Origin: a virus
DNA: 64,000 nucleotides
Virus record (IMG/VR): IMGVR_UViG_3300025929_000013
Location: 44,848 to 108,847 of that record
Direction: 5' to 3' (one strand)
In this document: positions 1-64,000 of the stretch, in pieces
Position numbering within the stretch: the stretch's first letter is position 1
Layout: the number at the start of each line of letters is the position of its first letter
Translations under genes and position numbers: made by a program
The notes under the pieces: model-generated
Seen by the model: only the letters and a program-made list of their open reading frames with translations
What the model was told of the DNA's origin: nothing
The model's database searches: none

Positions 1-1377
1 TCCGAACATGCGCGAGAGGAATCCGGTCTCCGCGCCGCTGGCCGCGCCGCGCTGGCTGACCTTGATCGTGAAGCCCGAGGTGTTCATGTCGCTGCGCAGC
101 TTCAGCAGCCTGCTGATATTCGCGCGGCCCCGCACCGTGCGGGAGTGGTCGCCCCCGCCCAGCAGCTCCTCCTCCCAGCGTTCGCGCAGGTAGTCGGCGG
201 TTTCGTGCTCCAGGATCAGCCGCAGCAGGGCGTCGAGCTGCTCCTCGGTGGACAGGTCGACCGGCACGTCGTACGCGCAGGCCGCCTTGGGTTCGTACTT
301 GGGGCACACGTCTTTGACGTAGCAGGTGTCGCAGGCTCTTAGGGTGCCGCCGGTGTTGCGCAGCAGGGGCAGTTCGCGGATCTCGCGGGCGCCGTCCTCG
401 TCGGTGCGCTCGTGCGCGAACTTCTCGACGCCGATGCCGGGAAGCGGCTCGACGGGGCGCTGGCGGGGGCCTGTAGTAACTATCGGGTTCCGCGCCCCAG
501 GGGGGTCGATCTCAACATCGTCCGGGTCGTTTTCCGTGTTCTGCCCGCAAGGCGTTTCGGGGGTGATGGTTACTTTGTTGACGGCTTCGAGCTGCTTGGT
601 CCATGCCCACAGGGATACCTTCAGTACCTCTGCGGTGTCGTCCTCCAGCACGGCCTGGGCGTCGAAACCGGCCATCTCAATCTCGGTTCGGTGCCGCCGA
701 CGCGCGACGTCCTTCTGCCGGGAGTGGTAGCGGCGCAGCTCCCCGCGGCTCCACACGACGGTGTCGCCGTATTGCGAGGGGCTGAGCCATGAGGTGGAGT
801 GCACGCTGTACCAGGGGATGGCGGCCATCACCGACGGCTTGGTCATCGCCAGTCCGAAGAGCTTGACCCCGTCGCGCGCGAGGGAGACCAGGGTGGGGGT
901 GAGGTCTCTGCCTTCGAGTTCGACGGCGGCCAGGGCGATGTTGCGGTGCCGCTCGGCCATGAGCATCAGCTCGGCGAGCCCGTCCTGGGGGTGCCAGACG
1001 GCGACCGCCTTGTCCCCCGCCAGATCCCTCAGGGTGTCGCGGTGGCTCCTAAGAAGCGCAGGGCCCAGGGCGAGGGCGTCCATCTCCAGGACGTAGTCGA
1101 CGGCGCCGGTGTTGTAGCCCACGAAGTCCTCGTAGCGCTCCACCAGTTCGCGCAGCTCGCTCTCGCCGGGGGGCGTGGGGGAGTTGTTGAGGCTGTAGGC
1201 GCCGGAGTCCAGCAGGATATTCTGGCCCGCGTCGAAATGCTCTGCGATGAGCCACGGCTTGGTGAATTTGACCTTGCGCGCCAGCCCGATGTAGCTCATC
1301 GCGACGTCGGGGATTTCCTGGTCGGCCAATAGCCGCCGCCAGGCGGAGACCTCAGCGCCCGCGAACCAGAGCCTCAT
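1..1377 (-). CDS. DpdA/TGT-like (tRNA-guanine transglycosylase fold) protein with C-terminal Cys cluster; truncated by the window edge
   Basis: Absent from the ORF track because it runs off the left end. ATG at 1377 reads MRLWFAGAE...NILLDSGAYSLNN...VWHP...STSWLSPSQYG...CDTCYVKDVCPKYEPKAAC. LDSGA(Y/F)S is the TGT/DpdA-type catalytic motif. Confidence 0.7.
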   Translation of the reverse strand, partial: MRLWFAGAEVSAWRRLLADQEIPDVAMSYIGLARKVKFTKPWLIAEHFDAGQNILLDSGAYSLNNSPTPPGESELRELVERYEDFVGYNTGAVDYVLEMDALALGPALLRSHRDTLRDLAGDKAVAVWHPQDGLAELMLMAERHRNIALAAVELEGRDLTPTLVSLARDGVKLFGLAMTKPSVMAAIPWYSVHSTSWLSPSQYGDTVVWSRGELRRYHSRQKDVARRRHRTEIEMAGFDAQAVLEDDTAEVLKVSLWAWTKQLEAVNKVTITPETPCGQNTENDPDDVEIDPPGARNPIVTTGPRQRPVEPLPGIGVEKFAHERTDEDGAREIRELPLLRNTGGTLRACDTCYVKDVCPKYEPKAACAYDVPVDLSTEEQLDALLRLILEHETADYLRERWEEELLGGGDHSRTVRGRANISRLLKLRSDMNTSGFTIKVSQRGAASGAETGFLSRMFG

Positions 1378-1379
1378 GA

Positions 1380-1799
1380 TCAGTCTCCGGTGGAGGTGCC
1401 CAGGATCCGCCACGGCGTGGCTGGCGGCGCCGCGGTGATCCAGAAATTCGTCGCGATCGTCGGGTTACGCAGCAGCGCCTCCCACGCAGTGACCAGGGCC
1501 GTGTTGGAGAGGCTGGTGGCGACTTCGTAGTTCACCCGCGCCTGCTGCGGCGCAGGAGGGCGCCCCAGCTCGAAGTCGAGGCACCGTTCGAACTCCTCGT
1601 TCCATTTCTCCTTGTGTTCGGCCGCCTCGAACGCCTCCGGGTCGGCCAGCGCGACGTCGAAGATCGCGGCCAGTTTGCGGGCGACGCAGTCGCAGGCGCA
1701 GGTCGCCTCGGTGTACGGGGAGTCGCAGCAGGCGCAGACATCGCCGCAGGTCTCGACGCCGCGCGCGCAGTCGCAGTCTTCCAGGGTCGTCGCGGTCAT
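1380..1799 (-). CDS. hypothetical protein with Cys-rich N-terminus
   Basis: ORF packed between neighbours; 9 Cys in the first 38 aa. Confidence 0.75.
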   Translation of the reverse strand: MTATTLEDCDCARGVETCGDVCACCDSPYTEATCACDCVARKLAAIFDVALADPEAFEAAEHKEKWNEEFERCLDFELGRPPAPQQARVNYEVATSLSNTALVTAWEALLRNPTIATNFWITAAPPATPWRILGTSTGD

Positions 1800-2279
1800 C
1801 TATTCCTCCGTGGCTTTGGCGGCGCGCGCCATGGCGGACAGGTCGCGCTGGCGGTCCACCTCAGCCTCCAGCAGGTCCCAGGCGCTCGGGGTGGCGTTGA
1901 AGTCCGGGCGCCAGTGCGGGCGGGCGAAGGACGGCGACAGGAACGGCAGCACGGTGAATCCGTCGGCGAACGCGTGCGCGCAGCGGCGGGTGTCGGCGTC
2001 GATGACGAGGTCCAGGACGCCGGTGGTGCGCAGGGCGCCGAGGGTGCGCCGCAGTGTGCCGTCGCGCTGGTCCAGGCCGTGGATCTGGGTCAGCGTGATG
2101 TACCCGGGCAGCGCGTTGTATTTGAGCCAGTCCTCCAGCAGCTTGTCGCGCTGTTCGCTCAGCAGGTGCAGGCGGTGTTCCACCTCGACCAAGGCCTTAT
2201 AGAGGCCGGTTCCGGCGGGGATGGGGGCCTCCGACGAGGGCGCCTTCATGACGCCCTCGACGACCATCGCGATATTCAT
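1800..2279 (-). CDS. hypothetical protein, degenerate HAD-like fold
   Basis: IAMVVEGV resembles HAD motif I without the catalytic Asp; tightly packed operon. Confidence 0.6.
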   Translation of the reverse strand: MNIAMVVEGVMKAPSSEAPIPAGTGLYKALVEVEHRLHLLSEQRDKLLEDWLKYNALPGYITLTQIHGLDQRDGTLRRTLGALRTTGVLDLVIDADTRRCAHAFADGFTVLPFLSPSFARPHWRPDFNATPSAWDLLEAEVDRQRDLSAMARAAKATEE

Positions 2280-2283
2280 GCGT

Positions 2284-2676
2284 CTAGTTCAGGCCGAGCT
2301 CGGTGGCCAGCTGCGCGTCGGCGGCCTGGCGCTGCATGGCGGCGGCGGTCTGCATGGAGGTGGCCACGATGCCCTGGATGAGCATGGAGTCGTGGATGCG
2401 CTCGCGCACATACCCGCAGGCCATGAGCATTTCCTGGATGCTGGCCGGGTGCTGCGGGGAGTACTTGGCCAGCGCGGCGAGGTCCTGGATGGCGACGGCG
2501 ACGCCGGGCTCGGTGACGACGACGAGGAACGCGGTGGGCACGCTCTGCCCGGCGGGGGTGCCGGTGGACTCGGCCAGCGCCTCCAGGTCGCGCCGGTCGC
2601 GCTCGCTCAGGCGCTCGAAGCGGGGGCTGCCGTTGGATCCGCCGCCGAGGGGGACGGCGCCCTGGGTGTTGGGCAT
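2284..2676 (-). CDS. hypothetical protein
   Basis: Start moved to ATG 2676 (MPNTQG), preceded by AGGAG. Confidence 0.75.
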   Translation of the reverse strand: MPNTQGAVPLGGGSNGSPRFERLSERDRRDLEALAESTGTPAGQSVPTAFLVVVTEPGVAVAIQDLAALAKYSPQHPASIQEMLMACGYVRERIHDSMLIQGIVATSMQTAAAMQRQAADAQLATELGLN

Positions 2677-2686
2677 GGGGATGCTC

Positions 2687-3187
2687 CTAGTTGTAGAGCC
2701 CTGCCTTGCGGCGGGCTGCTTCGACAACGAGTGAATGAACGGGGCAGAATTCGCAGAGATATCTGCTCAGCGAGCTGCGGAATTTGCCCATGCCCAGCTC
2801 TTTGCGCTCCTGCTGCGTGGCGGGCGTCAGCTTCTTGCGATCAGATTTGTATTCGTTGCACGCCGGGTTGCGGTGGTGCGCGGCCCAGCAGGCGAGGGCG
2901 TCCTCGGTGAAGGTGTCCCGCGTGGTGTAGAACTCCGGGTCCAGGCCCGTGTGTCCGCTGGCCTCGCGGATGCGCGCGACGATCGCCTCACGGGCGCAGG
3001 GGGAGTCCCAGAACCGCTTCTCGACCAGGTAGGTCAGGCCCTTGTGCGTCAGGCCGCTGCGCTCGGTGTGCCGGGTTTCTATCAGGTGCGCGAGGACTTC
3101 GTCCTGCTCAGGCGGCCCTTCATAGTCGGGCAGAGGCTCGACCGTGAGACAGTCGTCGCACCGCAGCAGCCTGATGTTCTCAGCCAT
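2687..3187 (-). CDS. hypothetical Cys/His (zinc-binding-like) phage protein
   Basis: CDDC, CWAAH, CNEY and CEFCPVH motifs. Confidence 0.8.
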   Translation of the reverse strand: MAENIRLLRCDDCLTVEPLPDYEGPPEQDEVLAHLIETRHTERSGLTHKGLTYLVEKRFWDSPCAREAIVARIREASGHTGLDPEFYTTRDTFTEDALACWAAHHRNPACNEYKSDRKKLTPATQQERKELGMGKFRSSLSRYLCEFCPVHSLVVEAARRKAGLYN

Positions 3188-3270
3188 GTGTCATCCGAGG
3201 GTCGCGAAAGAGAGCGGCGACATTCCCTCGGAGACGGGGCGATTCGAGATCCACTCTAGCAGCGGTACGG

Positions 3271-4380
3271 CTATGCGGCGGCGGTCAGCTGACCCCAGGT
3301 CACCGGGCCGATCACACCGTCCTGCGCGATCTTGCGCGCGCCCTGGAAGCGCTTGGTCGCGGCGGCGGTGTGCGGGCCGTAGACGCCGTCGATCCCGGCG
3401 GGGTCGAAGCCGAGCAGCCAGAGCATGGCCTGGGCGCGCTGCACGTGGGCGCCCTGGCTCCCGCTGGCCAGGATGAGGCCGGGGTAGTGCAGATCGACAC
3501 GGTGGGCGCCGAGGCAGCCCCAGGTGATCGGGCCGACGACGCCGTCCACGGCCAGGTCCCAGGCGCCCTGCGCGTGCTGCACGGCGGCCAGGGTGCGGAA
3601 GCCGAACTGCCCGTCGATGCCCTGGCTGTCATAGCCCAGGGCCGAGAGCAGACTCTGTGCGGCGCGCACGTCGTCGCCGCCCATGCCGATGCTCAGGGTG
3701 CGGTGCACGCCGGTGGTGTTGGGCACGGCGTCGGTGACCGGCTCGCCGAGCATGGCCGCGAACTCGGCCGCGGTGCCGCGGTAGGCGTTGAAGTCGACCT
3801 TCTGGCCCTGCTCATTGGCGGCGTCGGTGTACTGCCACAGCGCCGGTGTCATGCCGCCGTAGGGATTCCAGCCCACGCCGCCGTCTCCGCCGTCCGCCTC
3901 GTACTGGGACAGGCCCGTGCCCGCGGCGCCGGGGTAGTTGGAGGAGATCAGGAACATCCCGCGATCGCGCAGGGGCTTCAGGTCGACCGAGCCCCAGTAC
4001 TGCTGCCAGTACCATTTGGGCAGGTAGAGCAGCTTGATGCGCAGGCCGCGGGCGTGGGCCTCGTCGATGATGTTGCAGACCAGTGCGAGGCTGGGGGCCT
4101 TGCCTGCCACGACCTCCACGTCCAGCATGCCCGGCAGGCTCTTGTCCCCGACGTGGTTGGCCATGTTCTGGGCCTGGGCTGCGGCGGAGTCGGCGACCGT
4201 GGCGAAGTGGTACCAGATGCCCGGCCTGCCCGCCTTGGTGACCTGCGCCATCCACGCCGGGTAGAACGGATCTACGTAAGACGCGCCCTGCGTCGCCTTG
4301 ACCAGGTAGAAGTCGCCGTCCGGCAGGGGCAGTACGAGTCCCTGCTGGTAGCTGGCGATGTCCGGTCCGCGCAGTGTCAT
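3271..4380 (-). CDS. endolysin: GH25 muramidase plus two peptidoglycan-binding domains
   Basis: DIASYQ, VKATQG, WYHF, LDVE and WQYT GH25 motifs; two IDGxxG...VDGVVGPITW-type PG-binding repeats. Confidence 0.92.
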   Translation of the reverse strand: MTLRGPDIASYQQGLVLPLPDGDFYLVKATQGASYVDPFYPAWMAQVTKAGRPGIWYHFATVADSAAAQAQNMANHVGDKSLPGMLDVEVVAGKAPSLALVCNIIDEAHARGLRIKLLYLPKWYWQQYWGSVDLKPLRDRGMFLISSNYPGAAGTGLSQYEADGGDGGVGWNPYGGMTPALWQYTDAANEQGQKVDFNAYRGTAAEFAAMLGEPVTDAVPNTTGVHRTLSIGMGGDDVRAAQSLLSALGYDSQGIDGQFGFRTLAAVQHAQGAWDLAVDGVVGPITWGCLGAHRVDLHYPGLILASGSQGAHVQRAQAMLWLLGFDPAGIDGVYGPHTAAATKRFQGARKIAQDGVIGPVTWGQLTAAA

Positions 4381-4450
4381 GACAAACCCCCGGGCTTGTT
4401 CGAGTCTTTTCATCCATGCTCGAACGATTTCCCGGGGGTCTGTTAGGTGC

Positions 4451-4627
4451 TTATTGCGGCGGGCGCCGGATACTCCAGCCGGTGCCGACGCCGAGCAGGT
4501 GCACCGCGAGGCAGAAGAGGCCAGCGAGCGCGAGGCTCAGCGGGCTGAACCAGGCGTTGGTCGACGTGCCGCTGCCGTTGATGATGAACGCGACGGCGAA
4601 CAGGATCGCTGCGATCAGTCCGAACAT
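4451..4627 (-). CDS. 58-aa two-TM membrane protein (holin candidate)
   Basis: Below the ORF-track cutoff: MFGLIAAILFAVAFIINGSGTSTNAWFSPLSLALAGLFCLAVHLLGVGTGWSIRRPPQ, directly upstream of the endolysin. Confidence 0.75.
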   Translation of the reverse strand: MFGLIAAILFAVAFIINGSGTSTNAWFSPLSLALAGLFCLAVHLLGVGTGWSIRRPPQ

Positions 4628-4629
4628 GC

Positions 4630-4875
4630 TCAGCCCCAGGGGTCGGCGGGCGGGGTGGCGCAGTACGCCTGGGTGCGCACCGGGCCGCGGGTGGGGGCCT
4701 GCTTGACCTCGGCCTCGTGGATGCCGAAATATAGGTCGTGCAGGTCGCTACGGGATTCCTGGGTCATGGCGTCAACCTGGAGGCCGCCGCGGTCGCGCAC
4801 GACCTTCTTGTAGGTCCCGTCGGTCAATCCGCTGTCGAGCTCGCGGTTCATCGAGCGCAGCTGGGGCAGTCCCAT
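4630..4875 (-). CDS. hypothetical protein
   Basis: ATG 4875 (MGLPQLRSMN), abuts the upstream gene stop. Confidence 0.7.
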   Translation of the reverse strand: MGLPQLRSMNRELDSGLTDGTYKKVVRDRGGLQVDAMTQESRSDLHDLYFGIHEAEVKQAPTRGPVRTQAYCATPPADPWG

Positions 4876-4876
4876 C

Positions 4877-5113
4877 TCACGCCCCCTTTCCAGGAGAGCC
4901 GGGGGCCGCGGGGACCTTGGGTGCGGCGGGCATGCGGGTGGCGATCGCGTGCTCCCCGGCGGCGACCTTGAACGTGGAGGCCTGCGAGACCGCGGCGGTG
5001 CTCGCCTGCTTGGCCCGGGGCCTATGGGTATGAATGGCGAAAGCACCGTTGTCACCGTTGCCTGTGTGGCGCGCGTCGAACGTCCCCTTCGGATGCGGCT
5101 TGACAGCCATCAC
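4877..5113 (-). CDS. hypothetical protein
   Basis: Packed ORF overlapping the upstream stop. Confidence 0.6.
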   Translation of the reverse strand: MMAVKPHPKGTFDARHTGNGDNGAFAIHTHRPRAKQASTAAVSQASTFKVAAGEHAIATRMPAAPKVPAAPGSPGKGA

Positions 5114-5415
5114 ATCACCCCCAGGGTCGGGTAGCTAGTGCCGCTGTATCCGGCCTGCGAGCCGGTGTAGTCCACGCGCGGCAGCGGGAACTTGGAGTCC
5201 ACCGCGAGCACGTCCGCGATGGTCGGCTGCTGGCACGGGCCGTATCCGAAGCGGGGCGGCGCGGGCTTGCCGATGTTCGCGATCGGCGGGCGGATCGCCT
5301 CGATCGCCGCGGTCGAGAGCCTGGCCTGGCCGCTCAGTGCGCGGCTGACCTGGTTCTCCTGCAAGCTCTGCCACGGCTTGGTGGTGTCGTAGACCGTATT
5401 CGAGTTCTGCATCAC
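5110..5415 (-). CDS. hypothetical protein
   Basis: Packed ORF, high GC3. Confidence 0.7.
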   Translation of the reverse strand: MMQNSNTVYDTTKPWQSLQENQVSRALSGQARLSTAAIEAIRPPIANIGKPAPPRFGYGPCQQPTIADVLAVDSKFPLPRVDYTGSQAGYSGTSYPTLGVM

Positions 5416-5943
5416 TTAGCTCCACGCCGGTCGCAGGTGCGCGAGCTGCGCGACCCGCCTGGGATTGGTCTGGCCGAGGGCGTTGGGGTCCTCGGGGTAG
5501 CTCACCTGCTTCATCCGGTACATCTCGGCCGGGCTGGCGGCCGGGACCTTGCCCAGGTGCGCCAGGCGCTCGACCTCGTTGCCGTGCGCGGTCCAGCGCT
5601 CGCCGCCGCGCTGCTGGGCCTCGATGCCGGACATCAGGTTCAGCTCGGGACGCCAGAAATAGTCGTTGAGGTCAATGCGCTCACCCTTGTGCACGCCGCG
5701 CTGGTACTGGCGCTGGGTCAGGCGACCCTGCACGTTGAGCATCACCCGGTCCTGGCGCCGGTCTATCAGGGTACCGATATAACCGTCTGGATACTGTGCC
5801 TGGGGGGCGCGGCCGGTCTGCATCATGCGCCGGGCGTCCTGGATGGAGCGCCCGCCGATCAGCGGCACGCCGCCGTTGGCGTTCTGGACGACAGAGCCCT
5901 GCTGACCCACGCCCATCGGCGGGTTGTACATCCAGTTCGGCAT
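5416..5943 (-). CDS. hypothetical phage protein
   Basis: Protein-like sequence (YPDGY, YQRGVHKGERID); RBS-like GGGG upstream. Confidence 0.8.
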   Translation of the reverse strand: MPNWMYNPPMGVGQQGSVVQNANGGVPLIGGRSIQDARRMMQTGRAPQAQYPDGYIGTLIDRRQDRVMLNVQGRLTQRQYQRGVHKGERIDLNDYFWRPELNLMSGIEAQQRGGERWTAHGNEVERLAHLGKVPAASPAEMYRMKQVSYPEDPNALGQTNPRRVAQLAHLRPAWS

Positions 5944-5954
5944 GGGTCACCCCC

Positions 5955-6128
5955 TTACATCGAGGACTTGCGGGCCGCCTGGTCGGCGGTCGGCATGGGG
6001 CTGATCGGCGAGGCGCCCGGGGCAGGTGCCGGATGAGCGCGCACGCCCGGCTGGCCCTGTGCGGCGAGCGAGGTGGAGAACTGGTGCGGGCTGATCGGCG
6101 CGGCGCCGGAGGTGTCGTAGCCGGACAT
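5955..6128 (-). CDS. hypothetical 57-aa protein
   Basis: ATG 6128 overlaps the TGA of the upstream gene (TGATG). Confidence 0.6.
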   Translation of the reverse strand: MSGYDTSGAAPISPHQFSTSLAAQGQPGVRAHPAPAPGASPISPMPTADQAARKSSM

Positions 6129-6454
6129 CAGTTCGGCTCCGGACCGAGGCCGTCGAACCCGGCGCGCCAGGTGTCCTTCTGGCCGTGGCTGGAGGGCAGC
6201 ATGTAGACGTTGCGGCCCAGGCCCTCGGCGGGGGCGGGGTAGGCGCGGGTGGCGGTGACCACGTTGCAGGCGCCGGAGGTCTCCTTGGTCTGGGAGCGGC
6301 GGCCGACCGGCTGGCGGGTGGGGTCCTTGGTCTTGCCCGAGCCCTTCTTGGGCACGAGGGTGCCGCCCTTGACCCCGACGGCGCGCGAGGACGTGGCGTC
6401 CGAGGTGCCGATCAAGGGCCCCATCGGCGAGATCTCGTTGCGGCTCTTGGCCAT
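6128..6454 (-). CDS. hypothetical protein
   Basis: GGAGG RBS before ATG. Confidence 0.7.
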   Translation of the reverse strand: MAKSRNEISPMGPLIGTSDATSSRAVGVKGGTLVPKKGSGKTKDPTRQPVGRRSQTKETSGACNVVTATRAYPAPAEGLGRNVYMLPSSHGQKDTWRAGFDGLGPEPN

Positions 6455-6512
6455 GGACGTGCCTCCGACATGAGCGGCCTAAGTGCGAGCGGGTGACGAT
6501 CGGCCCTGCCCA

Positions 6513-6518
6513 CAGTAT
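6513..6518 (-). promoter_or_regulatory. putative sigma70-type -10 box (TATACT)
   Basis: TATACT on the minus strand in the gap upstream of the 6454 operon. Confidence 0.35.
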
Positions 6519-6532
6519 AAAGACGTGGATGC

Positions 6533-6850
6533 CTAAGCCGTGAGTGAGGCTTCGCGGCGGCGATCGCTGCCCCAGCCCCCGCCCACGGCCTCCACCCGGA
6601 AGCTCAGGGCGCTGACGCTGCCCTCGGCGACCTGCGCGTCGGTGAACGCGATCGTGGTGATCACTGTGAGGCCCCGCTGGGCGAGGTAGCCCTGGGCGAT
6701 GGGCACGGACTTCGCAGCCTGGTTCACGGCGCTCGGCCCGATGGCGCGCATCTCGACGGTGCGCCCGTCGGCCAGGGCGTGCGCGACCGCGCTGCCCAGC
6801 TCGACGGCGGGGGTTCCGCTCTTGACGCGGAAGACGCGCGGCGCGGCCAT
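6533..6850 (-). CDS. spoVS: SpoVS-family (stage V sporulation protein S-like) protein
   Basis: RVKSGT...LGSAVAHAL...MRAIGPSAVNQAAKSVPIAQGYL matches the SpoVS consensus. Confidence 0.85.
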   Translation of the reverse strand: MAAPRVFRVKSGTPAVELGSAVAHALADGRTVEMRAIGPSAVNQAAKSVPIAQGYLAQRGLTVITTIAFTDAQVAEGSVSALSFRVEAVGGGWGSDRRREASLTA

Positions 6851-6919
6851 GGTGCTCCAAATCCGGTACTTCAGATACGAGTCCTTGTACTGAAGGTACG
6901 GCCGGGCCCTGCGGCGGTG

Positions 6920-7504
6920 TTACGCCGCCCGCGCGGTGCGCTTCATCTCGGTGTGCGGCGTGAGGGTCTGGCGCATGCGCACGTCGCGCGGCTCGTCGCC
7001 GCGGGTGGACATCGCCTTGGCGATACGGGCGAGCACGTAGGCGTCGGCGGCGTTATCGGCCTGCGCCTTGGTCATCTCCTTGGCGAAGTCGATGCCCCAC
7101 AGGCCCTTGACGGAGGCGATGACGATGTCCTTGGGCGCGCGCCCGGTGCCGGAGACGAACTTCTTGAGCGTGGGCGGAGGCACGAGGGTGGGGTAGCACA
7201 CGGGGGAGTCCAGGGTCATGCGCAGCACGGTCTTGACCACCGCGCCCAGCTCCCCGGCCTCCTCGCGCCCGTGGCTGGCGCCGTAGGCGTAGCCCTCCAT
7301 GCACACGTGGGCGACGTAGTAGCCGTGGCGGGTGTGGGTGATCTGCTCGGTCAGCCAGCGGCCGATCGCGTTGAGCCGGTCGACGCCGCTGCCATAGCTG
7401 CCCGGGGGGAACGCGGTGACCGTGGTGGTGTGCCCGTGAGGCCGCAGGATGCTCAGGCCGAATCCGCTGTAAGACTGGTCGATGCCGATCCAGCACTCGC
7501 TCAC
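6920..7504 (-). CDS. RuvC-like Holliday junction resolvase
   Basis: IGIDQS, MEGY, PPPTLKKFVSGTGRAPK and DNAADA motifs; GTG start at 7504. Confidence 0.88.
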   Translation of the reverse strand: MSECWIGIDQSYSGFGLSILRPHGHTTTVTAFPPGSYGSGVDRLNAIGRWLTEQITHTRHGYYVAHVCMEGYAYGASHGREEAGELGAVVKTVLRMTLDSPVCYPTLVPPPTLKKFVSGTGRAPKDIVIASVKGLWGIDFAKEMTKAQADNAADAYVLARIAKAMSTRGDEPRDVRMRQTLTPHTEMKRTARAA

Positions 7505-7806
7505 GGCACGTCCCGGAATTTGGAGACGCTGTGGACGCGCATGTACAGCTCCGGTCCGAAGCGGCTTTCGACCGTGTCGAAATACACCTCGAAGCGCACC
7601 ACACGGCGCCCGAGCAGGCCCGCGCTCTCGTAGGAATGGCTGAGCATGCGCCCCAGGCTGTAGCGCAGGGCGTCGGGCACGCCGAACCGGTCTATGCGGT
7701 CGTCGAGGAACTCGGACGGAAAGACCTCGCGGCACACCATCAGCCCGTGGGGATCATCCTTCTCGGGCATGCGCACGGTGTCGTCGGGCACGATCACGGG
7801 TTCCAC
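7501..7806 (-). CDS. hypothetical protein
   Basis: Packed ORF overlapping neighbours. Confidence 0.7.
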   Translation of the reverse strand: MEPVIVPDDTVRMPEKDDPHGLMVCREVFPSEFLDDRIDRFGVPDALRYSLGRMLSHSYESAGLLGRRVVRFEVYFDTVESRFGPELYMRVHSVSKFRDVP

Positions 7807-8266
7807 CTTCCGGTCCGGGTTTCTCTGTCGTGTCGTGCGGTGCGCCGGGTCAGCTCCCGGGAGACGACGGCGCCGCTGCGTTCGGCGTTGTCGCGCGCCA
7901 CGGCGGCGAATCCGCGGCTGGCGCGCACGAACTGGTGCTCGCCGTCTAGCTGCTCCACGGCCGCGTCCGAGAGGGCGGCGGCCTTCTGGGCGGCGACCGT
8001 GCGCAACTCCGGACGGCGCAGGGACGCGGCGGCCCTCTCCCGGTTCAGCGCCGTCTCCAGATCCTTCTCGTCGCTCTCGTATCGGCGGCGACCGCGGCGG
8101 CGAACGCCGTCCAGGCGCCGTAGACCACCAGCAGGCGCATCAGCTCGTCGTCGGACAGCTCGGTGATGTCCTGCGGCAGCTCGGGCATGTCGCCGTCGGG
8201 CTCGACCGGCAGGCGCAGGCCGCGGTTCTCCACCGCGCGCGCGGCTCTGCGGGTGACCGGCCTCAC
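7794..8266 (-). pseudogene. helical/coiled-coil phage protein split by a 1-nt frameshift near 8082
   Basis: GTG 8266 frame reads ...ELSDDELMRLLVVYGAWTAFAAAVAA, then protein-like sequence continues in another frame as YESDEKDLETALNRERAAA...VSRELTRR; span 473 nt is one short of 158 codons. Confidence 0.7.
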
Positions 8267-9171
8267 GTGAGGGCCTCGCAGTCGCGGCACGCGCCGGGGA
8301 AGCGGCACGCCGGATCGGGTCCGACGCCGTCCAGAGCCAGCTTGATCTGCGCGGCGCCGGTCAGGATCGGTTTGATCAAGCTCTTGTCGTACTTGACGGA
8401 GAATTCCTTCGCGTCCTGCGACAGCTTGGAGTCGTAGAGGTAGACCATGCGGTCGACCGGGATTCCCATGGTGCGCGCGAGGTAGAGGTAGATCTGGCCC
8501 TGGCGCAGGTGCGCGACGAACGGCTTGTGGATCGCGTCCCACAGGCCCTTGAGGTCCAGGACCGTGCCGCGGGGGGTGTCGTAGGTGTGCCGCTCCAGCA
8601 GGGCGGGGTCGGCGTAGCGCACGGTGCCCTCGCCGACCGTCTTGATCTCCACCAGGCAGTGGCGCTCGGGCACGTATCCGTCGGTGCGCCCCTCGATCAT
8701 CAGGTCGGGGTCTTGCAGGGGCAGCTCGTCGTAGACCAGCAGCGCGCTGCCGCAGTCGCACCATTTCGGGGCGCGCGCGTAGAAGCGCGACTCGCACGCC
8801 AGGCAGCGCCAGTAGCCCTCCAGCAGGCTCATCTGGGTCATCCAGCGCTGCCAGCGGGCGTGCGCGTCGTGTCCGTAGGTGAAGACGGCCTCGCGGGAGA
8901 AGGTCTGGCGCTCGCGGGTGCTCACGCTGCCGCGCAGACGCTCAAGGTTGGCGCGGGGGCACCAGCCGGTGCGGCAGATGTCGCTGGGATGTAGAGCGTG
9001 AGGGTTGCGCTCGGGGTCGGGCTTGCGGGCCGCGTCGAGGACGTGGGCGCGGATGTCGGCGAGCAGGACGGTGGGGATTTTTCGGTTGGCGAGAAGCTCG
9101 GCGAGGCCGCGGGCGCCCCCCGTCGGCGCCGCTTTCGCCGTGTTGGTGCGGTGGGGGGTCGCCATTGCCAT
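8263..9171 (-). CDS. Cas4-like PD-(D/E)XK exonuclease
   Basis: HPSDIC..CPR, G..H, IEGRTDG, VEIKT, QGQIY and C-terminal C..CxxC. Confidence 0.85.
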   Translation of the reverse strand: MAMATPHRTNTAKAAPTGGARGLAELLANRKIPTVLLADIRAHVLDAARKPDPERNPHALHPSDICRTGWCPRANLERLRGSVSTRERQTFSREAVFTYGHDAHARWQRWMTQMSLLEGYWRCLACESRFYARAPKWCDCGSALLVYDELPLQDPDLMIEGRTDGYVPERHCLVEIKTVGEGTVRYADPALLERHTYDTPRGTVLDLKGLWDAIHKPFVAHLRQGQIYLYLARTMGIPVDRMVYLYDSKLSQDAKEFSVKYDKSLIKPILTGAAQIKLALDGVGPDPACRFPGACRDCEALT

Positions 9172-9464
9172 TTCTCCGGCTCGTCGGGGTTCTCGCGTTT
9201 GATCGCCTTGCGGTCGTGCTGCTGGAGCCCGCCCCACACACCCCAGGACTCGTTGTTGAGGATCGCTCGCTTCAGGCAGCGCTGGCGCATGGGGCACACC
9301 GGGCCGCCGGAGTCGCCGTTGCAGATCGCCATGGCCTGGGGGGCGGAGTCGAACCAGGGGTCCGCGCCGAAACGGGGGCGAGGGAATTTGCGGCACAGGG
9401 CCTCGCGCAGCGGGTCGTCGCCGCGCGACCAGTCCACCGCGCGATCCCTGGACATCAACACCAT
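8922..9464 (-). CDS. whiB: WhiB-family Fe-S transcription factor
   Basis: ALC...DPWF...AIC...CPMRQRCL...WGVWGGL; C-terminal extension overlaps the next gene. Confidence 0.85.
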   Translation of the reverse strand: MVLMSRDRAVDWSRGDDPLREALCRKFPRPRFGADPWFDSAPQAMAICNGDSGGPVCPMRQRCLKRAILNNESWGVWGGLQQHDRKAIKRENPDEPEKWQWRPPTAPTRRKRRRRGAPAASPSFSPTEKSPPSCSPTSAPTSSTRPASPTPSATLTLYIPATSAAPAGAPAPTLSVCAAA

Positions 9465-9772
9465 TACCCGCCCCCTGTCAGTTCGAGGAAGTGGTCCTTG
9501 GTGATCACCGCGTACTCGCGGCCCGCGAGGTCGACCATGACCACCGGCTCGCGCCCGTCGAGCAGCGCCTGGCGCTCGACCGTCTCCAGCACGTCGCGGC
9601 GCAGGCTGAAGCTGCGCGACGCGGTCGTCTTGTACTCGAAGGAGTGGTAGCGGTTGCGCGCGTCGTTCTTCGCGACCCAGCCGTTGCCGGAGCCGGGCGT
9701 CAGGGTGCTGCCGGTCTCGCGGGCGCCGTTGCGCTCCTGCTTGCGGCTGCGCCGCTGTCCCGGGGTGCTCAT
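9464..9772 (-). CDS. Hjc-like PD-(D/E)XK resolvase/endonuclease
   Basis: RKQE...PGSGNGW.KND...FEYKTT motif; ATG 9772. Confidence 0.7.
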   Translation of the reverse strand: MSTPGQRRSRKQERNGARETGSTLTPGSGNGWVAKNDARNRYHSFEYKTTASRSFSLRRDVLETVERQALLDGREPVVMVDLAGREYAVITKDHFLELTGGG

Positions 9773-10086
9773 GCCTCGATCCACTTTCCGCCGGTGATCC
9801 AGCCGTGGTTGCCGCAGTGCGGGCACAGCAGCGAGGGCACGACCGTGAGCGGGTCCTGGCACACCAGCTCGTGCTTGGAGCGCGCCAGGTGCCCGGGGAC
9901 GTTGGTGAACCCGATCCACCCGCCGCACCAGTGCTCGTCGGCGGCGTTCCAGTGCCAGGTCATCAGGCCGACGCGGGCGGCGGTGCCGGACTGGGTCTCC
10001 CAGTCGGCGTACTGATCGTCCCCGAGCGGAAAGACGCTCTCGTTGCCGGGCCATGTGGTCGGCGGCGTGTCGTGTTCCCTGATCAT
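9769..10086 (-). CDS. hypothetical protein, DUF6527-like Cys/His domain
   Basis: LTVVPSLLCPHCGNHGWITGGKW motif; ATG 10086. Confidence 0.55.
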   Translation of the reverse strand: MIREHDTPPTTWPGNESVFPLGDDQYADWETQSGTAARVGLMTWHWNAADEHWCGGWIGFTNVPGHLARSKHELVCQDPLTVVPSLLCPHCGNHGWITGGKWIEA

Positions 10087-10472
10087 CGCGCCACCGCCTC
10101 GGGTGCGTCGGCCGCGGTCAGGTGCACCGGGCGCAGGCCGTCGGGGTGGTCGGTCAGGGTGTCGCGTGCGATGCGCAGCCCGTCCTGGTAGGCGCTCCAG
10201 CGCTGTCCCAGGCCCGGATCGGCGCGCTCCATCTCGGCGTAGCGCCCGGCGGCCTCGTACTCCCGGCACAGCGCGGTGACCGCGCCGTGGTAGCGCGAGC
10301 GCAGCGCCTGGAGCTCGTCGACCAGATAGCCGATCTCGTCGTTGTCGTGGCTCCAGCCGCGTTCGGCGTCCAGCAGCGCGGTGACGACCTCGGCCAGCGA
10401 CGGGTACGCGGGCGAATCCGGGGAGGTGTTGCGCAGGCGGTAGGTCAGGCGGCGCAGGTCGTTCAGGCTCAT
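10083..10472 (-). CDS. hypothetical protein
   Basis: ATG 10472 overlaps the upstream stop. Confidence 0.7.
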   Translation of the reverse strand: MSLNDLRRLTYRLRNTSPDSPAYPSLAEVVTALLDAERGWSHDNDEIGYLVDELQALRSRYHGAVTALCREYEAAGRYAEMERADPGLGQRWSAYQDGLRIARDTLTDHPDGLRPVHLTAADAPEAVAR

Positions 10473-10759
10473 CGCGCGCCCCCCGTGCAGCGCGGGTCGT
10501 TCGCGACCACCGCGATGCCGCCGTAGGGGCTGTCGTTGTGGTAAATGGTGTACACCATGTCGGGGCCGTCGCATTTGCGCGACCAGTTGCTAAAGCCGTC
10601 GGGCATGTTGCCGACGGTCGCCGGGCTGTCGTTCTGCACGCGGGTGCGCTGGGCGTCGTTGTACGGCTGCTGTGCCTTGTTCGAGCAGGCGACCGCGGTC
10701 GACAGGACGGTGCACACGACGCCGATCGCGCCGACAATGAGCGTGGTCTTGGGGATCAT
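10469..10759 (-). CDS. putative lipoprotein
   Basis: Hydrophobic signal ending in lipobox-like AVAC, followed by a polar domain. Confidence 0.7.
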   Translation of the reverse strand: MIPKTTLIVGAIGVVCTVLSTAVACSNKAQQPYNDAQRTRVQNDSPATVGNMPDGFSNWSRKCDGPDMVYTIYHNDSPYGGIAVVANDPRCTGGAR

Positions 10760-11799
10760 CGGGTTCCCTCCGGGAAGGCGCGGGTCAGGATCTGCTTGCG
10801 CAGCTGCTCCTGGGCGGTCAGGTCGCCGCGCAGCAGGTCGACGAGCGCGTCCTTGCCCTTCACCCGTACACCGGTGACCGTGTAGTAGGCCCCGGACCGC
10901 TCGATCGCCTCGTAGAGCACGCCCATGGTCACCAGCTCCTTGACCTCGTCGTACTCGCCCTGGCGAAAGCCCAGCAGCGGGGCGTCATCGAAATAAAAAT
11001 CGATGGTTGCGATGCGGTGCGGCGCCGCGCTCTTGTTCTTGATCGTCCTGGCTTTGATCGTCTGGCCGACACGGGCGGCGCCCTTGCCGGGGCGCGTCTC
11101 GTCGATGTACTCCGCCCGCGCCACCTCGACCCGCGCGTAATACGCGTAGTTCTTTGCGTTTCCGCCCGGTGATGTACGGGGGGTGCCCTGGGGGGAGTAG
11201 CCGCCGATCTTGTCGCGCCACTGGTTGATGATCAGCCCGAGCAGCGGGCGCTCCGTGCCGGTCATGGCCCTGGCCGTGGATGTTCCGGCCTTGCGAAAGA
11301 ATTTCCCGGTCAGGCGCGCGCCGAGGGCCACCTGGAGCTCGTCGATGCCCTTCTCCTCCTCCTGGTCGGGGATCAGGGCGGGGTAGGAGTCCAGGACGAT
11401 GGTGTCCACGGCGCGGGAGGCGGCGGCCTCCAGCATCGCCGAGTAGGCCTCTTCCATCGAGTTGGTGGGGTGCAGCAGGACCCTGTGGTTGTCCACGCCG
11501 AGAGCGGCGGCCCAGGCCTCGTCGTATCCCTCGGCGGCGACCCACCAGCAGGTGAATGCGGGGTCGACGCGCTGGTTCTCGGCGATGGTCTTGAGGACGA
11601 CGGCGGTCTTGCCGGAGCTTTCCTGGCCGATGACCTCGGTCCACTGGTTGCCCGGCCAGCCGCCGCCCAGGGCGATGTCCAGGGACAGGGAGCCGCTGGG
11701 GAAGCGGGGGGCCGCGGGGACGTCGGCGGCCAGGACGAGGGTGTTCTCGCCGTACTTCTTGTTGATCTTCGCGATCAGAGCGGTGACGACCGGGTCCAT
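10756..11799 (-). CDS. recA: RecA/UvsX-like recombinase
   Basis: SGSLSLDIALGGG, GQESSGKT, IVLDS, IINQWRDKIG, PGGNA and KNK motifs. Confidence 0.93.
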   Translation of the reverse strand: MDPVVTALIAKINKKYGENTLVLAADVPAAPRFPSGSLSLDIALGGGWPGNQWTEVIGQESSGKTAVVLKTIAENQRVDPAFTCWWVAAEGYDEAWAAALGVDNHRVLLHPTNSMEEAYSAMLEAAASRAVDTIVLDSYPALIPDQEEEKGIDELQVALGARLTGKFFRKAGTSTARAMTGTERPLLGLIINQWRDKIGGYSPQGTPRTSPGGNAKNYAYYARVEVARAEYIDETRPGKGAARVGQTIKARTIKNKSAAPHRIATIDFYFDDAPLLGFRQGEYDEVKELVTMGVLYEAIERSGAYYTVTGVRVKGKDALVDLLRGDLTAQEQLRKQILTRAFPEGTR

Positions 11800-11906
11800 G
11801 CCTTCTCCGAATCAGAGTTCGAGGAAGGCGTTTCGGCTGCGTACAGGGCCGACGATCCCGGTGTTACGATGCGCTGCGACGATAGTGTACTGCGCCGGGG
11901 GCTAGT

Positions 11907-12290
11907 TCACTTGATCCGGCCGATGATCTGTTGCGGCCGGTAGCCGCCCTCCTTGTTGACCTGCCGGGAGGGCGTGGCGGCGGTGCGGTCGGTGGAGACC
12001 ATGCCGGAGGTCGTGTGCAGCACCGGGTAGCCGCAGGTGTAGCAGCGCGGTTTGGTCTCCGGGGTGGGCTTGAAGTAGTCGCCGGAGGTGCACGCCGGGC
12101 AGCGGTCGACCAGGCTCGCGGACTGCGCCTGGCGCGGCGCCGGAGGGGGCTCCTCGCTCTGCTGCGGCACCGGCGCAGCGGGCGCTGGCGGGGCGAGTGG
12201 GCGCGGCGCCCACCAGGCGTCGAGCGGGGCCTGGTCGCGCGCGGGTGCGGGCGGGGTGGCGGCGCCGACGGCGCGTTCCCAGAAGCCCAT
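11907..12290 (-). CDS. zinc-ribbon protein
   Basis: ATG 12290 (MGFWER) after AAGGAGG; CPAC...CYTCGYP. Confidence 0.75.
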   Translation of the reverse strand: MGFWERAVGAATPPAPARDQAPLDAWWAPRPLAPPAPAAPVPQQSEEPPPAPRQAQSASLVDRCPACTSGDYFKPTPETKPRCYTCGYPVLHTTSGMVSTDRTAATPSRQVNKEGGYRPQQIIGRIK

Positions 12291-12454
12291 CAGGTTCCCT
12301 CCTTCTCGCGTTCGCCCTCCACGGGCCTGGTGTCGAAGAATCCTGCATCGCAGTACTCGCCACCGCCGCGAGGGAAATGGCAGGACAGGAATCCGTTCTT
12401 CTTGATCGGCGTGGACTGCCCGCACAGGGGACAAGTGCCTCGGGGGCGCCTCAT
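12290..12454 (-). CDS. 54-aa Cys/His protein
   Basis: Below cutoff: MRRPRGTCPLCGQSTPIKKNGFLSCHFPRGGGEYC...; TGATG overlaps on both sides. Confidence 0.65.
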   Translation of the reverse strand: MRRPRGTCPLCGQSTPIKKNGFLSCHFPRGGGEYCDAGFFDTRPVEGEREKEGT

Positions 12455-12804
12455 CACTCGCCCCACGCGACCCAGTCGTCCAGCAGGGAGATGCGGCGCA
12501 GCCGCTCATACTTCTCGGCGGTGCTGTGCCCGTCCCACACGGCATCGGCGTTGTGGCGCACGTGGACGAACAGTGGCCAGTCGGCGGGTGCGATGTGCCA
12601 GGTGAGCTGGCCCGCGGGGCTGTAGACGTACACCACGCGCCAGCCGGGGTTGTCCGCGTCGTCGGCCCATTCGCTGGGCCAGCCGCGGGTGAGCAGGGCG
12701 ACGAGTTCGGCGCGTTCGCGGTAGACGGCGTTGAGAGAGGCCAGGGCCTTGTTGCGCTCGGCCTCAAGCTTCGTGAGCTGCACGTAGGCTTCGGGGATGT
12801 CCAT
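12454..12804 (-). CDS. hypothetical phage protein
   Basis: YRER...PAGQLTWHI...WDGHST.EKYERL, a motif seen in small phage proteins. Confidence 0.8.
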   Translation of the reverse strand: MDIPEAYVQLTKLEAERNKALASLNAVYRERAELVALLTRGWPSEWADDADNPGWRVVYVYSPAGQLTWHIAPADWPLFVHVRHNADAVWDGHSTAEKYERLRRISLLDDWVAWGE

Positions 12805-12805
12805 C

Positions 12806-13099
12806 TCAATCCCATTCCACCGTGTGGTCGTCGATGGTTGTGATGTGCCGCTCCTGCGGCGGATGCCCGAGGGTGCGCACGCAGCGGTGCTCGCGGAAGC
12901 CGTGGGCGTCGTGGGAGCGCAGCTGCACCTCGCAGATCTCGCGCGTCGGTTTGATCCGGAACTCGACGTCGGTGATCCTGTTGGTGCCGTAGCCGATGTG
13001 CACCCCGGCGTCCTCGTCCACGTCCATCCACTGGTGGGTGTGGCCGTTCTTGCCGAGCGTGTAGCGCCACTGATAGACGACCGGCGGTTCGTCGCTCAC
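12806..13099 (-). CDS. hypothetical protein
   Basis: Packed ORF; AAGGAG before GTG. Confidence 0.7.
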   Translation of the reverse strand: MSDEPPVVYQWRYTLGKNGHTHQWMDVDEDAGVHIGYGTNRITDVEFRIKPTREICEVQLRSHDAHGFREHRCVRTLGHPPQERHITTIDDHTVEWD

Positions 13100-13272
13100 G
13101 AGGTCAGCTCCTTGCGCAGCTTCGCCGTGATCTCGGCCAGCAGCTTCCAGGCCATGTCGCGCTGCTGCTCGGTGACGTCCTCGCGCCGCTGGTACTCCAT
13201 CAGGGCGTCGCGCAGCACGCGCGTCTCCTCGATGTCCGGCAAGATCTGGATGTAACGCCGTCTAGGGTGCAT
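13096..13272 (-). CDS. hypothetical 58-aa protein
   Basis: ATG 13272 after GGAG. Confidence 0.6.
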   Translation of the reverse strand: MHPRRRYIQILPDIEETRVLRDALMEYQRREDVTEQQRDMAWKLLAEITAKLRKELTS

Positions 13273-13283
13273 GGGTTCTCCGG

Positions 13284-15218
13284 TTATTTCGCTTCGGCCC
13301 AGCTGTCGCAGACGACGAGGTCGCTGGTCAGGGGCAAGTTGATCAGTTTCTGGATGTCGGGGCCGAGCATCGCCTCGCGCACGATCGCGGCGCATTCCTC
13401 GGCCAGCGGGGCGGGGGTCTCGGTGACCAGCTCGTCGTGCACGGTCAGCACCAGGCGCATCCCGGAGTGCAGCTGCCGGTGCAGGCGCACCATGGCGAGC
13501 TTGATCAGGTCCCCAGCGGAGCCCTGGATCAGGGAGTTGACGGCCTGGCGTTCGGCCAGGGCGCGCAGCTCGCTGTTGCGATAGCGGATCTCCGGCAGGC
13601 GCCGGTGGCGCCCGAGCAGGGTCACGATGTGCGGGTCCGGACGCGAGCGGCAGGTGCGGATCACGCTCTCGCGGAACCTGTAGATCTCCGGGAACTGGCG
13701 GCGGTGCACTTCGAGCACGCGCTTGGCCTCGGCGAGGGGGATCTTCGCCATCGCGGCCACGCGCGCGGGTCCGGCGCCGAACACGATCGCGAAGGCGATG
13801 GCCTTGGCGACCTGGCGCATGTCCTTGGTGACCTGCTCGGCGGTGACGCCGAACACCTGCATCGCGGTCGCCGTGTGCGCGTCGATGCCCGCCCAGAAAC
13901 CCTCGTACAGGGCCCCCATCCCGAGGTAGTGAGCGAGGATGCGCAGCTCGATCTGGCCGTAGTCGGCAACCACCAGGCGGTAGCCCTCGGTCGCGGTGAA
14001 CAGGGAGCGCACCTGTCTGGCCAGCTTCTCCCCGGGACGCGGCACGTTCTGGAGGTTCGGGTCGCGCGAGGAGAATCTGCCGGTGCGCGTCCCATACTGC
14101 ACGAAATCGGTGTGGATACGGTCATTGATGAGGACCCCGGGCTTGTCGTCGGTGCCGAGGTAGGAGCGCACGTAGGTGGTGTCGATCCGCTCCAGCTCCT
14201 GGTACGCCTCCAGGGCCTGCACGACCGGCTGGTCCGCGTAGGGCTCCAGGGCCTCGGAGCTGGTGGAGTAGTCGCTGATGGTCAGCTTCGCGCCGAGTTT
14301 CGCCTTGGCCTCGCCGCCCTTGGTGGGCAGCAGGGGTTTAAGGCCCAGGCCTCCTTCGGCGGGCTTGGCGTAGAGCAGCTGCTGTTTCTGCGGCACGCTG
14401 TTCAGGTTGAAGATTCTTCCGGCGGCGGCGTAGAGGTTCTCGCGGGCGTTGTCCAGTACCGGGGTGATCTCGTCGGCCAGTCTCTGAAGGGCCGCGGTGT
14501 CCACATGGGCGCCGTCGCGGCGCATGTGCGCGACGACTTCAAGGACCTGCATCTCCAGGTCCATCAGCTCGTCGAACCCCTGCGCGCTCAGTGCCTTGGC
14601 GACGCGGCGATAGAGCAGCCAGTCGTAGCGGGCGTCGAAGAACCCGTAGCGTCCGACGGCGGAGATGGAGTGGCGCTCGACCGCCTTGCCGGTCTCCTCG
14701 CGGTCGTAGGTCACCCCGTACGTATTGGTGATCAGGTCCTTGAGTCTCTTGGAGCGCAGGTTCTCGTCCAGGATCCAGACGCCCACGATGGTGTCGTGGT
14801 AGGGGGGCGCGGGGATCGCCGGGAGGTGCTTGGCGACGGAGACCAGGTCGATCGTGGCGTTGTGCGCGATCTTCGTGCGGCCGGACGCCATCAGGGGGGC
14901 CAGGGCCTCGAACACGCGCTCGCGTTCCAGCTGTTTGGGCGGGGCGTCCCAGAGCGGGGGGTGGGTGACGAATTTCCCGGTGGCGCGGTCCTTGCGGCGC
15001 ACCGCGGGGGCCAGCAGGGTGTCGCCGTTGGGGTGGCCGAACGGGATCGAGCAGGCGAACCCGTAGGTGGCCAGGGAGATCCAGGTGACCTCGTTGTAGA
15101 CCGGGTGCCCGCGCCTGGGGCCGGTGGACTCGATGTCGAACGCGAACGCGTCGGCGGCCTCAAGGCGCGCCACGGTGTCACGCAGTTGTTCTTCGGTGAG
15201 CACGAGCGCGGGGAACAC
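13284..15218 (-). CDS. polA: family A DNA polymerase (3'-5' exonuclease plus polymerase)
   Basis: FDIES exo I, TRTGRFSSRDPNLQN, DYGQIELRILAH (motif A), RQVAKAIAF (motif B), VHDEL (motif C). Confidence 0.95.
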   Translation of the reverse strand: MFPALVLTEEQLRDTVARLEAADAFAFDIESTGPRRGHPVYNEVTWISLATYGFACSIPFGHPNGDTLLAPAVRRKDRATGKFVTHPPLWDAPPKQLERERVFEALAPLMASGRTKIAHNATIDLVSVAKHLPAIPAPPYHDTIVGVWILDENLRSKRLKDLITNTYGVTYDREETGKAVERHSISAVGRYGFFDARYDWLLYRRVAKALSAQGFDELMDLEMQVLEVVAHMRRDGAHVDTAALQRLADEITPVLDNARENLYAAAGRIFNLNSVPQKQQLLYAKPAEGGLGLKPLLPTKGGEAKAKLGAKLTISDYSTSSEALEPYADQPVVQALEAYQELERIDTTYVRSYLGTDDKPGVLINDRIHTDFVQYGTRTGRFSSRDPNLQNVPRPGEKLARQVRSLFTATEGYRLVVADYGQIELRILAHYLGMGALYEGFWAGIDAHTATAMQVFGVTAEQVTKDMRQVAKAIAFAIVFGAGPARVAAMAKIPLAEAKRVLEVHRRQFPEIYRFRESVIRTCRSRPDPHIVTLLGRHRRLPEIRYRNSELRALAERQAVNSLIQGSAGDLIKLAMVRLHRQLHSGMRLVLTVHDELVTETPAPLAEECAAIVREAMLGPDIQKLINLPLTSDLVVCDSWAEAK

Positions 15219-15303
15219 GAGCGGACTCCGAGTGGTGTGGAGCGACGCCCCCGCCGGGGTGTGGATGCGGACACTCGTCCGGCGGGGGCGTCAGATCGGG
15301 GTG

Positions 15304-15987
15304 CTATTTGGTGAGCTCGGCGACCAGCTCGCGCAGCTCCTCGACGGTGGGGATGTCCTCGACCGAGGAGCCGATCTCGTAGGCCTGCGCGCGGAACTCG
15401 GCGAGCTGCTCGTCGCTCAGGGCGGTGATGTCCCAGTCGTCCTTCAGGTCGCGCATCTTGATGACCTCGGCCTGGTATTCGGTGTTGGTGCCCTTGCCGG
15501 TGGCGTGGATCGCGACGTACAGCCGGGGGTCGTCCAGGCCCTCGAACCGGCGGTCACCGGCGATGCCCTCCAGCTTGCGCGCCAGGCGTGCTCCGGCCTG
15601 GATGTATTCGAAGCTGGGGTTCTCCGGGTCCGCGAAGCTCACGACGTTGAAGCACACCGCCATGGCGGCGGGCTGGTCTCCGAACGGATCGCAGAGCGGA
15701 CAGTCGCCGGACAGGTGCCGGTAGCTCTTGCGCCCGGTCTTCTCGATCCAGTGGCTTCGATAGCTGTCGAACGGTTCGGCATCCAAGAACTTGACGACAA
15801 TCGGCTCTTCGCCGTCGGTGAATTTCAGGGGCCGCGCGAACCCGCCGCCCTCGGCCAGGGTGCTCTTCATCCCGCCCCATCCGCCGGATCCGCCGCCGCT
15901 GGGGCGCTTGGCGGGTGCGGTGTTACGGCGGCCCGGGGTCTCCTGCGGTTCAGCCTCGGGCAGTGCGCGGCGGCGCTTGGTTTCCAT
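15304..15987 (-). CDS. single-stranded DNA-binding protein (gp32-like)
   Basis: VVKFLD, HW, DCPLCD, TGKGTNTEY and acidic C-terminus; adjacent to polA. Confidence 0.7.
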   Translation of the reverse strand: METKRRRALPEAEPQETPGRRNTAPAKRPSGGGSGGWGGMKSTLAEGGGFARPLKFTDGEEPIVVKFLDAEPFDSYRSHWIEKTGRKSYRHLSGDCPLCDPFGDQPAAMAVCFNVVSFADPENPSFEYIQAGARLARKLEGIAGDRRFEGLDDPRLYVAIHATGKGTNTEYQAEVIKMRDLKDDWDITALSDEQLAEFRAQAYEIGSSVEDIPTVEELRELVAELTK

Positions 15988-16222
15988 GTGATCTCCTGCT
16001 CAGCGCGGGATGGGCGTGAAGCACCGAGTTGTCCTCGGTGGTAAGGCCCTGATAGCGCTCGCGTTCCGGCCGAAGCAGGCGATCGATGGCGTTGCGGAAG
16101 TACTCGACGGGGTCCACGTCCCCGTCTTCGAAGTCAGCTGTCACCGTGGCCGAATATTCGGCCCATTCATAGGAGCCCAGGTTCACGTGCTCGGTGACCG
16201 TGCGCGTGATCTGGATCTTCAC
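15950..16222 (-). CDS. hypothetical protein
   Basis: VNLGSYEW motif; packed. Confidence 0.7.
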   Translation of the reverse strand: MKIQITRTVTEHVNLGSYEWAEYSATVTADFEDGDVDPVEYFRNAIDRLLRPERERYQGLTTEDNSVLHAHPALSRRSHGNQAPPRTARG

Positions 16223-16704
16223 TGGTCCGCCTTGGCGGCCTGGGCCTCGGCGTTGGCGGTGCGCACGAACAGCTCGTAGATGCGCGCGCGGAAGTTGGTC
16301 TTGTGGATGTTGCGGCCGTGGGGGCTCAGGACCCCCTCCTCCCGCGCTATCTCGATCATCGCCTCGATCAGCGCGCGGGAATAAAGGCGCTGCCTTCCGC
16401 GCACGTCGGTGGACGGCGAGCGCCAGAAGGTGACCGGCAGGATGCCGTCCTGCTCCCAGCGCCGCACGGTGGTGACCTTGCGGTTAAGGGCCTTGGCCAA
16501 GGCGCCGATCGGAAAGAACTCGACCGTCTTGCCGCGCACCATGTACTTGCGCGGGTAGGAGTCCCAGCGCTCGCGGGAGGCGACGGGGGCGGCCAGCTCG
16601 GTCGGGCGCGAGGCCACGATCTGGCGGTTGGTGCCGGGGTACAGCCCGGTTTCCGGGTCGGGCGTGCGGATGAACGGGCCACCGGCGCAAGAGCTCTTGG
16701 TCAC
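16219..16704 (-). CDS. MerR-like HTH DNA-binding protein
   Basis: IGALAKALNRKVTTVRRWEQDGILP...RLYS; GTG 16704. Confidence 0.8.
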   Translation of the reverse strand: MTKSSCAGGPFIRTPDPETGLYPGTNRQIVASRPTELAAPVASRERWDSYPRKYMVRGKTVEFFPIGALAKALNRKVTTVRRWEQDGILPVTFWRSPSTDVRGRQRLYSRALIEAMIEIAREEGVLSPHGRNIHKTNFRARIYELFVRTANAEAQAAKADQ

Positions 16705-17165
16705 AGCGCCTCCGCCTCCGGCTTGAACGCCCAGCTGACCCGGGTGTCGAACAGGTCGTCGATCTCGCGCTCGGTCAGCAGGCCCTGCTGGTAGAGGACG
16801 TAGAGCTCGTCCTGATCGAAGGTGGGCCTCGCCGGGAACAGCCGACCGACCACGCCCTTGGCCATGGCCAGGGCCTCGGCGCGCTCCTCGTTGACCAGGC
16901 GTGAGACGCGCCGCTCGCGCTTGATGCCCTCGTAGCGGCGCCCGGCGTACTCGAAGGGGCGCCCGATCGCCAGGCGCAGGTGCCCGGACTCGTCGCTCTC
17001 GCCGTAGCGCTCGACGTCCGCGCTGATGTCGTCTCGCAATTGGTTGAGCTGGCTCGTGAGGCGGTCGACCTGGGCCTTGAGATAGACCCACATTTTCAGC
17101 TTCTCGGTAAGCTCCTTACCCGGCACCGTGCCGGGGTCGTCACACTGCATCACAGATGTCTCCAC
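16701..17165 (-). CDS. hypothetical protein (coiled-coil N-terminus)
   Basis: Protein-like ORF with high GC3. Confidence 0.75.
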   Translation of the reverse strand: METSVMQCDDPGTVPGKELTEKLKMWVYLKAQVDRLTSQLNQLRDDISADVERYGESDESGHLRLAIGRPFEYAGRRYEGIKRERRVSRLVNEERAEALAMAKGVVGRLFPARPTFDQDELYVLYQQGLLTEREIDDLFDTRVSWAFKPEAEAL

Positions 17166-17348
17166 GGTTGTATCCGCGCAGCCTGATAGAAGCGGTCTGA
17201 GAAGACCGTGCTGCTATCGGGGGAACTGCTAGCGACCGTAGGTCCACCCGGCCAAGAAGCCAAGGGTTGGCGCACTGCAAGTGACTATGGATTTGATGTG
17301 GTCAACTAATCGACCAATTGTTGGGGGGACGCACCCTCATCTGGACGT

Positions 17349-17969
17349 TTAAGCGGTGGCCTGGCGGTAAATGTTGCGCAGGCTTCCCTCGGAGCGCTCC
17401 AGGCCGCGCTCGGTGAGCCAGGGGGCGGCGATCTGGCGCGCGAAGGCGACGCCGGTTGCGTTCGGGTTGGCCGCGTACGCGACGGCGAGCTTCTCCAGCT
17501 CCTGGCGCACGGCGCTGCGCGGCTTCGTGGCACCCTTGGCGCGGGCGGGCTTGGTCTTCGTCGCGGGCTTCACCTCGGGCTCCTCGCGGTGCGCCGAGAA
17601 GTGCGACAGCAGGGTGTTGACGACGAAGGCGGCGCTGGGCAGCACGGCGACGAAGTATCCGACCAGGTCGTGCACGGGTGCGTCGAACAGGTTCGCCGCG
17701 AGGGAGATGCCGCAGAAGAGGGCGAACACGAACCACGCGAGCATGCGCACGCCGCCGGACAGGGTGCGGTCCAGGACCTTGCGCAGGGCGTACACGGTGA
17801 CCGCGTCGACCGCGACGGGGTAGAGGTCGGCCTGCCACTGGCCCTGTCCGGCGCGCAGGGCCAGGTCCCTGATGTGGCTGAAGCTCAGGGCGCCGGTCAC
17901 GACGGCCAGGAACACGGTCGCGCCGTGCTCGGCGATTTTCTGCGTGATCTCGCTCAGCCAGCGCATCAT
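17349..17969 (-). CDS. DUF2637-type membrane protein with C-terminal HTH-like segment
   Basis: About 4 TM segments; LSFSHIRDLALRAG...LYPVAVD...SLAAN motif; basic linker and helical C-terminus. Confidence 0.75.
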   Translation of the reverse strand: MMRWLSEITQKIAEHGATVFLAVVTGALSFSHIRDLALRAGQGQWQADLYPVAVDAVTVYALRKVLDRTLSGGVRMLAWFVFALFCGISLAANLFDAPVHDLVGYFVAVLPSAAFVVNTLLSHFSAHREEPEVKPATKTKPARAKGATKPRSAVRQELEKLAVAYAANPNATGVAFARQIAAPWLTERGLERSEGSLRNIYRQATA

Positions 17970-17993
17970 TTCCCCACCCGATTCCCTGAATCA

Positions 17994-19039
17994 GTGCACC
18001 GTATTTCGACAGGGTAGGAGAGTGCTGCGCATTGTGCAAACTATTCTACCGCTTGTGAACTTGTGCACCCTGTGTGGGATCGTGGTGTGTGCACATCTGG
18101 GCGGTTCGTGCACGCACGTCATTCACCCGTTCGGCCCCACGCCGGTGTGCGTGATGCGTGCAGGTGTGCGGTGAGTGATCCGCGTTTGTGCGTGCGCTTG
18201 TGTGCACGGTCGTCGACCGAGGCGAGCATGACCTGTTGTGCACCGAGCATCCGTGCATGCACGTGCTCCTCGATGCTGTGCACGGTGACCATGTCGTCCA
18301 CGTGCACGGTGCGGTGCACCGAGGATGCACGGGTGTGCCGGGTGCAGCGCTGCATCCATGCACCCACCCCGCCGGGCGCGTCGTAGTTGATCACGTGGGA
18401 GGCGACGGGCAGGTCGACGCCGCTGCCCCCGGCGTCCGTGCTCAGGAACACCCGGCACGTGAAGCTGGTGCAGAAGCGGGCCACGGCCGCGGCGCGGGCC
18501 GCCGCGTCAAGCTCTCCGTGGTACAGGACGCTCTGATAGGCCCCCAGGGCTTCTTGCAGCAGCGGGAGCATCTCACGGAACGCGGTGAACACCACGACCT
18601 TGTGGGAGGGCTCGACGAGGGCTGCGTCGACCAGCTGGAGCAGGACGTCGAGCTTCTCCCCGCCCGCCTGCTCGGGAATCGCGCCCGCGTCGACCAGCTT
18701 GCGGGCGTAGGCGCTGCCGATGCCCTTGCCCTTGCCCTTGCCCGCGCTGCGGTGTTTGGCCGCGGAGACGTGCAGCAACCGCGGGTCGCACAGCAGCAGC
18801 CGCGCGGCGAGCATGCACGCGCTGACCCGGCCGAGCGCCGCGCTGCCGTGCTGTGCACCGCCCGCGTACAGTGCGGCGACGTCCACGTGCGCACGACCCT
18901 CGTCGCGGGCACGCTCCAGTGCATGCTCCAGGTCGCGTTCGATACGTGCATACACCGCGCGGGTGTGCACACCCAGATGCACCGGGACCGTACGGTGCAC
19001 GACGGCGGGCATGCACGCGGCCACGTCCGGATCGTGCAC
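17994..19039. repeat. cluster of GTGCAC palindromes and TGCA-core variants
   Basis: GTGCAC at 17994, 18063, 18089, 18108, 18202, 18238, 18278, 18302, 18314, 18853, 18965, 18995 and 19034, plus many ATGCAC/GTGCAT/GTGCAG. Confidence 0.9.
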
Positions 19040-19753
19040 GGTGCGCCGGTGCATCGCCGGGGCGAGCGTGTCGTGCATGACGTCGAGGTTCCGGTAGGCC
19101 ACGGGGCGCCCGTACTCGTTGCGCACGACGTAGGCGCGGTCGTATAGGTCCCACCGGCCGAACACGGACGGGTCGACCCACTGCATGACGCTGTAGATCT
19201 CCTCGGGCCTGCCGTTGTCCATGGGCGTACCGGTCAGGGCGTACCGGTACGGAGCTGTCAAATCCTTGATCTTCTTGGTGCGCTGCGCCCCGGCGTTCTT
19301 GATCGCCTGCGCCTCGTCCAGGACGATCCCCTCGAAAGCCAGGCGTCGCAGGGCCCCCGCGTCGGCGCACGCGGTCTCGTAGGAGACGATCACGTAGTCC
19401 GGGCGCCCGTCGCGCTGCATCGCGGCGTATAGCTCGGCACGCTTGGCCGGGGCGGCGTCGATCACCGCGCAGTGTTCCGCGGCCGGGACGCGCAGCGTCA
19501 CATTCTTGAGCCGGATCCCGCGCGTGCGAACGTCGGCGAAGGCCGCGATCTTCTCGGCCCACTGCCAGCGCAGCGCCGCCGGGACGATGATCAGGGCGCT
19601 GTCGACCTCGCCGCGCATGAAGAGTTCTTCGATCACGGCGAGGGCGACCAGGGTCTTGCCGGTGCCCATCCCGTGCGCGATCAGCATGCTGCGGCGCTCG
19701 ACGGCGGCGCTCACGGCCTGTTCCTGGTAGCCGTGCAGATTTCCGCAGAACAT
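18119..19753 (-). CDS. SNF2-family (SF2) helicase
   Basis: GMGTGKT, IIVPA, LDEAQ, LTGTP, KVVVF and STDAGGSGVDL...INYD...QR motifs. Confidence 0.9.
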   Translation of the reverse strand: MFCGNLHGYQEQAVSAAVERRSMLIAHGMGTGKTLVALAVIEELFMRGEVDSALIIVPAALRWQWAEKIAAFADVRTRGIRLKNVTLRVPAAEHCAVIDAAPAKRAELYAAMQRDGRPDYVIVSYETACADAGALRRLAFEGIVLDEAQAIKNAGAQRTKKIKDLTAPYRYALTGTPMDNGRPEEIYSVMQWVDPSVFGRWDLYDRAYVVRNEYGRPVAYRNLDVMHDTLAPAMHRRTVHDPDVAACMPAVVHRTVPVHLGVHTRAVYARIERDLEHALERARDEGRAHVDVAALYAGGAQHGSAALGRVSACMLAARLLLCDPRLLHVSAAKHRSAGKGKGKGIGSAYARKLVDAGAIPEQAGGEKLDVLLQLVDAALVEPSHKVVVFTAFREMLPLLQEALGAYQSVLYHGELDAAARAAAVARFCTSFTCRVFLSTDAGGSGVDLPVASHVINYDAPGGVGAWMQRCTRHTRASSVHRTVHVDDMVTVHSIEEHVHARMLGAQQVMLASVDDRAHKRTHKRGSLTAHLHASRTPAWGRTGE

Positions 19754-20683
19754 TTACAGACGCTCCAAATACCGCGCGAGGCGCGAGTAGGCGCCGTCGT
19801 AGGCGTCGGCGATCTCTTTGTCGCTCATCTCGCCGGGGTCTTTGACGGTGCGCCGCGGGTAGCGGAAAAAAGTGACGCGGGTGCGGCGGCGCAGCCGGGC
19901 CTCGACCAGGTCCGCGTTCGAGATCCCCGGCTCGTCGTTGTCCAGGGCGATCACGACCCGGTCGGCCAGGCGCACCAGCAGGTCGATCTGGGCGTCCGAG
20001 ACAACCGCGCCGAAGGAGGCGAGCGCGCCGGGGATTCCGGCGGCCCACAGCCGGGCGCAGTCCAGGGGGGACTCGACCAGGACCGCGGTGTCGCCGTCGA
20101 AGGCGTGCGCCCCGAACAGGGTGGAGGCCTTGGCGATGCCGCGGGGGCGGTTGCGCACGAACTTGCCGCGCTTGTACTGGTAGCCGAGCAGCGCGCCGCG
20201 CGGGTCGCGGATCGGCAGGACGAAGCCGCCGGACTCCTCGTCCCACAGCAGGCCGTAGCGGGCGGCGCCCTCGTCGTCGATGCCGCGTTTGGCAAGCGCC
20301 TCGGCCGGGGGGAAGGCGTAGCCTGCCAGGCTCGGCTCCGGCGGGGGCGCCGATGGTACGCAGGGTCCGCGCAGGATCCGTGCGGCGCGCTCCAACGACC
20401 CGTAGCGCGCGGTCCAGGTGTGCGCGGCGACCGGGTCCAGGCCCAGGCGGTCCATGACCAGGGTGGGAAACGAACCCTGATAGCCGCAGCTGAAGCAGAG
20501 GAACAGACCGCGCTCCTCGTTGACACTGAACGAAGGGTGCCGGTCCTCTTTCCCGGTGCGCGCGAGATGGGCGGGGCAGTGCGCCCACACCTCCCCGCCC
20601 TCGACGCGCACGATCTCGATCCCCAGCTCCCGCAGCGCGCCCTGTACGTCGCCGGGCACCGGCGGGGCGGTCAGATCCCACAT
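19754..20683 (-). CDS. DNA primase (CHC2 zinc finger plus TOPRIM)
   Basis: CPAH...PSFSVN...CFSCG, LVESPLDC, LDNDEPG. Confidence 0.9.
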   Translation of the reverse strand: MWDLTAPPVPGDVQGALRELGIEIVRVEGGEVWAHCPAHLARTGKEDRHPSFSVNEERGLFLCFSCGYQGSFPTLVMDRLGLDPVAAHTWTARYGSLERAARILRGPCVPSAPPPEPSLAGYAFPPAEALAKRGIDDEGAARYGLLWDEESGGFVLPIRDPRGALLGYQYKRGKFVRNRPRGIAKASTLFGAHAFDGDTAVLVESPLDCARLWAAGIPGALASFGAVVSDAQIDLLVRLADRVVIALDNDEPGISNADLVEARLRRRTRVTFFRYPRRTVKDPGEMSDKEIADAYDGAYSRLARYLERL

Positions 20684-20692
20684 ACCGGCGCC

Positions 20693-21970
20693 CTACCAGC
20701 GTGAGGTCGCGCTCGTGCCGCCGGTGGTGGCCTCGAATGGGCTCTGCGCCAGCTCCTCGCACGCCCCGCGACTCCAGTCGATGCGGATGTGGCTCTGCAC
20801 GTTGGGGCAGTTGCGCGAGGCGACGATCTTGAGCAGCTTGACCGCGTCGTCGTCGGTGGGATCGAGCGCCATGGCGATGTCGGCGTCCATTTCGAAGCTC
20901 GACGCCCAACCGAACGAGCCGCCGTCGGCGCCCTTCTTGCGGTCGACCTTGGAGCGCAGCAGCTGGCTGGTGATGATCACCGGGATCGCCCAGGTGTCGG
21001 CGAGACGCTTGAAGGACTGCGTGAGAGAGGTGATGGCCTGGGGTGTGCCCACGTCCCCGGTCAACTCGTCGCGCATCAGGTAGATGCCATCGACCGCGAG
21101 CAAATCGGGGCGGTTGCGCTCGATCGACGCGGCGATCTGTGTAATCGTGGCCTGATGTGCGATCCCCTTGTGGATGTGGAAGGACGCCATGCCTCCCACG
21201 CGGGCGATCGCGCGTTCCAAGCGAATCCATTCGGCCTGGTTAAGCGTGCCGCTGCGCAGCTTCTGGACGTCGATCCCGGCGAACGAGGCGTCGAGGCGCT
21301 CGGCGATCTCCATGACGCCCATCTCGATCGTGTAGAGCAGCGGAACCAGCTCGCTGCCGTTGGCGTAGGCGTCCTCGTAGGCGTAGCGGGTGATGGCGCT
21401 CAGGACAGTGGTCTTGCCCCCCTTGGGCAGGCCGCCGAGCACGACGAGCTGTCCCGGTTGCAGGCCTTGGGTGGCTCGGTCGACGGTGGGGAACCCGGTG
21501 GGGATCCCGCGCAGGCCCTCGATGCTCTCGCGGTAGGCGCGATACTGCCCCAGGCGCTCGTCGCCGCTCTTGAGCAGTTCCAGCATCGCCGCGCGACGGC
21601 TCGGGCGCATCAAGGAGCGCAGGGTGGTGGCGAGTACGCCCTCGCTGGCGTCCAGGTCCCCGGCCTCCAGCGCCTCGACCGCGCGCACCACGCCCACAGC
21701 GAGCACCTCGCGGTTGCGCTGCTCGACCAGGCGGTCGAGGTAGACGGCGATCGGCTCGGGCGGGGTGTCGAAGGTGTAGCCGGGGAACTGGGCCGCGAGG
21801 GTCTCGGCGCTCGGGACGCGGCCGTAGCGCGTCTGGTGGCCGAGGATCGCCTTGTACACCTTGGCGTGCACGGGGGTGGGGAAGTATTCGGCGGTGATCT
21901 GGGCGTCGGTCAGGGCGTGGGTCGAGCCCTCGGCCACGACCGCGCACAGGACCCTGTGTTCGATGTCCAT
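20693..21970 (-). CDS. dnaB: DnaB-like replicative helicase
   Basis: GIPTGFPTVD, GLPKGGKT, IEM, VDGIYLM, TSQ and MDAD motifs. Confidence 0.92.
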   Translation of the reverse strand: MDIEHRVLCAVVAEGSTHALTDAQITAEYFPTPVHAKVYKAILGHQTRYGRVPSAETLAAQFPGYTFDTPPEPIAVYLDRLVEQRNREVLAVGVVRAVEALEAGDLDASEGVLATTLRSLMRPSRRAAMLELLKSGDERLGQYRAYRESIEGLRGIPTGFPTVDRATQGLQPGQLVVLGGLPKGGKTTVLSAITRYAYEDAYANGSELVPLLYTIEMGVMEIAERLDASFAGIDVQKLRSGTLNQAEWIRLERAIARVGGMASFHIHKGIAHQATITQIAASIERNRPDLLAVDGIYLMRDELTGDVGTPQAITSLTQSFKRLADTWAIPVIITSQLLRSKVDRKKGADGGSFGWASSFEMDADIAMALDPTDDDAVKLLKIVASRNCPNVQSHIRIDWSRGACEELAQSPFEATTGGTSATSRW

Positions 21971-22426
21971 CTAGAGCCGTCCGATCTGGTCCGCGCGGTC
22001 GGGGGGAAGATGCTGGCCGCGCTGCCCGAATGTCAATAGGTTGGCCCGGTCGGGGAAGTAGACCCGCTGCACGTCCGGGCGCCGCGCCAGCTCGCGGGCG
22101 ACACCGGCGGGGGTGCGGCTCAGGACCGGGGCGTAGATGTTCTGCTCGTAGCCGAGCGTCTCGGCCAGCTCCAGGGCGAAGCCGTCCCCGAGGAAGGTGA
22201 GCACTTCCAGGTGCCAGTGGTCGCGCACCATCGTGCGGTAGATCGCGGCGGCGGCCAGCTCGTTGACCGAGAAGTCCGCGGGGGACAGCGCCCTGGGGGG
22301 CGTACGGCGGCGCCAGGGGCCCTTGCGCGGTGCGCTTGGGGTCTCGGGCCGCCGCAGCCCCACCAGGCCCTCGTAGACCACCCAGAGCCGCTGCGGGGGG
22401 TCGTCTGAGATGTCGCCGTGCTGCAT
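21971..22426 (-). CDS. hypothetical protein, degenerate HAD-like
   Basis: LWVVYEGLVG; coupled to dnaB. Confidence 0.65.
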   Translation of the reverse strand: MQHGDISDDPPQRLWVVYEGLVGLRRPETPSAPRKGPWRRRTPPRALSPADFSVNELAAAAIYRTMVRDHWHLEVLTFLGDGFALELAETLGYEQNIYAPVLSRTPAGVARELARRPDVQRVYFPDRANLLTFGQRGQHLPPDRADQIGRL

Positions 22427-23115
22427 CAGGACCGGTGCCGCGGGATGGTGACCGGCAGCTGTGTGAAGCCGCGCAGGAACTCGACCAGGTGCTCGGGGTA
22501 GGCAGCGATCATCTGGGGCAGCCCCACGCCGGTGACGGCGATGGTGACCAGGCCGCGGCGGCGGCGGGAGGCAAGGACGCGGTACAGCTCGTCGTAGGAC
22601 GCACCGGAGGCGGTGATGCGCTCGCGCCCGATGTCGTCGATCACGATCAGCGAGTCGTGCATGACGCGATCCATGGAGGCGTCCAGGCTCTCCAGGTCGT
22701 CCTCGTGCTCGATGCCCCGGCCCTCGCGCCAGGCGTGACGCTCGTTGAAGAAATGGATGTAGTCCGGCCAGGGCACGTAGAGCACGGTGATCCCGTCGTA
22801 CCGGCGCCCCAGCACGATCTCGGTCAGCACCGTGCAGGCGATCTCAGTCTTGCCGATCTTCGGAGGCCCGCTCACGAACAGGCCGACCCCGATCAGGCTG
22901 CGATCGTCGGGGAACTCGGATAGGGGCGTGCGCTCGGGCACGTAGCGCACTGCGAACGTCTCGATGAAGTCCCGGGCGATCTGGAGCGTGGCCTCAGGAT
23001 GGGCGAGGTCCTCCAGGACGCGGCCCCAGGTGCCCACGGGGAATCGGGCGGCGTTCCACACGGAGGCGGGCGGCATTGTCTCGGTCACGGGGTTCCAATC
23101 AGGATACGAATTCAT
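22426..23115 (-). CDS. DnaC/IstB-like AAA+ helicase loader
   Basis: GLFVSGPPKIGKT Walker A, IVIDDIGRE Walker B. Confidence 0.85.
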   Translation of the reverse strand: MNSYPDWNPVTETMPPASVWNAARFPVGTWGRVLEDLAHPEATLQIARDFIETFAVRYVPERTPLSEFPDDRSLIGVGLFVSGPPKIGKTEIACTVLTEIVLGRRYDGITVLYVPWPDYIHFFNERHAWREGRGIEHEDDLESLDASMDRVMHDSLIVIDDIGRERITASGASYDELYRVLASRRRRGLVTIAVTGVGLPQMIAAYPEHLVEFLRGFTQLPVTIPRHRS

Positions 23116-24037
23116 AGGTGGTCGGGGTCGAGGTCCGCTCCGGCCAGCGCACGTAGGCGTCGGGGTCGTCGCGGTACAGGGCGCGCTGCTCGGCCTCGCG
23201 GATCTTGGACAGCAGCAGGTGGCGCTGGAAGAGGAAGTGCCTCCAGGGGGCCACGCTCGGATTGCGCAGGCCTCCGGCCTCGGCGTACAGGTTCGTCATC
23301 GCGCGGATCTGCGCGGGGGTGACGCCCTCGTCGAGCAGCACCCGGAACAAGCGTGCCAATGCCTTGACATTGGTGTCGAGGGCTCCGGCGATCCGGGCCT
23401 CCTGCATCCGCGCGCGCCACGCCAGGGCCAGGCCCATCGGGCTGTCGGCCGAGGGCGAGCGCCGCGGGCCGTGGGAGCCCCAGCTCTCCCGCGAGGCCCC
23501 GGCGCTCGCGCTCGCCGGGTGCGTCTGCCACAGATCCAGAGCCTTCGCCGGATCCAGGGCGTCCTCCCGGTCCCTGGCCGCCTTCGCCTCCCGGCGTACC
23601 GCCGCGCGCCGCGGCGGTGAAGGAAGACACGAAGTGTCTTTCTTCTCTGGCTCTGGTTCTATTGGCTCTCGTTCATTGAGGGCCCCCATCCGTGATGGGT
23701 CGGTGTCCCGCACCGGTGATGGGTCGCTTGCAGGGTTCTGCGATGGTGCGGGCTTCCCGATGCCGAGGAGATATTCGACGCCGTGGATGACGCCGCGGCG
23801 CTTGACGGTGATCCACCCGGTCTCGCGAAGCTCGCGCACCGCCCGCTCGATCGTGGGTACCGAGCACTTGAGATCGGCGGCGAGCGTGGCCTGGCGCGGC
23901 CAGCACCGCCGCGCGTCGCCCGCGTAGCGCAGCAGCATCCCGTAGACCGTGATCGCCCGCGGAGACAGACCGCTTCGCAGCAGCTCTTCGGGCAACGGTG
24001 CCCAGTACCCCTCGTTCATCAGTACCCCGTCATCCAT
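23099..24037 (-). CDS. HTH-domain replication initiator-like protein
   Basis: LSPRAITVYGML...CWPRQATLAADLKCSVPTIERAVRELRETGWI; upstream of DnaC/DnaB. Confidence 0.75.
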   Translation of the reverse strand: MDDGVLMNEGYWAPLPEELLRSGLSPRAITVYGMLLRYAGDARRCWPRQATLAADLKCSVPTIERAVRELRETGWITVKRRGVIHGVEYLLGIGKPAPSQNPASDPSPVRDTDPSRMGALNEREPIEPEPEKKDTSCLPSPPRRAAVRREAKAARDREDALDPAKALDLWQTHPASASAGASRESWGSHGPRRSPSADSPMGLALAWRARMQEARIAGALDTNVKALARLFRVLLDEGVTPAQIRAMTNLYAEAGGLRNPSVAPWRHFLFQRHLLLSKIREAEQRALYRDDPDAYVRWPERTSTPTTYEFVS

Positions 24038-24267
24038 GTGGACTTGGTCATCAGCTCGTTTAGGAACAGCACCGCGTCCGTCCTGTCCAGGCCGAGCAGT
24101 TCGGCCATCTCCCCGGCTTCGGGACGCCGCTCAAGCACGAACCACAGCGCCGCGATCAGCCGTGCTCCGGTGCTGAGCGAGGTATCGAGGATGATCTTGG
24201 CTGGCATGCAGAAGATGCGCTGGTCGACCAAGACGCGGATCGGCTCGTCGGCCTCGGTGGCGGGCAC
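24019..24267 (-). CDS. small winged-HTH-like protein
   Basis: IILDTSLSTGARLI...EMAELLGLDR...LNEL. Confidence 0.55.
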   Translation of the reverse strand: MPATEADEPIRVLVDQRIFCMPAKIILDTSLSTGARLIAALWFVLERRPEAGEMAELLGLDRTDAVLFLNELMTKSTWMTGY

Positions 24268-24270
24268 GGC

Positions 24271-25413
24271 CTAGTCCACCGGGACTTCGCGGGTCTGCAC
24301 GTTCTTGCGCGGGCGCCCGCGGCCCTTGGGGCGCCACTGCCCGGCCTCCTCGTCGAACCACTCGGTGCGGGTGCGCTGCGCCATCTGCACCGCGACCGTC
24401 ACCGACGGCTCGGCCTGCTCGGGGATCTCCTGCGGCTGGGGCACCGCGTCCGCGATCGCCTCCAGCTCCTGCGCCGCGTCCGTCGGGGCCACCCCGAGCA
24501 GGTGCTGGAGGATCACGTGCAGGCGCAGCAGCTCGTCGGTGACCGGGCTGCCCGGACCGTCGGTGACCCCGGTGTAGTCCATCCGCGTGACCAGGTCGGT
24601 GGCGATGTGGTACTCAAGCAGCTTGTCCAGGGTGGAGAACACGTTCGCGACCGGATCGCCCTCCAGCTCCCGGCCCAGGTCCAGCTGCGTGGTGCGGGTG
24701 ATCGCGTGGGTGATGGTCACCGGGCCGTCCCCCGCGCCCGCCATGACCGCGTCGCGCAGCTTGGCGCCGAACGGGCGGCGCGCCAGGACCTCCGGGTCGA
24801 CCTTCAGGGCGCCGCGCGAGGCCAGCGCCCCGCGGATGCGCTCGTCGTCCAGCTCGATCTCCGCAAGCTGCGGCTCGGGCAGCTCCTGCTGCCCGAACAC
24901 CTGCGGCGCCGGGGGCTCGATCGGGGCCAGCCCGTAGGACAGGTTCAGCACCGTGCGCACCCCGCGCTCGAATGCGGATTCGATCAGCGCCCGGGTCTCC
25001 TCGTCCGGGTCGGTGTCCTCGTGCAGCACCAGCAGCACGACCTCGTCCGCCGGGTCCGCCTCGGCCAGCAGCTCGGCGATGCGCCCGTAGACGTCGGACG
25101 CGGCCTCCAGGTTGTCCGTCTCGCCCTTGGCGCCCTTCACGTCCCGGCGCGTGGGCGGGTTGGTCACCGAGATCACACCGGTGAAGTCCAGGTTCGCCAG
25201 GGCCGACCACTGGTGCACCATCGCGACGCCGGGGGTGAAGTGCTCGTCGGTCAGCGGCAGGATCAGCCGGATCTCGTCGTACTTGACGCCCTCGCCGGTG
25301 TAGTAGCCCTCCTCGTCCTTGGCGCCGAAGCCCAGCCAGTCGTTGAGCAGCTCGTAGATGTTGTCCCGGTTCGCGGGCCCGTTCCCGGCCACCGCAAAGG
25401 TCAATGTCCCCAT
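24271..25413 (-). CDS. hypothetical protein with C-terminal AT-hook-like GRGRPRK
   Basis: ATG 25413 after AAGGGA; acidic body and RPKGRGRPRK tail. Confidence 0.75.
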   Translation of the reverse strand: MGTLTFAVAGNGPANRDNIYELLNDWLGFGAKDEEGYYTGEGVKYDEIRLILPLTDEHFTPGVAMVHQWSALANLDFTGVISVTNPPTRRDVKGAKGETDNLEAASDVYGRIAELLAEADPADEVVLLVLHEDTDPDEETRALIESAFERGVRTVLNLSYGLAPIEPPAPQVFGQQELPEPQLAEIELDDERIRGALASRGALKVDPEVLARRPFGAKLRDAVMAGAGDGPVTITHAITRTTQLDLGRELEGDPVANVFSTLDKLLEYHIATDLVTRMDYTGVTDGPGSPVTDELLRLHVILQHLLGVAPTDAAQELEAIADAVPQPQEIPEQAEPSVTVAVQMAQRTRTEWFDEEAGQWRPKGRGRPRKNVQTREVPVD

Positions 25414-25567
25414 GAAAGTTCCCTTATGTCCATCCGCCGCGAGTGCGCCGGGAGCCCCCATACAAGCCGCCCGCACCGCATCCGGGTAGTCCCTACCCGA
25501 CCCCTGATTGTTAGCACTTGCGACGCTCTGACCTGCGGGAACGTGCAAACGGGTGAATCTTTCCGGC

Positions 25568-25924
25568 CTACGGCTTGACAGGGGCCGCAACGCCGGTGTC
25601 TTCGAGCCCTGCGATCCCCTTCTCGGCGATCGGGACGACGTCGTGGACGAACACGGACTCCAGCTTGGCCAGCGCGCCGGTCGGCTTCCAGGTGCCCGCG
25701 GCCACCGCGGCGCCACTGATGAACGCGAGGGCGGCGTTGGCCGCAAGGTCGCGGTAGCTCACCCCGGCGGGGTTCTCCAGCGCGGAGCCGACGCCGGTCG
25801 CCGCGGAGAACAGGGCGAGCAGCAGCGCCTTGACGCCCTCGGGCCAGGAGCCCTTGGAGACGGCGGCCACCAGCAGCGGCAGCACGCTGCCGACCAGCAG
25901 GGACAGAAGCGACAAGCGATCCAT
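25568..25924 (-). CDS. holin-like membrane protein
   Basis: About 3 TM segments, VLPLLVAAV...KALLLALFSA...WKPTG; follows the tail genes. Confidence 0.75.
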   Translation of the reverse strand: MDRLSLLSLLVGSVLPLLVAAVSKGSWPEGVKALLLALFSAATGVGSALENPAGVSYRDLAANAALAFISGAAVAAGTWKPTGALAKLESVFVHDVVPIAEKGIAGLEDTGVAAPVKP

Positions 25925-25957
25925 GTGCGGTCTCCGAAGATCACTGCCACGAGCTAT

Positions 25958-27607
25958 TTACGTATCGGGTTGTGCATACATGATCTGGTACGGAACCCCG
26001 AGGGGGACCGCCTGGCTTACAAGGCCGTTTAGACGGTATTGCAGGGCGCGGAAGTCGCGGTAGTAGTGCGAGCGCGAGCGGTACGCGGCGGCTTCCCACA
26101 GGTAGTCCGGTGAGGGTTCGGCGGCGTCGAAGTAGGGGTTGAGCAGAGGCGAGCGCTCGATCATCGCGTCGTCGACCCACCAGGTCACGTTCGCCGCATG
26201 CGCGTCCCAGTCGGCCTGCGCGACATAGATCCAGACCCCCACGTCCCCGGACGCCGACAGCGGCACGGTGAAGGTGACCCACAGCCGGTACCAGCCGCCC
26301 TCGATCACGGTCGTGGTGGCGGTGGAGTTTCCCAACACGATGTCGGCGCTGTTGCCGCCGATCGCGGCGTACAGGTTGATCGCCGGGCTGCCCGCCTGGG
26401 GCAGGATGTACACGCTCATGGTGTAGGTCGCGCCGGGCCGCAGCTGCGCGGTGCCGGAGGTGGGCTGCCCCAGGGTGCCGGTGCCGGGCGCCAGGGAGCC
26501 GCCGCTGTAGTGCGCGTCGATCTTCGCGGCGCCCACGTGGGTGCGCCCGACCCCGGCGTCCACGCCATAGGTGGTCCCGGCCCCGCCGCCCTGCTGGTAC
26601 CAGCCGTAGGTGTCCACGTCGAAGCTGGGATTGAGGACCTCGTTGACGCGGTTGGCGGCGACGGTGACGATCTGCTCGCGCGCCGGTTGGAACGCGCTGG
26701 GCGCGATGCGTGCGGCGATGTTGTTGCAGGTGATGCGGTGCACGTCGACATACGCGATCTCGCCGTCGCCGATCGCGGCGGGGGTGATGTGCGGTACGAC
26801 CGCGACGTACGCGGTGCCGGAGGGGGCGGTGGCGGTGGCGGTGGACTGCTGGTAGACGTAGCCGCCGGGGTGGGTGGCGTACGCGGTGTAGCTCCAGGTG
26901 CCGATGATGTTGAAGCTGGAGTCGTAGAAGTGGATCCCGGCGGTCCACTGCGCGTTGGCGCGCGGCAGGGCGACGTACACGGACCCGGTGATCTCCTGGC
27001 CCGGCGCGCAGGTCGCCATCGCCGCCTGGTTCGGCTTCATCGAGTACTGCGGCAGTCCGCCGTTGTTGGTCAGCTTTCCGCACCAGGCGCCGGTCAGCGG
27101 GCGGTCCTGGCTGCGGTCGACCGTCGCGTCGAAGATCGTCATGCCGGAGAAGACCGCGTCGCGCGAGTACACCAGCTTGGTGCGGTAGTCCGCGGCGTCG
27201 GCGGACAGCAGGTTGCCGAGGTTGATGCTCTCGACCTGCGCGGCGGTGATCGCGGCGGCGGTCGGCGCGGTCCAGGTGGCGCGGATCGCGGCGTTCACGG
27301 CCCCGTTCCACAAGGTCCCCAGGGCGGTGGTGTAGGTGATCGGGGCGGTCGCGGCGGCGTAGGCGCGCGAGTTGGGGGCGCCGGTGCCCAGCGCGAGCAG
27401 GCAGCTGACGGCGGGGTCGACCGCGGTCGCGTCCCAGATCCCGAAGTCGTTGATCGCGCCGACCGGCAGCACGATCGTGTCGGCGGCGGACCCGGAGGAC
27501 TGGCTCAGCCCCCGCGCGGACAGCGCGCCGGGCACGCGCAGCAGGGGGGTGGCGGCGTTGCCGGTGCTGTGCGAGGCGCCGGAGGCGGTGTCCGCGATCG
27601 TGGGCAT
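25958..27607 (-). CDS. minor tail protein with CBM-like beta-sandwich domains
   Basis: NEVLNPSFD, YTMSVY, WYRL, WVDDAMIE, PYFD; end of the tail module. Confidence 0.75.
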   Translation of the reverse strand: MPTIADTASGASHSTGNAATPLLRVPGALSARGLSQSSGSAADTIVLPVGAINDFGIWDATAVDPAVSCLLALGTGAPNSRAYAAATAPITYTTALGTLWNGAVNAAIRATWTAPTAAAITAAQVESINLGNLLSADAADYRTKLVYSRDAVFSGMTIFDATVDRSQDRPLTGAWCGKLTNNGGLPQYSMKPNQAAMATCAPGQEITGSVYVALPRANAQWTAGIHFYDSSFNIIGTWSYTAYATHPGGYVYQQSTATATAPSGTAYVAVVPHITPAAIGDGEIAYVDVHRITCNNIAARIAPSAFQPAREQIVTVAANRVNEVLNPSFDVDTYGWYQQGGGAGTTYGVDAGVGRTHVGAAKIDAHYSGGSLAPGTGTLGQPTSGTAQLRPGATYTMSVYILPQAGSPAINLYAAIGGNSADIVLGNSTATTTVIEGGWYRLWVTFTVPLSASGDVGVWIYVAQADWDAHAANVTWWVDDAMIERSPLLNPYFDAAEPSPDYLWEAAAYRSRSHYYRDFRALQYRLNGLVSQAVPLGVPYQIMYAQPDT

Positions 27608-27608
27608 G

Positions 27609-28700
27609 TCAGAACACCTGGTCGTAAATGCCGTGGCGCACGGCGGTGGAGTTGAACGAGTCGCTAACGGTGGTCACCAGCGTCGGCGCACCCGAGGAGC
27701 CGGGGTAGGCGTATACGCGGATGGTCGAGCCGACCGCCTGCACGTAATAGCGGCTGCCGGTCGGCAGCCGGGTGTAGGTGGCCGCGGTGGACAGGACCCC
27801 GGCGGTCATCTTCTGCACCTTGGAGCGTGAGCACATCCAGTAATTGCTGGCATCCGAGAGCCGGAACAGGATGCCGTTGTCCTCGACCGAGGGGTTGGTC
27901 ACGTCCGACTGGGCGGTCTGCCCGACGCAGCAGTCCGCGCGGGTGTCGGCGACGTAGAGGAGTTTGATTTTCTGGGCGCCGGACCAGGAGGGGTTCTTCA
28001 CCAGCACCCCGCCGGTGATCTGCCAGTACCCGACCGGGTTCGCCGTCCAGGTAAGTCCGAGGGTGTTGCCGCTGCTCGCGTTCATCTCCGGGATCGGCGC
28101 GGCCAGGCGCTGATAGCAGGGCAGTGCGACCACCGCGCCGCCGGGGGTCATCCCGCCGGGCACCGCGATCAGGCTGCCGCCCGCGTCGTACCATTCGATG
28201 CCCGCGTACACGGTGGCGGCGTACGGGCTTCCGGCGACGTAGAAGCTGGCCAGCTGCCCGGTGAACCCCGCGCCGGTGGAGAACTCCCACGCGCTGTTGC
28301 TGTCCGGGGTCGGCGGCGGTGCGGCGCCCTGGGATCCGGCGGGGGCGATGAACTGGTTGGGGCCGTAGTTCACCACCGCGCCGGGCGCGAACACCGTGGA
28401 GGCGTCCCACGCCGGGATGTAGGGCAGCGGGATGGCGCTGGCCGCGACCAGCCCCTTGTCCGGGCTCGTATACGCACTGAACGCCCAGGTGCCCGGCGCG
28501 GGCGGGGAGACGTTGGTGTTGGCGAGCAGCGCCTGGTACTGGCGGGTGTCCGTACCGGTCACGATCGCCCCCGCGGAGTATGCGGTGGCCGAGCTCCAGG
28601 AGGTGATCAGCGGGTATTCGGCGCTGGAGAGGGCCGCGACGCCGCTGGTGGTGGGGGTGGCGATCAGCCAGATCTGGTTCGCGATCGGAACGGTGGTCAT
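27609..28700 (-). CDS. minor tail protein with CBM5/12-like repeats
   Basis: ATG 28700; WSSATAYSAGAIV and WDASTVFAPGAVVNY repeats. Confidence 0.75.
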   Translation of the reverse strand: MTTVPIANQIWLIATPTTSGVAALSSAEYPLITSWSSATAYSAGAIVTGTDTRQYQALLANTNVSPPAPGTWAFSAYTSPDKGLVAASAIPLPYIPAWDASTVFAPGAVVNYGPNQFIAPAGSQGAAPPPTPDSNSAWEFSTGAGFTGQLASFYVAGSPYAATVYAGIEWYDAGGSLIAVPGGMTPGGAVVALPCYQRLAAPIPEMNASSGNTLGLTWTANPVGYWQITGGVLVKNPSWSGAQKIKLLYVADTRADCCVGQTAQSDVTNPSVEDNGILFRLSDASNYWMCSRSKVQKMTAGVLSTAATYTRLPTGSRYYVQAVGSTIRVYAYPGSSGAPTLVTTVSDSFNSTAVRHGIYDQVF

Positions 28701-28702
28701 GC

Positions 28703-30343
28703 TCAGGCCCCCAGGTATCCGGTGGCCAGGGTGGTGCTGACGCCGACCGCGCTCCAGGTGCCCATGCCGCCGGTGACCGGGTTGAGGTAGGTGACCGAGT
28801 CGGTGTACGCCTGGGAGGAGGACCACTGCGCCGCGGACGTGCTCGCGCCGGTGGGCGGGTTGCCGGGCGCGTAGATCAAGGGGTTCTCGTTGAAGGTGAT
28901 GGTGGAGAACAGCAGGTCGTACGCGGAGGCGGAGGCGTTCTTGGAGGCGACGCTCAGGGTCAGGGTGTGCGCGCCCGCGATCAGCGCCACCGGCGTGGTG
29001 CCCAGGGTGACCGAGCCGTTGGACGCCTTGTACAGGTCGTAGGACGCCTGGTAGGTGGTGGGCTGGGTCTGTCCGCGCAGCAGGTTGAGCTTGCCCACCT
29101 GCACCGCGGCGCCGTCGATCGCGGCGGTCAAGATGCCGCTGTCCGCGCCGGTGCCCAGCACCAGGACCGCGGTGACCGAGCCGTTGCCCAGGACCGTGAA
29201 CGGGACGCTGACCACGGTGGTGGGCCCCGCGGCGTTGGTCTCCTTCACATACGAGACGCTGGACACCGTCACCACGCTCAGGGCGTTGGGTGCGCCGGTC
29301 ACCGCGTCGGCGACGTAGTTGCCGGTGTTGACGGTGCTCACGGAGGACACGCAGGTGTAGCGCACGCCCAGGTAGATCACTTCGTCGCCGGGTTTGTACG
29401 CCCCGGCGGGGTTCCACGGTGTGGGCGGCGGGGAGTAGAACGCGGACTGGTCCTGGGTGAGCACCTCGTTCACCCCGGTCGCCACCGTGGCCTTGAGGCC
29501 CGTGGCGGCGTGCACGCTGTCGGCCAGGCCCGCGGCGGTGCCCTTCTCCTGGTTCAGGCGGGCGGCGCGCTGGGTGCGCAGGCGCTGGTAGCGCGCGGAG
29601 GACGCGAGCTCGGGGTTGATGCCCAGGCCCTGGCCCAGCTCGTAGAGCCGGTCCTGGCGGGTGGTGAGGATCGCGTCGACTTCGAGCAGGTCGTCGAGCT
29701 CGGTGTGCATCTGCGCGAAACCGAATCCGAGGATGGACAGAAAAGCGGTCAGATCCGCGTTGGGGTCGGAGACGTCGGTGCTGGTGCCCGGCAGAGCCTT
29801 GTAGGGCGCGGGCACCAGGGATTCGAGCAGCGCGGTGTAGCCGTAGTCGCGCACACTGAGGCACGCGACGGATCCGGCGGCGCGGTAGAGGGTGGTCTCG
29901 AAGCTGACGGACCACACGGTGGAATCCGTGCCGGGGGTCACGTTCAGGGTGTAGGGCACCAGGCAGGACCACACCGATCCGCCGTGCGCGACCCGGTCCC
30001 CGGTGCCGTAGGTCAGCGCCGCCGACCACGCCGGGAAGGGTGTGGCGAGGAAGAACGTGTAGTACCAGTAGCCGGGCGGCAAGTCGGTGTCGGCGTAGTC
30101 GCTGCGCAGCGTGCTGACGGGGAAGCTGGCCAGCTGTACGCCGTCGGTGATCGCGACGGGGTAGCCGTAGCCGGAGCGCACGAGGGTGAGCTGTGTCCAG
30201 TCGGCCAGGGGCGGGGTGTCCCAGGACAGGGTGATGCGCCCGTAGTCGCTCTGGACGGCGGTCAGGTTGGTGACGTGGTAGTCCAGGTCCTGGGGCGCGC
30301 CGTAGAGGGTCTTGCCGTAGACGTCGATGCCGTAGGTGGCCAC
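28703..30343 (-). CDS. baseplate/tail protein (P2 gpI-like) with CBM5/12-like repeats
   Basis: DLTAFLSILG...LYELGQGLG...EKGT; WSAALTYGTGDRV and WNPAGAYKPGDEV. Confidence 0.75.
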   Translation of the reverse strand: MATYGIDVYGKTLYGAPQDLDYHVTNLTAVQSDYGRITLSWDTPPLADWTQLTLVRSGYGYPVAITDGVQLASFPVSTLRSDYADTDLPPGYWYYTFFLATPFPAWSAALTYGTGDRVAHGGSVWSCLVPYTLNVTPGTDSTVWSVSFETTLYRAAGSVACLSVRDYGYTALLESLVPAPYKALPGTSTDVSDPNADLTAFLSILGFGFAQMHTELDDLLEVDAILTTRQDRLYELGQGLGINPELASSARYQRLRTQRAARLNQEKGTAAGLADSVHAATGLKATVATGVNEVLTQDQSAFYSPPPTPWNPAGAYKPGDEVIYLGVRYTCVSSVSTVNTGNYVADAVTGAPNALSVVTVSSVSYVKETNAAGPTTVVSVPFTVLGNGSVTAVLVLGTGADSGILTAAIDGAAVQVGKLNLLRGQTQPTTYQASYDLYKASNGSVTLGTTPVALIAGAHTLTLSVASKNASASAYDLLFSTITFNENPLIYAPGNPPTGASTSAAQWSSSQAYTDSVTYLNPVTGGMGTWSAVGVSTTLATGYLGA

Positions 30344-30344
30344 G

Positions 30345-31109
30345 TCAGATCCCCGGCACCGGGCGCACGTAGGTGGCCGTGAGCGTCGCGACGCCGCTGC
30401 ACGTGCCGTTGTACTGCCCGATCTGCACCGTGAGGACGTCGCCCTGGTGCAGCGGCCCGTCGTAGGACACGGTGGGCAGGTGGGTGGCCAGGTACACCGG
30501 CTGATACGGGATGTGCGAGGCGTGCTGCTTGACCAGGGAGCCGTTGACGTGGAAGCGCACGATGACGTCCTGGAACGCGATCGGCACCGGCAGCAGCGCG
30601 GAGGCGTTCAGGACGTTCTGCGCGGAGGACAGGGCGACCTCGTCGACCGCCGCGGAGAAGCCGACGTCGATGTGGTACCAGCCGCCGAGCACGCTGGTGA
30701 TGTGCGAGCCGCCGGACCACATCCGGAACGGGTCCTGCACCGGGACGCTGGTCCAGTTGATCAGCCCGAAGTTCGCCGGGCCGGGCAGCGTGAGCCGGTT
30801 GGGGGTCACCCCGCCCTGGCTCAGGCTCAAGACCGGGGTGTTCCAGCCGTTCGCGGACGCGGTGACCAGGTTGCTGATCTGGGTCTGAAGGCTGAGCAGG
30901 GTGGTGTCGTGGTGGTCCAGGCGCGCGCCGACGTTGGCGTAGACCACCGCGGAGGAGCCGACGGGGGCGTAGATGTGGGGGTTGACGCCCAGGGTCTGCT
31001 GGGTGGCGCCCAGCTCGTCCTGGAGGGCGTTGACGTCGTTGGCGTCGACCGTGGTGATCTGGTCGCGTTTGGTGGAGTAGGTGCGCACCGCGCCCGGGTA
31101 GACCGCCAT
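30345..31109 (-). CDS. tail/baseplate-associated structural protein
   Basis: ATG 31109; DANDVNALQDEL..Q.TLG; beta-rich C-terminus. Confidence 0.7.
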   Translation of the reverse strand: MAVYPGAVRTYSTKRDQITTVDANDVNALQDELGATQQTLGVNPHIYAPVGSSAVVYANVGARLDHHDTTLLSLQTQISNLVTASANGWNTPVLSLSQGGVTPNRLTLPGPANFGLINWTSVPVQDPFRMWSGGSHITSVLGGWYHIDVGFSAAVDEVALSSAQNVLNASALLPVPIAFQDVIVRFHVNGSLVKQHASHIPYQPVYLATHLPTVSYDGPLHQGDVLTVQIGQYNGTCSGVATLTATYVRPVPGI

Positions 31110-32611
31110 TACACGCCTCCCGTGGCGTTGATCGTGAAGGTTCCGGCGGCCGGGCACTCCCAGGCGCGGAAGAACGCGTCGAAGGTCCCGGTCTGGGGCA
31201 GGTCGCTGCGCGCGAACACGGGGATGTTGACCAGCGACACCCCGGGTACGGCGTCGACCGCGGCGTAGATCGCGGACAGCGGCACCAGCTCGCCGAAGTC
31301 GACCGCGTCCGGCGCGAACACCGCCTGGAGCGCGGCCGTCACCGCGCCGAGGGTGGCGGCGCGGTTGTAGGAGGGCTGCACGTAGAGCTGCACCGGGGAC
31401 GCCGAGGTGCCGATGTTGACGCTCACCACCGTGCCCGCCTGCACGCTCACGCTCATCCCGGCCACCACCAGGGGCGCGAGGGTGTTCTGGACCTGGGTGA
31501 TCAGGGCGGTGGTGGGGGCCGAGCGCTGGGCGGCCAGGATGTACACGGTCACCGCGCCGGTGCCGGAGCTGATCGCGGAGGCCTTGGACACGGCGGACAG
31601 CGAGAGTGCGGCGTCGGCGTAGTCGGCGAGGGTGACGCAGCGTTTCTGGGTGCGCCACGCGCGCGGGGCGTTGATGCGGATCGAGTCAAGGGACTCGGCG
31701 TCGGCGCCGCCGAGGGTCTGGCTGGAGGACTGCACGGTGACCCCGGTGACCGCGTGCGCCAGGTCGGTGATGGAGCCCGCGGCCAGGTTGCCGTAGGCGC
31801 CGCCGCCGACGCGGTAGGACGCGGAGATAACGACCCCGCTCGGCGGGACCATCCCGTTGACGCCGTCGCCGAAGACGATGGTGGACGCGCCGGTGGCGTC
31901 GGTGGCCACGCTGTAGACGGTGTCGGTGGGGCCCGCGTCCAGCAGGCTGTCGGTCGCGCTCCACACCGCGGGGCCGCCGGGCAGCTGCACGATCACGACC
32001 AGGGTCGGGGGCAATAGCGGCGCGGTCGGCAGCGCGAAGGACTGCCCGGCCACCCCCGTGCTGGTGCCCAGGTCCAGCACCTGGTAGGTGGTCGCGGACG
32101 CGACGCCGATCGAGACGGTCAGGGCGTAGTGGCCCTGGTCCTTGCCCTGGGTGACGTTCGCGGTGACGCTGCCCCCGGCGGCCGGGACGGTGGTGTCGGC
32201 GTCCAGCTCGAAGGTGATGTTCCCGTCCACGCTGGCCTGGTAGCCGGTGATCAGCTGGGTGGCGGCGGGCAGCAGGATGGAGCCGGTCGTGCCGGGGTCC
32301 GAGACCAGGGTGACCGTGCCCGTCGCGGGCAGGGCTGGCGAGGGGGTGTATCCGATCAGGGCGGCCAAGTTCAGCACGCTGGCGCGCTGGGTGGCGGTAG
32401 CCAGGAAGGCCTCGTTGGCGATGCGGTCCTGGTAGTAGGACAGGATGTCGCCCACGTAGCTGATCATGTCCGTGAACAGGACGCCGAAGTCCCCGGTGTC
32501 CCGCGACGTCCACTGGGGCATCGCAAGGTCCGCATACGCGAAGAGCGACTGCTGGAACCCGGTGAAGTCCTTGCTGATGTAGTCGACGACGTTCGGCAGC
32601 GGCGTGCCCAC
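31109..32611 (-). CDS. baseplate J/gp47-like wedge protein
   Basis: DYISKDF, DILSYYQDRIANEAFLATA, FGDGVNG, GGADAES...RCVTLADY. Confidence 0.92.
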   Translation of the reverse strand: MGTPLPNVVDYISKDFTGFQQSLFAYADLAMPQWTSRDTGDFGVLFTDMISYVGDILSYYQDRIANEAFLATATQRASVLNLAALIGYTPSPALPATGTVTLVSDPGTTGSILLPAATQLITGYQASVDGNITFELDADTTVPAAGGSVTANVTQGKDQGHYALTVSIGVASATTYQVLDLGTSTGVAGQSFALPTAPLLPPTLVVIVQLPGGPAVWSATDSLLDAGPTDTVYSVATDATGASTIVFGDGVNGMVPPSGVVISASYRVGGGAYGNLAAGSITDLAHAVTGVTVQSSSQTLGGADAESLDSIRINAPRAWRTQKRCVTLADYADAALSLSAVSKASAISSGTGAVTVYILAAQRSAPTTALITQVQNTLAPLVVAGMSVSVQAGTVVSVNIGTSASPVQLYVQPSYNRAATLGAVTAALQAVFAPDAVDFGELVPLSAIYAAVDAVPGVSLVNIPVFARSDLPQTGTFDAFFRAWECPAAGTFTINATGGV

Positions 32612-32690
32612 GCGGCGGAGCCTCCCGTCCCAAAATGCGGTTACGAGCAGGCTCCGAATGGTGTGGTGCTTACATCAGTCTAGAAGGTGC

Positions 32691-33116
32691 TCAGGGCTGC
32701 GTGGTGCTGGCGTAGTCGGTCACGGTGCCCCCGACGCCGACGCGCACGGTGGTGTGCGCGCTGGGCCGGGCCAGGGCGTCGTCCTTGCGCGCGGCGTCCG
32801 CGATCACGCCCGCGATGCCCGTGCCGGTGGCGTCCATGACCGGGGTGATGCTTTTGAGCACGGCGGTCGGCTCGTACACGGTCATCGCCTGCTGTACGTC
32901 GTGCCCGATCTCCGTGACCGCCATGGGGTCGCGGAAGGTGAACAGCAGGTGCGCGGTCGCCACCCCGAAGCCGACGGCGGCCACGCGCTGGCCGGGCTGG
33001 GTGGAGGCCAGGGCGGTGACCCGGTCGCGCAGCTGCGCGGTGGCCGAGGGCTGGACGCCGACCGCGCCGCTCTGGTCGATCGCGAACGGCAGCGACACGG
33101 CGACGGGCTGGGCCAT
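32691..33116 (-). CDS. gp25/GPW-like baseplate protein
   Basis: SLPF...TQPGQRV...FG...YEP. Confidence 0.8.
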   Translation of the reverse strand: MAQPVAVSLPFAIDQSGAVGVQPSATAQLRDRVTALASTQPGQRVAAVGFGVATAHLLFTFRDPMAVTEIGHDVQQAMTVYEPTAVLKSITPVMDATGTGIAGVIADAARKDDALARPSAHTTVRVGVGGTVTDYASTTQP

Positions 33117-33126
33117 GACAGCCTCC

Positions 33127-33684
33127 TCACAAAGTCGAGTAACTGAGTGTATTGAGGAACAGTTGCGCGGTGCCGGTGTAGGACACCGCGCCGCCGACCC
33201 AGGTCAGGTTTCCCGAGGTGTCGGCCAGCAGCGTGTCCAGCACCGGCGTGGGGGTCAGCAGCACCACCCCGGCGTACGCGGGCACCGCGGGCACGGGCAG
33301 GGCGCCGGTGAGTACGGCGGTGCTGGCGCCGAACACGACGCTGCTGGTGGCCAGCGCCCCGCGCCACTGCACCTGCCCGCCGGGCCCGAGCCGGTACTGA
33401 GCGGTGCCCGCGCTCCACCCGGCCGCGAGCCACGCGGCGGCGGGGGCGGCCCAGGGGCTGTAGACGGGCCCCGCATGGTAGACGGGCTTTGAGGCGTCGC
33501 CGACGTCCAGGGAGACCCACACGGTGGATCCGGGGATGGGGGCGGGGCCGTGGGTGCGCACGGTGGGCGCGGCCCACGCGGACACGGCGCCCCCGGCGAC
33601 CTGCGGGATCAGGACTTTGATGCGGCCCTGGCCGAGCGGGTCGGTGGTGGCCGCGACGTGCGCCTCGTAGATCTCGCCGCTCAT
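33127..33684 (-). CDS. baseplate spike (gpV/gp5 OB-fold)
   Basis: DPLGQGRIKVLIPQV...WA...PGSTVWV...GD.SKPVY; ATG 33684. Confidence 0.85.
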   Translation of the reverse strand: MSGEIYEAHVAATTDPLGQGRIKVLIPQVAGGAVSAWAAPTVRTHGPAPIPGSTVWVSLDVGDASKPVYHAGPVYSPWAAPAAAWLAAGWSAGTAQYRLGPGGQVQWRGALATSSVVFGASTAVLTGALPVPAVPAYAGVVLLTPTPVLDTLLADTSGNLTWVGGAVSYTGTAQLFLNTLSYSTL

Positions 33685-34898
33685 GCGCCGCTGCCGTAGA
33701 ACGCCGCCCGCCACGCCGAGCCGCTGAGCACCATCGCGCCGGGCGCCGGGGCCACCGGGCGCGGGCTGGTCAGGTTCAGGGCGCCCTCCTGGTCGCGGCC
33801 GAGCTCAAGGTCGATGTGGTAGGTGTTGTGGGCTTTGAGCAGCGGGTCGAGGGTGATGCGGTGGGTGGCCTGGCAGATGCGCCACAGGCCCTGGTCGGCG
33901 CCGGGCAGCGCGCGCCCGGCCAGGCGCACGGTGCGTCCCGGGCGCAGGCGGGTGTCGCCGTCGCAGCTCGCGCAGGCGCTGACCCAGTAGCGCTGGGTGG
34001 ACATCGCCGCGTTGGCGATGTCCTGGGCCTCGGCGTAGGAGGAGGCCACGGAGCCCTTGACCACCCGGGCGAACGCGGGCGGCGCGCTGGCGCCGGGTGA
34101 GGTGCGCGTCGGGATGGCGGAGGCGGTGGCCAGCTGCCCCGAGGAGCTGCGCAGGGTGTTGGCGCTGTACGAGGTCAGATACGAGCCGCTCGGGTCGGTC
34201 TCGCCCACGGTGGACTCGAACGCGCTCAGGGTGTCCCACACCCCGGGCTGCATGTCGCGGCGCAGCACCGGCGCGGAGAAACCCGCGGGGTCGATCGAGA
34301 CGGCCGGGTCGACGAAGTACACCAGGGAGTTGTCCACCCAGCACTGGAAGCCCACCTGGGCGGCGAGGTCCTGGAGGAAGGAGAAGTCCGAGACGGCGGC
34401 CTGGGTCTTGGCCGGGAAGATGCGGGGGCTGGGGGTGACGTAGGCGGCCAGCTGGTTCGCGGCGGCGATCTGGCGCGCGATCGCGGAGCCGGTGGTGTTC
34501 AGGAAGGAGCGGCTCACCGCGTTCTGCATCGGCATCGAGGACCCGGTCAGGGTGTACTGCACCGGCAGGGTCACCATCCCGGCGATGCGCGAGACGCCCT
34601 GGGTGCTCAGTTTCCGATGGCTCGCGACATACCCGTAGAAGTCGTAGGAGTCCGCGGGCGAGGAGGCGTAGGTGAAGTGCACCGGGGTGCGGTCCGCGAT
34701 GATCATCGAGGAGGGTACTGACTGCTCCAGCGCCTGGCGGTCCGCGGTGACCGGGGTCAGGACCGTGAGCTGCGCGATCGCGTGCTCGCCGACCGCGAGG
34801 CGGATCTGGGCGGCGACCGGCAGCCGGTGCGAGTCCAGCGCGGGGCTGCGCACGGTGAGGGCCGGGGCGAACGCGGGGGCGGGCAGGATGCTAGGCAT
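33681..34898 (-). CDS. baseplate hub (gpD/VgrG-like)
   Basis: FYGYV, SDFSFLQDLAAQVG, GDTRLRPG, GLW.I..ATH. Confidence 0.85.
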   Translation of the reverse strand: MPSILPAPAFAPALTVRSPALDSHRLPVAAQIRLAVGEHAIAQLTVLTPVTADRQALEQSVPSSMIIADRTPVHFTYASSPADSYDFYGYVASHRKLSTQGVSRIAGMVTLPVQYTLTGSSMPMQNAVSRSFLNTTGSAIARQIAAANQLAAYVTPSPRIFPAKTQAAVSDFSFLQDLAAQVGFQCWVDNSLVYFVDPAVSIDPAGFSAPVLRRDMQPGVWDTLSAFESTVGETDPSGSYLTSYSANTLRSSSGQLATASAIPTRTSPGASAPPAFARVVKGSVASSYAEAQDIANAAMSTQRYWVSACASCDGDTRLRPGRTVRLAGRALPGADQGLWRICQATHRITLDPLLKAHNTYHIDLELGRDQEGALNLTSPRPVAPAPGAMVLSGSAWRAAFYGSGA

Positions 34899-35166
34899 CG
34901 GGGATCCTGATCACGGTGCCCTGCGGGACGCTGAGCCAGTTCGCGATCTGGGGGTTGGCGTCCGCGAACACCCACCACAGCGCCTCCGCGCCGTAGAAGC
35001 GCTTGGCGACCAGGTCGACGCGGTCGTGCGCACCCCAGGTGTAGTACTGCACCGTGTAGGTCACGCCCTGCGGGGTCAGCGGCAGGATCGTGGGACGGGT
35101 GGTGCCCGCGGCGTCGGTGAGCGGGACGACGGTGTTGCGCGTGTAGCGCGAGGAGGAGGAGATCAT
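34891..35166 (-). CDS. LysM/tail-X-like baseplate protein
   Basis: DRVDLVAKRFYG..LWWVFADANP...GTVIRIP; ATG 35166. Confidence 0.85.
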   Translation of the reverse strand: MISSSSRYTRNTVVPLTDAAGTTRPTILPLTPQGVTYTVQYYTWGAHDRVDLVAKRFYGAEALWWVFADANPQIANWLSVPQGTVIRIPDA

Positions 35167-35915
35167 GCCGGGCTCGCCTGGGGCAGCAGGGTGAAGGACA
35201 GCGCCACGGCGCAGCGCATCGGCGTCATATTGGCCGAGAAATGAGTGTATTGAACATCGATACCTGATATGTAGCCGTAATAGGACAGGGAGTTCTGCGC
35301 GTACGCCGCGCCGAAATGGACCCACGCCGGGACCTGCTGCATGGGCCCGGTGACGTTGCTCTTCTGCGGATTGTTGTTGGCGTCGGTCCAGCTCACGCTC
35401 GCAACCTGCGTGGTGATCCCGGAAATCCTTTTCAGCGCGTTGACGTCGGCCAGGACGCCGATCTGGCGCGGGTCCTCCGCGGCGAACCGCCCGCCCGGCA
35501 GCGGGAACTGGTCAGGATAACTGTTCGGCAGGTTGGGGCCCTGCGGGATGCCCGTGTTGACTTCGAACGTGCGGTCGAACAGCAGGCTGAAGCTGAGGGT
35601 GGAGGCCAGCCCGATCAGGTAGACCCCGTTGTCCAGGGGGCTGCGGTTGTACTGCGGCAGGGTCAGGTTGGTGGCCGAGGAGTCGATCGTGTACGTGGTC
35701 TCCACCATCGACGGGTTGTATAAGAAAGCACATGCATATACGGGCGCGTTGTCTCCCGAGTAGTAGCTCTTGTCCTGTTTGATGTAGCCGCGCTGGAGGT
35801 TGTTGATCTCCTGCGGGAACAGGGTGCCCTTGGGCTGGACCGCGGTGGTGCCGATCAGCGGCAGCTGCAAGATCCTCGGGTCGAACGCCGCTTGCGGCCA
35901 GGCGTCCTCGATCAC
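35163..35915 (-). CDS. tail tube initiator-like protein
   Basis: FLYNP, LSFSLLFDR, YYGYISGIDVQYTHF...PMRC; GTG 35915. Confidence 0.7.
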   Translation of the reverse strand: MIEDAWPQAAFDPRILQLPLIGTTAVQPKGTLFPQEINNLQRGYIKQDKSYYSGDNAPVYACAFLYNPSMVETTYTIDSSATNLTLPQYNRSPLDNGVYLIGLASTLSFSLLFDRTFEVNTGIPQGPNLPNSYPDQFPLPGGRFAAEDPRQIGVLADVNALKRISGITTQVASVSWTDANNNPQKSNVTGPMQQVPAWVHFGAAYAQNSLSYYGYISGIDVQYTHFSANMTPMRCAVALSFTLLPQASPA

Positions 35916-35928
35916 GCTGTCACCTCGC

Positions 35929-38900
35929 TCACAGTCCCACCGCCATCTGCTTGATCCGCGGGTCGTTCGCGATCGCGGTGACGAACTGGTTCGCGGCGGC
36001 ATTCGCGGCCTGTGCGGTGGCGTTCGGGATGGTGACCTGCACGCTGCCGGGCGCGAACTGCAACACGACCCCGCCCGCTGATTTCCCGCCGCCGGTGCCG
36101 GGGGAGTAGAGGCTGTTTTTCAGCAGCTCGTCGCGAATCGTGCTGGCGGGGTCGGCGGGCACCACCATCTCGCCCTTGTGCAGTGCGGCGGTCTGGTCTT
36201 CCGGTACTGACCAGGCCCCGCTCTTGTATCCGACATAGCCGCGCCCCGCGTTGACGGCGACCACCCCGGGCACTTTGTCCAGGCTGCCGTAGCGGGCGAT
36301 GGCGTATTTGGCGCCCGCGATGATGTTGTCGACCGGGTTCCAAATATCCGTATGTCCGGCCATGGCGTAGCTCTTGAACGTCGAGGGGATCGTCTGCATG
36401 ATCCCCTCGCTCGGGTGCCCCGCCATGGCGTTGCTGTCCGTCAAGTTGATGGACCAGGGGTCGCCGCCGCTCTCGTGCTGGGCGATGATGTTGATGTCGC
36501 TCGCGTCCGAGGTCGGCAGCCCGGCGATCGCGAGGGCGGTGTTGATCCAGGAGGCCAGGGTGCCCGGCGGTTTGGCGCCGGTGGGGACGGCGTAGCTGTG
36601 CCCGAACTTGTCGGTCACCTTCCCGTTCACGGCGCCGGGTCCGAGGTTCGCGCCGGATTGCGGGTCGACGTTGTTCGTGCCCGCGGAGTTGTTCTGGGTC
36701 TTGGTCGGCGGCGCGTACTTACCCGACAGGGCGGTCGAGAGGGCGTCGACCTCGTTGATCGAGCCGTTGGGGCCGACCAGCTGTGGGGCCGCGGTGCCGG
36801 TGGCGCCGTTGCCGCCGGTGGCCGCCGCGTTCTGCCCGGCGCTGTCGCCGCCCCCGCCCACCACCCGCCGCATGGTGGGGAACTCCTTGGGCGAATAGGC
36901 GCGCCGGTTGACGTTCACCCCCGAGTGTGGGGCTTCGACCAGCATCCCGCCCCCGACGCACATGGCGACATGGCCGGGTTCCGGGAACATCAGGTCGCCG
37001 GGTGCCTCGGCGCCGGGGGTGACCGGGGAGCCGATGGTCATCTGCGCCTGGCTGGTGCGCGGGATCGAGACCCCGCCGCTCTTGTACGCCGCCTGCGTCA
37101 GGCCCGAGCAGTCATAAGCGTCCGGCCCTGTGGCGCCCCACTGATACGGCTTGCCGACCTGCGCGAGGACGAAGGACACGGCGGCGCGCGCGGCACCGGC
37201 GCCCGCGGTGGATGCGCCCTTGGCCGGGGTCACCCCGCTGGGGGCGCCGCCGACGGGCGTGCTGGTCGACGCGCCGGAACCCAGCCCGTAGGTGGTGATG
37301 CCCGGGTTCAGTCCGTTGCTGGTGTTCAGGGGGTTGGTCTGGGCGGTACTGAACGCCTGGGGGTTGGTCGGGGTGTTGACACGGTCCTTGTGCCAGTCCC
37401 ACAGCGACTGGGCCAGGCCGACCGTGCCACCGATGACGCCGCCGACCACGGTGCCTTCGGGTCCGAACATCGACCCGATCAGCGCCCCGGACCCGGCCAT
37501 GCCCGCGATGTTGACCCCGGTGCGCGCCAGTTCGCGGCCGTTGCTTGCGCCCGGCCCGGCGTGGGAGATGCCCTGCGCGAGCTGCCCGGTGGCGTATGCA
37601 CCGCCGAGTCCGGCCCCGATGACGCCGAGCGCGCCGAGCCCGGCCGCGCCCTCGGACAGGCCCATCATCCCGAAGCGGCTGGCGAAGGTGTCGCCCATGC
37701 CCTGGAACAAACCCCCGGCGCCGAGCCGTCCCAGGCCCCCGCGCAGGAACCCTGCCCCGCCGCGCCACGCCGCTCCTCCGAGCGCCAGGCCGCCGAGCTG
37801 GGTGGCCGTGCCCGCGACCCCGCCGAGGATGCCCCCCACGCCCCCGCCGCCACCGCCCAGGCGCCCGGCGGTGTAACCGCCCGACAGGGCTCCTAGGCCG
37901 TTGGTGAACCCGGGGAACGTGGACGCGAAACCCCCCGCGGTGGCCAAACCGGAACCCACGCCGGTGTCGTTCAGGATCGTGCTCAGGGCCTGGTTGAAGG
38001 AGTTCAGGAGGTTGACCGAGTCCTGGAGCGAGGAGTTGAAGTCACCGTACTGATCAGCGGTGCGCCCGGCCTTGGTCGCCTGGAGGTTCTTGATGTCCTG
38101 CACGGTGGTGGCGCCCATGCCGTACTGCGAGAGCTGCGACATCGCGCCCTTGTCGCCGCGCGACGCCTTGGTCATCAGGTCGTTGAGCTGCCCGGGGGTG
38201 GCGCCCTTGCCGATCGCGGTGTTGTACTGCTGCAAATAGCCGGTCAGCATCTGGGTCGTGCCCGGCGCCCACCCCGCCTGCGCCCCCAGGTAGCTCAGGT
38301 TGGCGTTGAGCGACCCGCCGGGGCCCAGGGCGGCGGCCAGGGTGCCGGGGGACACCGACTTCTGGCCGCGGAAGGTGCGCGAGAAGACGTTCTGCGCCAG
38401 GGCGAGGGGGTCGGCCTGCACGCCGCCCGCGCCGATCGGCTGCTGGTAGCCCAGTTGCAGCGCGGCCATGTTCGAGCGCGGCGAGTAGATCGACGCGAGG
38501 GAGGTGGCGACCTGCGTCTGCGACATGTAGGGGTTGGCGTAACCCATCTTGTACATGCCGGACTGCGCGGTGAACCACGCCTTGTTCGCGGTGCCGTCGG
38601 TGTTCTGCATCGTCGCGCCCGAGTAGTAGTTCAGGATCGACGCGGCGCTCGCGGCGTCGCCGATGCTGGACGCGGTGACGTTGAGGTTCGTGCCCGAGGT
38701 GCCGTAGATCGCGGACACCGCGCGCTGGGCGGTTGCGGCGTAGCCCCCGGGGCCGATCCCGGAGTTGAGGACCCCCTGGTAGGCGGCGCGGTCCATGGTC
38801 AGGATGTTGGGCGTGGTGCGCTGGGCGTACCCGGTCAGCATGTGGAAGCCGCCGGTGACCGCCATGCCCGCGGCCATGCCGCGCATCGACGGCCCGCCGT

Positions 38901-39264
38901 CGCCCCCGCCGTTGCCGCCCCCGGGCTGTCCGCCGCCCAGGCGGTAGCCGATGTTCTCGAAGACGTTGCCCATGGTGCGCATGGGCTGCCCGCTGGGGGC
39001 GCGCGGCGCATAGCCCCCGCCGGTCGCGCCGGAGGACGGGTTGGTCGCGCGCACCCCGGAGGAGGACGCGGAGGAGGAGGCGCGCCGGTAGTCGGCCATG
39101 GCGTCGGTGATCAGGCCGCCCAGTCCCCGGAGGAACCCGGAGAAGCTGCGGTCGGCCTGGTCCACGGTGCGCTGGAAGTTGTTGCTGCCCGCGCCCACCG
39201 CGTTCGCCGCGACCGGTGCCTCGGGGGTCAGGCGCGGGTCGGGGACGATCGGCTGCTCGCTCAC
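35929..39264 (-). CDS. tape measure protein with NlpC/P60 and SLT transglycosylase domains
   Basis: Gly/Ala-rich; GKPYQWGATGPDAYDCSGL...GHV (NlpC/P60); HESGGDP...GIMQ...NPVDNI (SLT); LHKGEMV. Confidence 0.9.
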   Translation of the reverse strand: MSEQPIVPDPRLTPEAPVAANAVGAGSNNFQRTVDQADRSFSGFLRGLGGLITDAMADYRRASSSASSSGVRATNPSSGATGGGYAPRAPSGQPMRTMGNVFENIGYRLGGGQPGGGNGGGDGGPSMRGMAAGMAVTGGFHMLTGYAQRTTPNILTMDRAAYQGVLNSGIGPGGYAATAQRAVSAIYGTSGTNLNVTASSIGDAASAASILNYYSGATMQNTDGTANKAWFTAQSGMYKMGYANPYMSQTQVATSLASIYSPRSNMAALQLGYQQPIGAGGVQADPLALAQNVFSRTFRGQKSVSPGTLAAALGPGGSLNANLSYLGAQAGWAPGTTQMLTGYLQQYNTAIGKGATPGQLNDLMTKASRGDKGAMSQLSQYGMGATTVQDIKNLQATKAGRTADQYGDFNSSLQDSVNLLNSFNQALSTILNDTGVGSGLATAGGFASTFPGFTNGLGALSGGYTAGRLGGGGGGVGGILGGVAGTATQLGGLALGGAAWRGGAGFLRGGLGRLGAGGLFQGMGDTFASRFGMMGLSEGAAGLGALGVIGAGLGGAYATGQLAQGISHAGPGASNGRELARTGVNIAGMAGSGALIGSMFGPEGTVVGGVIGGTVGLAQSLWDWHKDRVNTPTNPQAFSTAQTNPLNTSNGLNPGITTYGLGSGASTSTPVGGAPSGVTPAKGASTAGAGAARAAVSFVLAQVGKPYQWGATGPDAYDCSGLTQAAYKSGGVSIPRTSQAQMTIGSPVTPGAEAPGDLMFPEPGHVAMCVGGGMLVEAPHSGVNVNRRAYSPKEFPTMRRVVGGGGDSAGQNAAATGGNGATGTAAPQLVGPNGSINEVDALSTALSGKYAPPTKTQNNSAGTNNVDPQSGANLGPGAVNGKVTDKFGHSYAVPTGAKPPGTLASWINTALAIAGLPTSDASDINIIAQHESGGDPWSINLTDSNAMAGHPSEGIMQTIPSTFKSYAMAGHTDIWNPVDNIIAGAKYAIARYGSLDKVPGVVAVNAGRGYVGYKSGAWSVPEDQTAALHKGEMVVPADPASTIRDELLKNSLYSPGTGGGKSAGGVVLQFAPGSVQVTIPNATAQAANAAANQFVTAIANDPRIKQMAVGL

Positions 39265-39422
39265 GACGCGCTCGCCCTCCTTTCGGCGTCGTACCTGGCC
39301 AGGGACATCCAGTAGCGGCGCTCACGCGCGGTGAGCGCCTTGATCTCCGTCAGCGTCCAGCCCGGGTGGACCCGGGCGAGGATCGAGGTGGTGCGGTAGA
39401 CCTCTGCCACCGAGCTAGATGC
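39261..39422 (-). CDS. tail chaperone C-terminal segment (frameshift extension, or small ORF from GTG 39410)
   Basis: HPGWTLTEIKALTARERRYW in the +1 frame relative to the upstream chaperone. Confidence 0.7.
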   Translation of the reverse strand, partial: ASSSVAEVYRTTSILARVHPGWTLTEIKALTARERRYWMSLARYDAERRASAS

Positions 39423-40263
39423 GAAACAGATCGCCCGCGGAGACGGGGACGGCAACCTCCTGTCCGCACTCCTGGTGCGTCATGGTGATCTCGTCGTAGC
39501 GGGGCCCGTAGGTGTTCTCGGTGACCGCGTCCAGCAGGGCCTTGCGATCCGCCAGGCCGAGCGAGCGCGCCAGGGCCATCGACCCGGACACCGCGCTCTT
39601 GCCGGGCAGCTCGCAGGACACGATCACCCGCGAGAGCAGCAGCGTGTTCTGCTCCGGCACGGTCAGCTCGCGCCCGTCGAACTCCATCTGGTCGTGGCCG
39701 GTGGGCTGGCGCAGCTGCGCGTGCCCGCCGCCGCGCAGCTCGACCTCGAACACCCGGCACACCGGGTCCTCGGGGCCTTTGATCTCCACCTGGCCCAGGT
39801 GCACCGTCAGGTCCGAGAGCGCGCTGCACTGCGGGCAGCGAAAGCGCGGTACTGAGAGCGTGTCGCCGTAGGTCGCCATCCGGATCGCCAGCAGCAGGGT
39901 GTCGCGGTCCGCGGCTGTGAGCTCGCGCAGCAGCTCCTTGGTCGCCGGGGTGTCGCCGATCTCGACGGTGCCGAGCGAGACGACGGTGTCCATCCAGCGC
40001 AGGTAGCTGCCCGAGACCCTGGCCAGGGCCTCGTCGTCCGCGCCCGTCAGCTCCCGCACCCGCGCGGTGCGCAGCGCCCGCCCGTCCTGCAAGCGCCCGA
40101 AGGGCAGGCGCACGGTGGTGTCCGGCGGCGCCGCGAGCTCCGGCTCGGTGGCCGGGCCGAACGCGCTCTCGATCGCCGCCGCGATGCCGCCGGGGTTCTC
40201 GCTCGCCTTGAAGGCGGTGGCCTGCCCCCCGAAGGCGTCGAAACTCCCGCGGTCGTAGTCCAT
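39415..40263 (-). CDS. tail assembly chaperone / baseplate hub assembly protein
   Basis: VRELTGADDE, DRDTLLLAIRMATYG, CPQC; between tube and tape measure. Confidence 0.8.
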   Translation of the reverse strand: MDYDRGSFDAFGGQATAFKASENPGGIAAAIESAFGPATEPELAAPPDTTVRLPFGRLQDGRALRTARVRELTGADDEALARVSGSYLRWMDTVVSLGTVEIGDTPATKELLRELTAADRDTLLLAIRMATYGDTLSVPRFRCPQCSALSDLTVHLGQVEIKGPEDPVCRVFEVELRGGGHAQLRQPTGHDQMEFDGRELTVPEQNTLLLSRVIVSCELPGKSAVSGSMALARSLGLADRKALLDAVTENTYGPRYDEITMTHQECGQEVAVPVSAGDLFRI

Positions 40264-40283
40264 GTCGGTTCCCTTGTTCTAGG

Positions 40284-40871
40284 TCAGTTGGGCGGCGCGA
40301 CGGAGTCACCGGATCCGGGCTTCTGGGCGAAGTTGACGTCCCACCCCTCATGGGCGAGTGTCATCTGGCTGACAAGGAACCCGTTCCCTGCCGCGTCAAG
40401 GTCCGTAAATGAAACCTGTGTTGGCCAAGCGTTGTATACGCGGAAAGCGGCCTTGACCGTGACGTTCGCCGCGGTGACCGGGTGGTCCAGCACGAGGATG
40501 TCGATGTTCGAGCGGAAGTCCTGGTCGTTGGTCCAGTTGCCGGTGCCCTGCTGAACCAGGAACAGGGCCTTGATCCAGTCGAGCGCCGGGGCGTCCCCGA
40601 GGATCACGCCTTTCTGCAACACCAACGGCCCAAAATCGCTCTGACCTGGCATCTTTTGCGTAGTCACGTTATACGCACCTTGACGGTAAGCAATGATGTC
40701 CGTCTGCATCCCGAGCCCGGACACGCTCATGAAGCCGATCGGAACCGGCGTCGCGCTGCCCCCTGAACCGAAGACAGGGTGGTTAATTATGACGTGGAAT
40801 TTAAAATTCCGAAGCGGGTCGCTAGCGTAATTCGCGAAGGACGGCGACTGGGTGACCGTGCTGGTGGCCAT
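40284..40871 (-). CDS. tail tube protein (T4 gp19-like)
   Basis: DPLRNFKF, GFMSVSGL, YRQG, KMPGQ, NAWP, LAHEGW. Confidence 0.92.
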   Translation of the reverse strand: MATSTVTQSPSFANYASDPLRNFKFHVIINHPVFGSGGSATPVPIGFMSVSGLGMQTDIIAYRQGAYNVTTQKMPGQSDFGPLVLQKGVILGDAPALDWIKALFLVQQGTGNWTNDQDFRSNIDILVLDHPVTAANVTVKAAFRVYNAWPTQVSFTDLDAAGNGFLVSQMTLAHEGWDVNFAQKPGSGDSVAPPN

Positions 40872-40920
40872 CTGCTCCCCCTCTCGGGGATCATGCGACG
40901 ATCAGGGACCGAGGGGGTTG

Positions 40921-42456
40921 TCATGCCAGGTTGGAGGCGACCTGGGTCGTGCTGTCGAAGAGGCCGATCGAGATCACGACGTACTCCGCCGGATTCGAGA
41001 GGGCAACGCCGACCGAGACGTTGACCTGCCCGACCGAGCTGGTCGCCGGGGTGTTGTTGGTCTGGTCGCACACCACCCAGTACGCCGTGCTGGCCTGGGT
41101 GGAGGCGAAGTAGCCCGCCTGCATCAAGGCACTGAGCTGCTGGTTCACCACCGAGTTGATCTTGCCCCACAGGATGTAGTTGTTGGGCTGGGCGATCGCG
41201 AATTGCAGGGAGCGCTTGAACAGGTTCTCGATGTACATCAGGGTGCGGCGCACCGAGATGTAGCGGCTCGGCATCCCATAAGCCAGTGTACGTACACCCA
41301 TGATGCAGTAGCCGTACTGGGGGACCTGGCGGATGATGTTGATGCCGTCGGTGTTGAGGGTGTCCAGGTCCGCCGCGGCGAACACGGTGTCCACGCTCAC
41401 GGTGTTGGCCAGCGCCGTGGTCACCCCGCCCGGCGAGAGATAGGTCCCCTTGGCGGCGTCCGCGGCGGCGAACTGCCCGAGCACCGCTCCGCCCGGCGGC
41501 AGCGTGCGCACCGCGCCCACGGCCAGGGAGCTGGGGTCGTTGACCACGAGCCAGGGCCCGTACGCCGCGGCGTAGGAGGTCTGGGTGAACGGGGTGCCGG
41601 ACCCCGCGTTCGGGGCCAGCGCCTCGTAGGCGGCCACCGTCGCCGAGTAGGTGGAGCTGGCCTGCGGCATGTCCACGACCAGGAACACGTTGCCCTGCGC
41701 CGCCGCCCAGGAGGTCAGCGAGTTGATCGTCGCCGCGGTACTGATGCCGGGCAGGTTCAGGTTGATGATGCCCTGCACGCTGGCCAGCTGTTCGGCCGCC
41801 GTGACCAGGTTCGGGGTCGCGACCCCGTCCGCGCCGGAGGCGAGGGGGGTGTTGGCCTGCACCGCGGGGGTCTGCGCCGTGGTCCACGGGCTCACGCTGG
41901 AGGTGTAGGCCATTGTGATCGTCTGCGACCCGGAGACCGGCGAGTTGATCAGGGGGATGATGTAGCGGGGGTCGGCCGGGTTGAAGGTGACCGCGGTGTA
42001 GCGCTCCACGACGTTGCCCGTGGTCCCGACCGCGACGCTCATGTCGAAGAACCCGCTCGACGCCGCGCCGGAGGCCGTGATGGAGATCCAGATGTTGTTG
42101 CTGGAGACCCCCACCGACTTGGCGGTGATGGTCACCAGCGACGCCGGGGTGCCCTGCTGGTCCATCAGCGTGACGTGCCCGGCGACCGCGTCCGACGCGG
42201 TGGCGCGCACGATCCAGCAGCCGTTCCCGCCATTGGTGAAATATTGATACACGGCGAAGGGCAGCAGGTCGATACCGTTGCCGAACCCGCCGTACGCGGC
42301 GGAGTACTGACCCCAGGAGGTCACCAGCTGCGGGGTGCTGGGGCCGTAGGTGCAGGTGCCGCAGAAGGCCGCGAGCGCGGCGCCGCTGTCCTCCACGCCC
42401 GCCGGAAGCGGGGTGAGGGTCTCCTGGATGTAAACCCCGGGACGACCGAGGGCCAT
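40921..42456 (-). CDS. contractile tail sheath protein
   Basis: RPGVYIQE, YFTNGG, YGPWL, PPGG, GVRTL, YISVRR, PAEYVVI. Confidence 0.95.
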   Translation of the reverse strand: MALGRPGVYIQETLTPLPAGVEDSGAALAAFCGTCTYGPSTPQLVTSWGQYSAAYGGFGNGIDLLPFAVYQYFTNGGNGCWIVRATASDAVAGHVTLMDQQGTPASLVTITAKSVGVSSNNIWISITASGAASSGFFDMSVAVGTTGNVVERYTAVTFNPADPRYIIPLINSPVSGSQTITMAYTSSVSPWTTAQTPAVQANTPLASGADGVATPNLVTAAEQLASVQGIINLNLPGISTAATINSLTSWAAAQGNVFLVVDMPQASSTYSATVAAYEALAPNAGSGTPFTQTSYAAAYGPWLVVNDPSSLAVGAVRTLPPGGAVLGQFAAADAAKGTYLSPGGVTTALANTVSVDTVFAAADLDTLNTDGINIIRQVPQYGYCIMGVRTLAYGMPSRYISVRRTLMYIENLFKRSLQFAIAQPNNYILWGKINSVVNQQLSALMQAGYFASTQASTAYWVVCDQTNNTPATSSVGQVNVSVGVALSNPAEYVVISIGLFDSTTQVASNLA

Positions 42457-42466
42457 GGTGGTGCTC

Positions 42467-43081
42467 CTACTCTGGGCTCGCCCCGATGGGCTCGACGGTC
42501 AGGTTCAGGTCGGTCGCCGGGACGGGAGTGTCGATCGGGGCCCAGAGCAGCTCGGCGACGGTGCGGATGCGCCAGACCGCGCGCAGCAGGCGCTTGCCCT
42601 GCTCGTCGCGCACGGCGTCGGTGTCGGGGCCGCCTACGACATCCAGGCGGCGCACCGTGTTGTCCTGCGGAACGACCAGGTAGCCGTAGCGCGGAGGCAG
42701 GAGATCGAAGGTGGTCAGCTGCGCGAGCAGCGCGGTGAGATGCAGCGCCTTGCGACACAGCAGGGTGACCGAGTAGTCCAAGAACATGGGGATCGGGAAC
42801 TCGCTCCAGTAGGGCGAGGCCGCCATCCCCGGCGCCCCGGGGTAGGAGCGGTAGCCCTCGGGGACGTAGGGGATCTGGATGTACCCGGTGTGCGCCCGCG
42901 CCGGATCGAAGACCTCGTCGACCCGGTCCAGGATGATCAGTGGGAAGCTCTGGTCGGCGTATGCGTTCTCCGGCGCGCGGTAGCGCACGGTGACCGGGCG
43001 CGCGTCGTCGTTGACGTCGGCGACCGTCAGGCCCTGGAGCTTGGCCTTGACCGCCATGTCCTCGTTGCGGAACAGGGGCAT
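42467..43081 (-). CDS. tail completion/terminator-like protein
   Basis: ATG 43081 (MPLFRNED); immediately upstream of the sheath. Confidence 0.65.
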   Translation of the reverse strand: MPLFRNEDMAVKAKLQGLTVADVNDDARPVTVRYRAPENAYADQSFPLIILDRVDEVFDPARAHTGYIQIPYVPEGYRSYPGAPGMAASPYWSEFPIPMFLDYSVTLLCRKALHLTALLAQLTTFDLLPPRYGYLVVPQDNTVRRLDVVGGPDTDAVRDEQGKRLLRAVWRIRTVAELLWAPIDTPVPATDLNLTVEPIGASPE

Positions 43082-43119
43082 CAGCGCCGCCCGACTCGAA
43101 GGCGCGCGCGTGCGAACAT
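43081..43119 (-). CDS. 12-aa minigene MFARARLRVGRR
   Basis: GAAGGAGG SD 5 nt upstream; TGATG overlap with the next gene. Confidence 0.4.
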   Translation of the reverse strand: MFARARLRVGRR

Positions 43120-43218
43120 GGCGGCCTCCTTCAGGCGTATAGGCGGTTGTCCTGCGCACTTCCAGGATCCGCTGTATACGTGAAGGAGTGTTAGATGCTG
43201 TACATAGAGGGAGGCATG

Positions 43219-43258
43219 AAAAAGAGGGCGGCCCCCGCTCCAACAGGGACCGCCCTCT
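43219..43258 (-). terminator. rho-independent terminator
   Basis: GAGGGCGGTCCC...GGGGCCGCCCTC stem followed by TTTTT. Confidence 0.85.
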
Positions 43259-43315
43259 ACGCCCGGTGCGTGCCCGACAACGCCACCGTCTCCTCGGCGA
43301 TCACCCTACCAGCGT

Positions 43316-43849
43316 CTAGGACCCCAGGGCGTTCGGGTCGATCGCGTACGGCGCGAACTGCGCGTCGTCGACCAGCTCGTCCGCCTTGAGCTGGGTTCCC
43401 TCGATCTGGAGGATCAGGTCGGCGCGGCGGATCTGGCCCAGCGCCGTCATCCTCTCGATACGGAAGACCTTCTCGTCGTACACGATCCTGTCGCGCAGAT
43501 ACGCGTTGGTGCGCACGTCGGTACGGGTGAGGCCCACCCGGGCCATCTGCCGCCAGCCCGCGGTGACCGCGAGGGTGTCGTTGGTGTAGAAGCCCTGGGT
43601 TCCCCCGGCGCGGTCGTCGCCCTGAAGATGCACCACATGCAGCACCGGCACCGAGAACGGGCCGTGGAAGACGCGCCCCACGCCGGTGCCCTCGTCGTAG
43701 ACGGGGTCCTCCACCGACAGCTCGTGGTGGAAGCGGTAGTAGTCGACGCTGTCCCCGGCGACGCTCTGGTAGCCGCGCAGCCCCTTCTCGATCGAGCGCG
43801 TCTCGGCGCCGACGGTGAACCGGCCGCGCTTGAAGTCGAGGCGCCCCAT
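43316..43849 (-). CDS. head-tail connector/neck protein
   Basis: ATG 43849; DPVYDEG...DRIVYD; position between capsid and tail genes. Confidence 0.65.
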   Translation of the reverse strand: MGRLDFKRGRFTVGAETRSIEKGLRGYQSVAGDSVDYYRFHHELSVEDPVYDEGTGVGRVFHGPFSVPVLHVVHLQGDDRAGGTQGFYTNDTLAVTAGWRQMARVGLTRTDVRTNAYLRDRIVYDEKVFRIERMTALGQIRRADLILQIEGTQLKADELVDDAQFAPYAIDPNALGS

Positions 43850-44676
43850 CACCACCACCCGCCCGCGGTGCCGGGATCGGGGATGTCGCTGGTGTCGTCG
43901 TCGCGGTGGTCGACCTCCGGCAGCAGCCGCTGCGGCAGCGAGTAGTCGTCGTACTCGCGCTCCTTGTACAGGGGGATGAGTCGGCCGGTGGTGCGCGAGA
44001 CACGGCGCAGGTTGCCCATCTCGATGCGGTAAAAACCCACGTTGAGCTGCTCGCACAGCTCTTTGTACCGGGCGGAGACCGCGTCGATCATGCTCATCAG
44101 TTGCGCGAAGCGCTGGCCGCGGTGCACCTGCGTGCCCTCGGCGGTACTGATGTCGATGTCCGAGCTGGCGTCGGTGGCCATCGCCCACAACGCGTTCACG
44201 GTCGCCAGCAGGGACAGCGGCAGCATCTCGATCTCGGGCAGCGTGGCCAGCGTCATCGGGGTCTCCACATAGTGGATGAACCCGTTGCTGTCGCGGTTGC
44301 GGGAGGTCAGGCGACGGTCCTTGCAGTGCATGAGCACCGCTTCGTCCACGAAGACTTCAAGCTCCGCGTCGCTGAACATCCCGGTCGCGGTGCCGGTGAC
44401 GATGAGGGTCGCGTTGTCCGGCAGCGGGTTGTAGGCGCCCAGCAGCAGGACGCGCCCCTCCTCTTGCAGCAGGTTGTAGTCGCGGTCCTGGACCAGGGTC
44501 GTGGTCACCCCGCCCAGGACGTAGGTGACCTGGGCCTGCGCGATCGAGGACTCGCTCAGGTCGAATTCGCCGACCTCGCCGACGCCGCCGAAGGAGTCGC
44601 GAAACGGCGTGGGAAGGTCCCCGAGCTCCGCGCGGACCCGGGCGATGACGTCCTGAAGGGGTACCGGGCCGCTCAC
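43849..44676 (-). CDS. head-to-tail adaptor-like protein
   Basis: RVRAELGD, FSDAEL; position after the capsid. Confidence 0.65.
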   Translation of the reverse strand: MSGPVPLQDVIARVRAELGDLPTPFRDSFGGVGEVGEFDLSESSIAQAQVTYVLGGVTTTLVQDRDYNLLQEEGRVLLLGAYNPLPDNATLIVTGTATGMFSDAELEVFVDEAVLMHCKDRRLTSRNRDSNGFIHYVETPMTLATLPEIEMLPLSLLATVNALWAMATDASSDIDISTAEGTQVHRGQRFAQLMSMIDAVSARYKELCEQLNVGFYRIEMGNLRRVSRTTGRLIPLYKEREYDDYSLPQRLLPEVDHRDDDTSDIPDPGTAGGWW

Positions 44677-44686
44677 CTAAGTCACC

Positions 44687-45127
44687 TCATGCCAGGCTCA
44701 TCGTCAAGGCGTTCGCGGCCAGCTGGAGCGAGTCGTTCTGTGCCGCGGCCCCGGGGGTGTCCAGCGTCCAGAGCATCAGGGGGATGCCGGAGGTGCCGGT
44801 GGACACGGTCACCAGGGCGCACATGGTCGCGGCCGGTCCGATGCCCAGGGCGCCGGTGAACGGGCCGAACAGCACCGGCGAGGAGTTCGCGACCTGATAC
44901 GTCCCGGAGCTCAGCGCAGCGGCGGCGAAGGTGACGCTCTGGCGTGCGTATCCGGCGGCGGACACCTCGTTGTAGGTGGGCAGCGAGGACGGGTCGGACG
45001 GGGACGCGGTCAGCAGCATCAGGTACACCGTGCGCGACGGCGCGGAGACCACCAGCGTGGTCGCCATCGAGCCGTCCAGGTAATCGAGGCAGTACGCCGC
45101 CCCGATCGGGGTGAAGTTGCCGCTCAC
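44687..45127 (-). CDS. virion structural protein (beta-rich)
   Basis: VYLMLLTA.P...EVSAAGYARQSVTF motif. Confidence 0.7.
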   Translation of the reverse strand: MSGNFTPIGAAYCLDYLDGSMATTLVVSAPSRTVYLMLLTASPSDPSSLPTYNEVSAAGYARQSVTFAAAALSSGTYQVANSSPVLFGPFTGALGIGPAATMCALVTVSTGTSGIPLMLWTLDTPGAAAQNDSLQLAANALTMSLA

Positions 45128-45139
45128 CGCGTCCCCCTC

Positions 45140-45385
45140 CTACTTCTGCTGCGGATGCGCGGCGGCGCGCACGAAGGCGTCCTTGGCTTCCAGGAGCTTG
45201 TGCAGCCCGGTGGTGAGCATCGGGCCGTCGAGCTTCTCGGCCATCTCGTGCGCCAGGTCGTGGACCTTCTTGGAGATCGCCGCCAGGTGCTCGGGCAGGT
45301 GGTCGAAGGAGAAGTGCCTCAGCACCTCGGCGACCGCCGGGTGGTGTTGCGGCGCGGGAGCGGCGGGCTCGGCCGGGGTGGTCAC
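45140..45385 (-). CDS. small helical-hairpin protein (candidate nucleotide sponge / anti-defence)
   Basis: GTG 45385; HFSFDHLPEHL..ISK...GP..TTGLHKLLEAKDAFVRAA. Confidence 0.7.
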   Translation of the reverse strand: MTTPAEPAAPAPQHHPAVAEVLRHFSFDHLPEHLAAISKKVHDLAHEMAEKLDGPMLTTGLHKLLEAKDAFVRAAAHPQQK

Positions 45386-45666
45386 GACGCACCCTCCGCA
45401 TCGGTGGTGGTCTCCGATTCGAGCGGCAGGTAGAGCCCGCGCATCATGATGTTGAGGTTGCCGTTCTCCGTGTCGAGGTGGCCGTTGGCGTCGACCAGCA
45501 GGCCGCGCTTGAAGGCCGCCTTGTCCAGGTGCATGGTGATCAGGTCGATGACGGCCTCCGGCTGGGAGGTGTCGTTGCTCGCCCAGGACTGCATCGTTTT
45601 GAGCTGGCTGTCCAGCTGGCGGCGCACCTGGTCCGGAGTTCCGGCGGCGACGAGGCTGAAACTCAT
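45382..45666 (-). CDS. hypothetical protein
   Basis: Packed ORF. Confidence 0.7.
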   Translation of the reverse strand: MSFSLVAAGTPDQVRRQLDSQLKTMQSWASNDTSQPEAVIDLITMHLDKAAFKRGLLVDANGHLDTENGNLNIMMRGLYLPLESETTTDAEGAS

Positions 45667-45944
45667 GAAGGGGTGTCCTCACAGGGTTCGAAGTTCTCGG
45701 TGAAACGCGACTCGGGGAATCCCAGGCGCCGGGTGTGGGTGTCGGTGACCCACTCGCCGCCGCGCAGGACCGCGGCCTCATAGGCGTGCTCGACGATCAC
45801 GACGGGCTCCGCGCTGGTCTCGACACCCGCGGCGCCGGGCTCGGCGATCTCGACGATCGTGAACACCGAGCCGGGGGGAAGGGCGTGCTCGCCCTCGCCG
45901 AAGGGGACCAGGGAGCGTGCGTGCGCGCCGACGCTCAGTGCCAC
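45663..45944 (-). CDS. hypothetical protein
   Basis: Packed ORF. Confidence 0.7.
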   Translation of the reverse strand: MALSVGAHARSLVPFGEGEHALPPGSVFTIVEIAEPGAAGVETSAEPVVIVEHAYEAAVLRGGEWVTDTHTRRLGFPESRFTENFEPCEDTPS

Positions 45945-46282
45945 ACGAACCCCTTGCCATCCAGGTGGTCCGCGAAGTCGGTCGCGAGCTTGTAGGTGCG
46001 TCCGGCCTCGAAGTCGTAGTGCTTGCCCGCGCCGTAGGTCACGTCCTTCATGTCTTCCTTGATGCGCACCGTGCGGTACGGCTGGCGCACCTCGACCGCG
46101 GCGCTCGGCTCGACGGCCTTGGGCGTGACGTAGTCGACGACCTCGCTCTTGACCTCGCGCGCGGCGTCCTGCGCCATCGTGATCTCGGCGGCGCGCTCGA
46201 CGGCGGCCTCGTCGCGCTCCTTGGCCAGGCGGTCCGCCTCCTTGCCCGTGAAATCCTGCGCCCGGCGCCGTTGCGTCGGCAT
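45935..46282 (-). CDS. capsid-associated hypothetical protein
   Basis: AAGGAG RBS; directly after the major capsid gene. Confidence 0.75.
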   Translation of the reverse strand: MPTQRRRAQDFTGKEADRLAKERDEAAVERAAEITMAQDAAREVKSEVVDYVTPKAVEPSAAVEVRQPYRTVRIKEDMKDVTYGAGKHYDFEAGRTYKLATDFADHLDGKGFVWH

Positions 46283-46317
46283 GTCAGCTCCTTGTGGTTG
46301 TGCGAGTCATGGGCACG

Positions 46318-46347
46318 GCGGCGGCAGTGACTGGGACCTGCCGCCGC
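46318..46347. terminator. GC-rich hairpin downstream of the capsid gene
   Basis: GCGGCGGCAG...CTGCCGCCGC 10-bp inverted repeat; no U-tract after it on the minus strand. Confidence 0.55.
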
Positions 46348-46380
46348 ATACTCATGCAGAAAAACAGCCGAGAGATCGGG

Positions 46381-47647
46381 TCAGTTGGTGTTGACGACCA
46401 CGACGGACTGATCGGTGATCAGGCCCATACCGAGGATCGCGTACCAAGCCAGTGCATGTTCACGTCCGAAGTCCAAGACGCCGCCGTCGCGCAATTCCAC
46501 TGGTAGAGAGATCGCGTGGCCGTAGGCGTTGTCGCCGATGAACGTTGAGGAGTACACATCGACCGGAACGGTGTTCTGTGTCTTCGTGACCTGAGTCGTC
46601 TCGATGAAGATCACGTCGAACAGACGTCCCACCTCACCAAGCATGAAATTCCCCGGAGCCGCATATTTAGTGACCTCGATGAACTCGGGCGCTTCACGCA
46701 AATGGCGCGATTGGTGCGGATGGATGAATCCGACGTAAGTCTCCCCAATCCGGGGCACATTCTTCGTCGCCAGGGTCTCCGCGACGTCGCGGATGGCGGC
46801 CGGGGTGAGGTTGTACGTCCCGGTCAGTCCGTTGGTGGAGGTGCCCACGGTGCCGAAGTCGTACGGGCTCTTGTTGGTGATCGAGCCGCTGGGGTTGGAG
46901 TACCCGAACAGCAGGCTGCTGGCCGTCTGCAACGTTGATTGGGCCAGATTATCAAGGTATTGAGCCATGTTGCGGCCCAGGAGACGGCTGGCCGAGGCCA
47001 TGACGTCGTCGAAGGACGCGTTGAGCAACAGCTCGGTGACAGCCACCGCATATCCATGCTCGGCGACTGTGATCGAGAACTGCGACGCCGTGAGGGCGTT
47101 GGTCTGCATGCGAACACCCTCGACGAGCTGCGCCGCAGCGCCCAGGTTGTTGTATCGCATGAAGTTGATGGTAAGACCTGGAGATACACCCAGTTCTGTC
47201 TTCTTCACAGCGAACTGCTCGAAGCGCAGAATCGGCATGGCCTGGAAGCAAGTTGTTACCCAGCAGTTACCCACTAGGGCCAGGTCGTTTCCGCCTGGCT
47301 CTGCACCTTTTCCATCGGTGCAGATCGGACTGTATCTTCGGCTCCAGTCCCGGTCGGCTATACCGGCCTTCCGGTCCTGTTGGAGTCGCCTCGCGTGCAG
47401 TCTCTACGGCGTCCCCGGTACGGGTTCCCTCGGTATTCCCCGTGCCACGAGTCATGTTCTACGAGCGTCGGTGGGGTTCACCGATACAGCGTGGTGTTTA
47501 CTCGCCGGTCACCCGACGAGGTCCCCTGGTGTCGAGGATTTCCTTCGACCATATAGTTTGGATCGCCTGCGACAGCTGGTTGTTGGACCCGCTGTAGTTC
47601 GTCGGCGAACCCGACAAGTTGGGTGTACCCGTGATCGCATTGGCCAT
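46381..47647 (-). CDS. major capsid protein (N4-gp56-like), two exons 47647-47535 and 47248-46381, 326 aa
   Basis: AGGAG RBS, then MANAITG...AIQTIWSKEIL joined to FQAMPILRFEQFAVKKTEL...HPHQ...GEVG...DFGREH..WY. Confidence 0.92.
47249..47534 (-). ncRNA. group I self-splicing intron (286 nt, no ORF) in the capsid gene
   Basis: Exon ends in U with a U.G pair in P1 (UCCU|C with GGGGA); terminal G; P UAUCGGUGAA, Q GAAUACCGAG, R GUAGAGACUGCA, S AAGAUACAGUCC; P7 GACUG/CAGUC; removal restores the frame. Confidence 0.93.
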
Positions 47648-47683
47648 GGTCGGCCGCTCCTATCTCGGGCGTGCTTGTCCAGC

Positions 47684-48466
47684 TCAGCGGTAGAGACCGC
47701 CCTGCCGGACCTGGTTGGAGGCTGCCGCGAGTAGTTGCTGCCGATGCGTCGCGTACTCCGCCATGGACATCTCGGAGATGTCTTTCGGAGTCAGCGTGCG
47801 CTGTGCCGGGTCTGTGTCCATCGGGCCGATGTTGGGGCGTCCGGTGGCGGACACCCCGCGCAGGCTGGCCTGACGCGCCTGCGCCTGTGCTCCCGAGATC
47901 GCGTCAACGATCGCGGAGGATTTGGCCGTGAGCATCGCGATCGAGGCGTCGATCTCCTCACGGGTATTGCCGGTCACCAGGTCCAGAAGCTCCGGGGCGA
48001 TCGCATCACGCGCCTCGTCGACCTTCGCCTGGGTGTACGACTTCAGCTCGTTGTACTGCCGTTCCTTGTCGAAGATCGCCCGCTCTTCCAGCCGCTGGCG
48101 CTCCATCTCCGCCATCTGGGCCTGCCAGCGCTCGGACTCCTGGCGAACGAAGTCCTTGGCGGACATCTCCGCCTCTTCCCGCGCCTTCTGCGCCGCGTCC
48201 GCGTCCGCCTTCGCCTTGGCGATCGCGTCGGCCTCGGCCTGGCGCTCGGTCTCCAGCGCCGCGAGCTTGGACTGGATCGAGTTGATCGTCTCGGACTGCT
48301 CGCTCAGGCGGCCGTAGAGCTTGTCGCGCTCGTCCTGGCGGGCCTTCTGAAGCGCCGCCTCGGTGAACATGCGCTCGGCGGCGGGGTCTGCGGACGGCGG
48401 GGGAGTGGGCACCGGCACCGGGATGGTGATGGTGCCTGCGGGGTCGGTGGTCGGATCGAGGTCCAC
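47684..48466 (-). CDS. capsid scaffolding protein
   Basis: Coiled-coil; KARQDERDKLY...ISEMSMAEY..RQQLL; between portal and capsid. Confidence 0.8.
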   Translation of the reverse strand: MDLDPTTDPAGTITIPVPVPTPPPSADPAAERMFTEAALQKARQDERDKLYGRLSEQSETINSIQSKLAALETERQAEADAIAKAKADADAAQKAREEAEMSAKDFVRQESERWQAQMAEMERQRLEERAIFDKERQYNELKSYTQAKVDEARDAIAPELLDLVTGNTREEIDASIAMLTAKSSAIVDAISGAQAQARQASLRGVSATGRPNIGPMDTDPAQRTLTPKDISEMSMAEYATHRQQLLAAASNQVRQGGLYR

Positions 48467-48469
48467 GTG

Positions 48470-50167
48470 TCACGTCTCCGAAGACTTGTTGGTGTCCGGA
48501 TTTCGCCACTGGGCCAATTTCGTCCCTGCGGCGAGTGCCACGAGTTCGTCCTGTATTTTCTTCGTGTCCTCGCTCAGCCCGCCCACGCCGGGAAGGCCGG
48601 GGAGCGGAGCGGGGTCGCCGGACGCGGGGCCCGGCGGTGGTGCGGGCGGCTCTACCCCCTCTGGGGGAAGGCCGGTCATGTCGAGGATAACACTGGCTAT
48701 CTGAGCCTTTAGTAGGTCCAGTACACCCTGGTGTTTGGTCTCCTCAAGCTGCTCGTCGAAGATCTCGGCCAGTGCGTCGGCCGGGAACTCCTCGCCCAAT
48801 TCTCGCAGCGCCCCGCGCTTGGACGTGAGCCCCAGCTGCAACTTAACCATCAGCTCGTTGAGTTTGACCAGGACGTCGACCGGCAGCGGCGGCGGGAAGT
48901 CGGCGACCGTGCGGTAGACGAGGGGGTCGGTGGGGTCGAGCACGTCGGCCTGGCTGGGATCTGTCTTGAGTCCCTCGGTGTCCGGGTCGTAGTTCAGGGT
49001 CTGCGGCTCGAACAGGAACAGCGTGCGCAGGGCGAGCTCGTTGATGCGCGCGAACCCCGCGGAGTACTGGATGATCTTGCGGTGGTAGCGCAACATCATG
49101 GGCTGATATTGAATGCTGAGTGCCACGCCACTGGTGTTGCTGACCGGCTGCTCCTGGCCGAGCGCGTTCTCCGGCACGCCCGTCATCTCGTGCATCGCGG
49201 TCTTCAAAAACTGGAGGTACTGGAGCGCCCACTCCAGCTCGATGTTGTTCTCCAGGTTGTAGACCTTGGCGTCCTTGGGCAGCCCGCCCCACACCTTGCG
49301 AGGGCCCTTCTCAAGATTCGAAGCTTTGGCCCCTGAGATAATCGTCACCGGCGCCGCGTGGTAGTCGATGATCTCGCTGATGTTCGTGGCTTGCTCGTTG
49401 AGTTCCCTGTTCAGCGAGATGATGTCCGCGATGTCGGACAGCCCCCAGGGCGACCCGGGCACCTCGATATTCGTGATCGGCACGATCGGGATCTCGCCGA
49501 GCCCGTTGGGGTGCGAGTCGATCAGCTCATCGTTGATGTACTCCTCGACATACTCGTCCGTGATGATCTCAGTGTATGTATATACCTGCCGCGTGCCCTC
49601 TGTAGAGGTACCCCAAAAGCGGTATTTTAGCTTAAAACGGACAAGTCGCTCAGGATCGTGTGGATGATATTCAGGGAATGCGAAGCTCGGGTTGATCGCC
49701 AGCAGCCGCACGCGGCCGGGGTGCTGCATCCCCGCGGCGTCCGTCCACGCGGGCTCATACGCCACCTTCACGAAGACGTCCCCGCAGACCCCGGCGAGCT
49801 CGCCGATCTGCATCAGGAGCTTGTCCTTGCGGTTGTCGACCTCCCACACCCTTTTGAGCAGGGCGGGGACGATGTGCTCGGTGGCCTTGTCGCTGGCGAA
49901 GTGCACGCCGCGCGAGAAAGTGAAGGAGGTGATGAAGCGGGAGAACGCCGCCGTGTAGTTGAAGGTGAGCTGCGTTTCGCCCGATTCGCGACGATATCCC
50001 CAGTGATGTCCCAAAAACCACGCCAGATTCTGGGCATAACGGTTCAAACGTGGACCATGCACCTCAAATTCCTCGTCGGCCAATTCGACGAGTCCGAGGG
50101 GTGATATAGCAACGGTGAGATCCGACGCCGCGGCCCGCATGGAGGGGGACGGGAACGACATCGACAC
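48470..50167 (-). CDS. portal protein (SPP1 gp6-like)
   Basis: GDVFVKV, NGLGEIPIV, WGLSDI, NTSGVAL; size and position. Confidence 0.9.
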   Translation of the reverse strand: MSMSFPSPSMRAAASDLTVAISPLGLVELADEEFEVHGPRLNRYAQNLAWFLGHHWGYRRESGETQLTFNYTAAFSRFITSFTFSRGVHFASDKATEHIVPALLKRVWEVDNRKDKLLMQIGELAGVCGDVFVKVAYEPAWTDAAGMQHPGRVRLLAINPSFAFPEYHPHDPERLVRFKLKYRFWGTSTEGTRQVYTYTEIITDEYVEEYINDELIDSHPNGLGEIPIVPITNIEVPGSPWGLSDIADIISLNRELNEQATNISEIIDYHAAPVTIISGAKASNLEKGPRKVWGGLPKDAKVYNLENNIELEWALQYLQFLKTAMHEMTGVPENALGQEQPVSNTSGVALSIQYQPMMLRYHRKIIQYSAGFARINELALRTLFLFEPQTLNYDPDTEGLKTDPSQADVLDPTDPLVYRTVADFPPPLPVDVLVKLNELMVKLQLGLTSKRGALRELGEEFPADALAEIFDEQLEETKHQGVLDLLKAQIASVILDMTGLPPEGVEPPAPPPGPASGDPAPLPGLPGVGGLSEDTKKIQDELVALAAGTKLAQWRNPDTNKSSET

Positions 50168-50230
50168 CGCTGGCCCCTCCCTTCAGTGAGTTGATCTACA
50201 CCTAGACTTACCGAGCTGTGCGCAGGAGTG

Positions 50231-51376
50231 TTAGTGGCCTACTTCGCGCTGCATGTGTTTGATCAGTTCGTCGCTGCCGGTGTGGAAGAGCTCGGCGAAG
50301 TTCTTCGCGGCGCGCGCGATGTGCTCGCGGCGCTCGCGCACCGGATCGCGGTGGGCGTGGCCGGTGCGCGCCTCCTGCTCCTGCGGGTTGGCGGCGGCGT
50401 GCGCGTGGATCTTCGCGATCGCAATACGCTGCTCGCCGCCGCGTACCGCCTCGTGGGCCTGGTCGGCGCGTGCGTGCGCGGCCTGCGCCTCGTTCTCGGC
50501 CCGCGCGCTCTCCTCGGCGGTCTCGGCCCGCGCGGTCTTGGCGTGCGCGATGTGGACTTTCTCCTCGGCGAAGTGCGTCTTTTCGATGTTCGCGTGGTGG
50601 GCGACCTGCGCGCGTTGCGCGGCGACCTCCGCCAGGGCCATGCCGTGCTCGACGCTGCCCTTGCCCCGGTTCGGGTCCGCGGCGACCTCCTCGGCCTTGC
50701 GCTTGGCCGTCAGGACGTCCGCAGCCGCGGCAGCCCGCGCGACACCGGCGCGGTTGGCCAGCATCCGCGAATGCGAGGCCCTCTCCATGTGCATGGAGAC
50801 CTCGGGATTGCTGCGCCCCTCATCGACACTCGCGGCCCCGGGATGCGTCTCCAGCGTCTTGCGCAGCGCCGCCGCCTTCTGCTCGTGGACAGCCGCCGAG
50901 CGTGCGTCGCCCTCCGCGATGAGTCTGCGGTGCTGCTGCTCGTGCCACCCGGCGAGCGCGGTCATCTGCTGCGGGGTGTGCTGGACCTGCGGCTGTGGCG
51001 TCGGCGCGGCCTTTTTCGCGGCGGGCGCAGGGCCCTGATGCAGGTGCGCGTGCGCCGCGGTGTACGCCGCAGCCGCAGAGGGCGCAGGGGGAGAGGGGGC
51101 CGCGCGCTGCGCATCCGCCGGGGGGGAGGAGGCGGCTGCCTTCTTCGCAGCGCGCGGCGGCTTGGGGGCGGACGACTTCGGCCGGATCGGCACCGTAGCG
51201 CGCCGGTTCTCCGGGTCTGCCCGCGCTGCGAGCGCGTGATTCGGGCCACCCGGCAGATCGGTCACATCACCCGAATGCTTGCGAAGCTGCTCCTGGTGGT
51301 GTGCGCGCGCCTCGTCGCTCAGGCCCGGACTTGCCAGGGCGCGCCGGTGGAACGCCGCCTTCGGGTTGTCCGCCAT
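50231..51376 (-). CDS. hypothetical Ala/His-rich low-complexity protein
   Basis: 381-aa ORF with GAGG RBS, co-oriented with neighbours. Confidence 0.65.
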   Translation of the reverse strand: MADNPKAAFHRRALASPGLSDEARAHHQEQLRKHSGDVTDLPGGPNHALAARADPENRRATVPIRPKSSAPKPPRAAKKAAASSPPADAQRAAPSPPAPSAAAAYTAAHAHLHQGPAPAAKKAAPTPQPQVQHTPQQMTALAGWHEQQHRRLIAEGDARSAAVHEQKAAALRKTLETHPGAASVDEGRSNPEVSMHMERASHSRMLANRAGVARAAAAADVLTAKRKAEEVAADPNRGKGSVEHGMALAEVAAQRAQVAHHANIEKTHFAEEKVHIAHAKTARAETAEESARAENEAQAAHARADQAHEAVRGGEQRIAIAKIHAHAAANPQEQEARTGHAHRDPVRERREHIARAAKNFAELFHTGSDELIKHMQREVGH

Positions 51377-51385
51377 GGCGATGCC

Positions 51386-51778
51386 TCAGTCGTTGATGAC
51401 TTCGGCGGCGGTGCGGTTCTGGTGGCGCCCGTTGCGGATCACCGCTTCGTACTTGACCTCCGCAATGTGCGAAGTTCCATGTGCGAACTCACCCAAGAAG
51501 CTCGGGGCGTCCGGCCACGCGGCACTGCCCAGGTGGGCGCGCTCGCGCATGGTCTCCTCCGGTGGCTTCTCATAGACATTCATGTTGTGATTCGGTCGAC
51601 CGGGAGGGGTCTTGTACCCCTGCATGGCGCCGACCGACAGCTCGCGGGGAACGTCCGTATTTGTACTGATTCCTTCCTCGAACCGCAAAACGCCGCGGCG
51701 GGAAGGGTTTGACGTTTGAACGGCCTCGTAGTGGACCGGCGAGCGCTCGTCGAACTGCGGAGCGGGAGACAAGCCCAT
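51386..51778 (-). CDS. hypothetical phage protein
   Basis: AGGAGG RBS, ATG 51778; LRFEEG.STNTDVP...RERAHLGSAAW. Confidence 0.8.
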   Translation of the reverse strand: MGLSPAPQFDERSPVHYEAVQTSNPSRRGVLRFEEGISTNTDVPRELSVGAMQGYKTPPGRPNHNMNVYEKPPEETMRERAHLGSAAWPDAPSFLGEFAHGTSHIAEVKYEAVIRNGRHQNRTAAEVIND

Positions 51779-51833
51779 GATGGAAACCTCCTGGTAGGTC
51801 GTTTCCAGTCTCGGGCCGGTTGCCGCGCATGTG

Positions 51834-52154
51834 TTAGTCGCCGTCGTCGCGCGCGACCAGCGCGTCATGCTGCACGACCCAGATCACCGCGAGGCGCCAC
51901 AGCGTGATCGCGGACACCAGGAAGAGGCTGCCGCCGTAGTACCACGCGAACCAGGGGTAACTGACGTTGAGCCCGAACAGCAGATGCAGCGCGCTGGGCA
52001 GCAGGGCGAGCAGCAACGCCATGTCGAGCGAGGCCACCGCGCGCCCGACCGGGCTGCGCCACCACGGCGCCAGCAGGCTGTAGCCGACCAGGAAGGTCAG
52101 CGTGCTGAAAAACGCCACGATCGCGCTGACGTGATCGAAACTAACCGCGGTCAT
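51834..52154 (-). CDS. holin-like three-TM protein
   Basis: Three hydrophobic helices; YSLLAPWWRSPVGR. Confidence 0.7.
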   Translation of the reverse strand: MTAVSFDHVSAIVAFFSTLTFLVGYSLLAPWWRSPVGRAVASLDMALLLALLPSALHLLFGLNVSYPWFAWYYGGSLFLVSAITLWRLAVIWVVQHDALVARDDGD

Positions 52155-52377
52155 GCCGATGCCCCTCTGCCTCGCTCAGCATCAGGACAATGCGAGTGCT
52201 GAAGTGGTTTTCCGCGCGCAGTTTGCGCAGCTGTGCCCCCAGGGCGTGGACCTCCACGGCGCGCTCCTTCGTCGCCGCCAGGGCGCGCTCGGACTCGGCG
52301 ACGGCGTCGGCGGCCTGGCGCAGTCCCTCGTCGTCCGGGCGGTTGGGCGGACGCCGCTTACGCCACATGCGTGCCAT
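52141..52377 (-). CDS. small coiled-coil protein of an actinophage membrane cassette
   Basis: MW.KR...LRAENHFS. Confidence 0.65.
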   Translation of the reverse strand: MARMWRKRRPPNRPDDEGLRQAADAVAESERALAATKERAVEVHALGAQLRKLRAENHFSTRIVLMLSEAEGHRHDRG

Positions 52378-52696
52378 CGGGACGGTTCACCTCGATCTCA
52401 AGCACCGCGGGCTCCGCCGAGGGCAGAGAATTAAGGACCTGGGTGGTGGTGCGTGCGACCTCCATCAGCTCGCCGACATGGCTGTCGGCCAGGTGCCGCG
52501 AGACCACCGCCGTCTCATACGCGTGCTGCCACATGTCGGACTGCTTCTGAAGCGCGCTGATGCGCTCGTTGCGGTCCTCAAGCCGGTCGCGCATCGTGCG
52601 CCGGGGCACCAGCTGGCCGGTGAGGATCAGCAGCACCACGATGCCGAGCAGGACCGCGGCGCTGGTCTGGAGCTCGGGCAGCCCGAAGATCGTCAT
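52358..52696 (-). CDS. single-TM plus coiled-coil membrane protein
   Basis: ATG 52696; VLLILTGQLVPRR...WQHAY. Confidence 0.75.
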   Translation of the reverse strand: MTIFGLPELQTSAAVLLGIVVLLILTGQLVPRRTMRDRLEDRNERISALQKQSDMWQHAYETAVVSRHLADSHVGELMEVARTTTQVLNSLPSAEPAVLEIEVNRPDGTHVA

Positions 52697-52974
52697 CGGG
52701 CCTCCGGGTCCTGCTCGGCGTGGGCGGCCAGGACGTCGGCGTGCGACGGGGCGCCGTCGGGATGGTGCTTGCGGCACACCACGTACGCGGTCCCGGCGAC
52801 CGGATGCCGCCCGACCCGCCAGCATTTATCGACGTGGCAGTTGTGCTTGCGCACGATCGCGACCAGGCCGCCGACCATCGCCAGCTCGCCGATGTCGGAG
52901 CCGCTGCCGGACCAGAATCCGTAGTAGGGCCCTGACAGGTTGTCCATGCCGAGCACGTGCGCGAGCCAGCTCAC
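52693..52974 (-). CDS. hypothetical membrane/zinc-finger protein
   Basis: GTG 52974; YGFWSG...HNCHVDKCWR.G...CRKHHP. Confidence 0.7.
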   Translation of the reverse strand: MSWLAHVLGMDNLSGPYYGFWSGSGSDIGELAMVGGLVAIVRKHNCHVDKCWRVGRHPVAGTAYVVCRKHHPDGAPSHADVLAAHAEQDPEAR

Positions 52975-53417
52975 GGCGTGATGTCCTTCGCCGGGATGAA
53001 CTCGGCCGGGGATGCAACACCGGCCTTCTTGTACCTCACCGCCTGCCACAGCGGCTCGGGCAGCACGTGGATCCCGTAGTGGGTGCGGTGGTGCACTTCG
53101 CAGAGCACTTCCAGGTTCCCGGGGCTCTCGATCCACTGCTGGAACTGCTCGTCGGTGTCGAAGTGCAGGCCCAGCGCGCGCCCCACCTTGCCCGGGTCCG
53201 CTGCGTTCGCCTCGGAGAACTCGATCACCGAGTGGTGCAGCTCCGGCTGGCCGTCACACAGCTCGTCGTCGACCACGCATTTGAACAGGCCCTGGCGCTT
53301 GAGCTGCGACTTCGCGGCCTCGAACAGGTGGTAGTGCGGGTCGTCGGCGCGCGGCGCGTGCGCCTCGACGTGCTGGCGCAGGTGCAGTGTGAGCATCTGG
53401 TCATGCGCGGCGGTCAT
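52971..53417 (-). CDS. HNH-like His/Cys protein
   Basis: C...C...ELHH...NLEVLCEVHHR..GIH. Confidence 0.6.
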   Translation of the reverse strand: MTAAHDQMLTLHLRQHVEAHAPRADDPHYHLFEAAKSQLKRQGLFKCVVDDELCDGQPELHHSVIEFSEANAADPGKVGRALGLHFDTDEQFQQWIESPGNLEVLCEVHHRTHYGIHVLPEPLWQAVRYKKAGVASPAEFIPAKDITP

Positions 53418-53493
53418 CGTTCTCTCCCGGCGAGGTGGTTTCATCGCCAGCGTAAAGAGAACACACGCACGAGTGTTAAGGTGCGGACATCAA

Positions 53494-53579
53494 TGGGGCG
53501 GGTGGGAGGATTCGAACCTCGCAGTGCGCCCGGGGGTATAAACCAAGACGCGCCCGGAACCCGACTCCGGTGCACCCGC
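53494..53579 (-). tRNA. atypical tRNA-like element, identity uncertain
   Basis: Acceptor GCGGGTG/CACCCGC, C discriminator, encoded CCA, D-like stem CCGG/CCGG, T-loop GAGG-TTCGAAT-CCTC; anticodon arm oversized. Confidence 0.65.
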
Positions 53580-53587
53580 ACGCTCAA

Positions 53588-53880
53588 CGCTCCGGCGGGG
53601 TCTGGCCCAAGAGCCGGTTAAAAACAGAGCCGCTTGCGCGGCCCTCCTGAGGTGGGTTAACACCCCGCCGGAGCGGCAGCAGCCTAGCACCTGTATAAGA
53701 AGCCGGGCGGCCCACCAATGAAGGATGGACCGCCCGAGGACGGCGGGACTACGCTATAGGGCAGACCATCTCTGGTCCGCACGCCGCGTGAAGCGGCCTT
53801 TAAGCGGGCGGTTGCCGCCGCCGGACAGTGAACAAGGCCGAAGCCATGTCAACTTAACCGGGACCAGACTACGCCCTGCC
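53588..53880 (-). ncRNA. cluster of structured non-coding RNA domains
   Basis: 14-bp perfect stem 53588-53601/53662-53675 enclosing a GCAA hairpin; 13-bp hairpin 53704-53736; multibranch domain 53760-53880 with a cUUCGg loop. Confidence 0.65.
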
Positions 53881-53882
53881 GG

Positions 53883-54302
53883 TCAGCGGTTCCAGGCGAC
53901 CATGTAGACGCTGGTGGTGAAGGTGGGCGTCCCGGTGCCGCCGACTGTGAAGCTCAGGCGCCCGCCGTTGAAGACGGGGCCGGAGGCGACGGCGGTGTAC
54001 GTGATCCCGGTGGCGTTGAGCGCGGTCGTGGTCAGGGCCGCGGTCCCGTTGTAGGTGGCGCCGCCGTCGATCGACTCCGCGTACGCGACGGTCAAGGTCG
54101 GCGAGGACCCGCCGGTCAGGGCGCTGATGTTCACCACCAGCTTGACCTTGCCGCCCACTGCCATGTACGGCAGGGTGAAATAGGCGGTGGTGTCGGTGAC
54201 GGTGATCGGCTGCGCGCTGACGAGCGTCTGGACCCACCCGTCGAGGTAGGCACCGACATTGCCGTCGACCGGAGCGGTGGACGAGGCGAGGGTGACGGCC
54301 AT
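53883..54302 (-). CDS. beta-sandwich virion-like protein
   Basis: Thr/Gly-rich beta-strand pattern; AAGGA RBS. Confidence 0.7.
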   Translation of the reverse strand: MAVTLASSTAPVDGNVGAYLDGWVQTLVSAQPITVTDTTAYFTLPYMAVGGKVKLVVNISALTGGSSPTLTVAYAESIDGGATYNGTAALTTTALNATGITYTAVASGPVFNGGRLSFTVGGTGTPTFTTSVYMVAWNR

Positions 54303-54531
54303 GGAGGCGTCCTTCCGTAGCGGTGTCCCGATGCGGCGAGCGGGCTACGGACAGGACTTAAGTGTTGGTCTCTGGGTGGTTCGATCCCAGGATAGACAAC
54401 GCATGGAGAAGTGGGTTAGGTGCGGGTTTGCAGCGACGCTGCGTGTGTGGTGGGATTGCCCAAGCCTCTTCTAGCGCTGGGGCGGATACCGAGATGCCAA
54501 CCTTTTAGTCGGGGTGCAGCACTCGGATGGC

Positions 54532-54567
54532 GTGGCCCCTCCCCGGTCTGAACATGGGAGGGGTCAT
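54532..54567 (-). terminator. hairpin immediately after the terminase stop
   Basis: GTGGCCCCTCCC/GGGAGGGGTCAT inverted repeat. Confidence 0.6.
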
Positions 54568-54569
54568 TG

Positions 54570-56159
54570 CTATCGGCGGAACAGGTCGCCGCTCTCCTCG
54601 ACCTCCGGCATCACGGCGTCGGCTGTGAGGGCGACCGCGTTGGCCAGGGAGTCCACGTAGTCGTCATGCGCCTCGGCCGCCTTCGGCGCCGCGACGATGA
54701 TGTTCGGGCCCTCATAGCGCAGCTCGGCGTCCTCCATCTGCGCCCTGAAACGTCGCCAGGTGCGCAGCCGCCGGGTCTTCGCGTGGCCCGGCCAGGCGAT
54801 ATTCCCCGAGGACATCAGGGCCATCAGGTGCTTCCAGCGCTTGGACTGGGCGCCGCGGTCGCTGGGCATGTCCACCACATCCACTCCGGGCAATAGGACG
54901 CGAAGGCGCGACGCGACGACGTCGCCGACGCCGCCGGAGTCGATCCCGACGGCCAGCACGCTGTAATTGGCGAGGAACTCGACGATCCGGAAATACTGGA
55001 CCTCCCAGTCCAGGCCCGTCAGGTCCAGCCAATTAAGCACACGGTGTTCGTAGGCTCCGAACTCATCAGGGTACGACCAGTTGACCCAGACGATCGTGAC
55101 GATCGTGCTGTCCTGCTTGCGCGCGCAGTCGATGCCGACCAGGCACGGGCTCTTGTGGTAGGACTGCACGACCTGCATGGACGTGTCGGAGAGCTCGTCC
55201 ATCTTCTCGCTGGTGGTGAACTGCCCCTGCTCCAGCAGCCAGAGCAGCCTATACGAGAGCTTAAATTCGTCACTGTCCTCGCCGATGCGCAGGATCTCCT
55301 TGGAGACGAATTTCTTGTAGTTGCCGTTGCTGCGGCTGACCAGCTTCCAGTCCGCTTCGAAGTGGTTGACCCGTCCGCGCCGGGAGCCCGCGGTGCGCTT
55401 GTTGTGCTGGATCTGGCGGTAAAACACCCCCTTGGTGTACGTGGGCGTCCCGGTCCACACCATCGTCGCGTTCGTAGACGCACCCATGGGTGTAATTGAC
55501 TTGTTCACCACGCGCTCGTCGGCGTCCTGGGCCTCGTCGATCAAGATCAAATGGTAGGTTCTTCCTTCGATCTTGGCCCGCGGGTGGCAGGTGGTCTTGC
55601 GCACCAGAGAGCCGGAGCGCAGCAGCCGCAGCTCGCGCCCCTTGACGATGACCTTCTCGTCGATCTCCGGGTCCGCCATGATCGCCATCGCGCGGTCCGA
55701 GGTCAGGCGCTCCACGATTCGGCCGAATAGGTTGTCTGCCTGTTCATCAACGGGGGCGAATGCTCCGACCCACATACCCTCGGCGAACTTCTCCAGCAGG
55801 TCGGGAAATACGATCGCGAGCAGCGGCAGCATGATCATGCACGCGGCAACCACATTAGCTACGGTCTCTGATTTTCCACTTTGGCGGCTGAACAGGGCGG
55901 TTATCGTCTCGCCGTCGCCGATGACGAGCGACTCGATCACGCGCCTGGCGAACACGACCTGGTAGGGGCGCAGCGGATGGCCGGACAGCTCATCTACCAC
56001 GATCAGCATGCGGGCCACGATGTGGTCGACGGCCTCGCGCGAGAGCGGGTCGAGCACGACCTCGGAGGCCATTCGGGCGGCGCGCTCGGCGAGAGTCTCG
56101 TCGGAGTACTCCTGCGCCATCCCCTCCAGAAGCGCCTCGTCCACCCCGTCTCCTCTCAA
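54570..56159 (-). CDS. terminase large subunit
   Basis: LRPYQ, SRQSGKS Walker A, ILIDEAQ Walker B, TGTP, GID...D and HDDYVDS nuclease motifs; start may be ATG 56120. Confidence 0.93.
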   Translation of the reverse strand: MRGDGVDEALLEGMAQEYSDETLAERAARMASEVVLDPLSREAVDHIVARMLIVVDELSGHPLRPYQVVFARRVIESLVIGDGETITALFSRQSGKSETVANVVAACMIMLPLLAIVFPDLLEKFAEGMWVGAFAPVDEQADNLFGRIVERLTSDRAMAIMADPEIDEKVIVKGRELRLLRSGSLVRKTTCHPRAKIEGRTYHLILIDEAQDADERVVNKSITPMGASTNATMVWTGTPTYTKGVFYRQIQHNKRTAGSRRGRVNHFEADWKLVSRSNGNYKKFVSKEILRIGEDSDEFKLSYRLLWLLEQGQFTTSEKMDELSDTSMQVVQSYHKSPCLVGIDCARKQDSTIVTIVWVNWSYPDEFGAYEHRVLNWLDLTGLDWEVQYFRIVEFLANYSVLAVGIDSGGVGDVVASRLRVLLPGVDVVDMPSDRGAQSKRWKHLMALMSSGNIAWPGHAKTRRLRTWRRFRAQMEDAELRYEGPNIIVAAPKAAEAHDDYVDSLANAVALTADAVMPEVEESGDLFRR

Positions 56160-56264
56160 GCCCCGGATATTCCGAGGCTATGAGCGGTTCCGGGAGGAGT
56201 GTTAGGGTCCCGCCCCGGCCGCTGAGCTGCGTATATACTCCAAGGACTCGGAGCTTGGAGGTAA

Positions 56265-56531
56265 TTGGTGATCACCGTGGAGTACGTGGACGACGGGACA
56301 CTGCCCGCTCTGCTCAAGCCACAGATCGTTGCTCAGATCCCCGAATACCCCGGAGTTGAGATGCACGTCATCCGCTTCGAGCCGCGCCCGGGTGATGTCG
56401 CGTATTGTTTTCGCCACTACTTCATCCGGGAAGAGCGATGGCAGGGCTCGTTCGCCACCACCATCGCCGCCGCCGGTGACCTCGGACAGGTGCTCTGCGA
56501 CAACGCGGTCTCCCCACGGCAGACCCTGTGA
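56265..56531 (+). CDS. hypothetical protein
   Basis: GGAGG RBS; first of a small plus-strand trio. Confidence 0.65.
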   Translation: MVITVEYVDDGTLPALLKPQIVAQIPEYPGVEMHVIRFEPRPGDVAYCFRHYFIREERWQGSFATTIAAAGDLGQVLCDNAVSPRQTL

Positions 56532-56773
56532 AGACCCCGTACGTCTACTGCGCCATGTGCGCGGTGCCCCTGGGCACCGGCCGTCAACGCGACATCTACT
56601 TCTGCGGCGACTACTGCAAGCTGTTCTGGCCGGGCCGCAAGCTCTACTACATGACCGACCGCGACGAGGTCGTCCGTTTCCTGTTCCACGGGGCGCAGTA
56701 CGACACGAGCGAGCTTGGATCCCTGTATGGACGCAGCCGACAGGCCATGGAAGCGATCATAAAGGGCAAGTAG
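56528..56773 (+). CDS. small zinc-finger-like protein
   Basis: CAMC...FCGDYC; GTGA overlap. Confidence 0.65.
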   Translation: MKTPYVYCAMCAVPLGTGRQRDIYFCGDYCKLFWPGRKLYYMTDRDEVVRFLFHGAQYDTSELGSLYGRSRQAMEAIIKGK

Positions 56774-56802
56774 TACCCTGGTAGTAACTAAGGGGAGGAA
56801 TC

Positions 56803-57012
56803 ATGGGACTGATCTTCGAGATCTTTCTCGCGTGGCGCGGCTTCCTGCTCGGCGCCGCCGCCAAGGAGCGTAGTGACGCGCGCGCCGCACGCAACCCCGG
56901 GCGTGAAAGCCTGCGCCGGGTGCTTACCCGGGTCGCCGGGATCGCCTTCGTGGTATGGCTGCTTGGCTTCCATGGCCTGCACATGATCGAGACCACGCTC
57001 AGCGGTCGCTAG
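56803..57012 (+). CDS. small membrane protein
   Basis: GGAGG RBS; hydrophobic segments. Confidence 0.65.
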   Translation: MGLIFEIFLAWRGFLLGAAAKERSDARAARNPGRESLRRVLTRVAGIAFVVWLLGFHGLHMIETTLSGR

Positions 57013-57242
57013 AGCTTCGCCTGCTTGAACTGGCGGCGCAGCCCCTCGGTCAGCGCCGCCTTCGCGCGTAGCCTCGCCTCGACCTCGTCGAGCGCGTGCG
57101 GGGAGTGACTGCGCTCGAACTCCTTCCACGCCGCGGTGAAGCCCATGATCTCCTGGCTCATCCAGGCCCGCATCGTGGGCTCGTCCATGCGCGACACCCG
57201 CCTGCGCATACGTGTATCGCGCAGGCCCTCCAGGATTCTCAC
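57009..57242 (-). CDS. hypothetical protein
   Basis: GTG 57242 overlapping the upstream stop. Confidence 0.6.
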   Translation of the reverse strand: MRILEGLRDTRMRRRVSRMDEPTMRAWMSQEIMGFTAAWKEFERSHSPHALDEVEARLRAKAALTEGLRRQFKQAKL

Positions 57243-57505
57243 GCGTTCTCCTCGATCAGGGTACGTACGTCGTGTTCGATGCGCTCGTGTCCGCGGAACC
57301 CGAGCGAGCGCATCGCCTGCTCCTCGTCGGTGAATCCGGTCTCGCGCCACCAGCCGAGCACCAGCGCCCAGCCGAACCCGAGGCGCAGCACCAGCGCCGC
57401 CGGGTCCGCGCGGTACGGCGGGTCCATGTCCTGGCAGCGCACCCGGTAGGCCAGGGGGAACCCGGGCAGCACCCGGGTCCACTGCACCAGCGGGCGCGGC
57501 CTCAC
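57239..57505 (-). CDS. hypothetical protein
   Basis: GTG 57505 after GGAGGA. Confidence 0.6.
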   Translation of the reverse strand: MRPRPLVQWTRVLPGFPLAYRVRCQDMDPPYRADPAALVLRLGFGWALVLGWWRETGFTDEEQAMRSLGFRGHERIEHDVRTLIEENA

Positions 57506-58089
57506 TCCTCCACCTGGAAGAAACGGGTGGGGCGGAACGCCTCGTCGACCGACGCGTAGGGGTAGGTGTCCAGCACGCGGTCGATGTAGCGGCCCGGGGA
57601 GTTGCTGCGCTGGAGGTTGCGCCACACGCTGCGCGGCACGTTGTAGTACTCGTAGACGGCCCCGTTCGGGAACATCTTGTCCGCGCCGACGCGAAAGCGG
57701 ATGCGCACGGTCTGGGAGCGCGAATCGTATCCGGCGGCCTCGGCGCGCGGACGGCGCGGGTTGCTCGGGCTCTCCGGGCGGTCCGGGTGCTTGAGCGTCC
57801 ACGAGGACTGGGCGCGCAGGTCCTGAGTGAACAGCGCCGTATCGTCGCCGCCGATCGCGTCGGCGAGCGCGTTGCGGGTGCGCTTGCGCTGGCGGTACTC
57901 GGCCCGCTCCTGCTCGCGCCCGACGATCTCCTGCTGGATCTCGACCGGGTAGCTGCGGATCTGGCGTCCCGTGCCCGGCGCCCCGAAGACGCCGGAGGCC
58001 ACATGCCGGTCGTACGCGGACGTCGCGATGCCCGAGCGCCGCGGTGACGGCGCCTTGATCTGCGGGATGCTGGGTCGGCGGCGCGGCAT
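57502..58089 (-). CDS. KTSC-domain protein
   Basis: AGYD..SQTVRIRF...GAVYEYYNVP..VWRNL..SNSPGRYI. Confidence 0.8.
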   Translation of the reverse strand: MPRRRPSIPQIKAPSPRRSGIATSAYDRHVASGVFGAPGTGRQIRSYPVEIQQEIVGREQERAEYRQRKRTRNALADAIGGDDTALFTQDLRAQSSWTLKHPDRPESPSNPRRPRAEAAGYDSRSQTVRIRFRVGADKMFPNGAVYEYYNVPRSVWRNLQRSNSPGRYIDRVLDTYPYASVDEAFRPTRFFQVEE

Positions 58090-58090
58090 G

Positions 58091-58258
58091 TCAGCCCGCC
58101 GTGATCCGCGCCCGGGTCGCCTCGTACCGCTTCCAGCACGCCGCGCAATAGTTGATCATCTCGTGCACACCGCCGCCGTCGGTCTGCGCGACGGCTTTCT
58201 CGTCCGGGTGGTTGGCGCACATCCCGAGCTCCGGCGCCGGGGCGCTGCGGCTGGCCAT
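58091..58258 (-). CDS. small Cys/His (B-box-like) protein
   Basis: CANHP...YCAAC. Confidence 0.6.
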   Translation of the reverse strand: MASRSAPAPELGMCANHPDEKAVAQTDGGGVHEMINYCAACWKRYEATRARITAG

Positions 58259-58313
58259 GACAGACCCCTTTCCTACGGTTGTTTCCACCGTAGGACGCCG
58301 TACGCCGGGGGTG

Positions 58314-58709
58314 TTACCCCATCGGCAGCGACACCAGCCCGCTCGCGCGCACCGGCTTGTACTCGGCGTCGCCGCTCACCGCGGACATCCGCGCGGCGTG
58401 CGCGCGCTCGACGATCTCGTTGAACCGGGTCAGGCCCAGCAGGACCGCGTCGCCGTACAGCTCCAGCACCGCGTGGGCGAACGCGACCGACGCGTCCTCG
58501 AAGCCCGCCAGGACGACCTCGTCGCTCGCACCGGCCTCCAGATCGGACAGCAGCTTCCACACCGCGCCGAGCAGCTCCTTGGTGTTCTCCGCGATCACCG
58601 CGGAGCGCTGCGTCAGAACGCTGACGGCGACTACCCGGTCGCGCAGGTCGACGGGCTCGATCCCGTACGCCGCGCAAAACTCCGCGGCCGAGTCCATCGG
58701 GTCGTTCAT
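58314..58709 (-). CDS. hypothetical protein
   Basis: GAGGAG RBS. Confidence 0.7.
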   Translation of the reverse strand: MNDPMDSAAEFCAAYGIEPVDLRDRVVAVSVLTQRSAVIAENTKELLGAVWKLLSDLEAGASDEVVLAGFEDASVAFAHAVLELYGDAVLLGLTRFNEIVERAHAARMSAVSGDAEYKPVRASGLVSLPMG

Positions 58710-58798
58710 GTGCGCTCCTCGGCTCGAACCGGCCCTGGTCCGAACCTAAGCCCGCCGCGGGCGCCTATATGAGGGCTACATGAGGACCCAAATGAGCT

Positions 58799-59263
58799 CT
58801 ACTCGACCGGCTCGGGCTCCTCGGCGTCATGCCCGCGGTTCTCCACCACCCGGCCGTTGATTTTCGCCAGTTCTTCGGGACTGAAGATCTCTTCTCGCCG
58901 GACTCTGTCGAGCAGGTCGGGGAACTCGCCGTAGAGCCAGATGAACTGCATAAGCGCATCGTTGCGCAGCGGGCCTGAGTGCTTGGCGACGACCTCCGAC
59001 CCGGCTGCGCGCAGTACTCTGCGGACATACGTGGTCTCGACGAGCCGCCCGTCCGGTGCCTCGGTGGGCGGATACTTGCGCCATTGCGCAACCTCCGCAC
59101 CCGCGAGGAACAGAGTGCGCATCCGGTCTTTGCACGCGGGACACAGCAGCGGTGCGAACGCTTGTGCGTTCAGGGCGACATAGGTCGCCTGGGTACCTGG
59201 TACCGGATTTTCACACTTTCGGCCGTCAGGAAACTTGCCTATACATCTGCCGAGAGGCTCCAT
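58799..59263 (-). CDS. divergent Lsr2-like protein
   Basis: TYVALNAQAFAPLLCPACKDRM...VRRVLRAAG.EV..HSGPL resembles the two Lsr2 domains. Confidence 0.45.
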   Translation of the reverse strand: MEPLGRCIGKFPDGRKCENPVPGTQATYVALNAQAFAPLLCPACKDRMRTLFLAGAEVAQWRKYPPTEAPDGRLVETTYVRRVLRAAGSEVVAKHSGPLRNDALMQFIWLYGEFPDLLDRVRREEIFSPEELAKINGRVVENRGHDAEEPEPVE

Positions 59264-59297
59264 CAACGCTCCAGGGTTGGATTCGAGATAGACGAGA

Positions 59298-59480
59298 CTA
59301 CCAAGTCGTCTGCGCGCCACCACCACCCTCCGGAGAATTCTCAGTGTCCGGTGCCCCAAGCAACCGCAGGCAGCGCGTGCAGACCGGGAGTTGAACCTCG
59401 CCGGTCGCCAGCAGCTCCAGGATCGCGCGAAGCAGCTCGGCGTCCTCGATGTCATCCCAAATGCCCGTCTCCTCCGCCAT
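59298..59480 (-). CDS. hypothetical protein
   Basis: AGGAGG RBS before ATG 59480. Confidence 0.5.
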   Translation of the reverse strand: MAEETGIWDDIEDAELLRAILELLATGEVQLPVCTRCLRLLGAPDTENSPEGGGGAQTTW

Positions 59481-59654
59481 CAGGCCTCCTCGTACGCGCG
59501 CTGTGACGTGATCACCCTGCCCTACGAACGCTTGAACACCGGCACGGTTCCCGCCCATTGGGCCATCCGAGTGACACCGCAGGAATCATTTCCATCTGCA
59601 CTTGCACCGGGATTACTTTCTGTGCGGGGAGACGTACGAAATCTGGGAGCTGAC

Positions 59655-60017
59655 ATGCCGAGAACCCGTCCGTGCGAGAGGTGCGGAATCGACTCCGACG
59701 TGGTGCGCGAACTCGAACGCGCATATGCGATGCAACTGTCCTGGCGCACCGTATGCGACAACTTGGACACCGAGCTGCACGGCGCCGCGGCGACCGTCAA
59801 ATATCTCAATACCCGCGGGTTCGCCCCGAGCCGCCGCATCCCGGGCACCTGGCTGCTGATCACCGATACCGGCGGTTTCGCGGTGCGCGTGCCGGAGCCG
59901 GACGCCGAGGACTGGGCCGAGACGATGGCCGACCTGGTCCTGGTGCTTGCCGTGCAGTACCGCAAGGGCGAGCTGGGCATCCTGGCCGACATCGAACGCT
60001 GCGGTGACGACGCATGA
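59655..60017 (+). CDS. hypothetical protein
   Basis: GGAG RBS, ATG 59655; first of a plus-strand operon. Confidence 0.65.
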   Translation: MPRTRPCERCGIDSDVVRELERAYAMQLSWRTVCDNLDTELHGAAATVKYLNTRGFAPSRRIPGTWLLITDTGGFAVRVPEPDAEDWAETMADLVLVLAVQYRKGELGILADIERCGDDA

Positions 60018-60283
60018 CCGACCGGTGCCCACACTGCGCGGCCAGCCTCATCGGAGACCCGATCCCCCAGGCGTCACGTGACCGCGGCTACCTGGGCGAC
60101 CGGACGCATTACCGGCGCGAGATCGGCATCGAGATCCGCGGGGTCTACGACGGAGTCCTGTACTGGCAGTGCCCCGACTGCGGACGGGCGTGGAACCGGT
60201 GGTCCCCGAAGGACGGCCACATCTACACCGCCGCCCAGGAACGCGTCGAGCGGGTGAACGCGCGCGTGGAGGAAGCCTTGTGA
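60014..60283 (+). CDS. zinc-ribbon protein
   Basis: CPHC...YDGVLYWQCPDCG. Confidence 0.75.
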   Translation: MTDRCPHCAASLIGDPIPQASRDRGYLGDRTHYRREIGIEIRGVYDGVLYWQCPDCGRAWNRWSPKDGHIYTAAQERVERVNARVEEAL

Positions 60284-60684
60284 GGCGCGCCGCCCAGCAC
60301 AAGGCGCGCGTCGTACGCCCCGCCGCGCCACCGGCGCCGGACGGGTACTGCGAGACCGTCCTGCGCATCTACAACCGCGCCGACAATTTCGACGGCCTGC
60401 TCTGGGCTTGCGGTCCCGGGGGCATCCGGTTCTTCGCCCGCTGCCCCAACCTCTTCCGCTGGGCCGACGAGGACGCCGAGCTGATCGGGCCGCACGACAT
60501 CGAGCTGCTGGAGCAGTGCCTGGCAGACCTCGGGCCGTGGACCGGCTTCCTGAGTGAACTGTTCACCGTGCGCAAGCGCGGCGCCCGGCCGCTGTGGATG
60601 TGGCTCGCGGAGAACCCCAACGTCGCGGACATCTTCGAGAAGGCTGTCCGCCCCGACAGTACGGAGCATGATGACCAAGTCTGA
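60280..60684 (+). CDS. hypothetical protein
   Basis: GTG 60280 overlapping the upstream stop. Confidence 0.65.
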   Translation: MRRAAQHKARVVRPAAPPAPDGYCETVLRIYNRADNFDGLLWACGPGGIRFFARCPNLFRWADEDAELIGPHDIELLEQCLADLGPWTGFLSELFTVRKRGARPLWMWLAENPNVADIFEKAVRPDSTEHDDQV

Positions 60685-60874
60685 GGAATTCGAGGCGGCC
60701 CAGCGCGCCCGGCTCGAAACCCCGCTGAGCGATGAAGAGCTCGACGAGTACCGCGACGAGGACGCCAGACGTGGAACGGACGACGTCGCTCCACCGCTGA
60801 CCAAACTCCAAGAGCAGCGGCGCCGCCTTCTGCGCTACATCGACGGCCTTCTCAAGCAGCTGGGGGAGAAGTGA
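60668..60874 (+). CDS. hypothetical protein
   Basis: GGAG before ATG. Confidence 0.6.
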   Translation: MMTKSEEFEAAQRARLETPLSDEELDEYRDEDARRGTDDVAPPLTKLQEQRRRLLRYIDGLLKQLGEK

Positions 60875-61623
60875 GCTTCAACCCGATCTCCGCCGCGGAG
60901 CTGGCCGACGTACGCCGGATCCTCGCGGACCCCGACCAGAAGGACGCCGCGTTCTTCCCGCGCGCGATCGTCGAGGGACTGCTCGGCGCGCTCGACGAGG
61001 ACCGCTCGCCGGACGACCTCGACCGCTTCATACGCGAGCAGGCCGAGAAAGACCCGGCGTTCGCCCAGGAGTACATGCGCCTGCACGCGGTCGCCCTGCT
61101 GCGCGCCGTGCGCGCACTGCACGAGCCCTACCGCTGCTCCGGCGACGAGGTCGACTACTGCGCGCATTGCAGCCGGATCGCCATCCACCCCGTGCGCTAC
61201 CCGTGCGACACGATCGCGGCGATCGGCGGCGAGGACGAGATGGACCACATGCTCGCCGCCAGCTCCTTCGGATCGCCGCGCGCCCGCGCGATCGCCGCGA
61301 TGACCCCGCCCGAGATCGAGGCGCACGTCGCCTACGCCCTGATGAACGGCGGCGTCCCGATGGACCTAAGGAGCGTCTACGCCGACCGGGAGGGCGCGTT
61401 GTGGATGTGCCAGGGCGTGTTCCAGTTCTGGGACGCGGACCGCTCGCAGATCCCGCTGATGGTCTCGCTCGACCAACACGGCGCCCCGCTCACCCTCGGC
61501 TCCCTGCTCCAGGGCCGCGGCCCGCTCACCGTCGTGCAGGACGGCGTCCCCACGGACCGCGCGAAGGCCTACGAGAACATGATGCGCAACGTGCGCCGGA
61601 TGCTGCGCCTGCCGGGGAACTGA
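60871..61623 (+). CDS. hypothetical protein with Cys/His motif
   Basis: LH.P..C...CAHC...YPCDT. Confidence 0.7.
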   Translation: MSFNPISAAELADVRRILADPDQKDAAFFPRAIVEGLLGALDEDRSPDDLDRFIREQAEKDPAFAQEYMRLHAVALLRAVRALHEPYRCSGDEVDYCAHCSRIAIHPVRYPCDTIAAIGGEDEMDHMLAASSFGSPRARAIAAMTPPEIEAHVAYALMNGGVPMDLRSVYADREGALWMCQGVFQFWDADRSQIPLMVSLDQHGAPLTLGSLLQGRGPLTVVQDGVPTDRAKAYENMMRNVRRMLRLPGN

Positions 61624-61624
61624 C

Positions 61625-61846
61625 GTGGACAAGGAACGCCTCACCTACGCCGTCGCAGTCGATCCCGCACTGCCGCCGAAGGACGTCGAAATACTCGTAG
61701 CCACCGTCCAGTCCCTGCACGGGGTCAAATTCGTGCGCAAGATCGAGCCGGTCGACGCCGCGGCGCTGGACAACGCCCGGAACGTGGCGGGCCTCCAGTG
61801 GCGCGGCGCGCTGGCGACCCTGCTCGCGAGCAAGGAGCTGCCCTGA
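61625..61846 (+). CDS. hypothetical protein
   Basis: Packed ORF. Confidence 0.6.
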   Translation: MDKERLTYAVAVDPALPPKDVEILVATVQSLHGVKFVRKIEPVDAAALDNARNVAGLQWRGALATLLASKELP

Positions 61847-62037
61847 TGTACGCGGAACACATGGCGCGCCTGGCGCGCGAGCGCGGCGACGAGAACAGCG
61901 CCAAGTACTGGGACTACGTCAAGGCCGTGGTCGACGGGTGTCCGCCGCTGAGCGACGAGCAGCGCTCCGCGCTCGCGGTCCTGCTGCGGCCCGTGCGCCT
62001 GACCGAGCGCGCCGTCCAGGGGGGAGGAAGCGGCTGA
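61846..62037 (+). CDS. hypothetical protein
   Basis: AAGGAG RBS, TGATG overlap; PPLSDEQRSALAVLLRP. Confidence 0.65.
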   Translation: MYAEHMARLARERGDENSAKYWDYVKAVVDGCPPLSDEQRSALAVLLRPVRLTERAVQGGGSG

Positions 62038-62339
62038 TGCACTATTTCGGCGAGAAGTGGGAACCGGCCGTGGACACGCTGACCGTCCCGGTCGCGACCC
62101 CCGTCGGCGCGCGCTGCGACACCTGCCGCACCCCTATATACGACGGCGACCGCGGCTACATCACCGGCGACATCACAACGACCCCCTACGGCAGCCTCGA
62201 CATCGACCACCGCGAGTGCGTGGTCATGCTCAGGGTCGGGCACGGGCACGGCGCCTGCGGATGCAACGGCCCGCGCGAACCCGAACAGATGCGCGCCGAC
62301 GCCGTCGAGCTCTGGGCACGCCTGTACCCGGGACACTAG
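62037..62339 (+). CDS. hypothetical Cys/His protein
   Basis: TGATG overlap; CDTC...HREC...GH..CGC. Confidence 0.7.
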   Translation: MHYFGEKWEPAVDTLTVPVATPVGARCDTCRTPIYDGDRGYITGDITTTPYGSLDIDHRECVVMLRVGHGHGACGCNGPREPEQMRADAVELWARLYPGH

Positions 62340-62581
62340 GTAAATTGTTTTCCAAGCGGGCCCCGCGGCAGGAACAAATATGCAGACCACGGGGCCCGCA
62401 AGCCGCCAAACGGGTGACACCGCGCCAGGGGCGCCGCTCTATGCGCCGATCCGCCGATTGCGCTAATCTCGCCGACGTGGCGCCCGATCAAGCGATCCTT
62501 CGCGGCATAATCGCCGCCCTGCGCAGGCTACGCCGGAAGCCGGGGCCGAATACTCCTGCCCCGGCTGGGTCTACGACCCCC

Positions 62582-62929
62582 CTACGCGGCGGCGGGCTGA
62601 CCGTATCCGAGCTGGCGAAGGGTCCTGGGCCGTCGGAAGCCCACCATCCCCTCCAGCACCGGCACCACGCTGGTCTCCATCACCCGCGTCGGCCGGTCCC
62701 AGCCGACCGCCACCATGCCTGCCTTCACCGCGGCGTTGGCGAGACCACCCGCCTCAAGGAAGTCCACGCACAGGACGTCTGCGGAGATGCACACGCGTCC
62801 CGGCGTGGGCGGCTCCACCTGGAACGCGCCCAAGTGCTTGTTCTTCCCCAACGCCTCTTCCATCGTGGTCACGAACCCGCGGGGGGCATGCCCGCTGAAT
62901 TCGATGATCGTGACCGTGGCGAACCTCAC
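62582..62929 (-). CDS. hypothetical protein
   Basis: GGAGGT RBS before GTG. Confidence 0.6.
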   Translation of the reverse strand: MRFATVTIIEFSGHAPRGFVTTMEEALGKNKHLGAFQVEPPTPGRVCISADVLCVDFLEAGGLANAAVKAGMVAVGWDRPTRVMETSVVPVLEGMVGFRRPRTLRQLGYGQPAAA

Positions 62930-63225
62930 GGCACCTCCAATATTCTCAAGCGGATCTCCGTCGCGCGCCGCAGAAGCGGGGCCTGCCCGAGCCCAGCCTG
63001 AAGCGCACAGCTTATTTCCAGGTACGTCCCGAACGCACTGCTACCCATGCATGCGAGCGAAACGTCCACGTCACCGGTGTCGGGCACGATCTGGGTCTCC
63101 CGAATACCGGCGACACCCGCCAACGCCGCACGAAGCAGCGCGACGTCTTCCAAGGACGGGCACAGCAGCCCGCCCGGCGTGTACAGCCGCATCCCCACGG
63201 CGTACAGCCTCCCCTGCCCAGTCAC
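62926..63225 (-). CDS. hypothetical protein
   Basis: Overlaps the next start; protein-like. Confidence 0.5.
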   Translation of the reverse strand: MTGQGRLYAVGMRLYTPGGLLCPSLEDVALLRAALAGVAGIRETQIVPDTGDVDVSLACMGSSAFGTYLEISCALQAGLGQAPLLRRATEIRLRILEVP

Positions 63226-63688
63226 CCCGCGGGCGTGAAAACGCGCCGCACACCGCGTCTGACCCTGACGCGGGCCCTATGACTGTTCCAGGGCATACCA
63301 AACCCCCTTGCATCGCGCCCGATGCTGGCACCGGGCTACTCAACTAACGCCGCAACCGTTAGCACGTGCAAGATTACTCGCTCCTGACGCTCTGTCGAGT
63401 AGTTGGAGGACTCTGGTGGGCCCGCATTCTGTAACTTGCACTGTGATGTTCGCAGAACCCTCCCAAAAGAACATGTTCCAGGGCAACTCCGGCCCCCAAA
63501 AGGCGCTCTAGCGCTATGTCGACTATTACAATGCGCTATCGTCGCAGGTCAGAAGCCATTCGCACCCGTATTTAGGGCTACTGAGGTACTGAAAACCGCC
63601 GTGGGGTACTGATTTTTGGTGCACCCAGGGCACATTTGTGGGAGTTGCCAGGCCCCCGGCCCCGCATGATCATTTTTAAAGGTGGGGG

Positions 63689-63706
63689 GTGTCAATTTCT
63701 TGACAC
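63689..63706. promoter_or_regulatory. operator-like palindrome GTGTCAA-TTTC-TTGACAC in a lower-GC non-coding region
   Basis: Perfect 7-bp inverted repeat containing TTGACA on both strands. Confidence 0.5.
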
Positions 63707-64000
63707 ATATAAGCCACAGTACACACACGTGCTGCACGCAGGGGCTGTGTATACGCGCTGCGAGTCGCTGACGTGCGGATGTTAGCAGTTTGCCCCTTTT
63801 GGTATACCGATAATACCTGTTATCAGTATGCCTGACCAGGGAAAACGTGCCGTAGGCACCTGGACAGAGCGTCTCAGGATGCGATACGCCTCATCTTCAC
63901 ACCTGCGCAGGCGTTGTATGTCAAGCAATATACACGTGAAGCCCGTATGAGGCAGTGGATACAGGGTGCTCCGAGTATCAAGAGCTTGAGGGGCCTGATG

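Follow-up and report, generated by a model that had tools for sequence, protein, structure and literature searches.

SpdA2 of pIJ101, a protein of 117–163 amino acids, has a zinc-finger-like DNA-binding region at its N-terminus and lacks a membrane domain (PMC4170104). It binds a 12-bp palindrome, called sps, of which the SpdA2 gene itself contains two to three copies (Thoma et al. 2014, PMC4170104). The sps palindromes dictate the amino acids SRDD/E in the coding sequence, and the SpdA2-sps pair affects maintenance of the element (PMC4170104). The locus described here lies in a window of 64,000 nt from the genome of a 109-kb (108,847-bp) Streptomyces-type phage. Like SpdA2/sps, it belongs to an actinomycete mobile element and has short palindromes in a coding sequence in which they dictate amino acids, but here 24 sites of 6–8 bp are located in a neighbouring helicase gene and the adjoining gap. 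The gene following this gap encodes a DUF2637 protein of 206 amino acids with a four-helix N-terminus and a C-terminal DNA-binding-like domain, which the published description of SpdA2 sets apart from that protein (PMC4170104).

SpdB2 of pSVH1 is a four-helix integral membrane protein that binds dsDNA non-specifically, forms oligomeric pores and has a role in intramycelial spread; its putative homologues on actinophages were proposed to aid the spread of phage DNA (PMC4447253). The precedent named in an earlier note on this DNA, an SpdA-type protein that is membrane-associated and binds palindromes, merges two proteins, SpdA2 being the palindrome binder and SpdB2 the four-helix membrane protein (PMC4170104, PMC4447253). 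SpdB2 differs from the present case in that its reported binding is non-specific and without a site array; it was compared by description, and the sequence comparison used SpdB of pIJ101. The latter showed no similarity to the DUF2637 profile (hhalign probability 0.3%), and gp25 of phiC31 matched this profile at 92.5%. DUF2637 genes are also found in the spd cluster of a pSAM2-like element, beside an FtsK-like transfer gene.

Two further systems place phage DNA at the membrane. AlpA, encoded by prophage CGP3 of Corynebacterium glutamicum, uses 24 alpS repeats at the promoter of its own operon (PMC4446434). AlpA-bound DNA is brought to the membrane, and without the system phage replication drops by half (PMC4446434). 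The likeness consists in an actinobacterial phage with about 24 short repeats, which for alpS lie at the promoter that drives AlpA itself. However, AlpA is soluble and acts via the actin-like AlpC filament, and alpS lies in upstream non-coding DNA, in contrast to the helicase-gene sites here. In phi29, replication of the viral DNA is organised at the membrane by p16.7, an integral membrane protein that binds DNA (PMC4974454). As a lytic-phage membrane protein that binds DNA it resembles the candidate reader discussed below, but it has one membrane helix, binds ssDNA and the terminal protein, lacks a site array and shows no sequence relation to DUF2637.

Extent and composition of the site array

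Nine GTGCAC sites had been noted before within 17994–18319 and four more within 18853–19039, and a recount gave the same numbers. For the interval 17970–19100, the 13 GTGCAC, which lie within 17994–19039, compare with 0.42 expected (Poisson p 1.5e-15), 42 GTGCA/TGCAC with 2.5 (p 2e-36) and 31 TGCA with 3.2 (p 3e-20). This 10- to 30-fold enrichment is unique within the genome. The background of about one site per 3 kb assumed earlier is close to the density elsewhere in the window (0.37 GTGCAC per kb, about one per 2.7 kb). One further GTGCAC, at 17670, is the sole copy inside the DUF2637 gene. When k-mers were scanned along the 108,847-bp genome, a single 1-kb bin contained 26 TGCA vs at most 7 in every other bin, and the array is the strongest word cluster of the phage, the CRISPR array apart.

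The fuller motif is RTGCAY in a weak YRTGCAYR context, with 24 sites (13 GTGCAC) in two clusters called A and B. Cluster A covers the 149-bp gap and the final ~82 codons of the SNF2 gene, among them the surroundings of motif VI and the C-terminal tail. Cluster B is located in codons ~226–313, a variable segment that separates the two helicase lobes. A repeat search of the array yielded no unit longer than the hexamer core, and the sites are irregularly spaced, without helical phasing or periodicity. By blastn, the region had no match in the phage collection, and a literature search gave no relevant report of GTGCAC serving as a binding site in phages or Streptomyces. The phage's own CRISPR spacers yielded 0 matches to the region, so self-targeting was not seen.

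Table 1 Features of the locus, with positions in the window.
Feature	Position	Strand	Details
Second gap	17166..17348	-	Between DUF2637 gene and conserved p154 gene; ORF map, synteny
DUF2637 gene	17349..17969	-	206 aa; Pfam, AlphaFold2, family alignment
C-terminal three-helix domain of DUF2637 protein	17352..17537	-	Residues 145-206
Non-coding gap upstream of DUF2637 gene	17970..18118	-	GC 48-58%; 4 GTGCAC + 1 GTGCAA
Site cluster A	17994..18363	.	13 RTGCAY, 9 of them GTGCAC
SNF2-family helicase gene	18119..19753	-	544 aa; Pfam, alignment
Site cluster B	18813..19078	.	11 RTGCAY, 4 of them GTGCAC

GTGCAC is a type II restriction site, and clusters of short palindromic methylation sites mark oriC of E. 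coli and the pac site of P1. The array could accordingly represent a methylation or restriction cluster (ApaLI/SnoI-type GTGCAC, for timing or as a decoy), or else RNA or ssDNA structure formed by the self-complementary hexamers. The cluster A mRNA indeed folds better than shuffled sequence (z -3.0), but cluster B has no excess RNA structure (z -0.5). The outer positions of the motif vary (R...Y), unlike a restriction target, the remaining genome shows neither a shortage nor an excess of GTGCAC, and no C5 or N4/N6 methyltransferase was matched in the phage genome (PF00145, PF01555). We regard this explanation as very unlikely.

Selection at the level of DNA

The array is under selection at the DNA level. 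The non-coding gap alone has four GTGCAC sites and one variant, for which arithmetic from the background density gives a chance of ~4e-7, and the sites within the helicase gene fall in frames 0, 1 and 2. With the helicase protein held fixed, synonymous resampling produced 6.8±1.65 RTGCAY sites, with a maximum of 12 in 5000 trials, vs 20 observed in the gene. For GTGCAC, 3.35 were obtained vs 9 observed (p 2e-4). GCA, a rare Ala codon, accounts for 12 of the 86 Ala codons of the helicase gene vs ~4% in other genes.

Another view is that protein-level selection for a helicase surface rich in His and Val produced the array as a by-product and that the DNA word has no function. Among the nine GTGCAC sites of the gene, six encode Val-His, and some His residues (H480, H497) are conserved family-wide. 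Moreover, in 16 other genes of the window Val-His is always written GTGCAC (8 of 8 pairs), and because of this we discarded the choice of Val-His codons as evidence for selection on the DNA. However, protein-level selection leaves unexplained the four perfect sites in the non-coding gap, the use of frames 1 and 2, the outcome of synonymous resampling (p < 2e-4) and the rare GCA and CAT codons within sites. On the standing evidence the by-product explanation is strongly disfavoured, with a chance close to nil.

The helicase and its clade

The SNF2 protein matches SNF2-rel_dom (PF00176, E 2.6e-30) and Helicase_C (PF00271, E 2.1e-18). In the alignment its motifs I, II, III, V and VI are intact (GTGKT, DEAQ, TGTP, DAGG; Q468/R469/R472/R475 invariant). 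The peptides VHRTVHVDD, TVHS, HVHAR and QRCTRHTR that had been read from the letters all occur in its ORF. The accompanying claim that the array reshapes helicase amino acids, the surroundings of motif VI included, was borne out by the alignment and by the Val-His counts of relatives.

These counts are 8, 8, 6, 6, 3, 7 and 7 pairs in the helicases P0001 to P0007 and 0–2 in P0008 to P0033. The six closest relatives (63–80% identity) have 3–8 pairs in the same two zones, with some positional turnover. The in-gene sites are still codable at 8–17 of the 20 positions in clade members vs 0–2 of 20 in outgroups. Judged from proteins, with the Val-His count as a proxy for the DNA array, the array appears to be kept across one clade of large Streptomyces-type phages. 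The helicase relatives in IMG/VR reached at most 45% identity, and metagenome and genome-contig scans gave SNF2 genes of at most 30% identity among the matches listed.

The earlier note had asked whether relatives that lack the DUF2637 neighbour also lack the array. For the array-free relatives with readable DNA this is the case: p154 follows directly after SNF2, with neither a DUF2637 gene nor an array. The clade members contribute to this comparison through their proteins. From the gaps on both sides of the DUF2637 gene, together with the SNF2-p154 adjacency in relatives, we conclude that DUF2637 is a separate inserted unit.

The DUF2637 protein

The description of the neighbouring gene product as a DUF2637 protein with about four transmembrane helices and an HTH-like tail agrees with Pfam, an AlphaFold2 model and the family alignment. 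Residues 18–129 match PF10935 (E 3.2e-14; 53.6 bits vs a gathering cut-off of 22.8), a profile matched by all 35 aligned relatives as well. The full-length model (mean pLDDT 88.9) predicts membrane-type helices at residues 2–39, 44–66, 72–95 and 102–126, followed by a Lys/Arg/Pro-rich linker (127–150) and a tail of three helices at 151–205 (pLDDT 94–97). The putative recognition helix of this tail is RSEGSLRNIYRQ, and in the family alignment the tail aligns with canonical HTH tails such as GVSERTVQRHL. Weak Pfam HTH matches were found within the family, with HTH_23 in three, HTH_11 in two and HTH_24 in two of the 35 members. A fold search with the tail alone gave Z 4.3–5.9, with HTH domains mixed with unrelated matches, and one with the full model was dominated by generic helical bundles. 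A full-text literature search for DUF2637 returned passing mentions only. As regards the tail as a reader, a palindrome of 6–8 bp is short for a classical HTH dimer.

The putative promoter region within the site field

The gap upstream of the DUF2637 gene contains promoter-like hexamers on the minus strand, TTCACA (18059–18054) and CACAAT (18036–18031) with a 17-nt spacing, or TAGAAT (18048–18043) as an alternative -10. This is the only promoter-like match in 16900–19900, and array sites overlap its -10 and flank its -35. One gap site, at 17999–17994, lies in the 5′ leader of the DUF2637 gene.

Such an arrangement would also fit an operator field whose reader is a different regulator, of phage or host origin, that coats the gap together with the 3′ half of the helicase gene and either gates the DUF2637 promoter or blocks read-through from the replication operon. 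The insertion of DUF2637 as a separate unit with a gap on either side is consistent with this, as are several small DNA-binding proteins encoded nearby, for example one with a weak MerR/HTH_17 match at 16219–16674. However, the 19 further sites over 1 kb of upstream coding sequence would be unneeded for an operator, the MerR-like protein is conserved in array-free relatives, and the genome has no second promoter-associated cluster of the word. An operator field of this kind is rather unlikely.

The array as a possible replication origin

The array has the DnaB, primase and SNF2 genes on one side and the DNA polymerase gene on the other, and it adjoins the lowest-GC stretch of the region. It might be a replication origin or accessory site, read by the phage initiator or by a recruited or titrated host factor such as DnaA. 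Lambda ori sits inside the replication gene O, so origins within replication genes are known. The lambda origin and that of the relative L114 are parallels for the array in that a replication module can carry its cis-acting binding sites within a replication gene. A classical iteron array is found nowhere else in the genome. About half of the sites read TGTGCAC (7 sites of the array; 9 matches with both strands counted), one base off the core of the Streptomyces DnaA box, the consensus of which is TTGTCCACA.

Against this, the window contains no copy of the canonical box TTGTCCACA; TGTCCACA occurs once, and neither is present in the array. Iteron origins consist of few, regular units of 17–23 bp, whereas the 24 palindromes here are irregular and 6–8 bp long. 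Iteron-origin features are absent, with no unit beyond the hexamer, no periodicity and a gap GC going down only to 48–58%. In L114, the origin-like array, composed of four 23-bp repeats and then an AT-rich stretch, is near the loader genes and away from SNF2. The recognition helix of the initiator (PTIERAVRELRE.GWI) hardly differs on outgroup contigs that encode helicases lacking the Val-His signature. As regards a ParABS-type partition centromere, a profile search for ParB_N gave no match in the whole genome. We consider an origin or accessory site unlikely, and likewise the phage initiator and DnaA as readers of the array. If the array were nonetheless read by the replication machinery or by a factor of the host, it would mark an unusual origin or titration site in the poorly studied large Streptomyces phages.

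Proposed docking of the phage DNA at the membrane

The RTGCAY sites are most likely docking sites for a protein. As the best explanation, with a rough probability of 0.4, we propose a cis-acting field of about 24 sites, of which the downstream DUF2637 protein is the likeliest reader, combining control of its own promoter with holding of the DNA at the membrane. A sequence-specific DNA-binding protein would dock on the ~24 RTGCAY (weakly YRTGCAYR) sites, and the selection acting on the DNA is strong enough to set codons and, in places, residues of the functional SNF2 helicase. The candidate reader would consist of a four-helix anchor and, on the cytoplasmic side, a three-helix HTH-like tail joined to it by a basic linker. 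With its promoter region inside the site field, the DUF2637 protein may regulate its own promoter, and it may keep this portion of the phage replication module attached to the cytoplasmic membrane. The binding of the sites itself, the tail as the binder and the tethering function are inferred.

More tentatively, array and DUF2637 together might form a self-contained membrane DNA-docking device by which replication is organised or phage DNA is passed along hyphae. If true, the need for sites would overwrite residues of an essential-looking helicase across a phage clade, and the uncharacterised DUF2637 family would obtain its first function and first DNA target. Its members are widespread on actinomycete phages, plasmids and integrating conjugative elements, and the locus provides a concrete, testable DNA target adjoining a DUF2637 gene. 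Binding by the tail would amount to single-protein localisation of phage DNA at the membrane and, alongside phi29 p16.7 and the CGP3 AlpA/AlpC system, would speak for a spatial organisation of phage replication. The locus also bears on the habit of reading protein conservation as purely protein-level selection.

Association of DUF2637 genes with arrays

No comparable array was found at the DUF2637 genes of phage Samy, of phiC31 (gp25) or of the pSAM2-like element, in which only Pro/Glu-rich linker words stand out. The 26 DUF2637 loci from IMG/VR had no comparable array either; the gene window ranked first in 4 of them, at p 1e-3 to 1e-8 vs 1e-36 at the present locus. In these 29 other DUF2637 loci, word arrays thus did not prove to be a general companion of the gene.

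Within the clade, DUF2637 homologues are presumed to lie on the same contigs as the helicases P0002, P0004, P0005, P0006 and P0007. For the pairs P0008/P0130 and P0017/P0135, a DUF2637 gene is presumed on the same contig as a helicase without the Val-His signature. The co-occurrence of DUF2637 and the array is essentially one evolutionary gain. The tail helix and the number of Val-His/Met-His pairs co-vary, which is confounded by relatedness: SEGSLRN is accompanied by 10 pairs, SEGTLRN by 9, SPGGLRN and SIGTCRN by 7 each, SPGTLRN by 6, SPRTYSN by 3, SKGRVRS by 2 and a different tail by 1.

A dense array of one DNA word across the helicase gene

The virus record is a single contig of 108,847 bases with 67% GC and a CheckV completeness of 100%, of which the window covers bases 44848–108847. 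Nearly all genes of the window lie on the minus strand. The closest named phages are the Streptomyces phages BRock, GiJojo, LuckySocke and pSt2308 (112–115 kb), with ~39% helicase identity and a shared gene order. The replication module is mosaic: one contig (that of helicase P0002) has a helicase 80% identical to that of the window and an initiator only 57% identical, another (P0006) a helicase 67% identical yet an initiator 72% identical. The ORFs that directly follow recA contain 6 of the 56 genome copies of AACGAC/GTCGTT within 320 bp (10338–10655); this local cluster is not a tandem repeat.

Replication region and RTGCAY array, in window coordinates
Feature	Position	Strand	Remarks
HTH_36 replication initiator	23099–24037	minus	
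DnaC-like loader	22426–23115	minus	
DnaB	20693–21970	minus	
Primase	19754–20683	minus	
SNF2 helicase	18119–19753	minus	followed by a 149-bp gap
DUF2637 gene	17349–17969	minus	followed by a 183-bp gap
Small conserved genes	16219–16674	minus	including a weak MerR/HTH_17 match, whose position is given
DNA polymerase I	13284–15218	minus	
RecA	10756–11799	minus	
RTGCAY array	17994–18363 (cluster A), 18813–19078 (cluster B)		24 copies

The earlier note had described an array of GTGCAC palindromes here, and 13 of the 36 GTGCAC copies in the window indeed fall in 17994–19039. Compared with the rest of the window, this 1.13-kb region is strongly enriched in GTGCAC (13 observed, 0.42 expected), GTGCA/TGCAC (42 and 2.5) and TGCA (31 and 3.2). 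Because the one-off variants are almost all GTGCAT or ATGCAC, the word is RTGCAY; the flanks add only a weak preference, YRTGCAYR. Searching the array revealed neither a repeat unit beyond the hexamer core nor any periodicity of site spacing. When TGCA was counted in 1-kb bins over the whole genome, the bin here held 26 copies and every other bin at most 7. The array is unique within its genome.

Genome-wide, the only stronger local word clusters belong to a CRISPR-like array upstream of the window (genome positions 28900–31300). When this array was compared with the remainder of the genome by short-word blastn, no match exceeded 18 bases, and the GTGCAC region was free of matches.

The word is under selection at the DNA level

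The non-coding gap between the helicase and DUF2637 genes contains four perfect sites and one variant, with a chance of ~4 in ten million from background density, and the 20 sites within the helicase gene are spread over all three reading frames. We held the protein constant and redrew synonymous codons 5000 times according to the codon usage of the phage. The gene carries 20 RTGCAY sites versus 6.8 ± 1.65 in the resampled sequences (maximum 12), and 9 GTGCAC versus 3.35. The rare alanine codon GCA accounts for 12 of its 86 alanine codons, versus ~4% elsewhere. Selection is on the DNA word, beyond the protein alone. The resampled expectation is itself several times the background density, hence the amino-acid sequence is also biased towards the word. 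This bias had been proposed from the protein, the motif VI region included, and is seen as Val-His pairs confined to residues 226–262 (the inter-lobe stretch) and 479–521 (the motif VI surroundings and the C-terminal tail).

We followed these pairs, as a proxy for the array, through a graded series of helicase homologues whose identity ranges from 80% to less than 40%. The window's helicase and its six closest relatives (63–80% identity) have 8, 8, 6, 6, 3, 7 and 7 pairs, versus 0–2 in each of 26 further relatives examined. The window's 20 in-gene sites are still codable in 17, 16, 10, 11, 14 and 8 cases in the six clade members and in 0–2 in outgroups; a few Val-His positions have turned over among relatives. 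In the alignment the helicase motifs are intact, and the gene is therefore dual-coded rather than decaying. An Asn to Cys exchange (QRNTRH to QRCTRH) is found in this phage alone. Judged from the proteins of the relatives, the array is probably old and conserved across the phage clade, at a cost to the helicase.

In the inter-lobe linker, a run of three CCCTTGCCC copies (18723–18735) encodes GKGKGKG, a stretch that differs in length among close relatives.

The DUF2637 gene and its co-occurrence with the array

The 206-aa product of the neighbouring gene matches DUF2637, as proposed in the earlier note, and the expected four or so transmembrane segments and HTH-like tail agree with an AlphaFold2 model based on a 35-sequence alignment. 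Four long helices (2–126) lead into a linker rich in Lys, Arg and Pro, after which comes a domain of three helices (151–205; pLDDT 94–97). A textbook helix-turn-helix, for instance GVSERTVQRHL, forms the C-terminal end of many family members; RSEGSLRNIY of the window's protein aligns with its recognition helix, and a few members give weak Pfam HTH matches. Fold searches with the model neither confirmed nor excluded an HTH fold. By the positive-inside rule, four helices and a basic linker should place the tail on the cytoplasmic side.

Four BRock-like phages and six IMG/VR contigs at 42–45% identity were compared at the DNA level. The conserved gene p154 directly follows the helicase gene in all ten, which makes the DUF2637 gene and the two gaps around it an insertion. 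The coupling of array and neighbour suggested earlier holds in this set: all ten lack both the DUF2637 gene and an RTGCAY cluster.

Helicases and DUF2637 proteins taken as lying on the same contig, because the lengths and sources of their contigs agree, are P0002/P0122, P0004/P0124, P0005/P0126, P0006/P0125 and P0007/P0127. DUF2637 proteins P0130, with the tail SKGRVRS, and P0135, with an unrelated tail, were assigned in this way to helicases P0008 and P0017, both without the Val-His signature. The sister helicases P0006 and P0005 have 7 versus 3 Val-His pairs, with DUF2637 tails SPGGLRN versus SPRTYSN. Such a pattern would be expected of a reader and its sites, with few independent contrasts and the signature serving only as a proxy.

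At the DUF2637 genes of Samy, phiC31 and a pSAM2-like element, only Pro/Glu-rich linker words stand out. For a different DUF2637 subfamily, sampled at 26 IMG/VR loci, the gene window came first at 4 of them; control windows gave p-values at least as good, and the p-value at the array described here is about thirty orders of magnitude stronger. Arrays as a general companion of DUF2637 genes were not reproduced in these loci.

Candidate readers of the array

We favour interpreting the array as a set of putative protein docking sites, a variant of the known binding sites embedded in coding sequence and not a separate category. As their reader, the membrane-anchored HTH protein encoded next to them ranks first among the candidates, with a probability of roughly 0.4, ahead of an unrelated regulator and a replication function. 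The sites bracket promoter-like hexamers, as an operator field for another regulator might, an explanation we consider unlikely. A replication origin or accessory site, read by the phage initiator or host DnaA, appears slightly less probable again. The recognition helix of the initiator is nearly identical in clade members and in outgroup contigs with signature-free helicases, which argues against this reader, and the Streptomyces DnaA box, in what we take to be its consensus, is absent from the window. Moreover, in the related phage contig L114 (helicase 44% identical) a classical origin-like array adjoins loader genes, not SNF2. There, four tandem 23-bp repeats, each with the inverted repeat GGGTCAGTGAGTGACCC, and a following AT-rich stretch (L114:4229–4370) immediately precede a 248-aa ORF that matches DnaI_N faintly, and from its sequence this locus looks like a textbook iteron origin. 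In the window, the initiator gene contains only two 20-nt direct repeats, CCCCCATCCGTGATGGGTCG-like and 24 bp apart (23683–23726), and two 22-nt repeats lie at the initiator/loader junction (23034–23077); these are weak candidates for the phage's real origin.

A methylation- or restriction-related cluster is very improbable, as is an RNA or single-stranded DNA structure: a search of the phage genome gave no match to C5 or N4/N6 methyltransferases (PF00145, PF01555), the outer bases of RTGCAY vary, and a weak signal of RNA structure is confined to cluster A. Regarding partition, a genome search found no ParB.

Relation to plasmid spread proteins

For the DUF2637 protein as reader, SpdA-type proteins had been named as a membrane-associated precedent. 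The part concerning DNA stands, since SpdA2 binds palindromes that lie within the gene encoding it and has an effect on plasmid stability. It differs from the window's system, however, in its small size, in a zinc-finger-like region at its N-terminus and in a 12-bp site present in 2–3 copies (PMC4170104). The membrane part does not hold: within the spread apparatus the membrane protein with four helices is SpdB2, whose DNA binding is non-specific and of which putative homologues are reported on actinophages (PMC4447253).

In the pSAM2-like element, the spd cluster includes the DUF2637 gene, which immediately follows the FtsK-like transfer gene. Gp25 of phiC31 (L194:36291–37007) matches the DUF2637 family profile (hhalign 92.5%, E 5e-7, 94 columns), has no Pfam DUF2637 match and carries the HTH-like sequence HPATVRKKF at its C-terminal end. 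SpdB of pIJ101 gave no match to the profile. From gene context, DUF2637 may plausibly be connected with spread functions, but membership in a spread-protein family is at most putative.

The record containing the pSAM2-like element, a 27.8-kb Streptomyces formicae 'plasmid' (L192, NZ_CP071873.1), is probably an assembly concatemer: the element, a 10.38-kb integrating unit with int, xis, rep, NUDIX, FtsK-like tra, DUF2637 and SpdD-like genes, is present head to tail in ~2.7 copies.

Follow-up and report, generated by a model that had tools for sequence, protein, structure and literature searches.

How does a phage with a single capsid gene in its head module produce a major capsid protein when the reading frame of that gene is interrupted by 286 nt? 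We addressed this question at a locus in the right-hand 64 kb (64,000 nucleotides, positions 44,848 to 108,847) of the 108,847-bp IMG/VR virus record IMGVR_UViG_3300025929_000013, which CheckV rated complete. This whole stretch of analyzed DNA is hereafter called the window, and its head module contains the following.

48470-50167, minus strand: portal gene (SPP1_portal, E 1e-19)
47684-48466, minus strand: ORF at the scaffold position of the head module
46381-47274, minus strand: long ORF of the capsid gene (Pfam Phage_capsid_4, E 1.3e-8)

No second capsid gene is present in the module of this genome. The capsid protein had 70% identity with the major capsid proteins annotated in the Streptomyces phages BRock, LuckySocke, Alone3, GiJojo, and pSt2308, the genomes of which are 112 to 116 kb in size, and the phage is probably a BRock-like virus infecting Streptomyces. 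The GC content of the capsid-portal region (46381-47647 and 48000-50200) was 62 to 64%, compared with 68% for the whole window, and the GC3 of the capsid gene ranged from 0.65 to 1.0 per 20 codons. Comparative sequence analysis indicates that the insert is very probably an ORF-less group I intron which must be removed to make the capsid protein. The interrupted gene is laid out as follows.

47661-47657, minus strand: Shine-Dalgarno-like AGGAG, read from the sequence, 9 nt upstream of the capsid start codon
47647-47645, minus strand: capsid ATG, read from the sequence
47647-47535, minus strand: capsid exon 1, 113 nt (37 codons plus 2 nt), ending GAA ATC CT
47534-47249, minus strand: predicted group I intron, 286 nt, ORF-less, starting at C47534 and ending at G47249
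47500-47498, minus strand: in-frame UAA between P2 and P3, ending the unspliced frame after 49 aa
47248-46381, minus strand: capsid exon 2, 868 nt including the stop codon, starting C TTC CAG

The intron interrupts codon 38 of the capsid gene, and the final base of exon 1, U47535, is the U of the 5' splice site. Joining 47535 to 47248 gives a 326-aa major capsid protein, and this frame exists only once 47534 to 47249 is precisely removed. The junction has a one-base ambiguity, which was settled by the rule that a U precedes the intron and a G ends it. The resulting junction, WSKEIL/FQAMPILRF, is the same as in the uninterrupted LuckySocke capsid protein, and the 21 surrounding residues are identical. 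Both exons were mapped by tblastn onto 80 capsid loci of IMG/VR relatives, which were those kept from roughly 600, and the exons abutted without a gap at the intron position in 78 of them. Judged by the frame and by the LuckySocke junction, the exon and intron coordinates, the removal of 286 nt, and the 326-aa product given in the initial annotation were exact to the base. Its claim that the unspliced frame stops after 49 aa was borne out by the UAA read in frame, and the intron-less homologues that it had suggested looking for were found in LuckySocke and in the 78 relatives with contiguous exons.

The closest relative, L005, is intron-less, with 90% identity in exon 2 and 36 of 37 identical residues in exon 1. 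Between L005 and the window, exon 1 shows 30 differences in 111 nucleotides but a single amino acid difference in 37 residues, and it therefore appears to be under purifying selection as coding sequence, which argues against a capsid start at the internal GTG 47274. This GTG opens a 297-aa ORF, the first nine codons of which belong to the conserved 3' tail of the intron. Neither the 49-aa ORF (47498-47647) nor the ORFs inside the 286-nt insert matched any Pfam family, in agreement with the earlier statement that the intron carries no homing endonuclease ORF.

We then examined whether the insert folds as a group I intron by aligning 36 distinct homologous introns and drawing a group I structure by hand on the window copy. 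The drawn fold comprises P2, P3, P4, P5, P6/P6a, P7 (in a pseudoknot with P3), P8, P9, P9a, and P9b; together with P1 at the 5' splice site, its elements are located as follows.

47538-47534, minus strand: P1 5' strand, the last four exon bases and the first intron base, pairing with 47526-47522
47526-47522, minus strand: internal guide sequence GGGGA, the P1 3' strand
47520-47501, minus strand: P2 hairpin, 8 bp, with a GUGA (GNRA) loop; 8 of 8 pairs compensatory, 99% of cells paired
47494-47489, minus strand: P3 5' strand, pairing with 47394-47389; 5 of 8 P3 pairs compensatory, also found by RNAalifold
47484-47430, minus strand: P4-P5 domain, in which P4 (5 bp) is 47484-47480 with 47434-47430, and J4/5 is GAA
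47476-47473 with 47441-47438, minus strand: P5, closing a 31-nt L5 extension (47472-47442)
47429-47408, minus strand: P6/P6a, with one pair changed from G-C to C-G in five members
47404-47398, minus strand: P7 5' strand with bulged A47403, pairing with 47332-47327
47394-47389, minus strand: P3 3' strand
47388-47339, minus strand: P8 with an inner hairpin; 4 of 8 pairs compensatory, the inner stem also covarying
47338-47327, minus strand: J8/7 (AAGAUA) and P7 3' strand, matching the RF00028 consensus better than any other segment
47323-47301, minus strand: P9 hairpin; 6 of 7 pairs compensatory
47299-47279, minus strand: P9a hairpin with a GAAA loop; 6 of 8 pairs compensatory
47278-47259, minus strand: P9b hairpin with a GUAA loop; 4 of 5 pairs compensatory
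47249, minus strand: terminal (omega) G at the 3' splice site, read from the sequence

The alignment agreed well with this fold. Standard pairs were formed in 94.2% of cells across the 36 introns, compared with 32 to 42% when the 3' partners were slid by one to three columns, and double-sided changes were present in 36 of the 65 pairs (325 cells). None of 500 shuffles reached any of the five covariation measures. Besides, RNAalifold independently recovered P2, P3, P4, P5, P6, P8, P9, and P9a. P4 and P5 do not vary among the 36 members, and covariation therefore neither supports nor contradicts these two helices. All 92 family-invariant positions were intact in the window intron. Its P3 contains one A.A mismatch, which is common to 19 of the 36 members, and its P8 contains an A.C mismatch, which was likewise found in other members. 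The elements named in the initial annotation (the U.G pair of P1, P2 with its GUGA loop, P4, P7 at 47402-47398 with 47332-47328, P8, three hairpins in the P9 region, and the terminal G) were all present at the coordinates given there. The 31-nt L5 extension holds two imperfect copies of a word of about 10 nt; a similar duplicated word occurs in the site C clade, L109, and L115 and was not seen in the other site A introns (sites are defined below), a distribution which suggests mosaic exchange between intron lineages.

P7 is of particular relevance to catalysis. Across the 36 introns, 2 of its 5 pairs were compensatory and 99.4% of its cells were paired. Beyond the bulged A47403, an extra pair (G47404-C47327) is formed, which is replaced by A-U through changes on both sides in two members. 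We take the bulged-A arrangement of P7 and the J8/7-P7 segment to resemble the textbook Tetrahymena core, and by analogy with that core, G47402-C47328 is the presumptive guanosine-binding pair. In the arrangement of P1 to P9, the P3/P7 pseudoknot, the bulged A in P7, the near-consensus J8/7-P7 segment, the U.G pair at the 5' splice site, and the terminal G, the window intron is like canonical group I introns (RF00028, Tetrahymena-type core). It lacks the P7.1/P7.2 insertions of T4 td-type (IA2) phage introns.

The insert is nevertheless unlike canonical RF00028 members in its score. The Rfam model RF00028, which the initial annotation had named as a check, aligned over all 253 model positions but at 17.1 bits (E 0.056 for a stretch of 501 nt, or 0.003 when the whole genome was scanned), below the curated gathering score of 50 bits. 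At the gathering threshold, Rfam gave no match in the whole window; no group II intron family was matched even at E up to 10, nor did any other Rfam family match. A homologous insert located 11 nt upstream in the relative L042 scored 40.3 bits against RF00028 (E 6e-9). We used a profile hidden Markov model (HMM) for the family, which was sufficient because the sequence is well conserved, and the model built without the window copy matched the insert at E 7.5e-64. A 20-nt core word common to the window intron and that of L042 occurs in 37 IMG/VR contigs and also in six Streptomyces genome assemblies and one Microgenomates metagenome-assembled genome (MAG). Overall, about 45 independent contigs and genomes contain homologous inserts, and within the phage genome itself the window intron is the only copy. 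The presence of BRock-like capsid genes with family introns in the six Streptomyces assemblies supports Streptomyces as the host genus; in these assemblies, the introns were seen at site C in L123, L125, L128, and L129 and at site A in L126. The L126 capsid match has another break, of about 350 nt, between residues 306 and 307, at a partial HMM hit, and this gene likely holds a second intron near its C terminus. The Microgenomates sequence (L127, positions 78-244; LCJH01000058.1) matches the family HMM in its P3-P8 core (E 1.7e-25) with a different periphery, and it is an RNA carried by a candidate-phyla-radiation bacterium.

The family occupies at least five sites in the capsid gene (A to E, of which A is that of the window), between codons 33 and 70, a span of about 40 codons, and relatives also carry it in other genes, including the portal gene (L106). 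Some capsid genes have more than one intron (sites B and C in L108; sites A and D in L103 and L087/L099), and some contigs carry three or four family copies. Two to four full copies lie within a few kilobases in L108 (IMGVR_UViG_3300049781_000089, 5600-7950), L096 (1650-4100), L103 (750-1350), and L087/L099. The same relatives give partial HMM hits covering the 3' domain only, which may represent a second, diverged intron family.

The pairing at the 5' splice site was assessed with 23 capsid or portal introns, the splice sites of which were fixed independently by protein homology. In the window, P1 has 5 bp, in which U47535 lies opposite G47525 as the U.G wobble of the 5' splice site. The helix is formed in every one of the 23 introns, with the exon-terminal U facing an invariant G. 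In 23 of 23, the first base of the intron likewise pairs with the preceding G (as a G.U wobble in two copies), and the helix then extends by two to four Watson-Crick pairs. Every intron behind an exon ending in GGU has a guide starting with GGCC, whereas the exons of the six introns at the window site end in UCCU and all face the guide GGGGA, a difference of three coordinated changes. Further matched variants of exon and guide were found at the other insertion sites. Such concerted changes are what a working P1 predicts. Besides, introns at all five capsid sites also end in G.

On these grounds, the intron would act as follows. After the late transcript is made, the intron would fold, with P1 formed between the end of exon 1 and the guide at 47526-47522. 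The core of P3 to P8 with its P3/P7 pseudoknot and the three P9 hairpins would then form, exogenous guanosine bound at P7 would attack the bond after U47535, and the terminal G47249 would next occupy the P7 site, so that the exons are ligated into an mRNA for the 326-aa capsid protein. The position of the UAA (47500-47498), immediately past P2 and ahead of P3, should cause ribosomes that translate unspliced RNA to terminate before entering the catalytic core. We infer that the window copy splices by this standard two-step chemistry, efficiently enough for capsid production.

In public RNA data, two rhizosphere metatranscriptome runs each contained one contig joining 47247 to 47534, with precisely 286 nt skipped. 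Relative to the window, 27 of 565 flanking bases are different in these contigs, which hence belong to a relative that may simply be intron-less and speak neither for nor against splicing. A third run, labelled RNA but probably DNA, contained short exact pieces of the intron and of exon 1, along with joined forms from other relatives, and bears on splicing no more than the first two.

Splicing in vivo has been demonstrated in related RNAs. When the intron alone was used as a blastn query, 28 Cluster J mycobacteriophages were matched (71.5% identity over 165 nt, E 2e-10), and the match falls under the minor tail protein gene of BAKA, the annotation of which notes a possible group I intron. This match surfaced only with the intron-alone query and a looser limit; blastn of the phage collection with the exon flanks included gave nothing at E 1e-5. 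The BAKA intron (28186-28450 of its record), which had been left out of the alignment, scored 146.8 bits against the family HMM (E 1.1e-44), and blastn with a second family member as the query matched the capsid intron of LittleE. Pope et al. (2013) demonstrated splicing of the BAKA and LittleE introns by RT-PCR, and that of LittleE additionally by N-terminal sequencing of the protein (PMC3706429). In both, a U precedes the intron and a G ends it; the BAKA intron was described as being without an endonuclease gene, and the 5' 156 bp of the LittleE intron are 98% identical to the BAKA intron (PMC3706429). On homology, the window intron is assigned to the same actinobacteriophage family as the minor-tail intron of BAKA and the capsid intron of LittleE.

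The minor-tail intron of BAKA and Optimus is like the window intron in being a homologous, ORF-less RNA with a U before it and a G at its end. BAKA, moreover, is a phage of roughly 110 kb with a high-GC actinobacterial host, and its intron likewise sits in a late virion gene. The two differ in length (265 nt in BAKA and 286 nt in the window), in gene (tail rather than capsid), in host genus, and in guide (GGCCGCC in BAKA and GGGGA in the window). The 31-nt L5 extension belongs to the window copy and not to that of BAKA, and blastn aligns the core only. LittleE, in turn, is like the window phage in that an intron of the same RNA family interrupts the major capsid gene near its N terminus; however, its intron is 820 bp long, carries a homing endonuclease gene, and lies at an unrelated position in a different capsid gene. 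The introns of T4 td, nrdB, and nrdD, of the SPO1 DNA polymerase gene, and of staphylococcal phage lysin and polymerase genes resemble that of the window in being of the self-splicing type, in essential genes, and sporadic in occurrence. These classical phage introns are mostly in DNA-metabolism or lysis genes of phages with low-GC or Gram-negative hosts, and many have endonuclease genes (PMC3706429). With BAKA and LittleE published, capsid and tail introns in phages of high-GC hosts were already known; the same study cited an earlier capsid-gene intron in the lactococcal phage Tuc2009 (PMC3706429). The view in the initial annotation that phage introns are mostly reported in DNA-metabolism genes and in lower-GC hosts is therefore out of date, as it misses the BAKA and LittleE precedent (PMC3706429). 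For Streptomyces phages, we found no description of introns in the literature, and two genome announcements state that none were detected.

Could the intron be retained in the capsid gene as a regulator? The initial annotation had proposed a GTP/Mg-sensitive splicing checkpoint that would gate capsid synthesis and late expression. It is true that no capsid protein is possible without splicing and that group I chemistry requires guanosine and Mg. A conserved regulatory device would, however, be expected at a conserved place across the clade, whereas this intron is absent from 78 of the 80 related capsid genes, including that of the nearest relative, L005, and homologous introns occur at four other capsid sites, in the portal gene, and in other genes of relatives. 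Such sporadic occurrence, with the nearest relative lacking the intron and other sites occupied in relatives, is the pattern of a mobile element rather than that of a conserved regulatory device, and no result of our analysis points specifically to regulation. The checkpoint is thus very unlikely, and of the original interpretation it is the group I intron that stands, by homology, covariation, and spliced kin. The intron looks like a dispensable mobile element, not a regulator.

The insert might alternatively be dead, leaving the capsid gene broken or the protein starting at GTG 47274 without its first 38 residues. The 297-aa ORF from this GTG does exist, and gene callers would report it, but its first nine residues come from the conserved 3' tail of the intron. 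Exon 1 has retained its ribosome-binding site and start codon and still encodes 36 of the 37 residues of L005 despite 30 nucleotide changes. Moreover, 92 of 92 family-invariant positions are intact in the insert, and the genome is rated complete, with this capsid gene alone in its module, all of which make a nonsplicing insert highly improbable. We found no support for other kinds of intervening element (an intein or a group II intron), for translational bypass, or for an assembly artifact, and we give these hardly any credence. An intein is an in-frame insert that is translated and removed at the protein level; the present insert has in-frame stops (UAA 14 codons into the insert), and 286 nt is not a multiple of 3. 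Group II introns are six-domain RNAs with a domain V and are usually longer than 600 nt, whereas the insert has a length of 286 nt and no group II match in Rfam. To our knowledge, all known bypass gaps are far shorter than 286 nt. As for an assembly artifact, a 30-kb contig from a source-like DNA run covers the whole stretch with zero differences, and the homologous inserts come from about 45 contigs and genomes that are independent of one another. Our reading of the insert remains that of an ORF-less group I intron.

How such introns spread is less clear. A six-frame search of the whole phage genome revealed no HNH, HNH_3, GIY-YIG, LAGLIDADG_1, or LAGLIDADG_3 domain, which leaves room for spread by reverse splicing. 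Each family intron follows an exon word of 4 to 6 nt complementary to its own guide, and in most cases the exon ends in GGU and the guide is GGCC; since splicing itself needs complementarity in P1, this match of site and guide does not distinguish reverse splicing from endonuclease-assisted insertion with selection. Copies within one genome are sometimes the nearest relatives of each other. Intron pairs on the same contig in L111 and L106 were 85 to 86% identical, compared with a 95th percentile of 82% between contigs, implying either transposition within the genome or gene conversion between copies. In L106, the portal intron (2198-2479) and the capsid intron at site B (5218-5503) are 85% identical and are sisters on the tree (100/90). 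They have a common guide variant (GGCCCCC), an identical 3' end, and the target GGT/CCA in both cases, which suggests recent spread within the genome or gene conversion. The maximum-likelihood tree of the 36 introns was poorly resolved, with support for a site C clade (98/91) and too little resolution to show whether the six site A introns have a single origin. A co-conversion tract, sought as lower exon identity beside the intron in comparison with L005, gave no clear signal. It is conceivable, although we hold the idea only tentatively and consider it doubtful, that the family spreads by guide-directed reverse splicing into abundant late mRNAs and not by endonuclease homing.

The window intron is a further member of an experimentally validated intron family and no new kind of system. 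It has practical consequences for annotation, because gene callers will split the capsid gene into the 49-aa ORF and the 297-aa ORF, the GTG start of which lies inside the intron and is false, and the intron is missed at the Rfam threshold; the capsid genes of these actinophages will thus be misannotated unless a family-specific model is used. This concerns a large group of soil actinophages and Streptomyces-associated phage sequences. With our results, the hosts of the BAKA/LittleE intron family, which densely populates the most conserved stretch of the capsid gene, come to include Streptomyces-type phages. The matched guide changes across sites provide comparative data on the movement of ORF-less group I introns, for which natural examples are few, and this multisite pattern with guide retargeting is the part of most value for follow-up. 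If the reverse-splicing reading is true, the family would be a natural record of that process, and the window intron would be one retargeted lineage within it.

What the first reader, a model, noticed from the sequence alone, without database searches (positions are those of the whole stretch)
53588..53880. Unassigned cluster of structured RNA domains upstream of the tRNA-like element
Seen on the minus strand, with no credible ORF. (a) 53880-53760: a long closing stem (GGCAGGGCGT..TCTGGTCC with GGACCAGA..ATGGTCTGCC) around three hairpins, one capped by cUUCGg; its 3' arm can alternatively fold as GCGGACCA-GAGA-TGGTCTGC, which is switch-like. (b) 53736-53704: a 13-bp hairpin. (c) 53675-53588: a perfect 14-bp stem closing a three-way junction with a GCAA-capped arm, ending 8 nt before the tRNA-like 5' end. 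Stable tetraloops and G.U pairs favour RNA-level function on this strand. Inference: one ~390-nt ncRNA or a processed polycistronic ncRNA array next to the terminase. I cannot match it to a known family.
Basis: partly seen in the sequence, partly recalled or inferred. Interest (0 to 1): 0.8.

Follow-up and report, generated by a model that had tools for sequence, protein, structure and literature searches.

The report
Orphan hairpin-rich terminator spacer in phage
The hairpins are real and non-coding, but the stretch occurs only in this phage, and two of its hairpins are best read as the stop signals of the gene before it, so nothing yet shows a new RNA gene.

Summary
Observation confirmed. 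On the minus strand, 53588-53882 has no coding signal and folds into three separately closed domains, each well below shuffled controls (z -3.6, -4.1, -5.3).

The ncRNA-gene interpretation is only partly supported. The stretch matches no Rfam family. It is also absent from everything searched: its own 109-kb genome, 129 loci of related phages (sequence and covariance-model searches), 24 whole relatives' records, public phages and plasmids, and about 800 actinomycete genomes. Covariation therefore cannot be tested.

In the five relatives that keep the same two flanking genes, the spacer holds at most one strong hairpin and a conserved promoter-like motif (about 120-180 nt in three, almost none in two). 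Here a segment of about 400 nt that only this phage has (53480-53882, tRNA-like element included) takes that place.

Hairpin (b) and the GCAA-capped arm of (c) are the two best terminator-like sites in 20 kb. Both sit directly after gene pA, in its orientation. pA has its own promoter-like motif.

Best reading: this is the 3' untranslated and termination zone of pA, probably acquired together with a tRNA-derived cassette. Domain (a) and the 14-bp clamp of (c) remain unexplained stable structures. A dedicated RNA fused to the tRNA-like end is not excluded (about 0.1-0.2). Interest is low to moderate.

The parts
54388..54420 (-). Promoter-like motif of pA (CCTAACCC ... TATCCTG)
   Evidence: TAACM-N16-21-TANNCTG occurs only twice in the 64-kb window against 0.09 expected, and only twice in the whole genome. 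Sequence. Contigs from three RNA libraries covering pA all stop at 54367/8, about 20 nt downstream of the -10-like hexamer. This is a weak hint only.
53883..54302 (-). pA, 139-aa gene of unknown function whose 3' flank is the finding
   Evidence: GC3 is 0.96. Homologues lie in L002-L006. No Pfam or PHROG hit. The Atlas model is a beta-sandwich with a weak lead to Bbp16.
53760..53882 (-). Domain (a): four-way junction with UUCG-, CAA- and UUCAC-capped hairpins
   Evidence: MFE -63.2, z -3.61. Hairpins 1 and 3 have probability above 0.9. The closing stem is at about 0.5, competing with the hairpin at 53761-53780 (0.47). No homologue was found with covariance model R2.
53738..53759 (-). Unpaired linker a-b (CCUAUAGCGUAGUCCCGCCGUCC region)
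   Evidence: The only two differences in an independent DNA contig (run X4, 53642-53795) fall here, at 53752 and 53755.
53693..53737 (-). Hairpin (b) plus tail CUUCUUAUAC: terminator-like site T1
   Evidence: 14 pairs, 10 of them G-C, then 5 T in 8. It is the top-ranked terminator-like site in 44001-64000. It is second strongest of 9 genome-wide in my own scan. Pair probability is 0.94. It sits where the single strong hairpin sits in L002-L004.
53588..53675 (-). Domain (c): perfect 14-bp clamp around a three-way junction
   Evidence: Inverted repeat of 14 nt at 100%. z -5.33, probability 0.99. No homologue with model R1.
53616..53645 (-). GCAA-capped arm of (c) plus GUUUUUAACC: terminator-like site T2
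   Evidence: 8 pairs, 6 of them G-C, tetraloop, U5 tail. Second-ranked site in 20 kb. Probability 0.99. The 3' arm of the 14-bp clamp lies downstream of its U-tract, so the clamp can form only in read-through RNA (geometry read from the sequence).
53494..53579 (-). tRNA-derived element with encoded CCA (a separate finding; part of the same lineage-specific segment)
   Evidence: ARAGORN finds none. Rfam gives only tRNA-Sec at 18.7 bits, E 0.62. Its T-arm plus 3' acceptor strand (21 nt) is identical to tRNA-Ile(GAT) genes in L149 and L150. It folds no better than shuffles (z -0.55).
53448..53481 (-). Promoter-like motif of pB (CCTTAACAC ... TACGCTG)
   Evidence: Conserved in L002, L003 and L004 (alignment A1). 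Unique pattern match.
52971..53417 (-). pB, conserved HNH-like protein; its start is probably ATG 53417 rather than 53444
   Evidence: Alignment A2 has invariant Cys/His motifs. Weak HNH PHROG hit. GGGAGA precedes ATG 53417, and the relative L004 starts at MTAAHDQ.

Best explanation
The 293-nt stretch is the front part of a non-coding segment of about 400 nt that only this phage has (53480-53882). That segment fills the gap between two conserved genes, pA and the HNH-like pB. It is most likely transcribed only as the 3' untranslated tail of the pA mRNA and serves as that unit's termination zone.

Hairpin (b) with its CUUCUUAUAC tail, and the GCAA-capped arm of (c) with its U5 tail, are two Rho-independent terminators in tandem. 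They stop transcription from the pA promoter before the pB promoter.

Domain (a), and the 14-bp clamp of (c) that can form only in read-through RNA, are extra stable structures. Their likeliest effect is to shield the mRNA 3' end from 3'-to-5' exonucleases.

The segment was probably acquired together with the tRNA-derived element, replacing a simpler hairpin spacer.

Shown:
- The structures are present.
- The stretch does not code.
- It is unique to this phage among everything searched.
- Terminator-like and promoter-like motifs sit at these positions.

Inferred:
- That termination happens there.
- The protective role of (a) and the clamp.
- The single acquisition event.
For: Context. Minus-strand order is TerL, pA, the gap, pB.

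Relatives. Five relatives keep pA and pB next to each other. From the pA stop to the pB start the distance is 182, 177, 124, 20 and 17 nt, against 465 nt here. The three longer spacers each hold one strong 11-15 bp hairpin with a U-containing tail. A conserved CTTAACA..TACGCTGG motif follows. The position therefore keeps a function, terminator plus promoter, and not a sequence.

Terminators. (b) and the inner hairpin of (c) are the two top terminator-like sites in 44001-64000, both in gene orientation. Only about 9 comparably strong sites exist on both strands of the 109-kb genome, and (b) is the second strongest.

Promoters. The same promoter-like motif precedes pA and pB and occurs nowhere else in the genome (0.09 matches expected in the 64-kb window). 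A looser form precedes TerL. These genes therefore look like separate transcription units.

Expression of pA. pA has the highest GC3 (0.96). It is the only part of the locus found in contigs of three metatranscriptome libraries.

No RNA family. Rfam gives no hit. No homologue was found by blastn, nhmmer or covariance models anywhere.
Against: - No transcript ends were observed. Contigs cannot show them.
- The tail of (b) is only moderately U-rich.
- One hairpin is enough in the relatives. The 121-nt four-way junction (a) and the perfect 14-bp clamp are more than termination needs.
- A tRNA-derived element with encoded CCA sits 8 nt after the clamp, downstream of both terminators. This model gives it no role.
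- TTAA is rare in the genome (28 copies), yet five lie in this 408-nt stretch. Four of them sit in predicted junctions of (a) and (c). This is unexplained.
Confidence: 0.5

Rival explanations
1. It is a dedicated phage non-coding RNA, or a processed array. Domains (a)-(c) are made as one precursor with the tRNA-derived 3' module. RNase P cuts at the tRNA-like 5' end (53579/53580) and releases a ~300-nt structured RNA whose 3' end is protected by the 14-bp clamp.
For: - Each domain folds well below shuffles, and better on the minus strand.
- There is no coding signal.
- The tRNA-like part is truly tRNA-derived and carries CCA.
- It follows the clamp by 8 nt.
- TTAA is enriched in the junctions.
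- In a second sample the insert differs at only 2 of 154 positions, both in an unpaired linker.
Against: - No homologue exists anywhere, so there is no conservation or covariation.
- It has no promoter-like site of its own.
- Two strong terminator-like hairpins lie between any upstream promoter and the tRNA-like end.
- The closed form of (a) is only about 50% populated.
- The closest relatives do without it.
Confidence: 0.2
2. It is a functionless relic. A cassette holding a tRNA gene and its flanks was captured by illegitimate recombination in the variable region downstream of TerL and is now decaying. The hairpins are leftover terminators and flanks from the donor, with no role beyond not harming the phage.
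For: - The region downstream of TerL is variable among relatives. Some carry tRNA arrays there or nearby.
- The tRNA-like element has a mismatched T-stem pair and an oversized anticodon arm. Neither ARAGORN nor Rfam calls it a tRNA.
- The segment is unique to this lineage.
Against: - Decay should erode a perfect 14-bp helix and the 12-14 bp hairpin, not keep them intact.
- A terminator is needed at this position in the relatives too, so at least (b) or the inner hairpin of (c) is probably in use.
- No donor was found.
Confidence: 0.2
3. It is a DNA-level element: a small non-autonomous mobile element (MITE- or PATE-like, with hairpin ends) or a protein-binding inverted-repeat site.
For: - Both strands fold significantly.
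- The two ends of the stretch are loosely complementary (CCGGCAGGG..TCTGGTCC against GGGCCAGACCCCGCCGG).
- The stretch behaves as an insertion relative to L002 and L003.
Against: - It is single-copy in its own genome.
- It is absent from relatives' records, plasmids, phages and about 800 actinomycete genomes.
- No target-site duplication is visible at the boundaries.
- G.U pairs make the minus-strand RNA fold consistently the better one.
Confidence: 0.07

Closest known systems
Tandem Rho-independent (intrinsic) terminators at the end of a strongly expressed phage gene
   Same: G+C-rich hairpins followed by U-rich tails, in gene orientation, directly after a gene with its own promoter-like site and before the next promoter. 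Relatives carry one such hairpin at the same place.
   Different: The second terminator hairpin is nested inside a perfect 14-bp clamp. A 121-nt four-way junction precedes the first. Termination itself was not measured.
Lambda sib/tI retroregulation (own knowledge, not checked in a paper here)
   Same: A terminator hairpin whose read-through transcript can form a longer helix using sequence downstream of the terminator. Terminated and read-through RNAs therefore have different 3' structures. The clamp of (c) has this geometry.
   Different: A 14-bp helix is shorter than typical RNase III sites. There is no evidence of antiterminated read-through or RNase III cleavage here. This is a resemblance in how it may work, not membership.
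Stable small RNAs co-transcribed with phage tRNA genes (T4 species 1 and 2 RNAs); GOLLD and ROOL RNAs that sit beside tRNAs in phages (Rfam GOLLD RF02032; own knowledge for the rest)
   Same: Structured non-coding RNA directly upstream of a tRNA-type element in a phage, near the packaging genes.
   Different: No Rfam hit to GOLLD, ROOL or any other family even at E up to 10. Not conserved in any relative. The neighbouring tRNA-like element is not a canonical tRNA.
tRNA-like 3'-end processing signals (MALAT1-mascRNA, PMC8457004; plant mitochondrial t-elements)
   Same: A tRNA-shaped module directly after a very stable helix could let RNase P define and protect the 3' end of the upstream RNA.
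   Different: Those are eukaryotic or organellar systems. Processing here is untested, and two terminators precede the module.

Membership tests
Intrinsic (Rho-independent) terminator | G+C-rich stem-loop immediately followed by a U-rich tract | tested here: met
   (b): 14 pairs, 10 G-C, tail CTTCTTATAC. Inner hairpin of (c): 8 pairs, 6 G-C, tail GTTTTTAACC.
Intrinsic (Rho-independent) terminator | Lies downstream of a gene, on its strand, ahead of the next promoter | tested here: met
   Both lie after the pA stop (53883) and before the pB promoter-like motif at 53448-53481.
Intrinsic (Rho-independent) terminator | Transcripts end at the U-tract | not testable with these tools
   Only contigs of public runs were available, and none covers the region in RNA libraries.
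Any Rfam family (including GOLLD, ROOL, HEARO, tmRNA, RNase P, T-box, ribozymes) | Covariance-model score at or above the gathering threshold | tested here: not met
   0 hits in the window at gathering thresholds. At E up to 10 over 53300-54000 there are only chance-level hits. The best is tRNA-Sec at 18.7 bits on the tRNA-like element.
Group I intron | Conserved catalytic core (P3-P8, P7 with the AAGAUAUAGUC-type segment) detectable by RF00028 | tested here: not met
   No Intron_gpI hit at E up to 10. The same model does see the capsid element of this phage (17.1 bits) and a portal intron in L006 (56.6 bits). The stretch does not align with the capsid element.
tmRNA or tRNA gene | Recognised by ARAGORN; tag reading frame for tmRNA | tested here: not met
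   ARAGORN finds 0 genes in the window. No tag-like frame ending in Ala-Ala is seen when reading the sequence.
Conserved structured ncRNA (generic criterion) | Homologues with compensatory base changes | tested here: not met
   No homologue to test. Absence of homologues is not proof of no function.
MITE/PATE-type non-autonomous mobile element | Several copies with defined ends, terminal repeats or hairpins, and a target-site signature | tested here: not met
   Single copy in the genome. None in the relatives or in about 800 actinomycete genomes searched. No duplication at the boundaries.

The most novel reading that the evidence does not exclude
The ~400-nt segment that only this phage has encodes a composite RNA. 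A ~290-nt multi-domain body is fused, 8 nt after a 14-bp clamp, to a tRNA-derived module with encoded CCA. The terminator-like hairpins act as structural arms or leaky attenuators. RNase P releases the two parts. This would be a previously undescribed RNA-plus-tRNA-mimic unit of an actinomycete phage, possibly a decoy for host tRNA-targeting defences.
Probability: 0.12. Interest if true: 0.6.

Novelty: new member of a known kind. Interest (0 to 1): 0.25.

Why it matters
If the best reading holds, the region is ordinary: a phage gene's terminators plus some extra hairpins. The useful lesson is practical. In 68% G+C phage DNA, strong folding scores alone do not identify an RNA gene.

The side results help annotate this uncultured group of actinomycete phages. 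They are a phage-specific promoter-like motif in front of TerL, pA and pB, and a variable slot downstream of TerL that takes up tRNA-type cassettes.

If the stretch does work together with the tRNA-derived element as one RNA, it would be a new example of phage tRNA mimicry joined to a structured RNA. That rests on one sequence and needs experiments.

Tried and rejected
Homologue searches that found nothing, or chance hits only:
- blastn against INPHARED phages and PLSDB plasmids.
- blastn and nhmmer against 41, then 129, related loci.
- blastn-short against the phage's own genome.
- BLAST against 24 whole relatives' records.
- Two Nonomuraea prophage hosts, 401 Streptosporangiales genomes and 401 Actinomycetes genomes.
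- Exact 17-21-mers in viral contigs. Searches gave chance hits in coding DNA. One search gave only ordinary tRNA-Ile genes.
- One 20-mer in metagenome contigs, which gave a chance hit in 42% G+C DNA.
- Single-sequence covariance models of (c) and (a) over 668 kb of loci and the phage's own genome.
- A pA protein pattern search in viral contigs, which found nothing.

Ideas rejected:
- Small ORFs: GC3 is not gene-like.
- Read-through of the pA TGA into the stretch, or a SECIS-type element: the extension frame shows no coding signal and the tRNA-like element has no UCA anticodon.
- HEARO/omega-RNA of an HNH protein: no Rfam hit, and pB homologues in about 80 loci lack the RNA.
- Group I intron.
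- Homology between the tRNA-like region and the L002/L003 spacer, which MAFFT suggested: not significant against shuffles.
- Extra promoters at the TTAA sites: no -10-like hexamer at the right spacing (reading).

Sequencing runs:
- RNA-library contigs cover only pA (54005-54368) and not the stretch. With contigs this says nothing about whether the stretch is transcribed.
It was redone with 120-nt windows.

Full report
CONTEXT. The window is the last 64 kb of a 108,847-bp IMG/VR virus record of about 68% G+C, estimated complete. Around the finding all genes lie on the minus strand:
- TerL, 54570-56159 (Terminase_6C and PHROG 2).
- pA, a 139-aa gene of unknown function, 53883-54302.
- The gap.
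- pB, a conserved HNH-like protein, 52971-53444 as listed. It more likely starts at ATG 53417, which is preceded by GGGAGA.
- A holin-family gene, and the portal at 48470-50167.

Related prophages with 65-66% TerL identity lie in two Nonomuraea genomes. The host is therefore probably an actinomycete.

The three structures are at the stated places. Each folds far below dinucleotide shuffles on the minus strand:

| Domain | MFE (kcal/mol) | z, minus strand | z, plus strand |
|---|---|---|---|
| (a) | -63.2 | -3.61 | -2.76 |
| (b), 64-nt context | -30.0 | -4.07 | -3.70 |
| (c) | -53.7 | -5.33 | -4.29 |

- The whole 438-nt gap gives z -3.68 on the minus strand and -2.98 on the plus strand.
- In the ensemble of a 421-nt transcript, several helices are essentially fixed: hairpin (b) at 0.94, the 14-bp clamp of (c) at 0.99, its inner GCAA hairpin at 0.99, and hairpins 1 and 3 of (a) above 0.9.
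- The closing stem of (a) is only about 0.5.
- The 14-bp perfect inverted repeat is one of only two of that quality in 64 kb.
- Against the genome's own background, 120-nt windows of the region rank 25th to 205th of 2719. That is high but not extreme.
- No ORF in the gap has gene-like codon bias: GC3 is 0.66-0.73 against 0.82-0.96.

NO KNOWN FAMILY.
- Rfam gives no hit in the window at gathering thresholds.
- At E up to 10 it gives only chance-level hits. The best is tRNA-Sec at 18.7 bits on the neighbouring tRNA-like element.
- ARAGORN finds nothing in the window.
- The group I intron model does detect other elements in this phage group: 17.1 bits in this phage's capsid gene and 56.6 bits in the portal gene of L006. 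It does not detect the finding, and the finding does not align with the capsid element.

NOT CONSERVED.
- Forty-one TerL-related loci and 80 pB-related loci were fetched. Only five contigs (L002-L006) keep pA next to pB.
- From the pA stop to the pB start they measure 182, 177, 124, 20 and 17 nt, against 465 nt here.
- The alignment shows the relatives going from the pA stop almost directly into a short spacer. It ends in a motif shared by all four aligned sequences, CTTAACA..TACGCTGG.
- MAFFT suggested similarity between the tRNA-like region and the L002/L003 spacer, but it is not significant against shuffles. The whole 53480-53882 segment, tRNA-like element included, is therefore found only in this phage.
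- No search found a homologue. These covered the phage's own genome, 129 loci, 24 whole relatives' records, public phages and plasmids, about 800 actinomycete genomes, exact-word scans of viral and metagenome contigs, and single-sequence covariance models of (a) and (c).
- The only independent sighting is a 154-nt DNA contig from a rhizosphere run. It covers 53642-53795 with two changes, both in the unpaired a-b linker. That is too little for a covariation test.

WHAT THE POSITION DOES IN THE RELATIVES. The spacers of L002, L003 and L004 each contain one strong 11-15 bp hairpin followed by a U-containing tail, and then the promoter-like motif. The position thus keeps a function, terminator plus promoter, and not a sequence.

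SIGNALS IN THE WINDOW.
- The consensus scan finds two terminator-like sites in the gap, both on the minus strand. One is hairpin (b): 14 pairs, tail CTTCTTATAC. The other is the GCAA-capped arm of (c): 8 pairs, tail GTTTTTAACC.
- They are the two top-ranked sites in the 20 kb from 44001 to 64000. Most other hits there are weak and antisense to the genes.
- My own stricter scan finds about 9 such sites on both strands of the whole genome, with (b) second strongest.
- The motif TAACM-N16-21-TANNCTG occurs exactly twice in the genome, in front of pA and in front of pB. Only 0.09 matches are expected in the 64-kb window.
- A looser form also precedes TerL and perhaps the gene at 57009-58220. These packaging-region genes therefore look like separate transcription units driven by one promoter type.
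- pA has the highest GC3 (0.96). It is also the only part of the locus present in contigs of three metatranscriptome libraries. Those contigs all stop at 54367/8, about 20 nt past the -10-like hexamer. This is a weak hint only.

INTERPRETATION. The simplest account is that the finding is the 3' untranslated and termination zone of pA. Hairpin (b) and the inner hairpin of (c) act as tandem intrinsic terminators.

Because the 3' arm of the 14-bp clamp lies downstream of the second U-tract, the clamp can form only in read-through RNA. This geometry recalls lambda sib/tI (own knowledge). It would give read-through RNA a different, very stable 3' structure.

Domain (a) has no assignable role beyond a stable 3'-UTR structure.

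The neighbouring tRNA-like element is truly tRNA-derived:
- Its T-arm and 3' acceptor strand (21 nt) are identical to tRNA-Ile(GAT) genes of two unrelated viral contigs.
- Its 5' acceptor strand also matches the full-length gene in L149, and its D-loop resembles it.
- It is not callable as a tRNA.
- It sits downstream of both terminators and has no promoter-like site of its own.

Some more distant relatives carry tRNA arrays near TerL. The segment was therefore probably captured as a tRNA-type cassette in a variable slot.

WHAT REMAINS OPEN.
- The structure present is more than termination needs.
- The tRNA-derived CCA module follows the clamp by 8 nt.
- Five of the genome's 28 TTAA sites lie in this 408-nt stretch, four of them in predicted junctions.

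Without homologues, a promoter or transcript data, I put that at about 0.1-0.2.

NOTES FROM THE SAME SCAN. Other notes describe rows of small RNA modules beside tRNA-like elements in other phages. They are unchecked leads on unrelated DNA, and I give them no weight as support. The scan has not seen this sequence on other DNA.

VERDICT. The stretch stands alone and is not conserved. It is best filed as a new instance of an ordinary kind: tandem terminators and a structured 3' UTR inside a spacer that only this phage has. Interest 0.25.

Noticed in passing
window 56175-56206, 54388-54420, 53448-53481 (minus strand); perhaps 58287-58316: A shared promoter-like motif, CCT(T)AAC(A/C)C then about 18-20 nt then TAnnnT, stands in front of TerL, pA and pB. 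The strict form occurs only twice in the 109-kb genome. It is also conserved in front of pB in L002-L004. It looks like a phage-specific promoter class for the packaging-region genes.
   Followed up: partly
window 53494-53579 (minus strand); L149:11416-11492, L150:2270-2321: The tRNA-like element is tRNA-derived. Its T-arm and 3' acceptor strand (21 nt) are identical to tRNA-Ile(GAT) genes in two low-GC viral contigs. Its 5' acceptor strand GCGGGTG also matches the full-length gene in L149, and its D-loop is similar. The anticodon arm is about 10 nt too long and the first T-stem pair is C.C.
   Followed up: partly
A relative, L006, has a clear group I intron (56.6 bits) splitting its portal gene. 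L006 also holds two copies of sequence similar to the capsid element.
   Followed up: partly
window 53476, 53618, 53657, 53800, 53854: TTAA is strongly avoided in this genome (28 copies in 108.8 kb), yet five copies lie within 408 nt here. This is the densest cluster in the genome. Four fall in predicted single-stranded junctions of domains (a) and (c), and one in the pB promoter-like motif.
   Followed up: partly
window 53888-53898 and 53551-53561 (minus strand): The last codons of pA (CGCCUGGAACC) are complementary over 11 bp to the D-arm region of the tRNA-like element (GGUUCCGGGCG). The predicted pair probability is 0.86, and the pairing would enclose the whole finding. L002 and L003 have a similar GGAACCGC/GCGGUUCC pairing between the pA end and their terminator hairpin. 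This could be chance.
   Followed up: no
window 54005-54368: Contigs of three rhizosphere metatranscriptome libraries carry pA at 99-100% identity. All stop at 54367/8, just downstream of the pA promoter-like motif. DNA carry-over cannot be excluded.
   Followed up: partly
window 53883-54302 (minus strand): pA is a predicted beta-sandwich protein found mostly in viruses. The ESM Atlas gives a weak lead to Bbp16, a Pfam family (PF21190) that I recall as a phage capsid cement protein. It appears on only 10-14% of members of two nearby clusters. pA may be an abundant capsid accessory protein.
   Followed up: partly
window 52971-53444 (minus strand): pB is a conserved small HNH-type protein with invariant C..C, HH, N, C and HH motifs, found in more than 100 viral contigs. 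It is syntenic with the packaging genes, so it is more likely a packaging-associated HNH protein than a homing endonuclease.
   Followed up: partly
window 54303-54569 (minus strand): The 267-nt gap between TerL and pA starts with a G+C-rich hairpin (CCCCTCCC..GGGGAGGGG) that has no U-tract, directly after the TerL stop. It then carries the pA promoter-like motif.
   Followed up: no
genome C1:31396-31471 (outside the window): The only canonical tRNA gene of the phage is a tRNA-Met(CAT).
   Followed up: no
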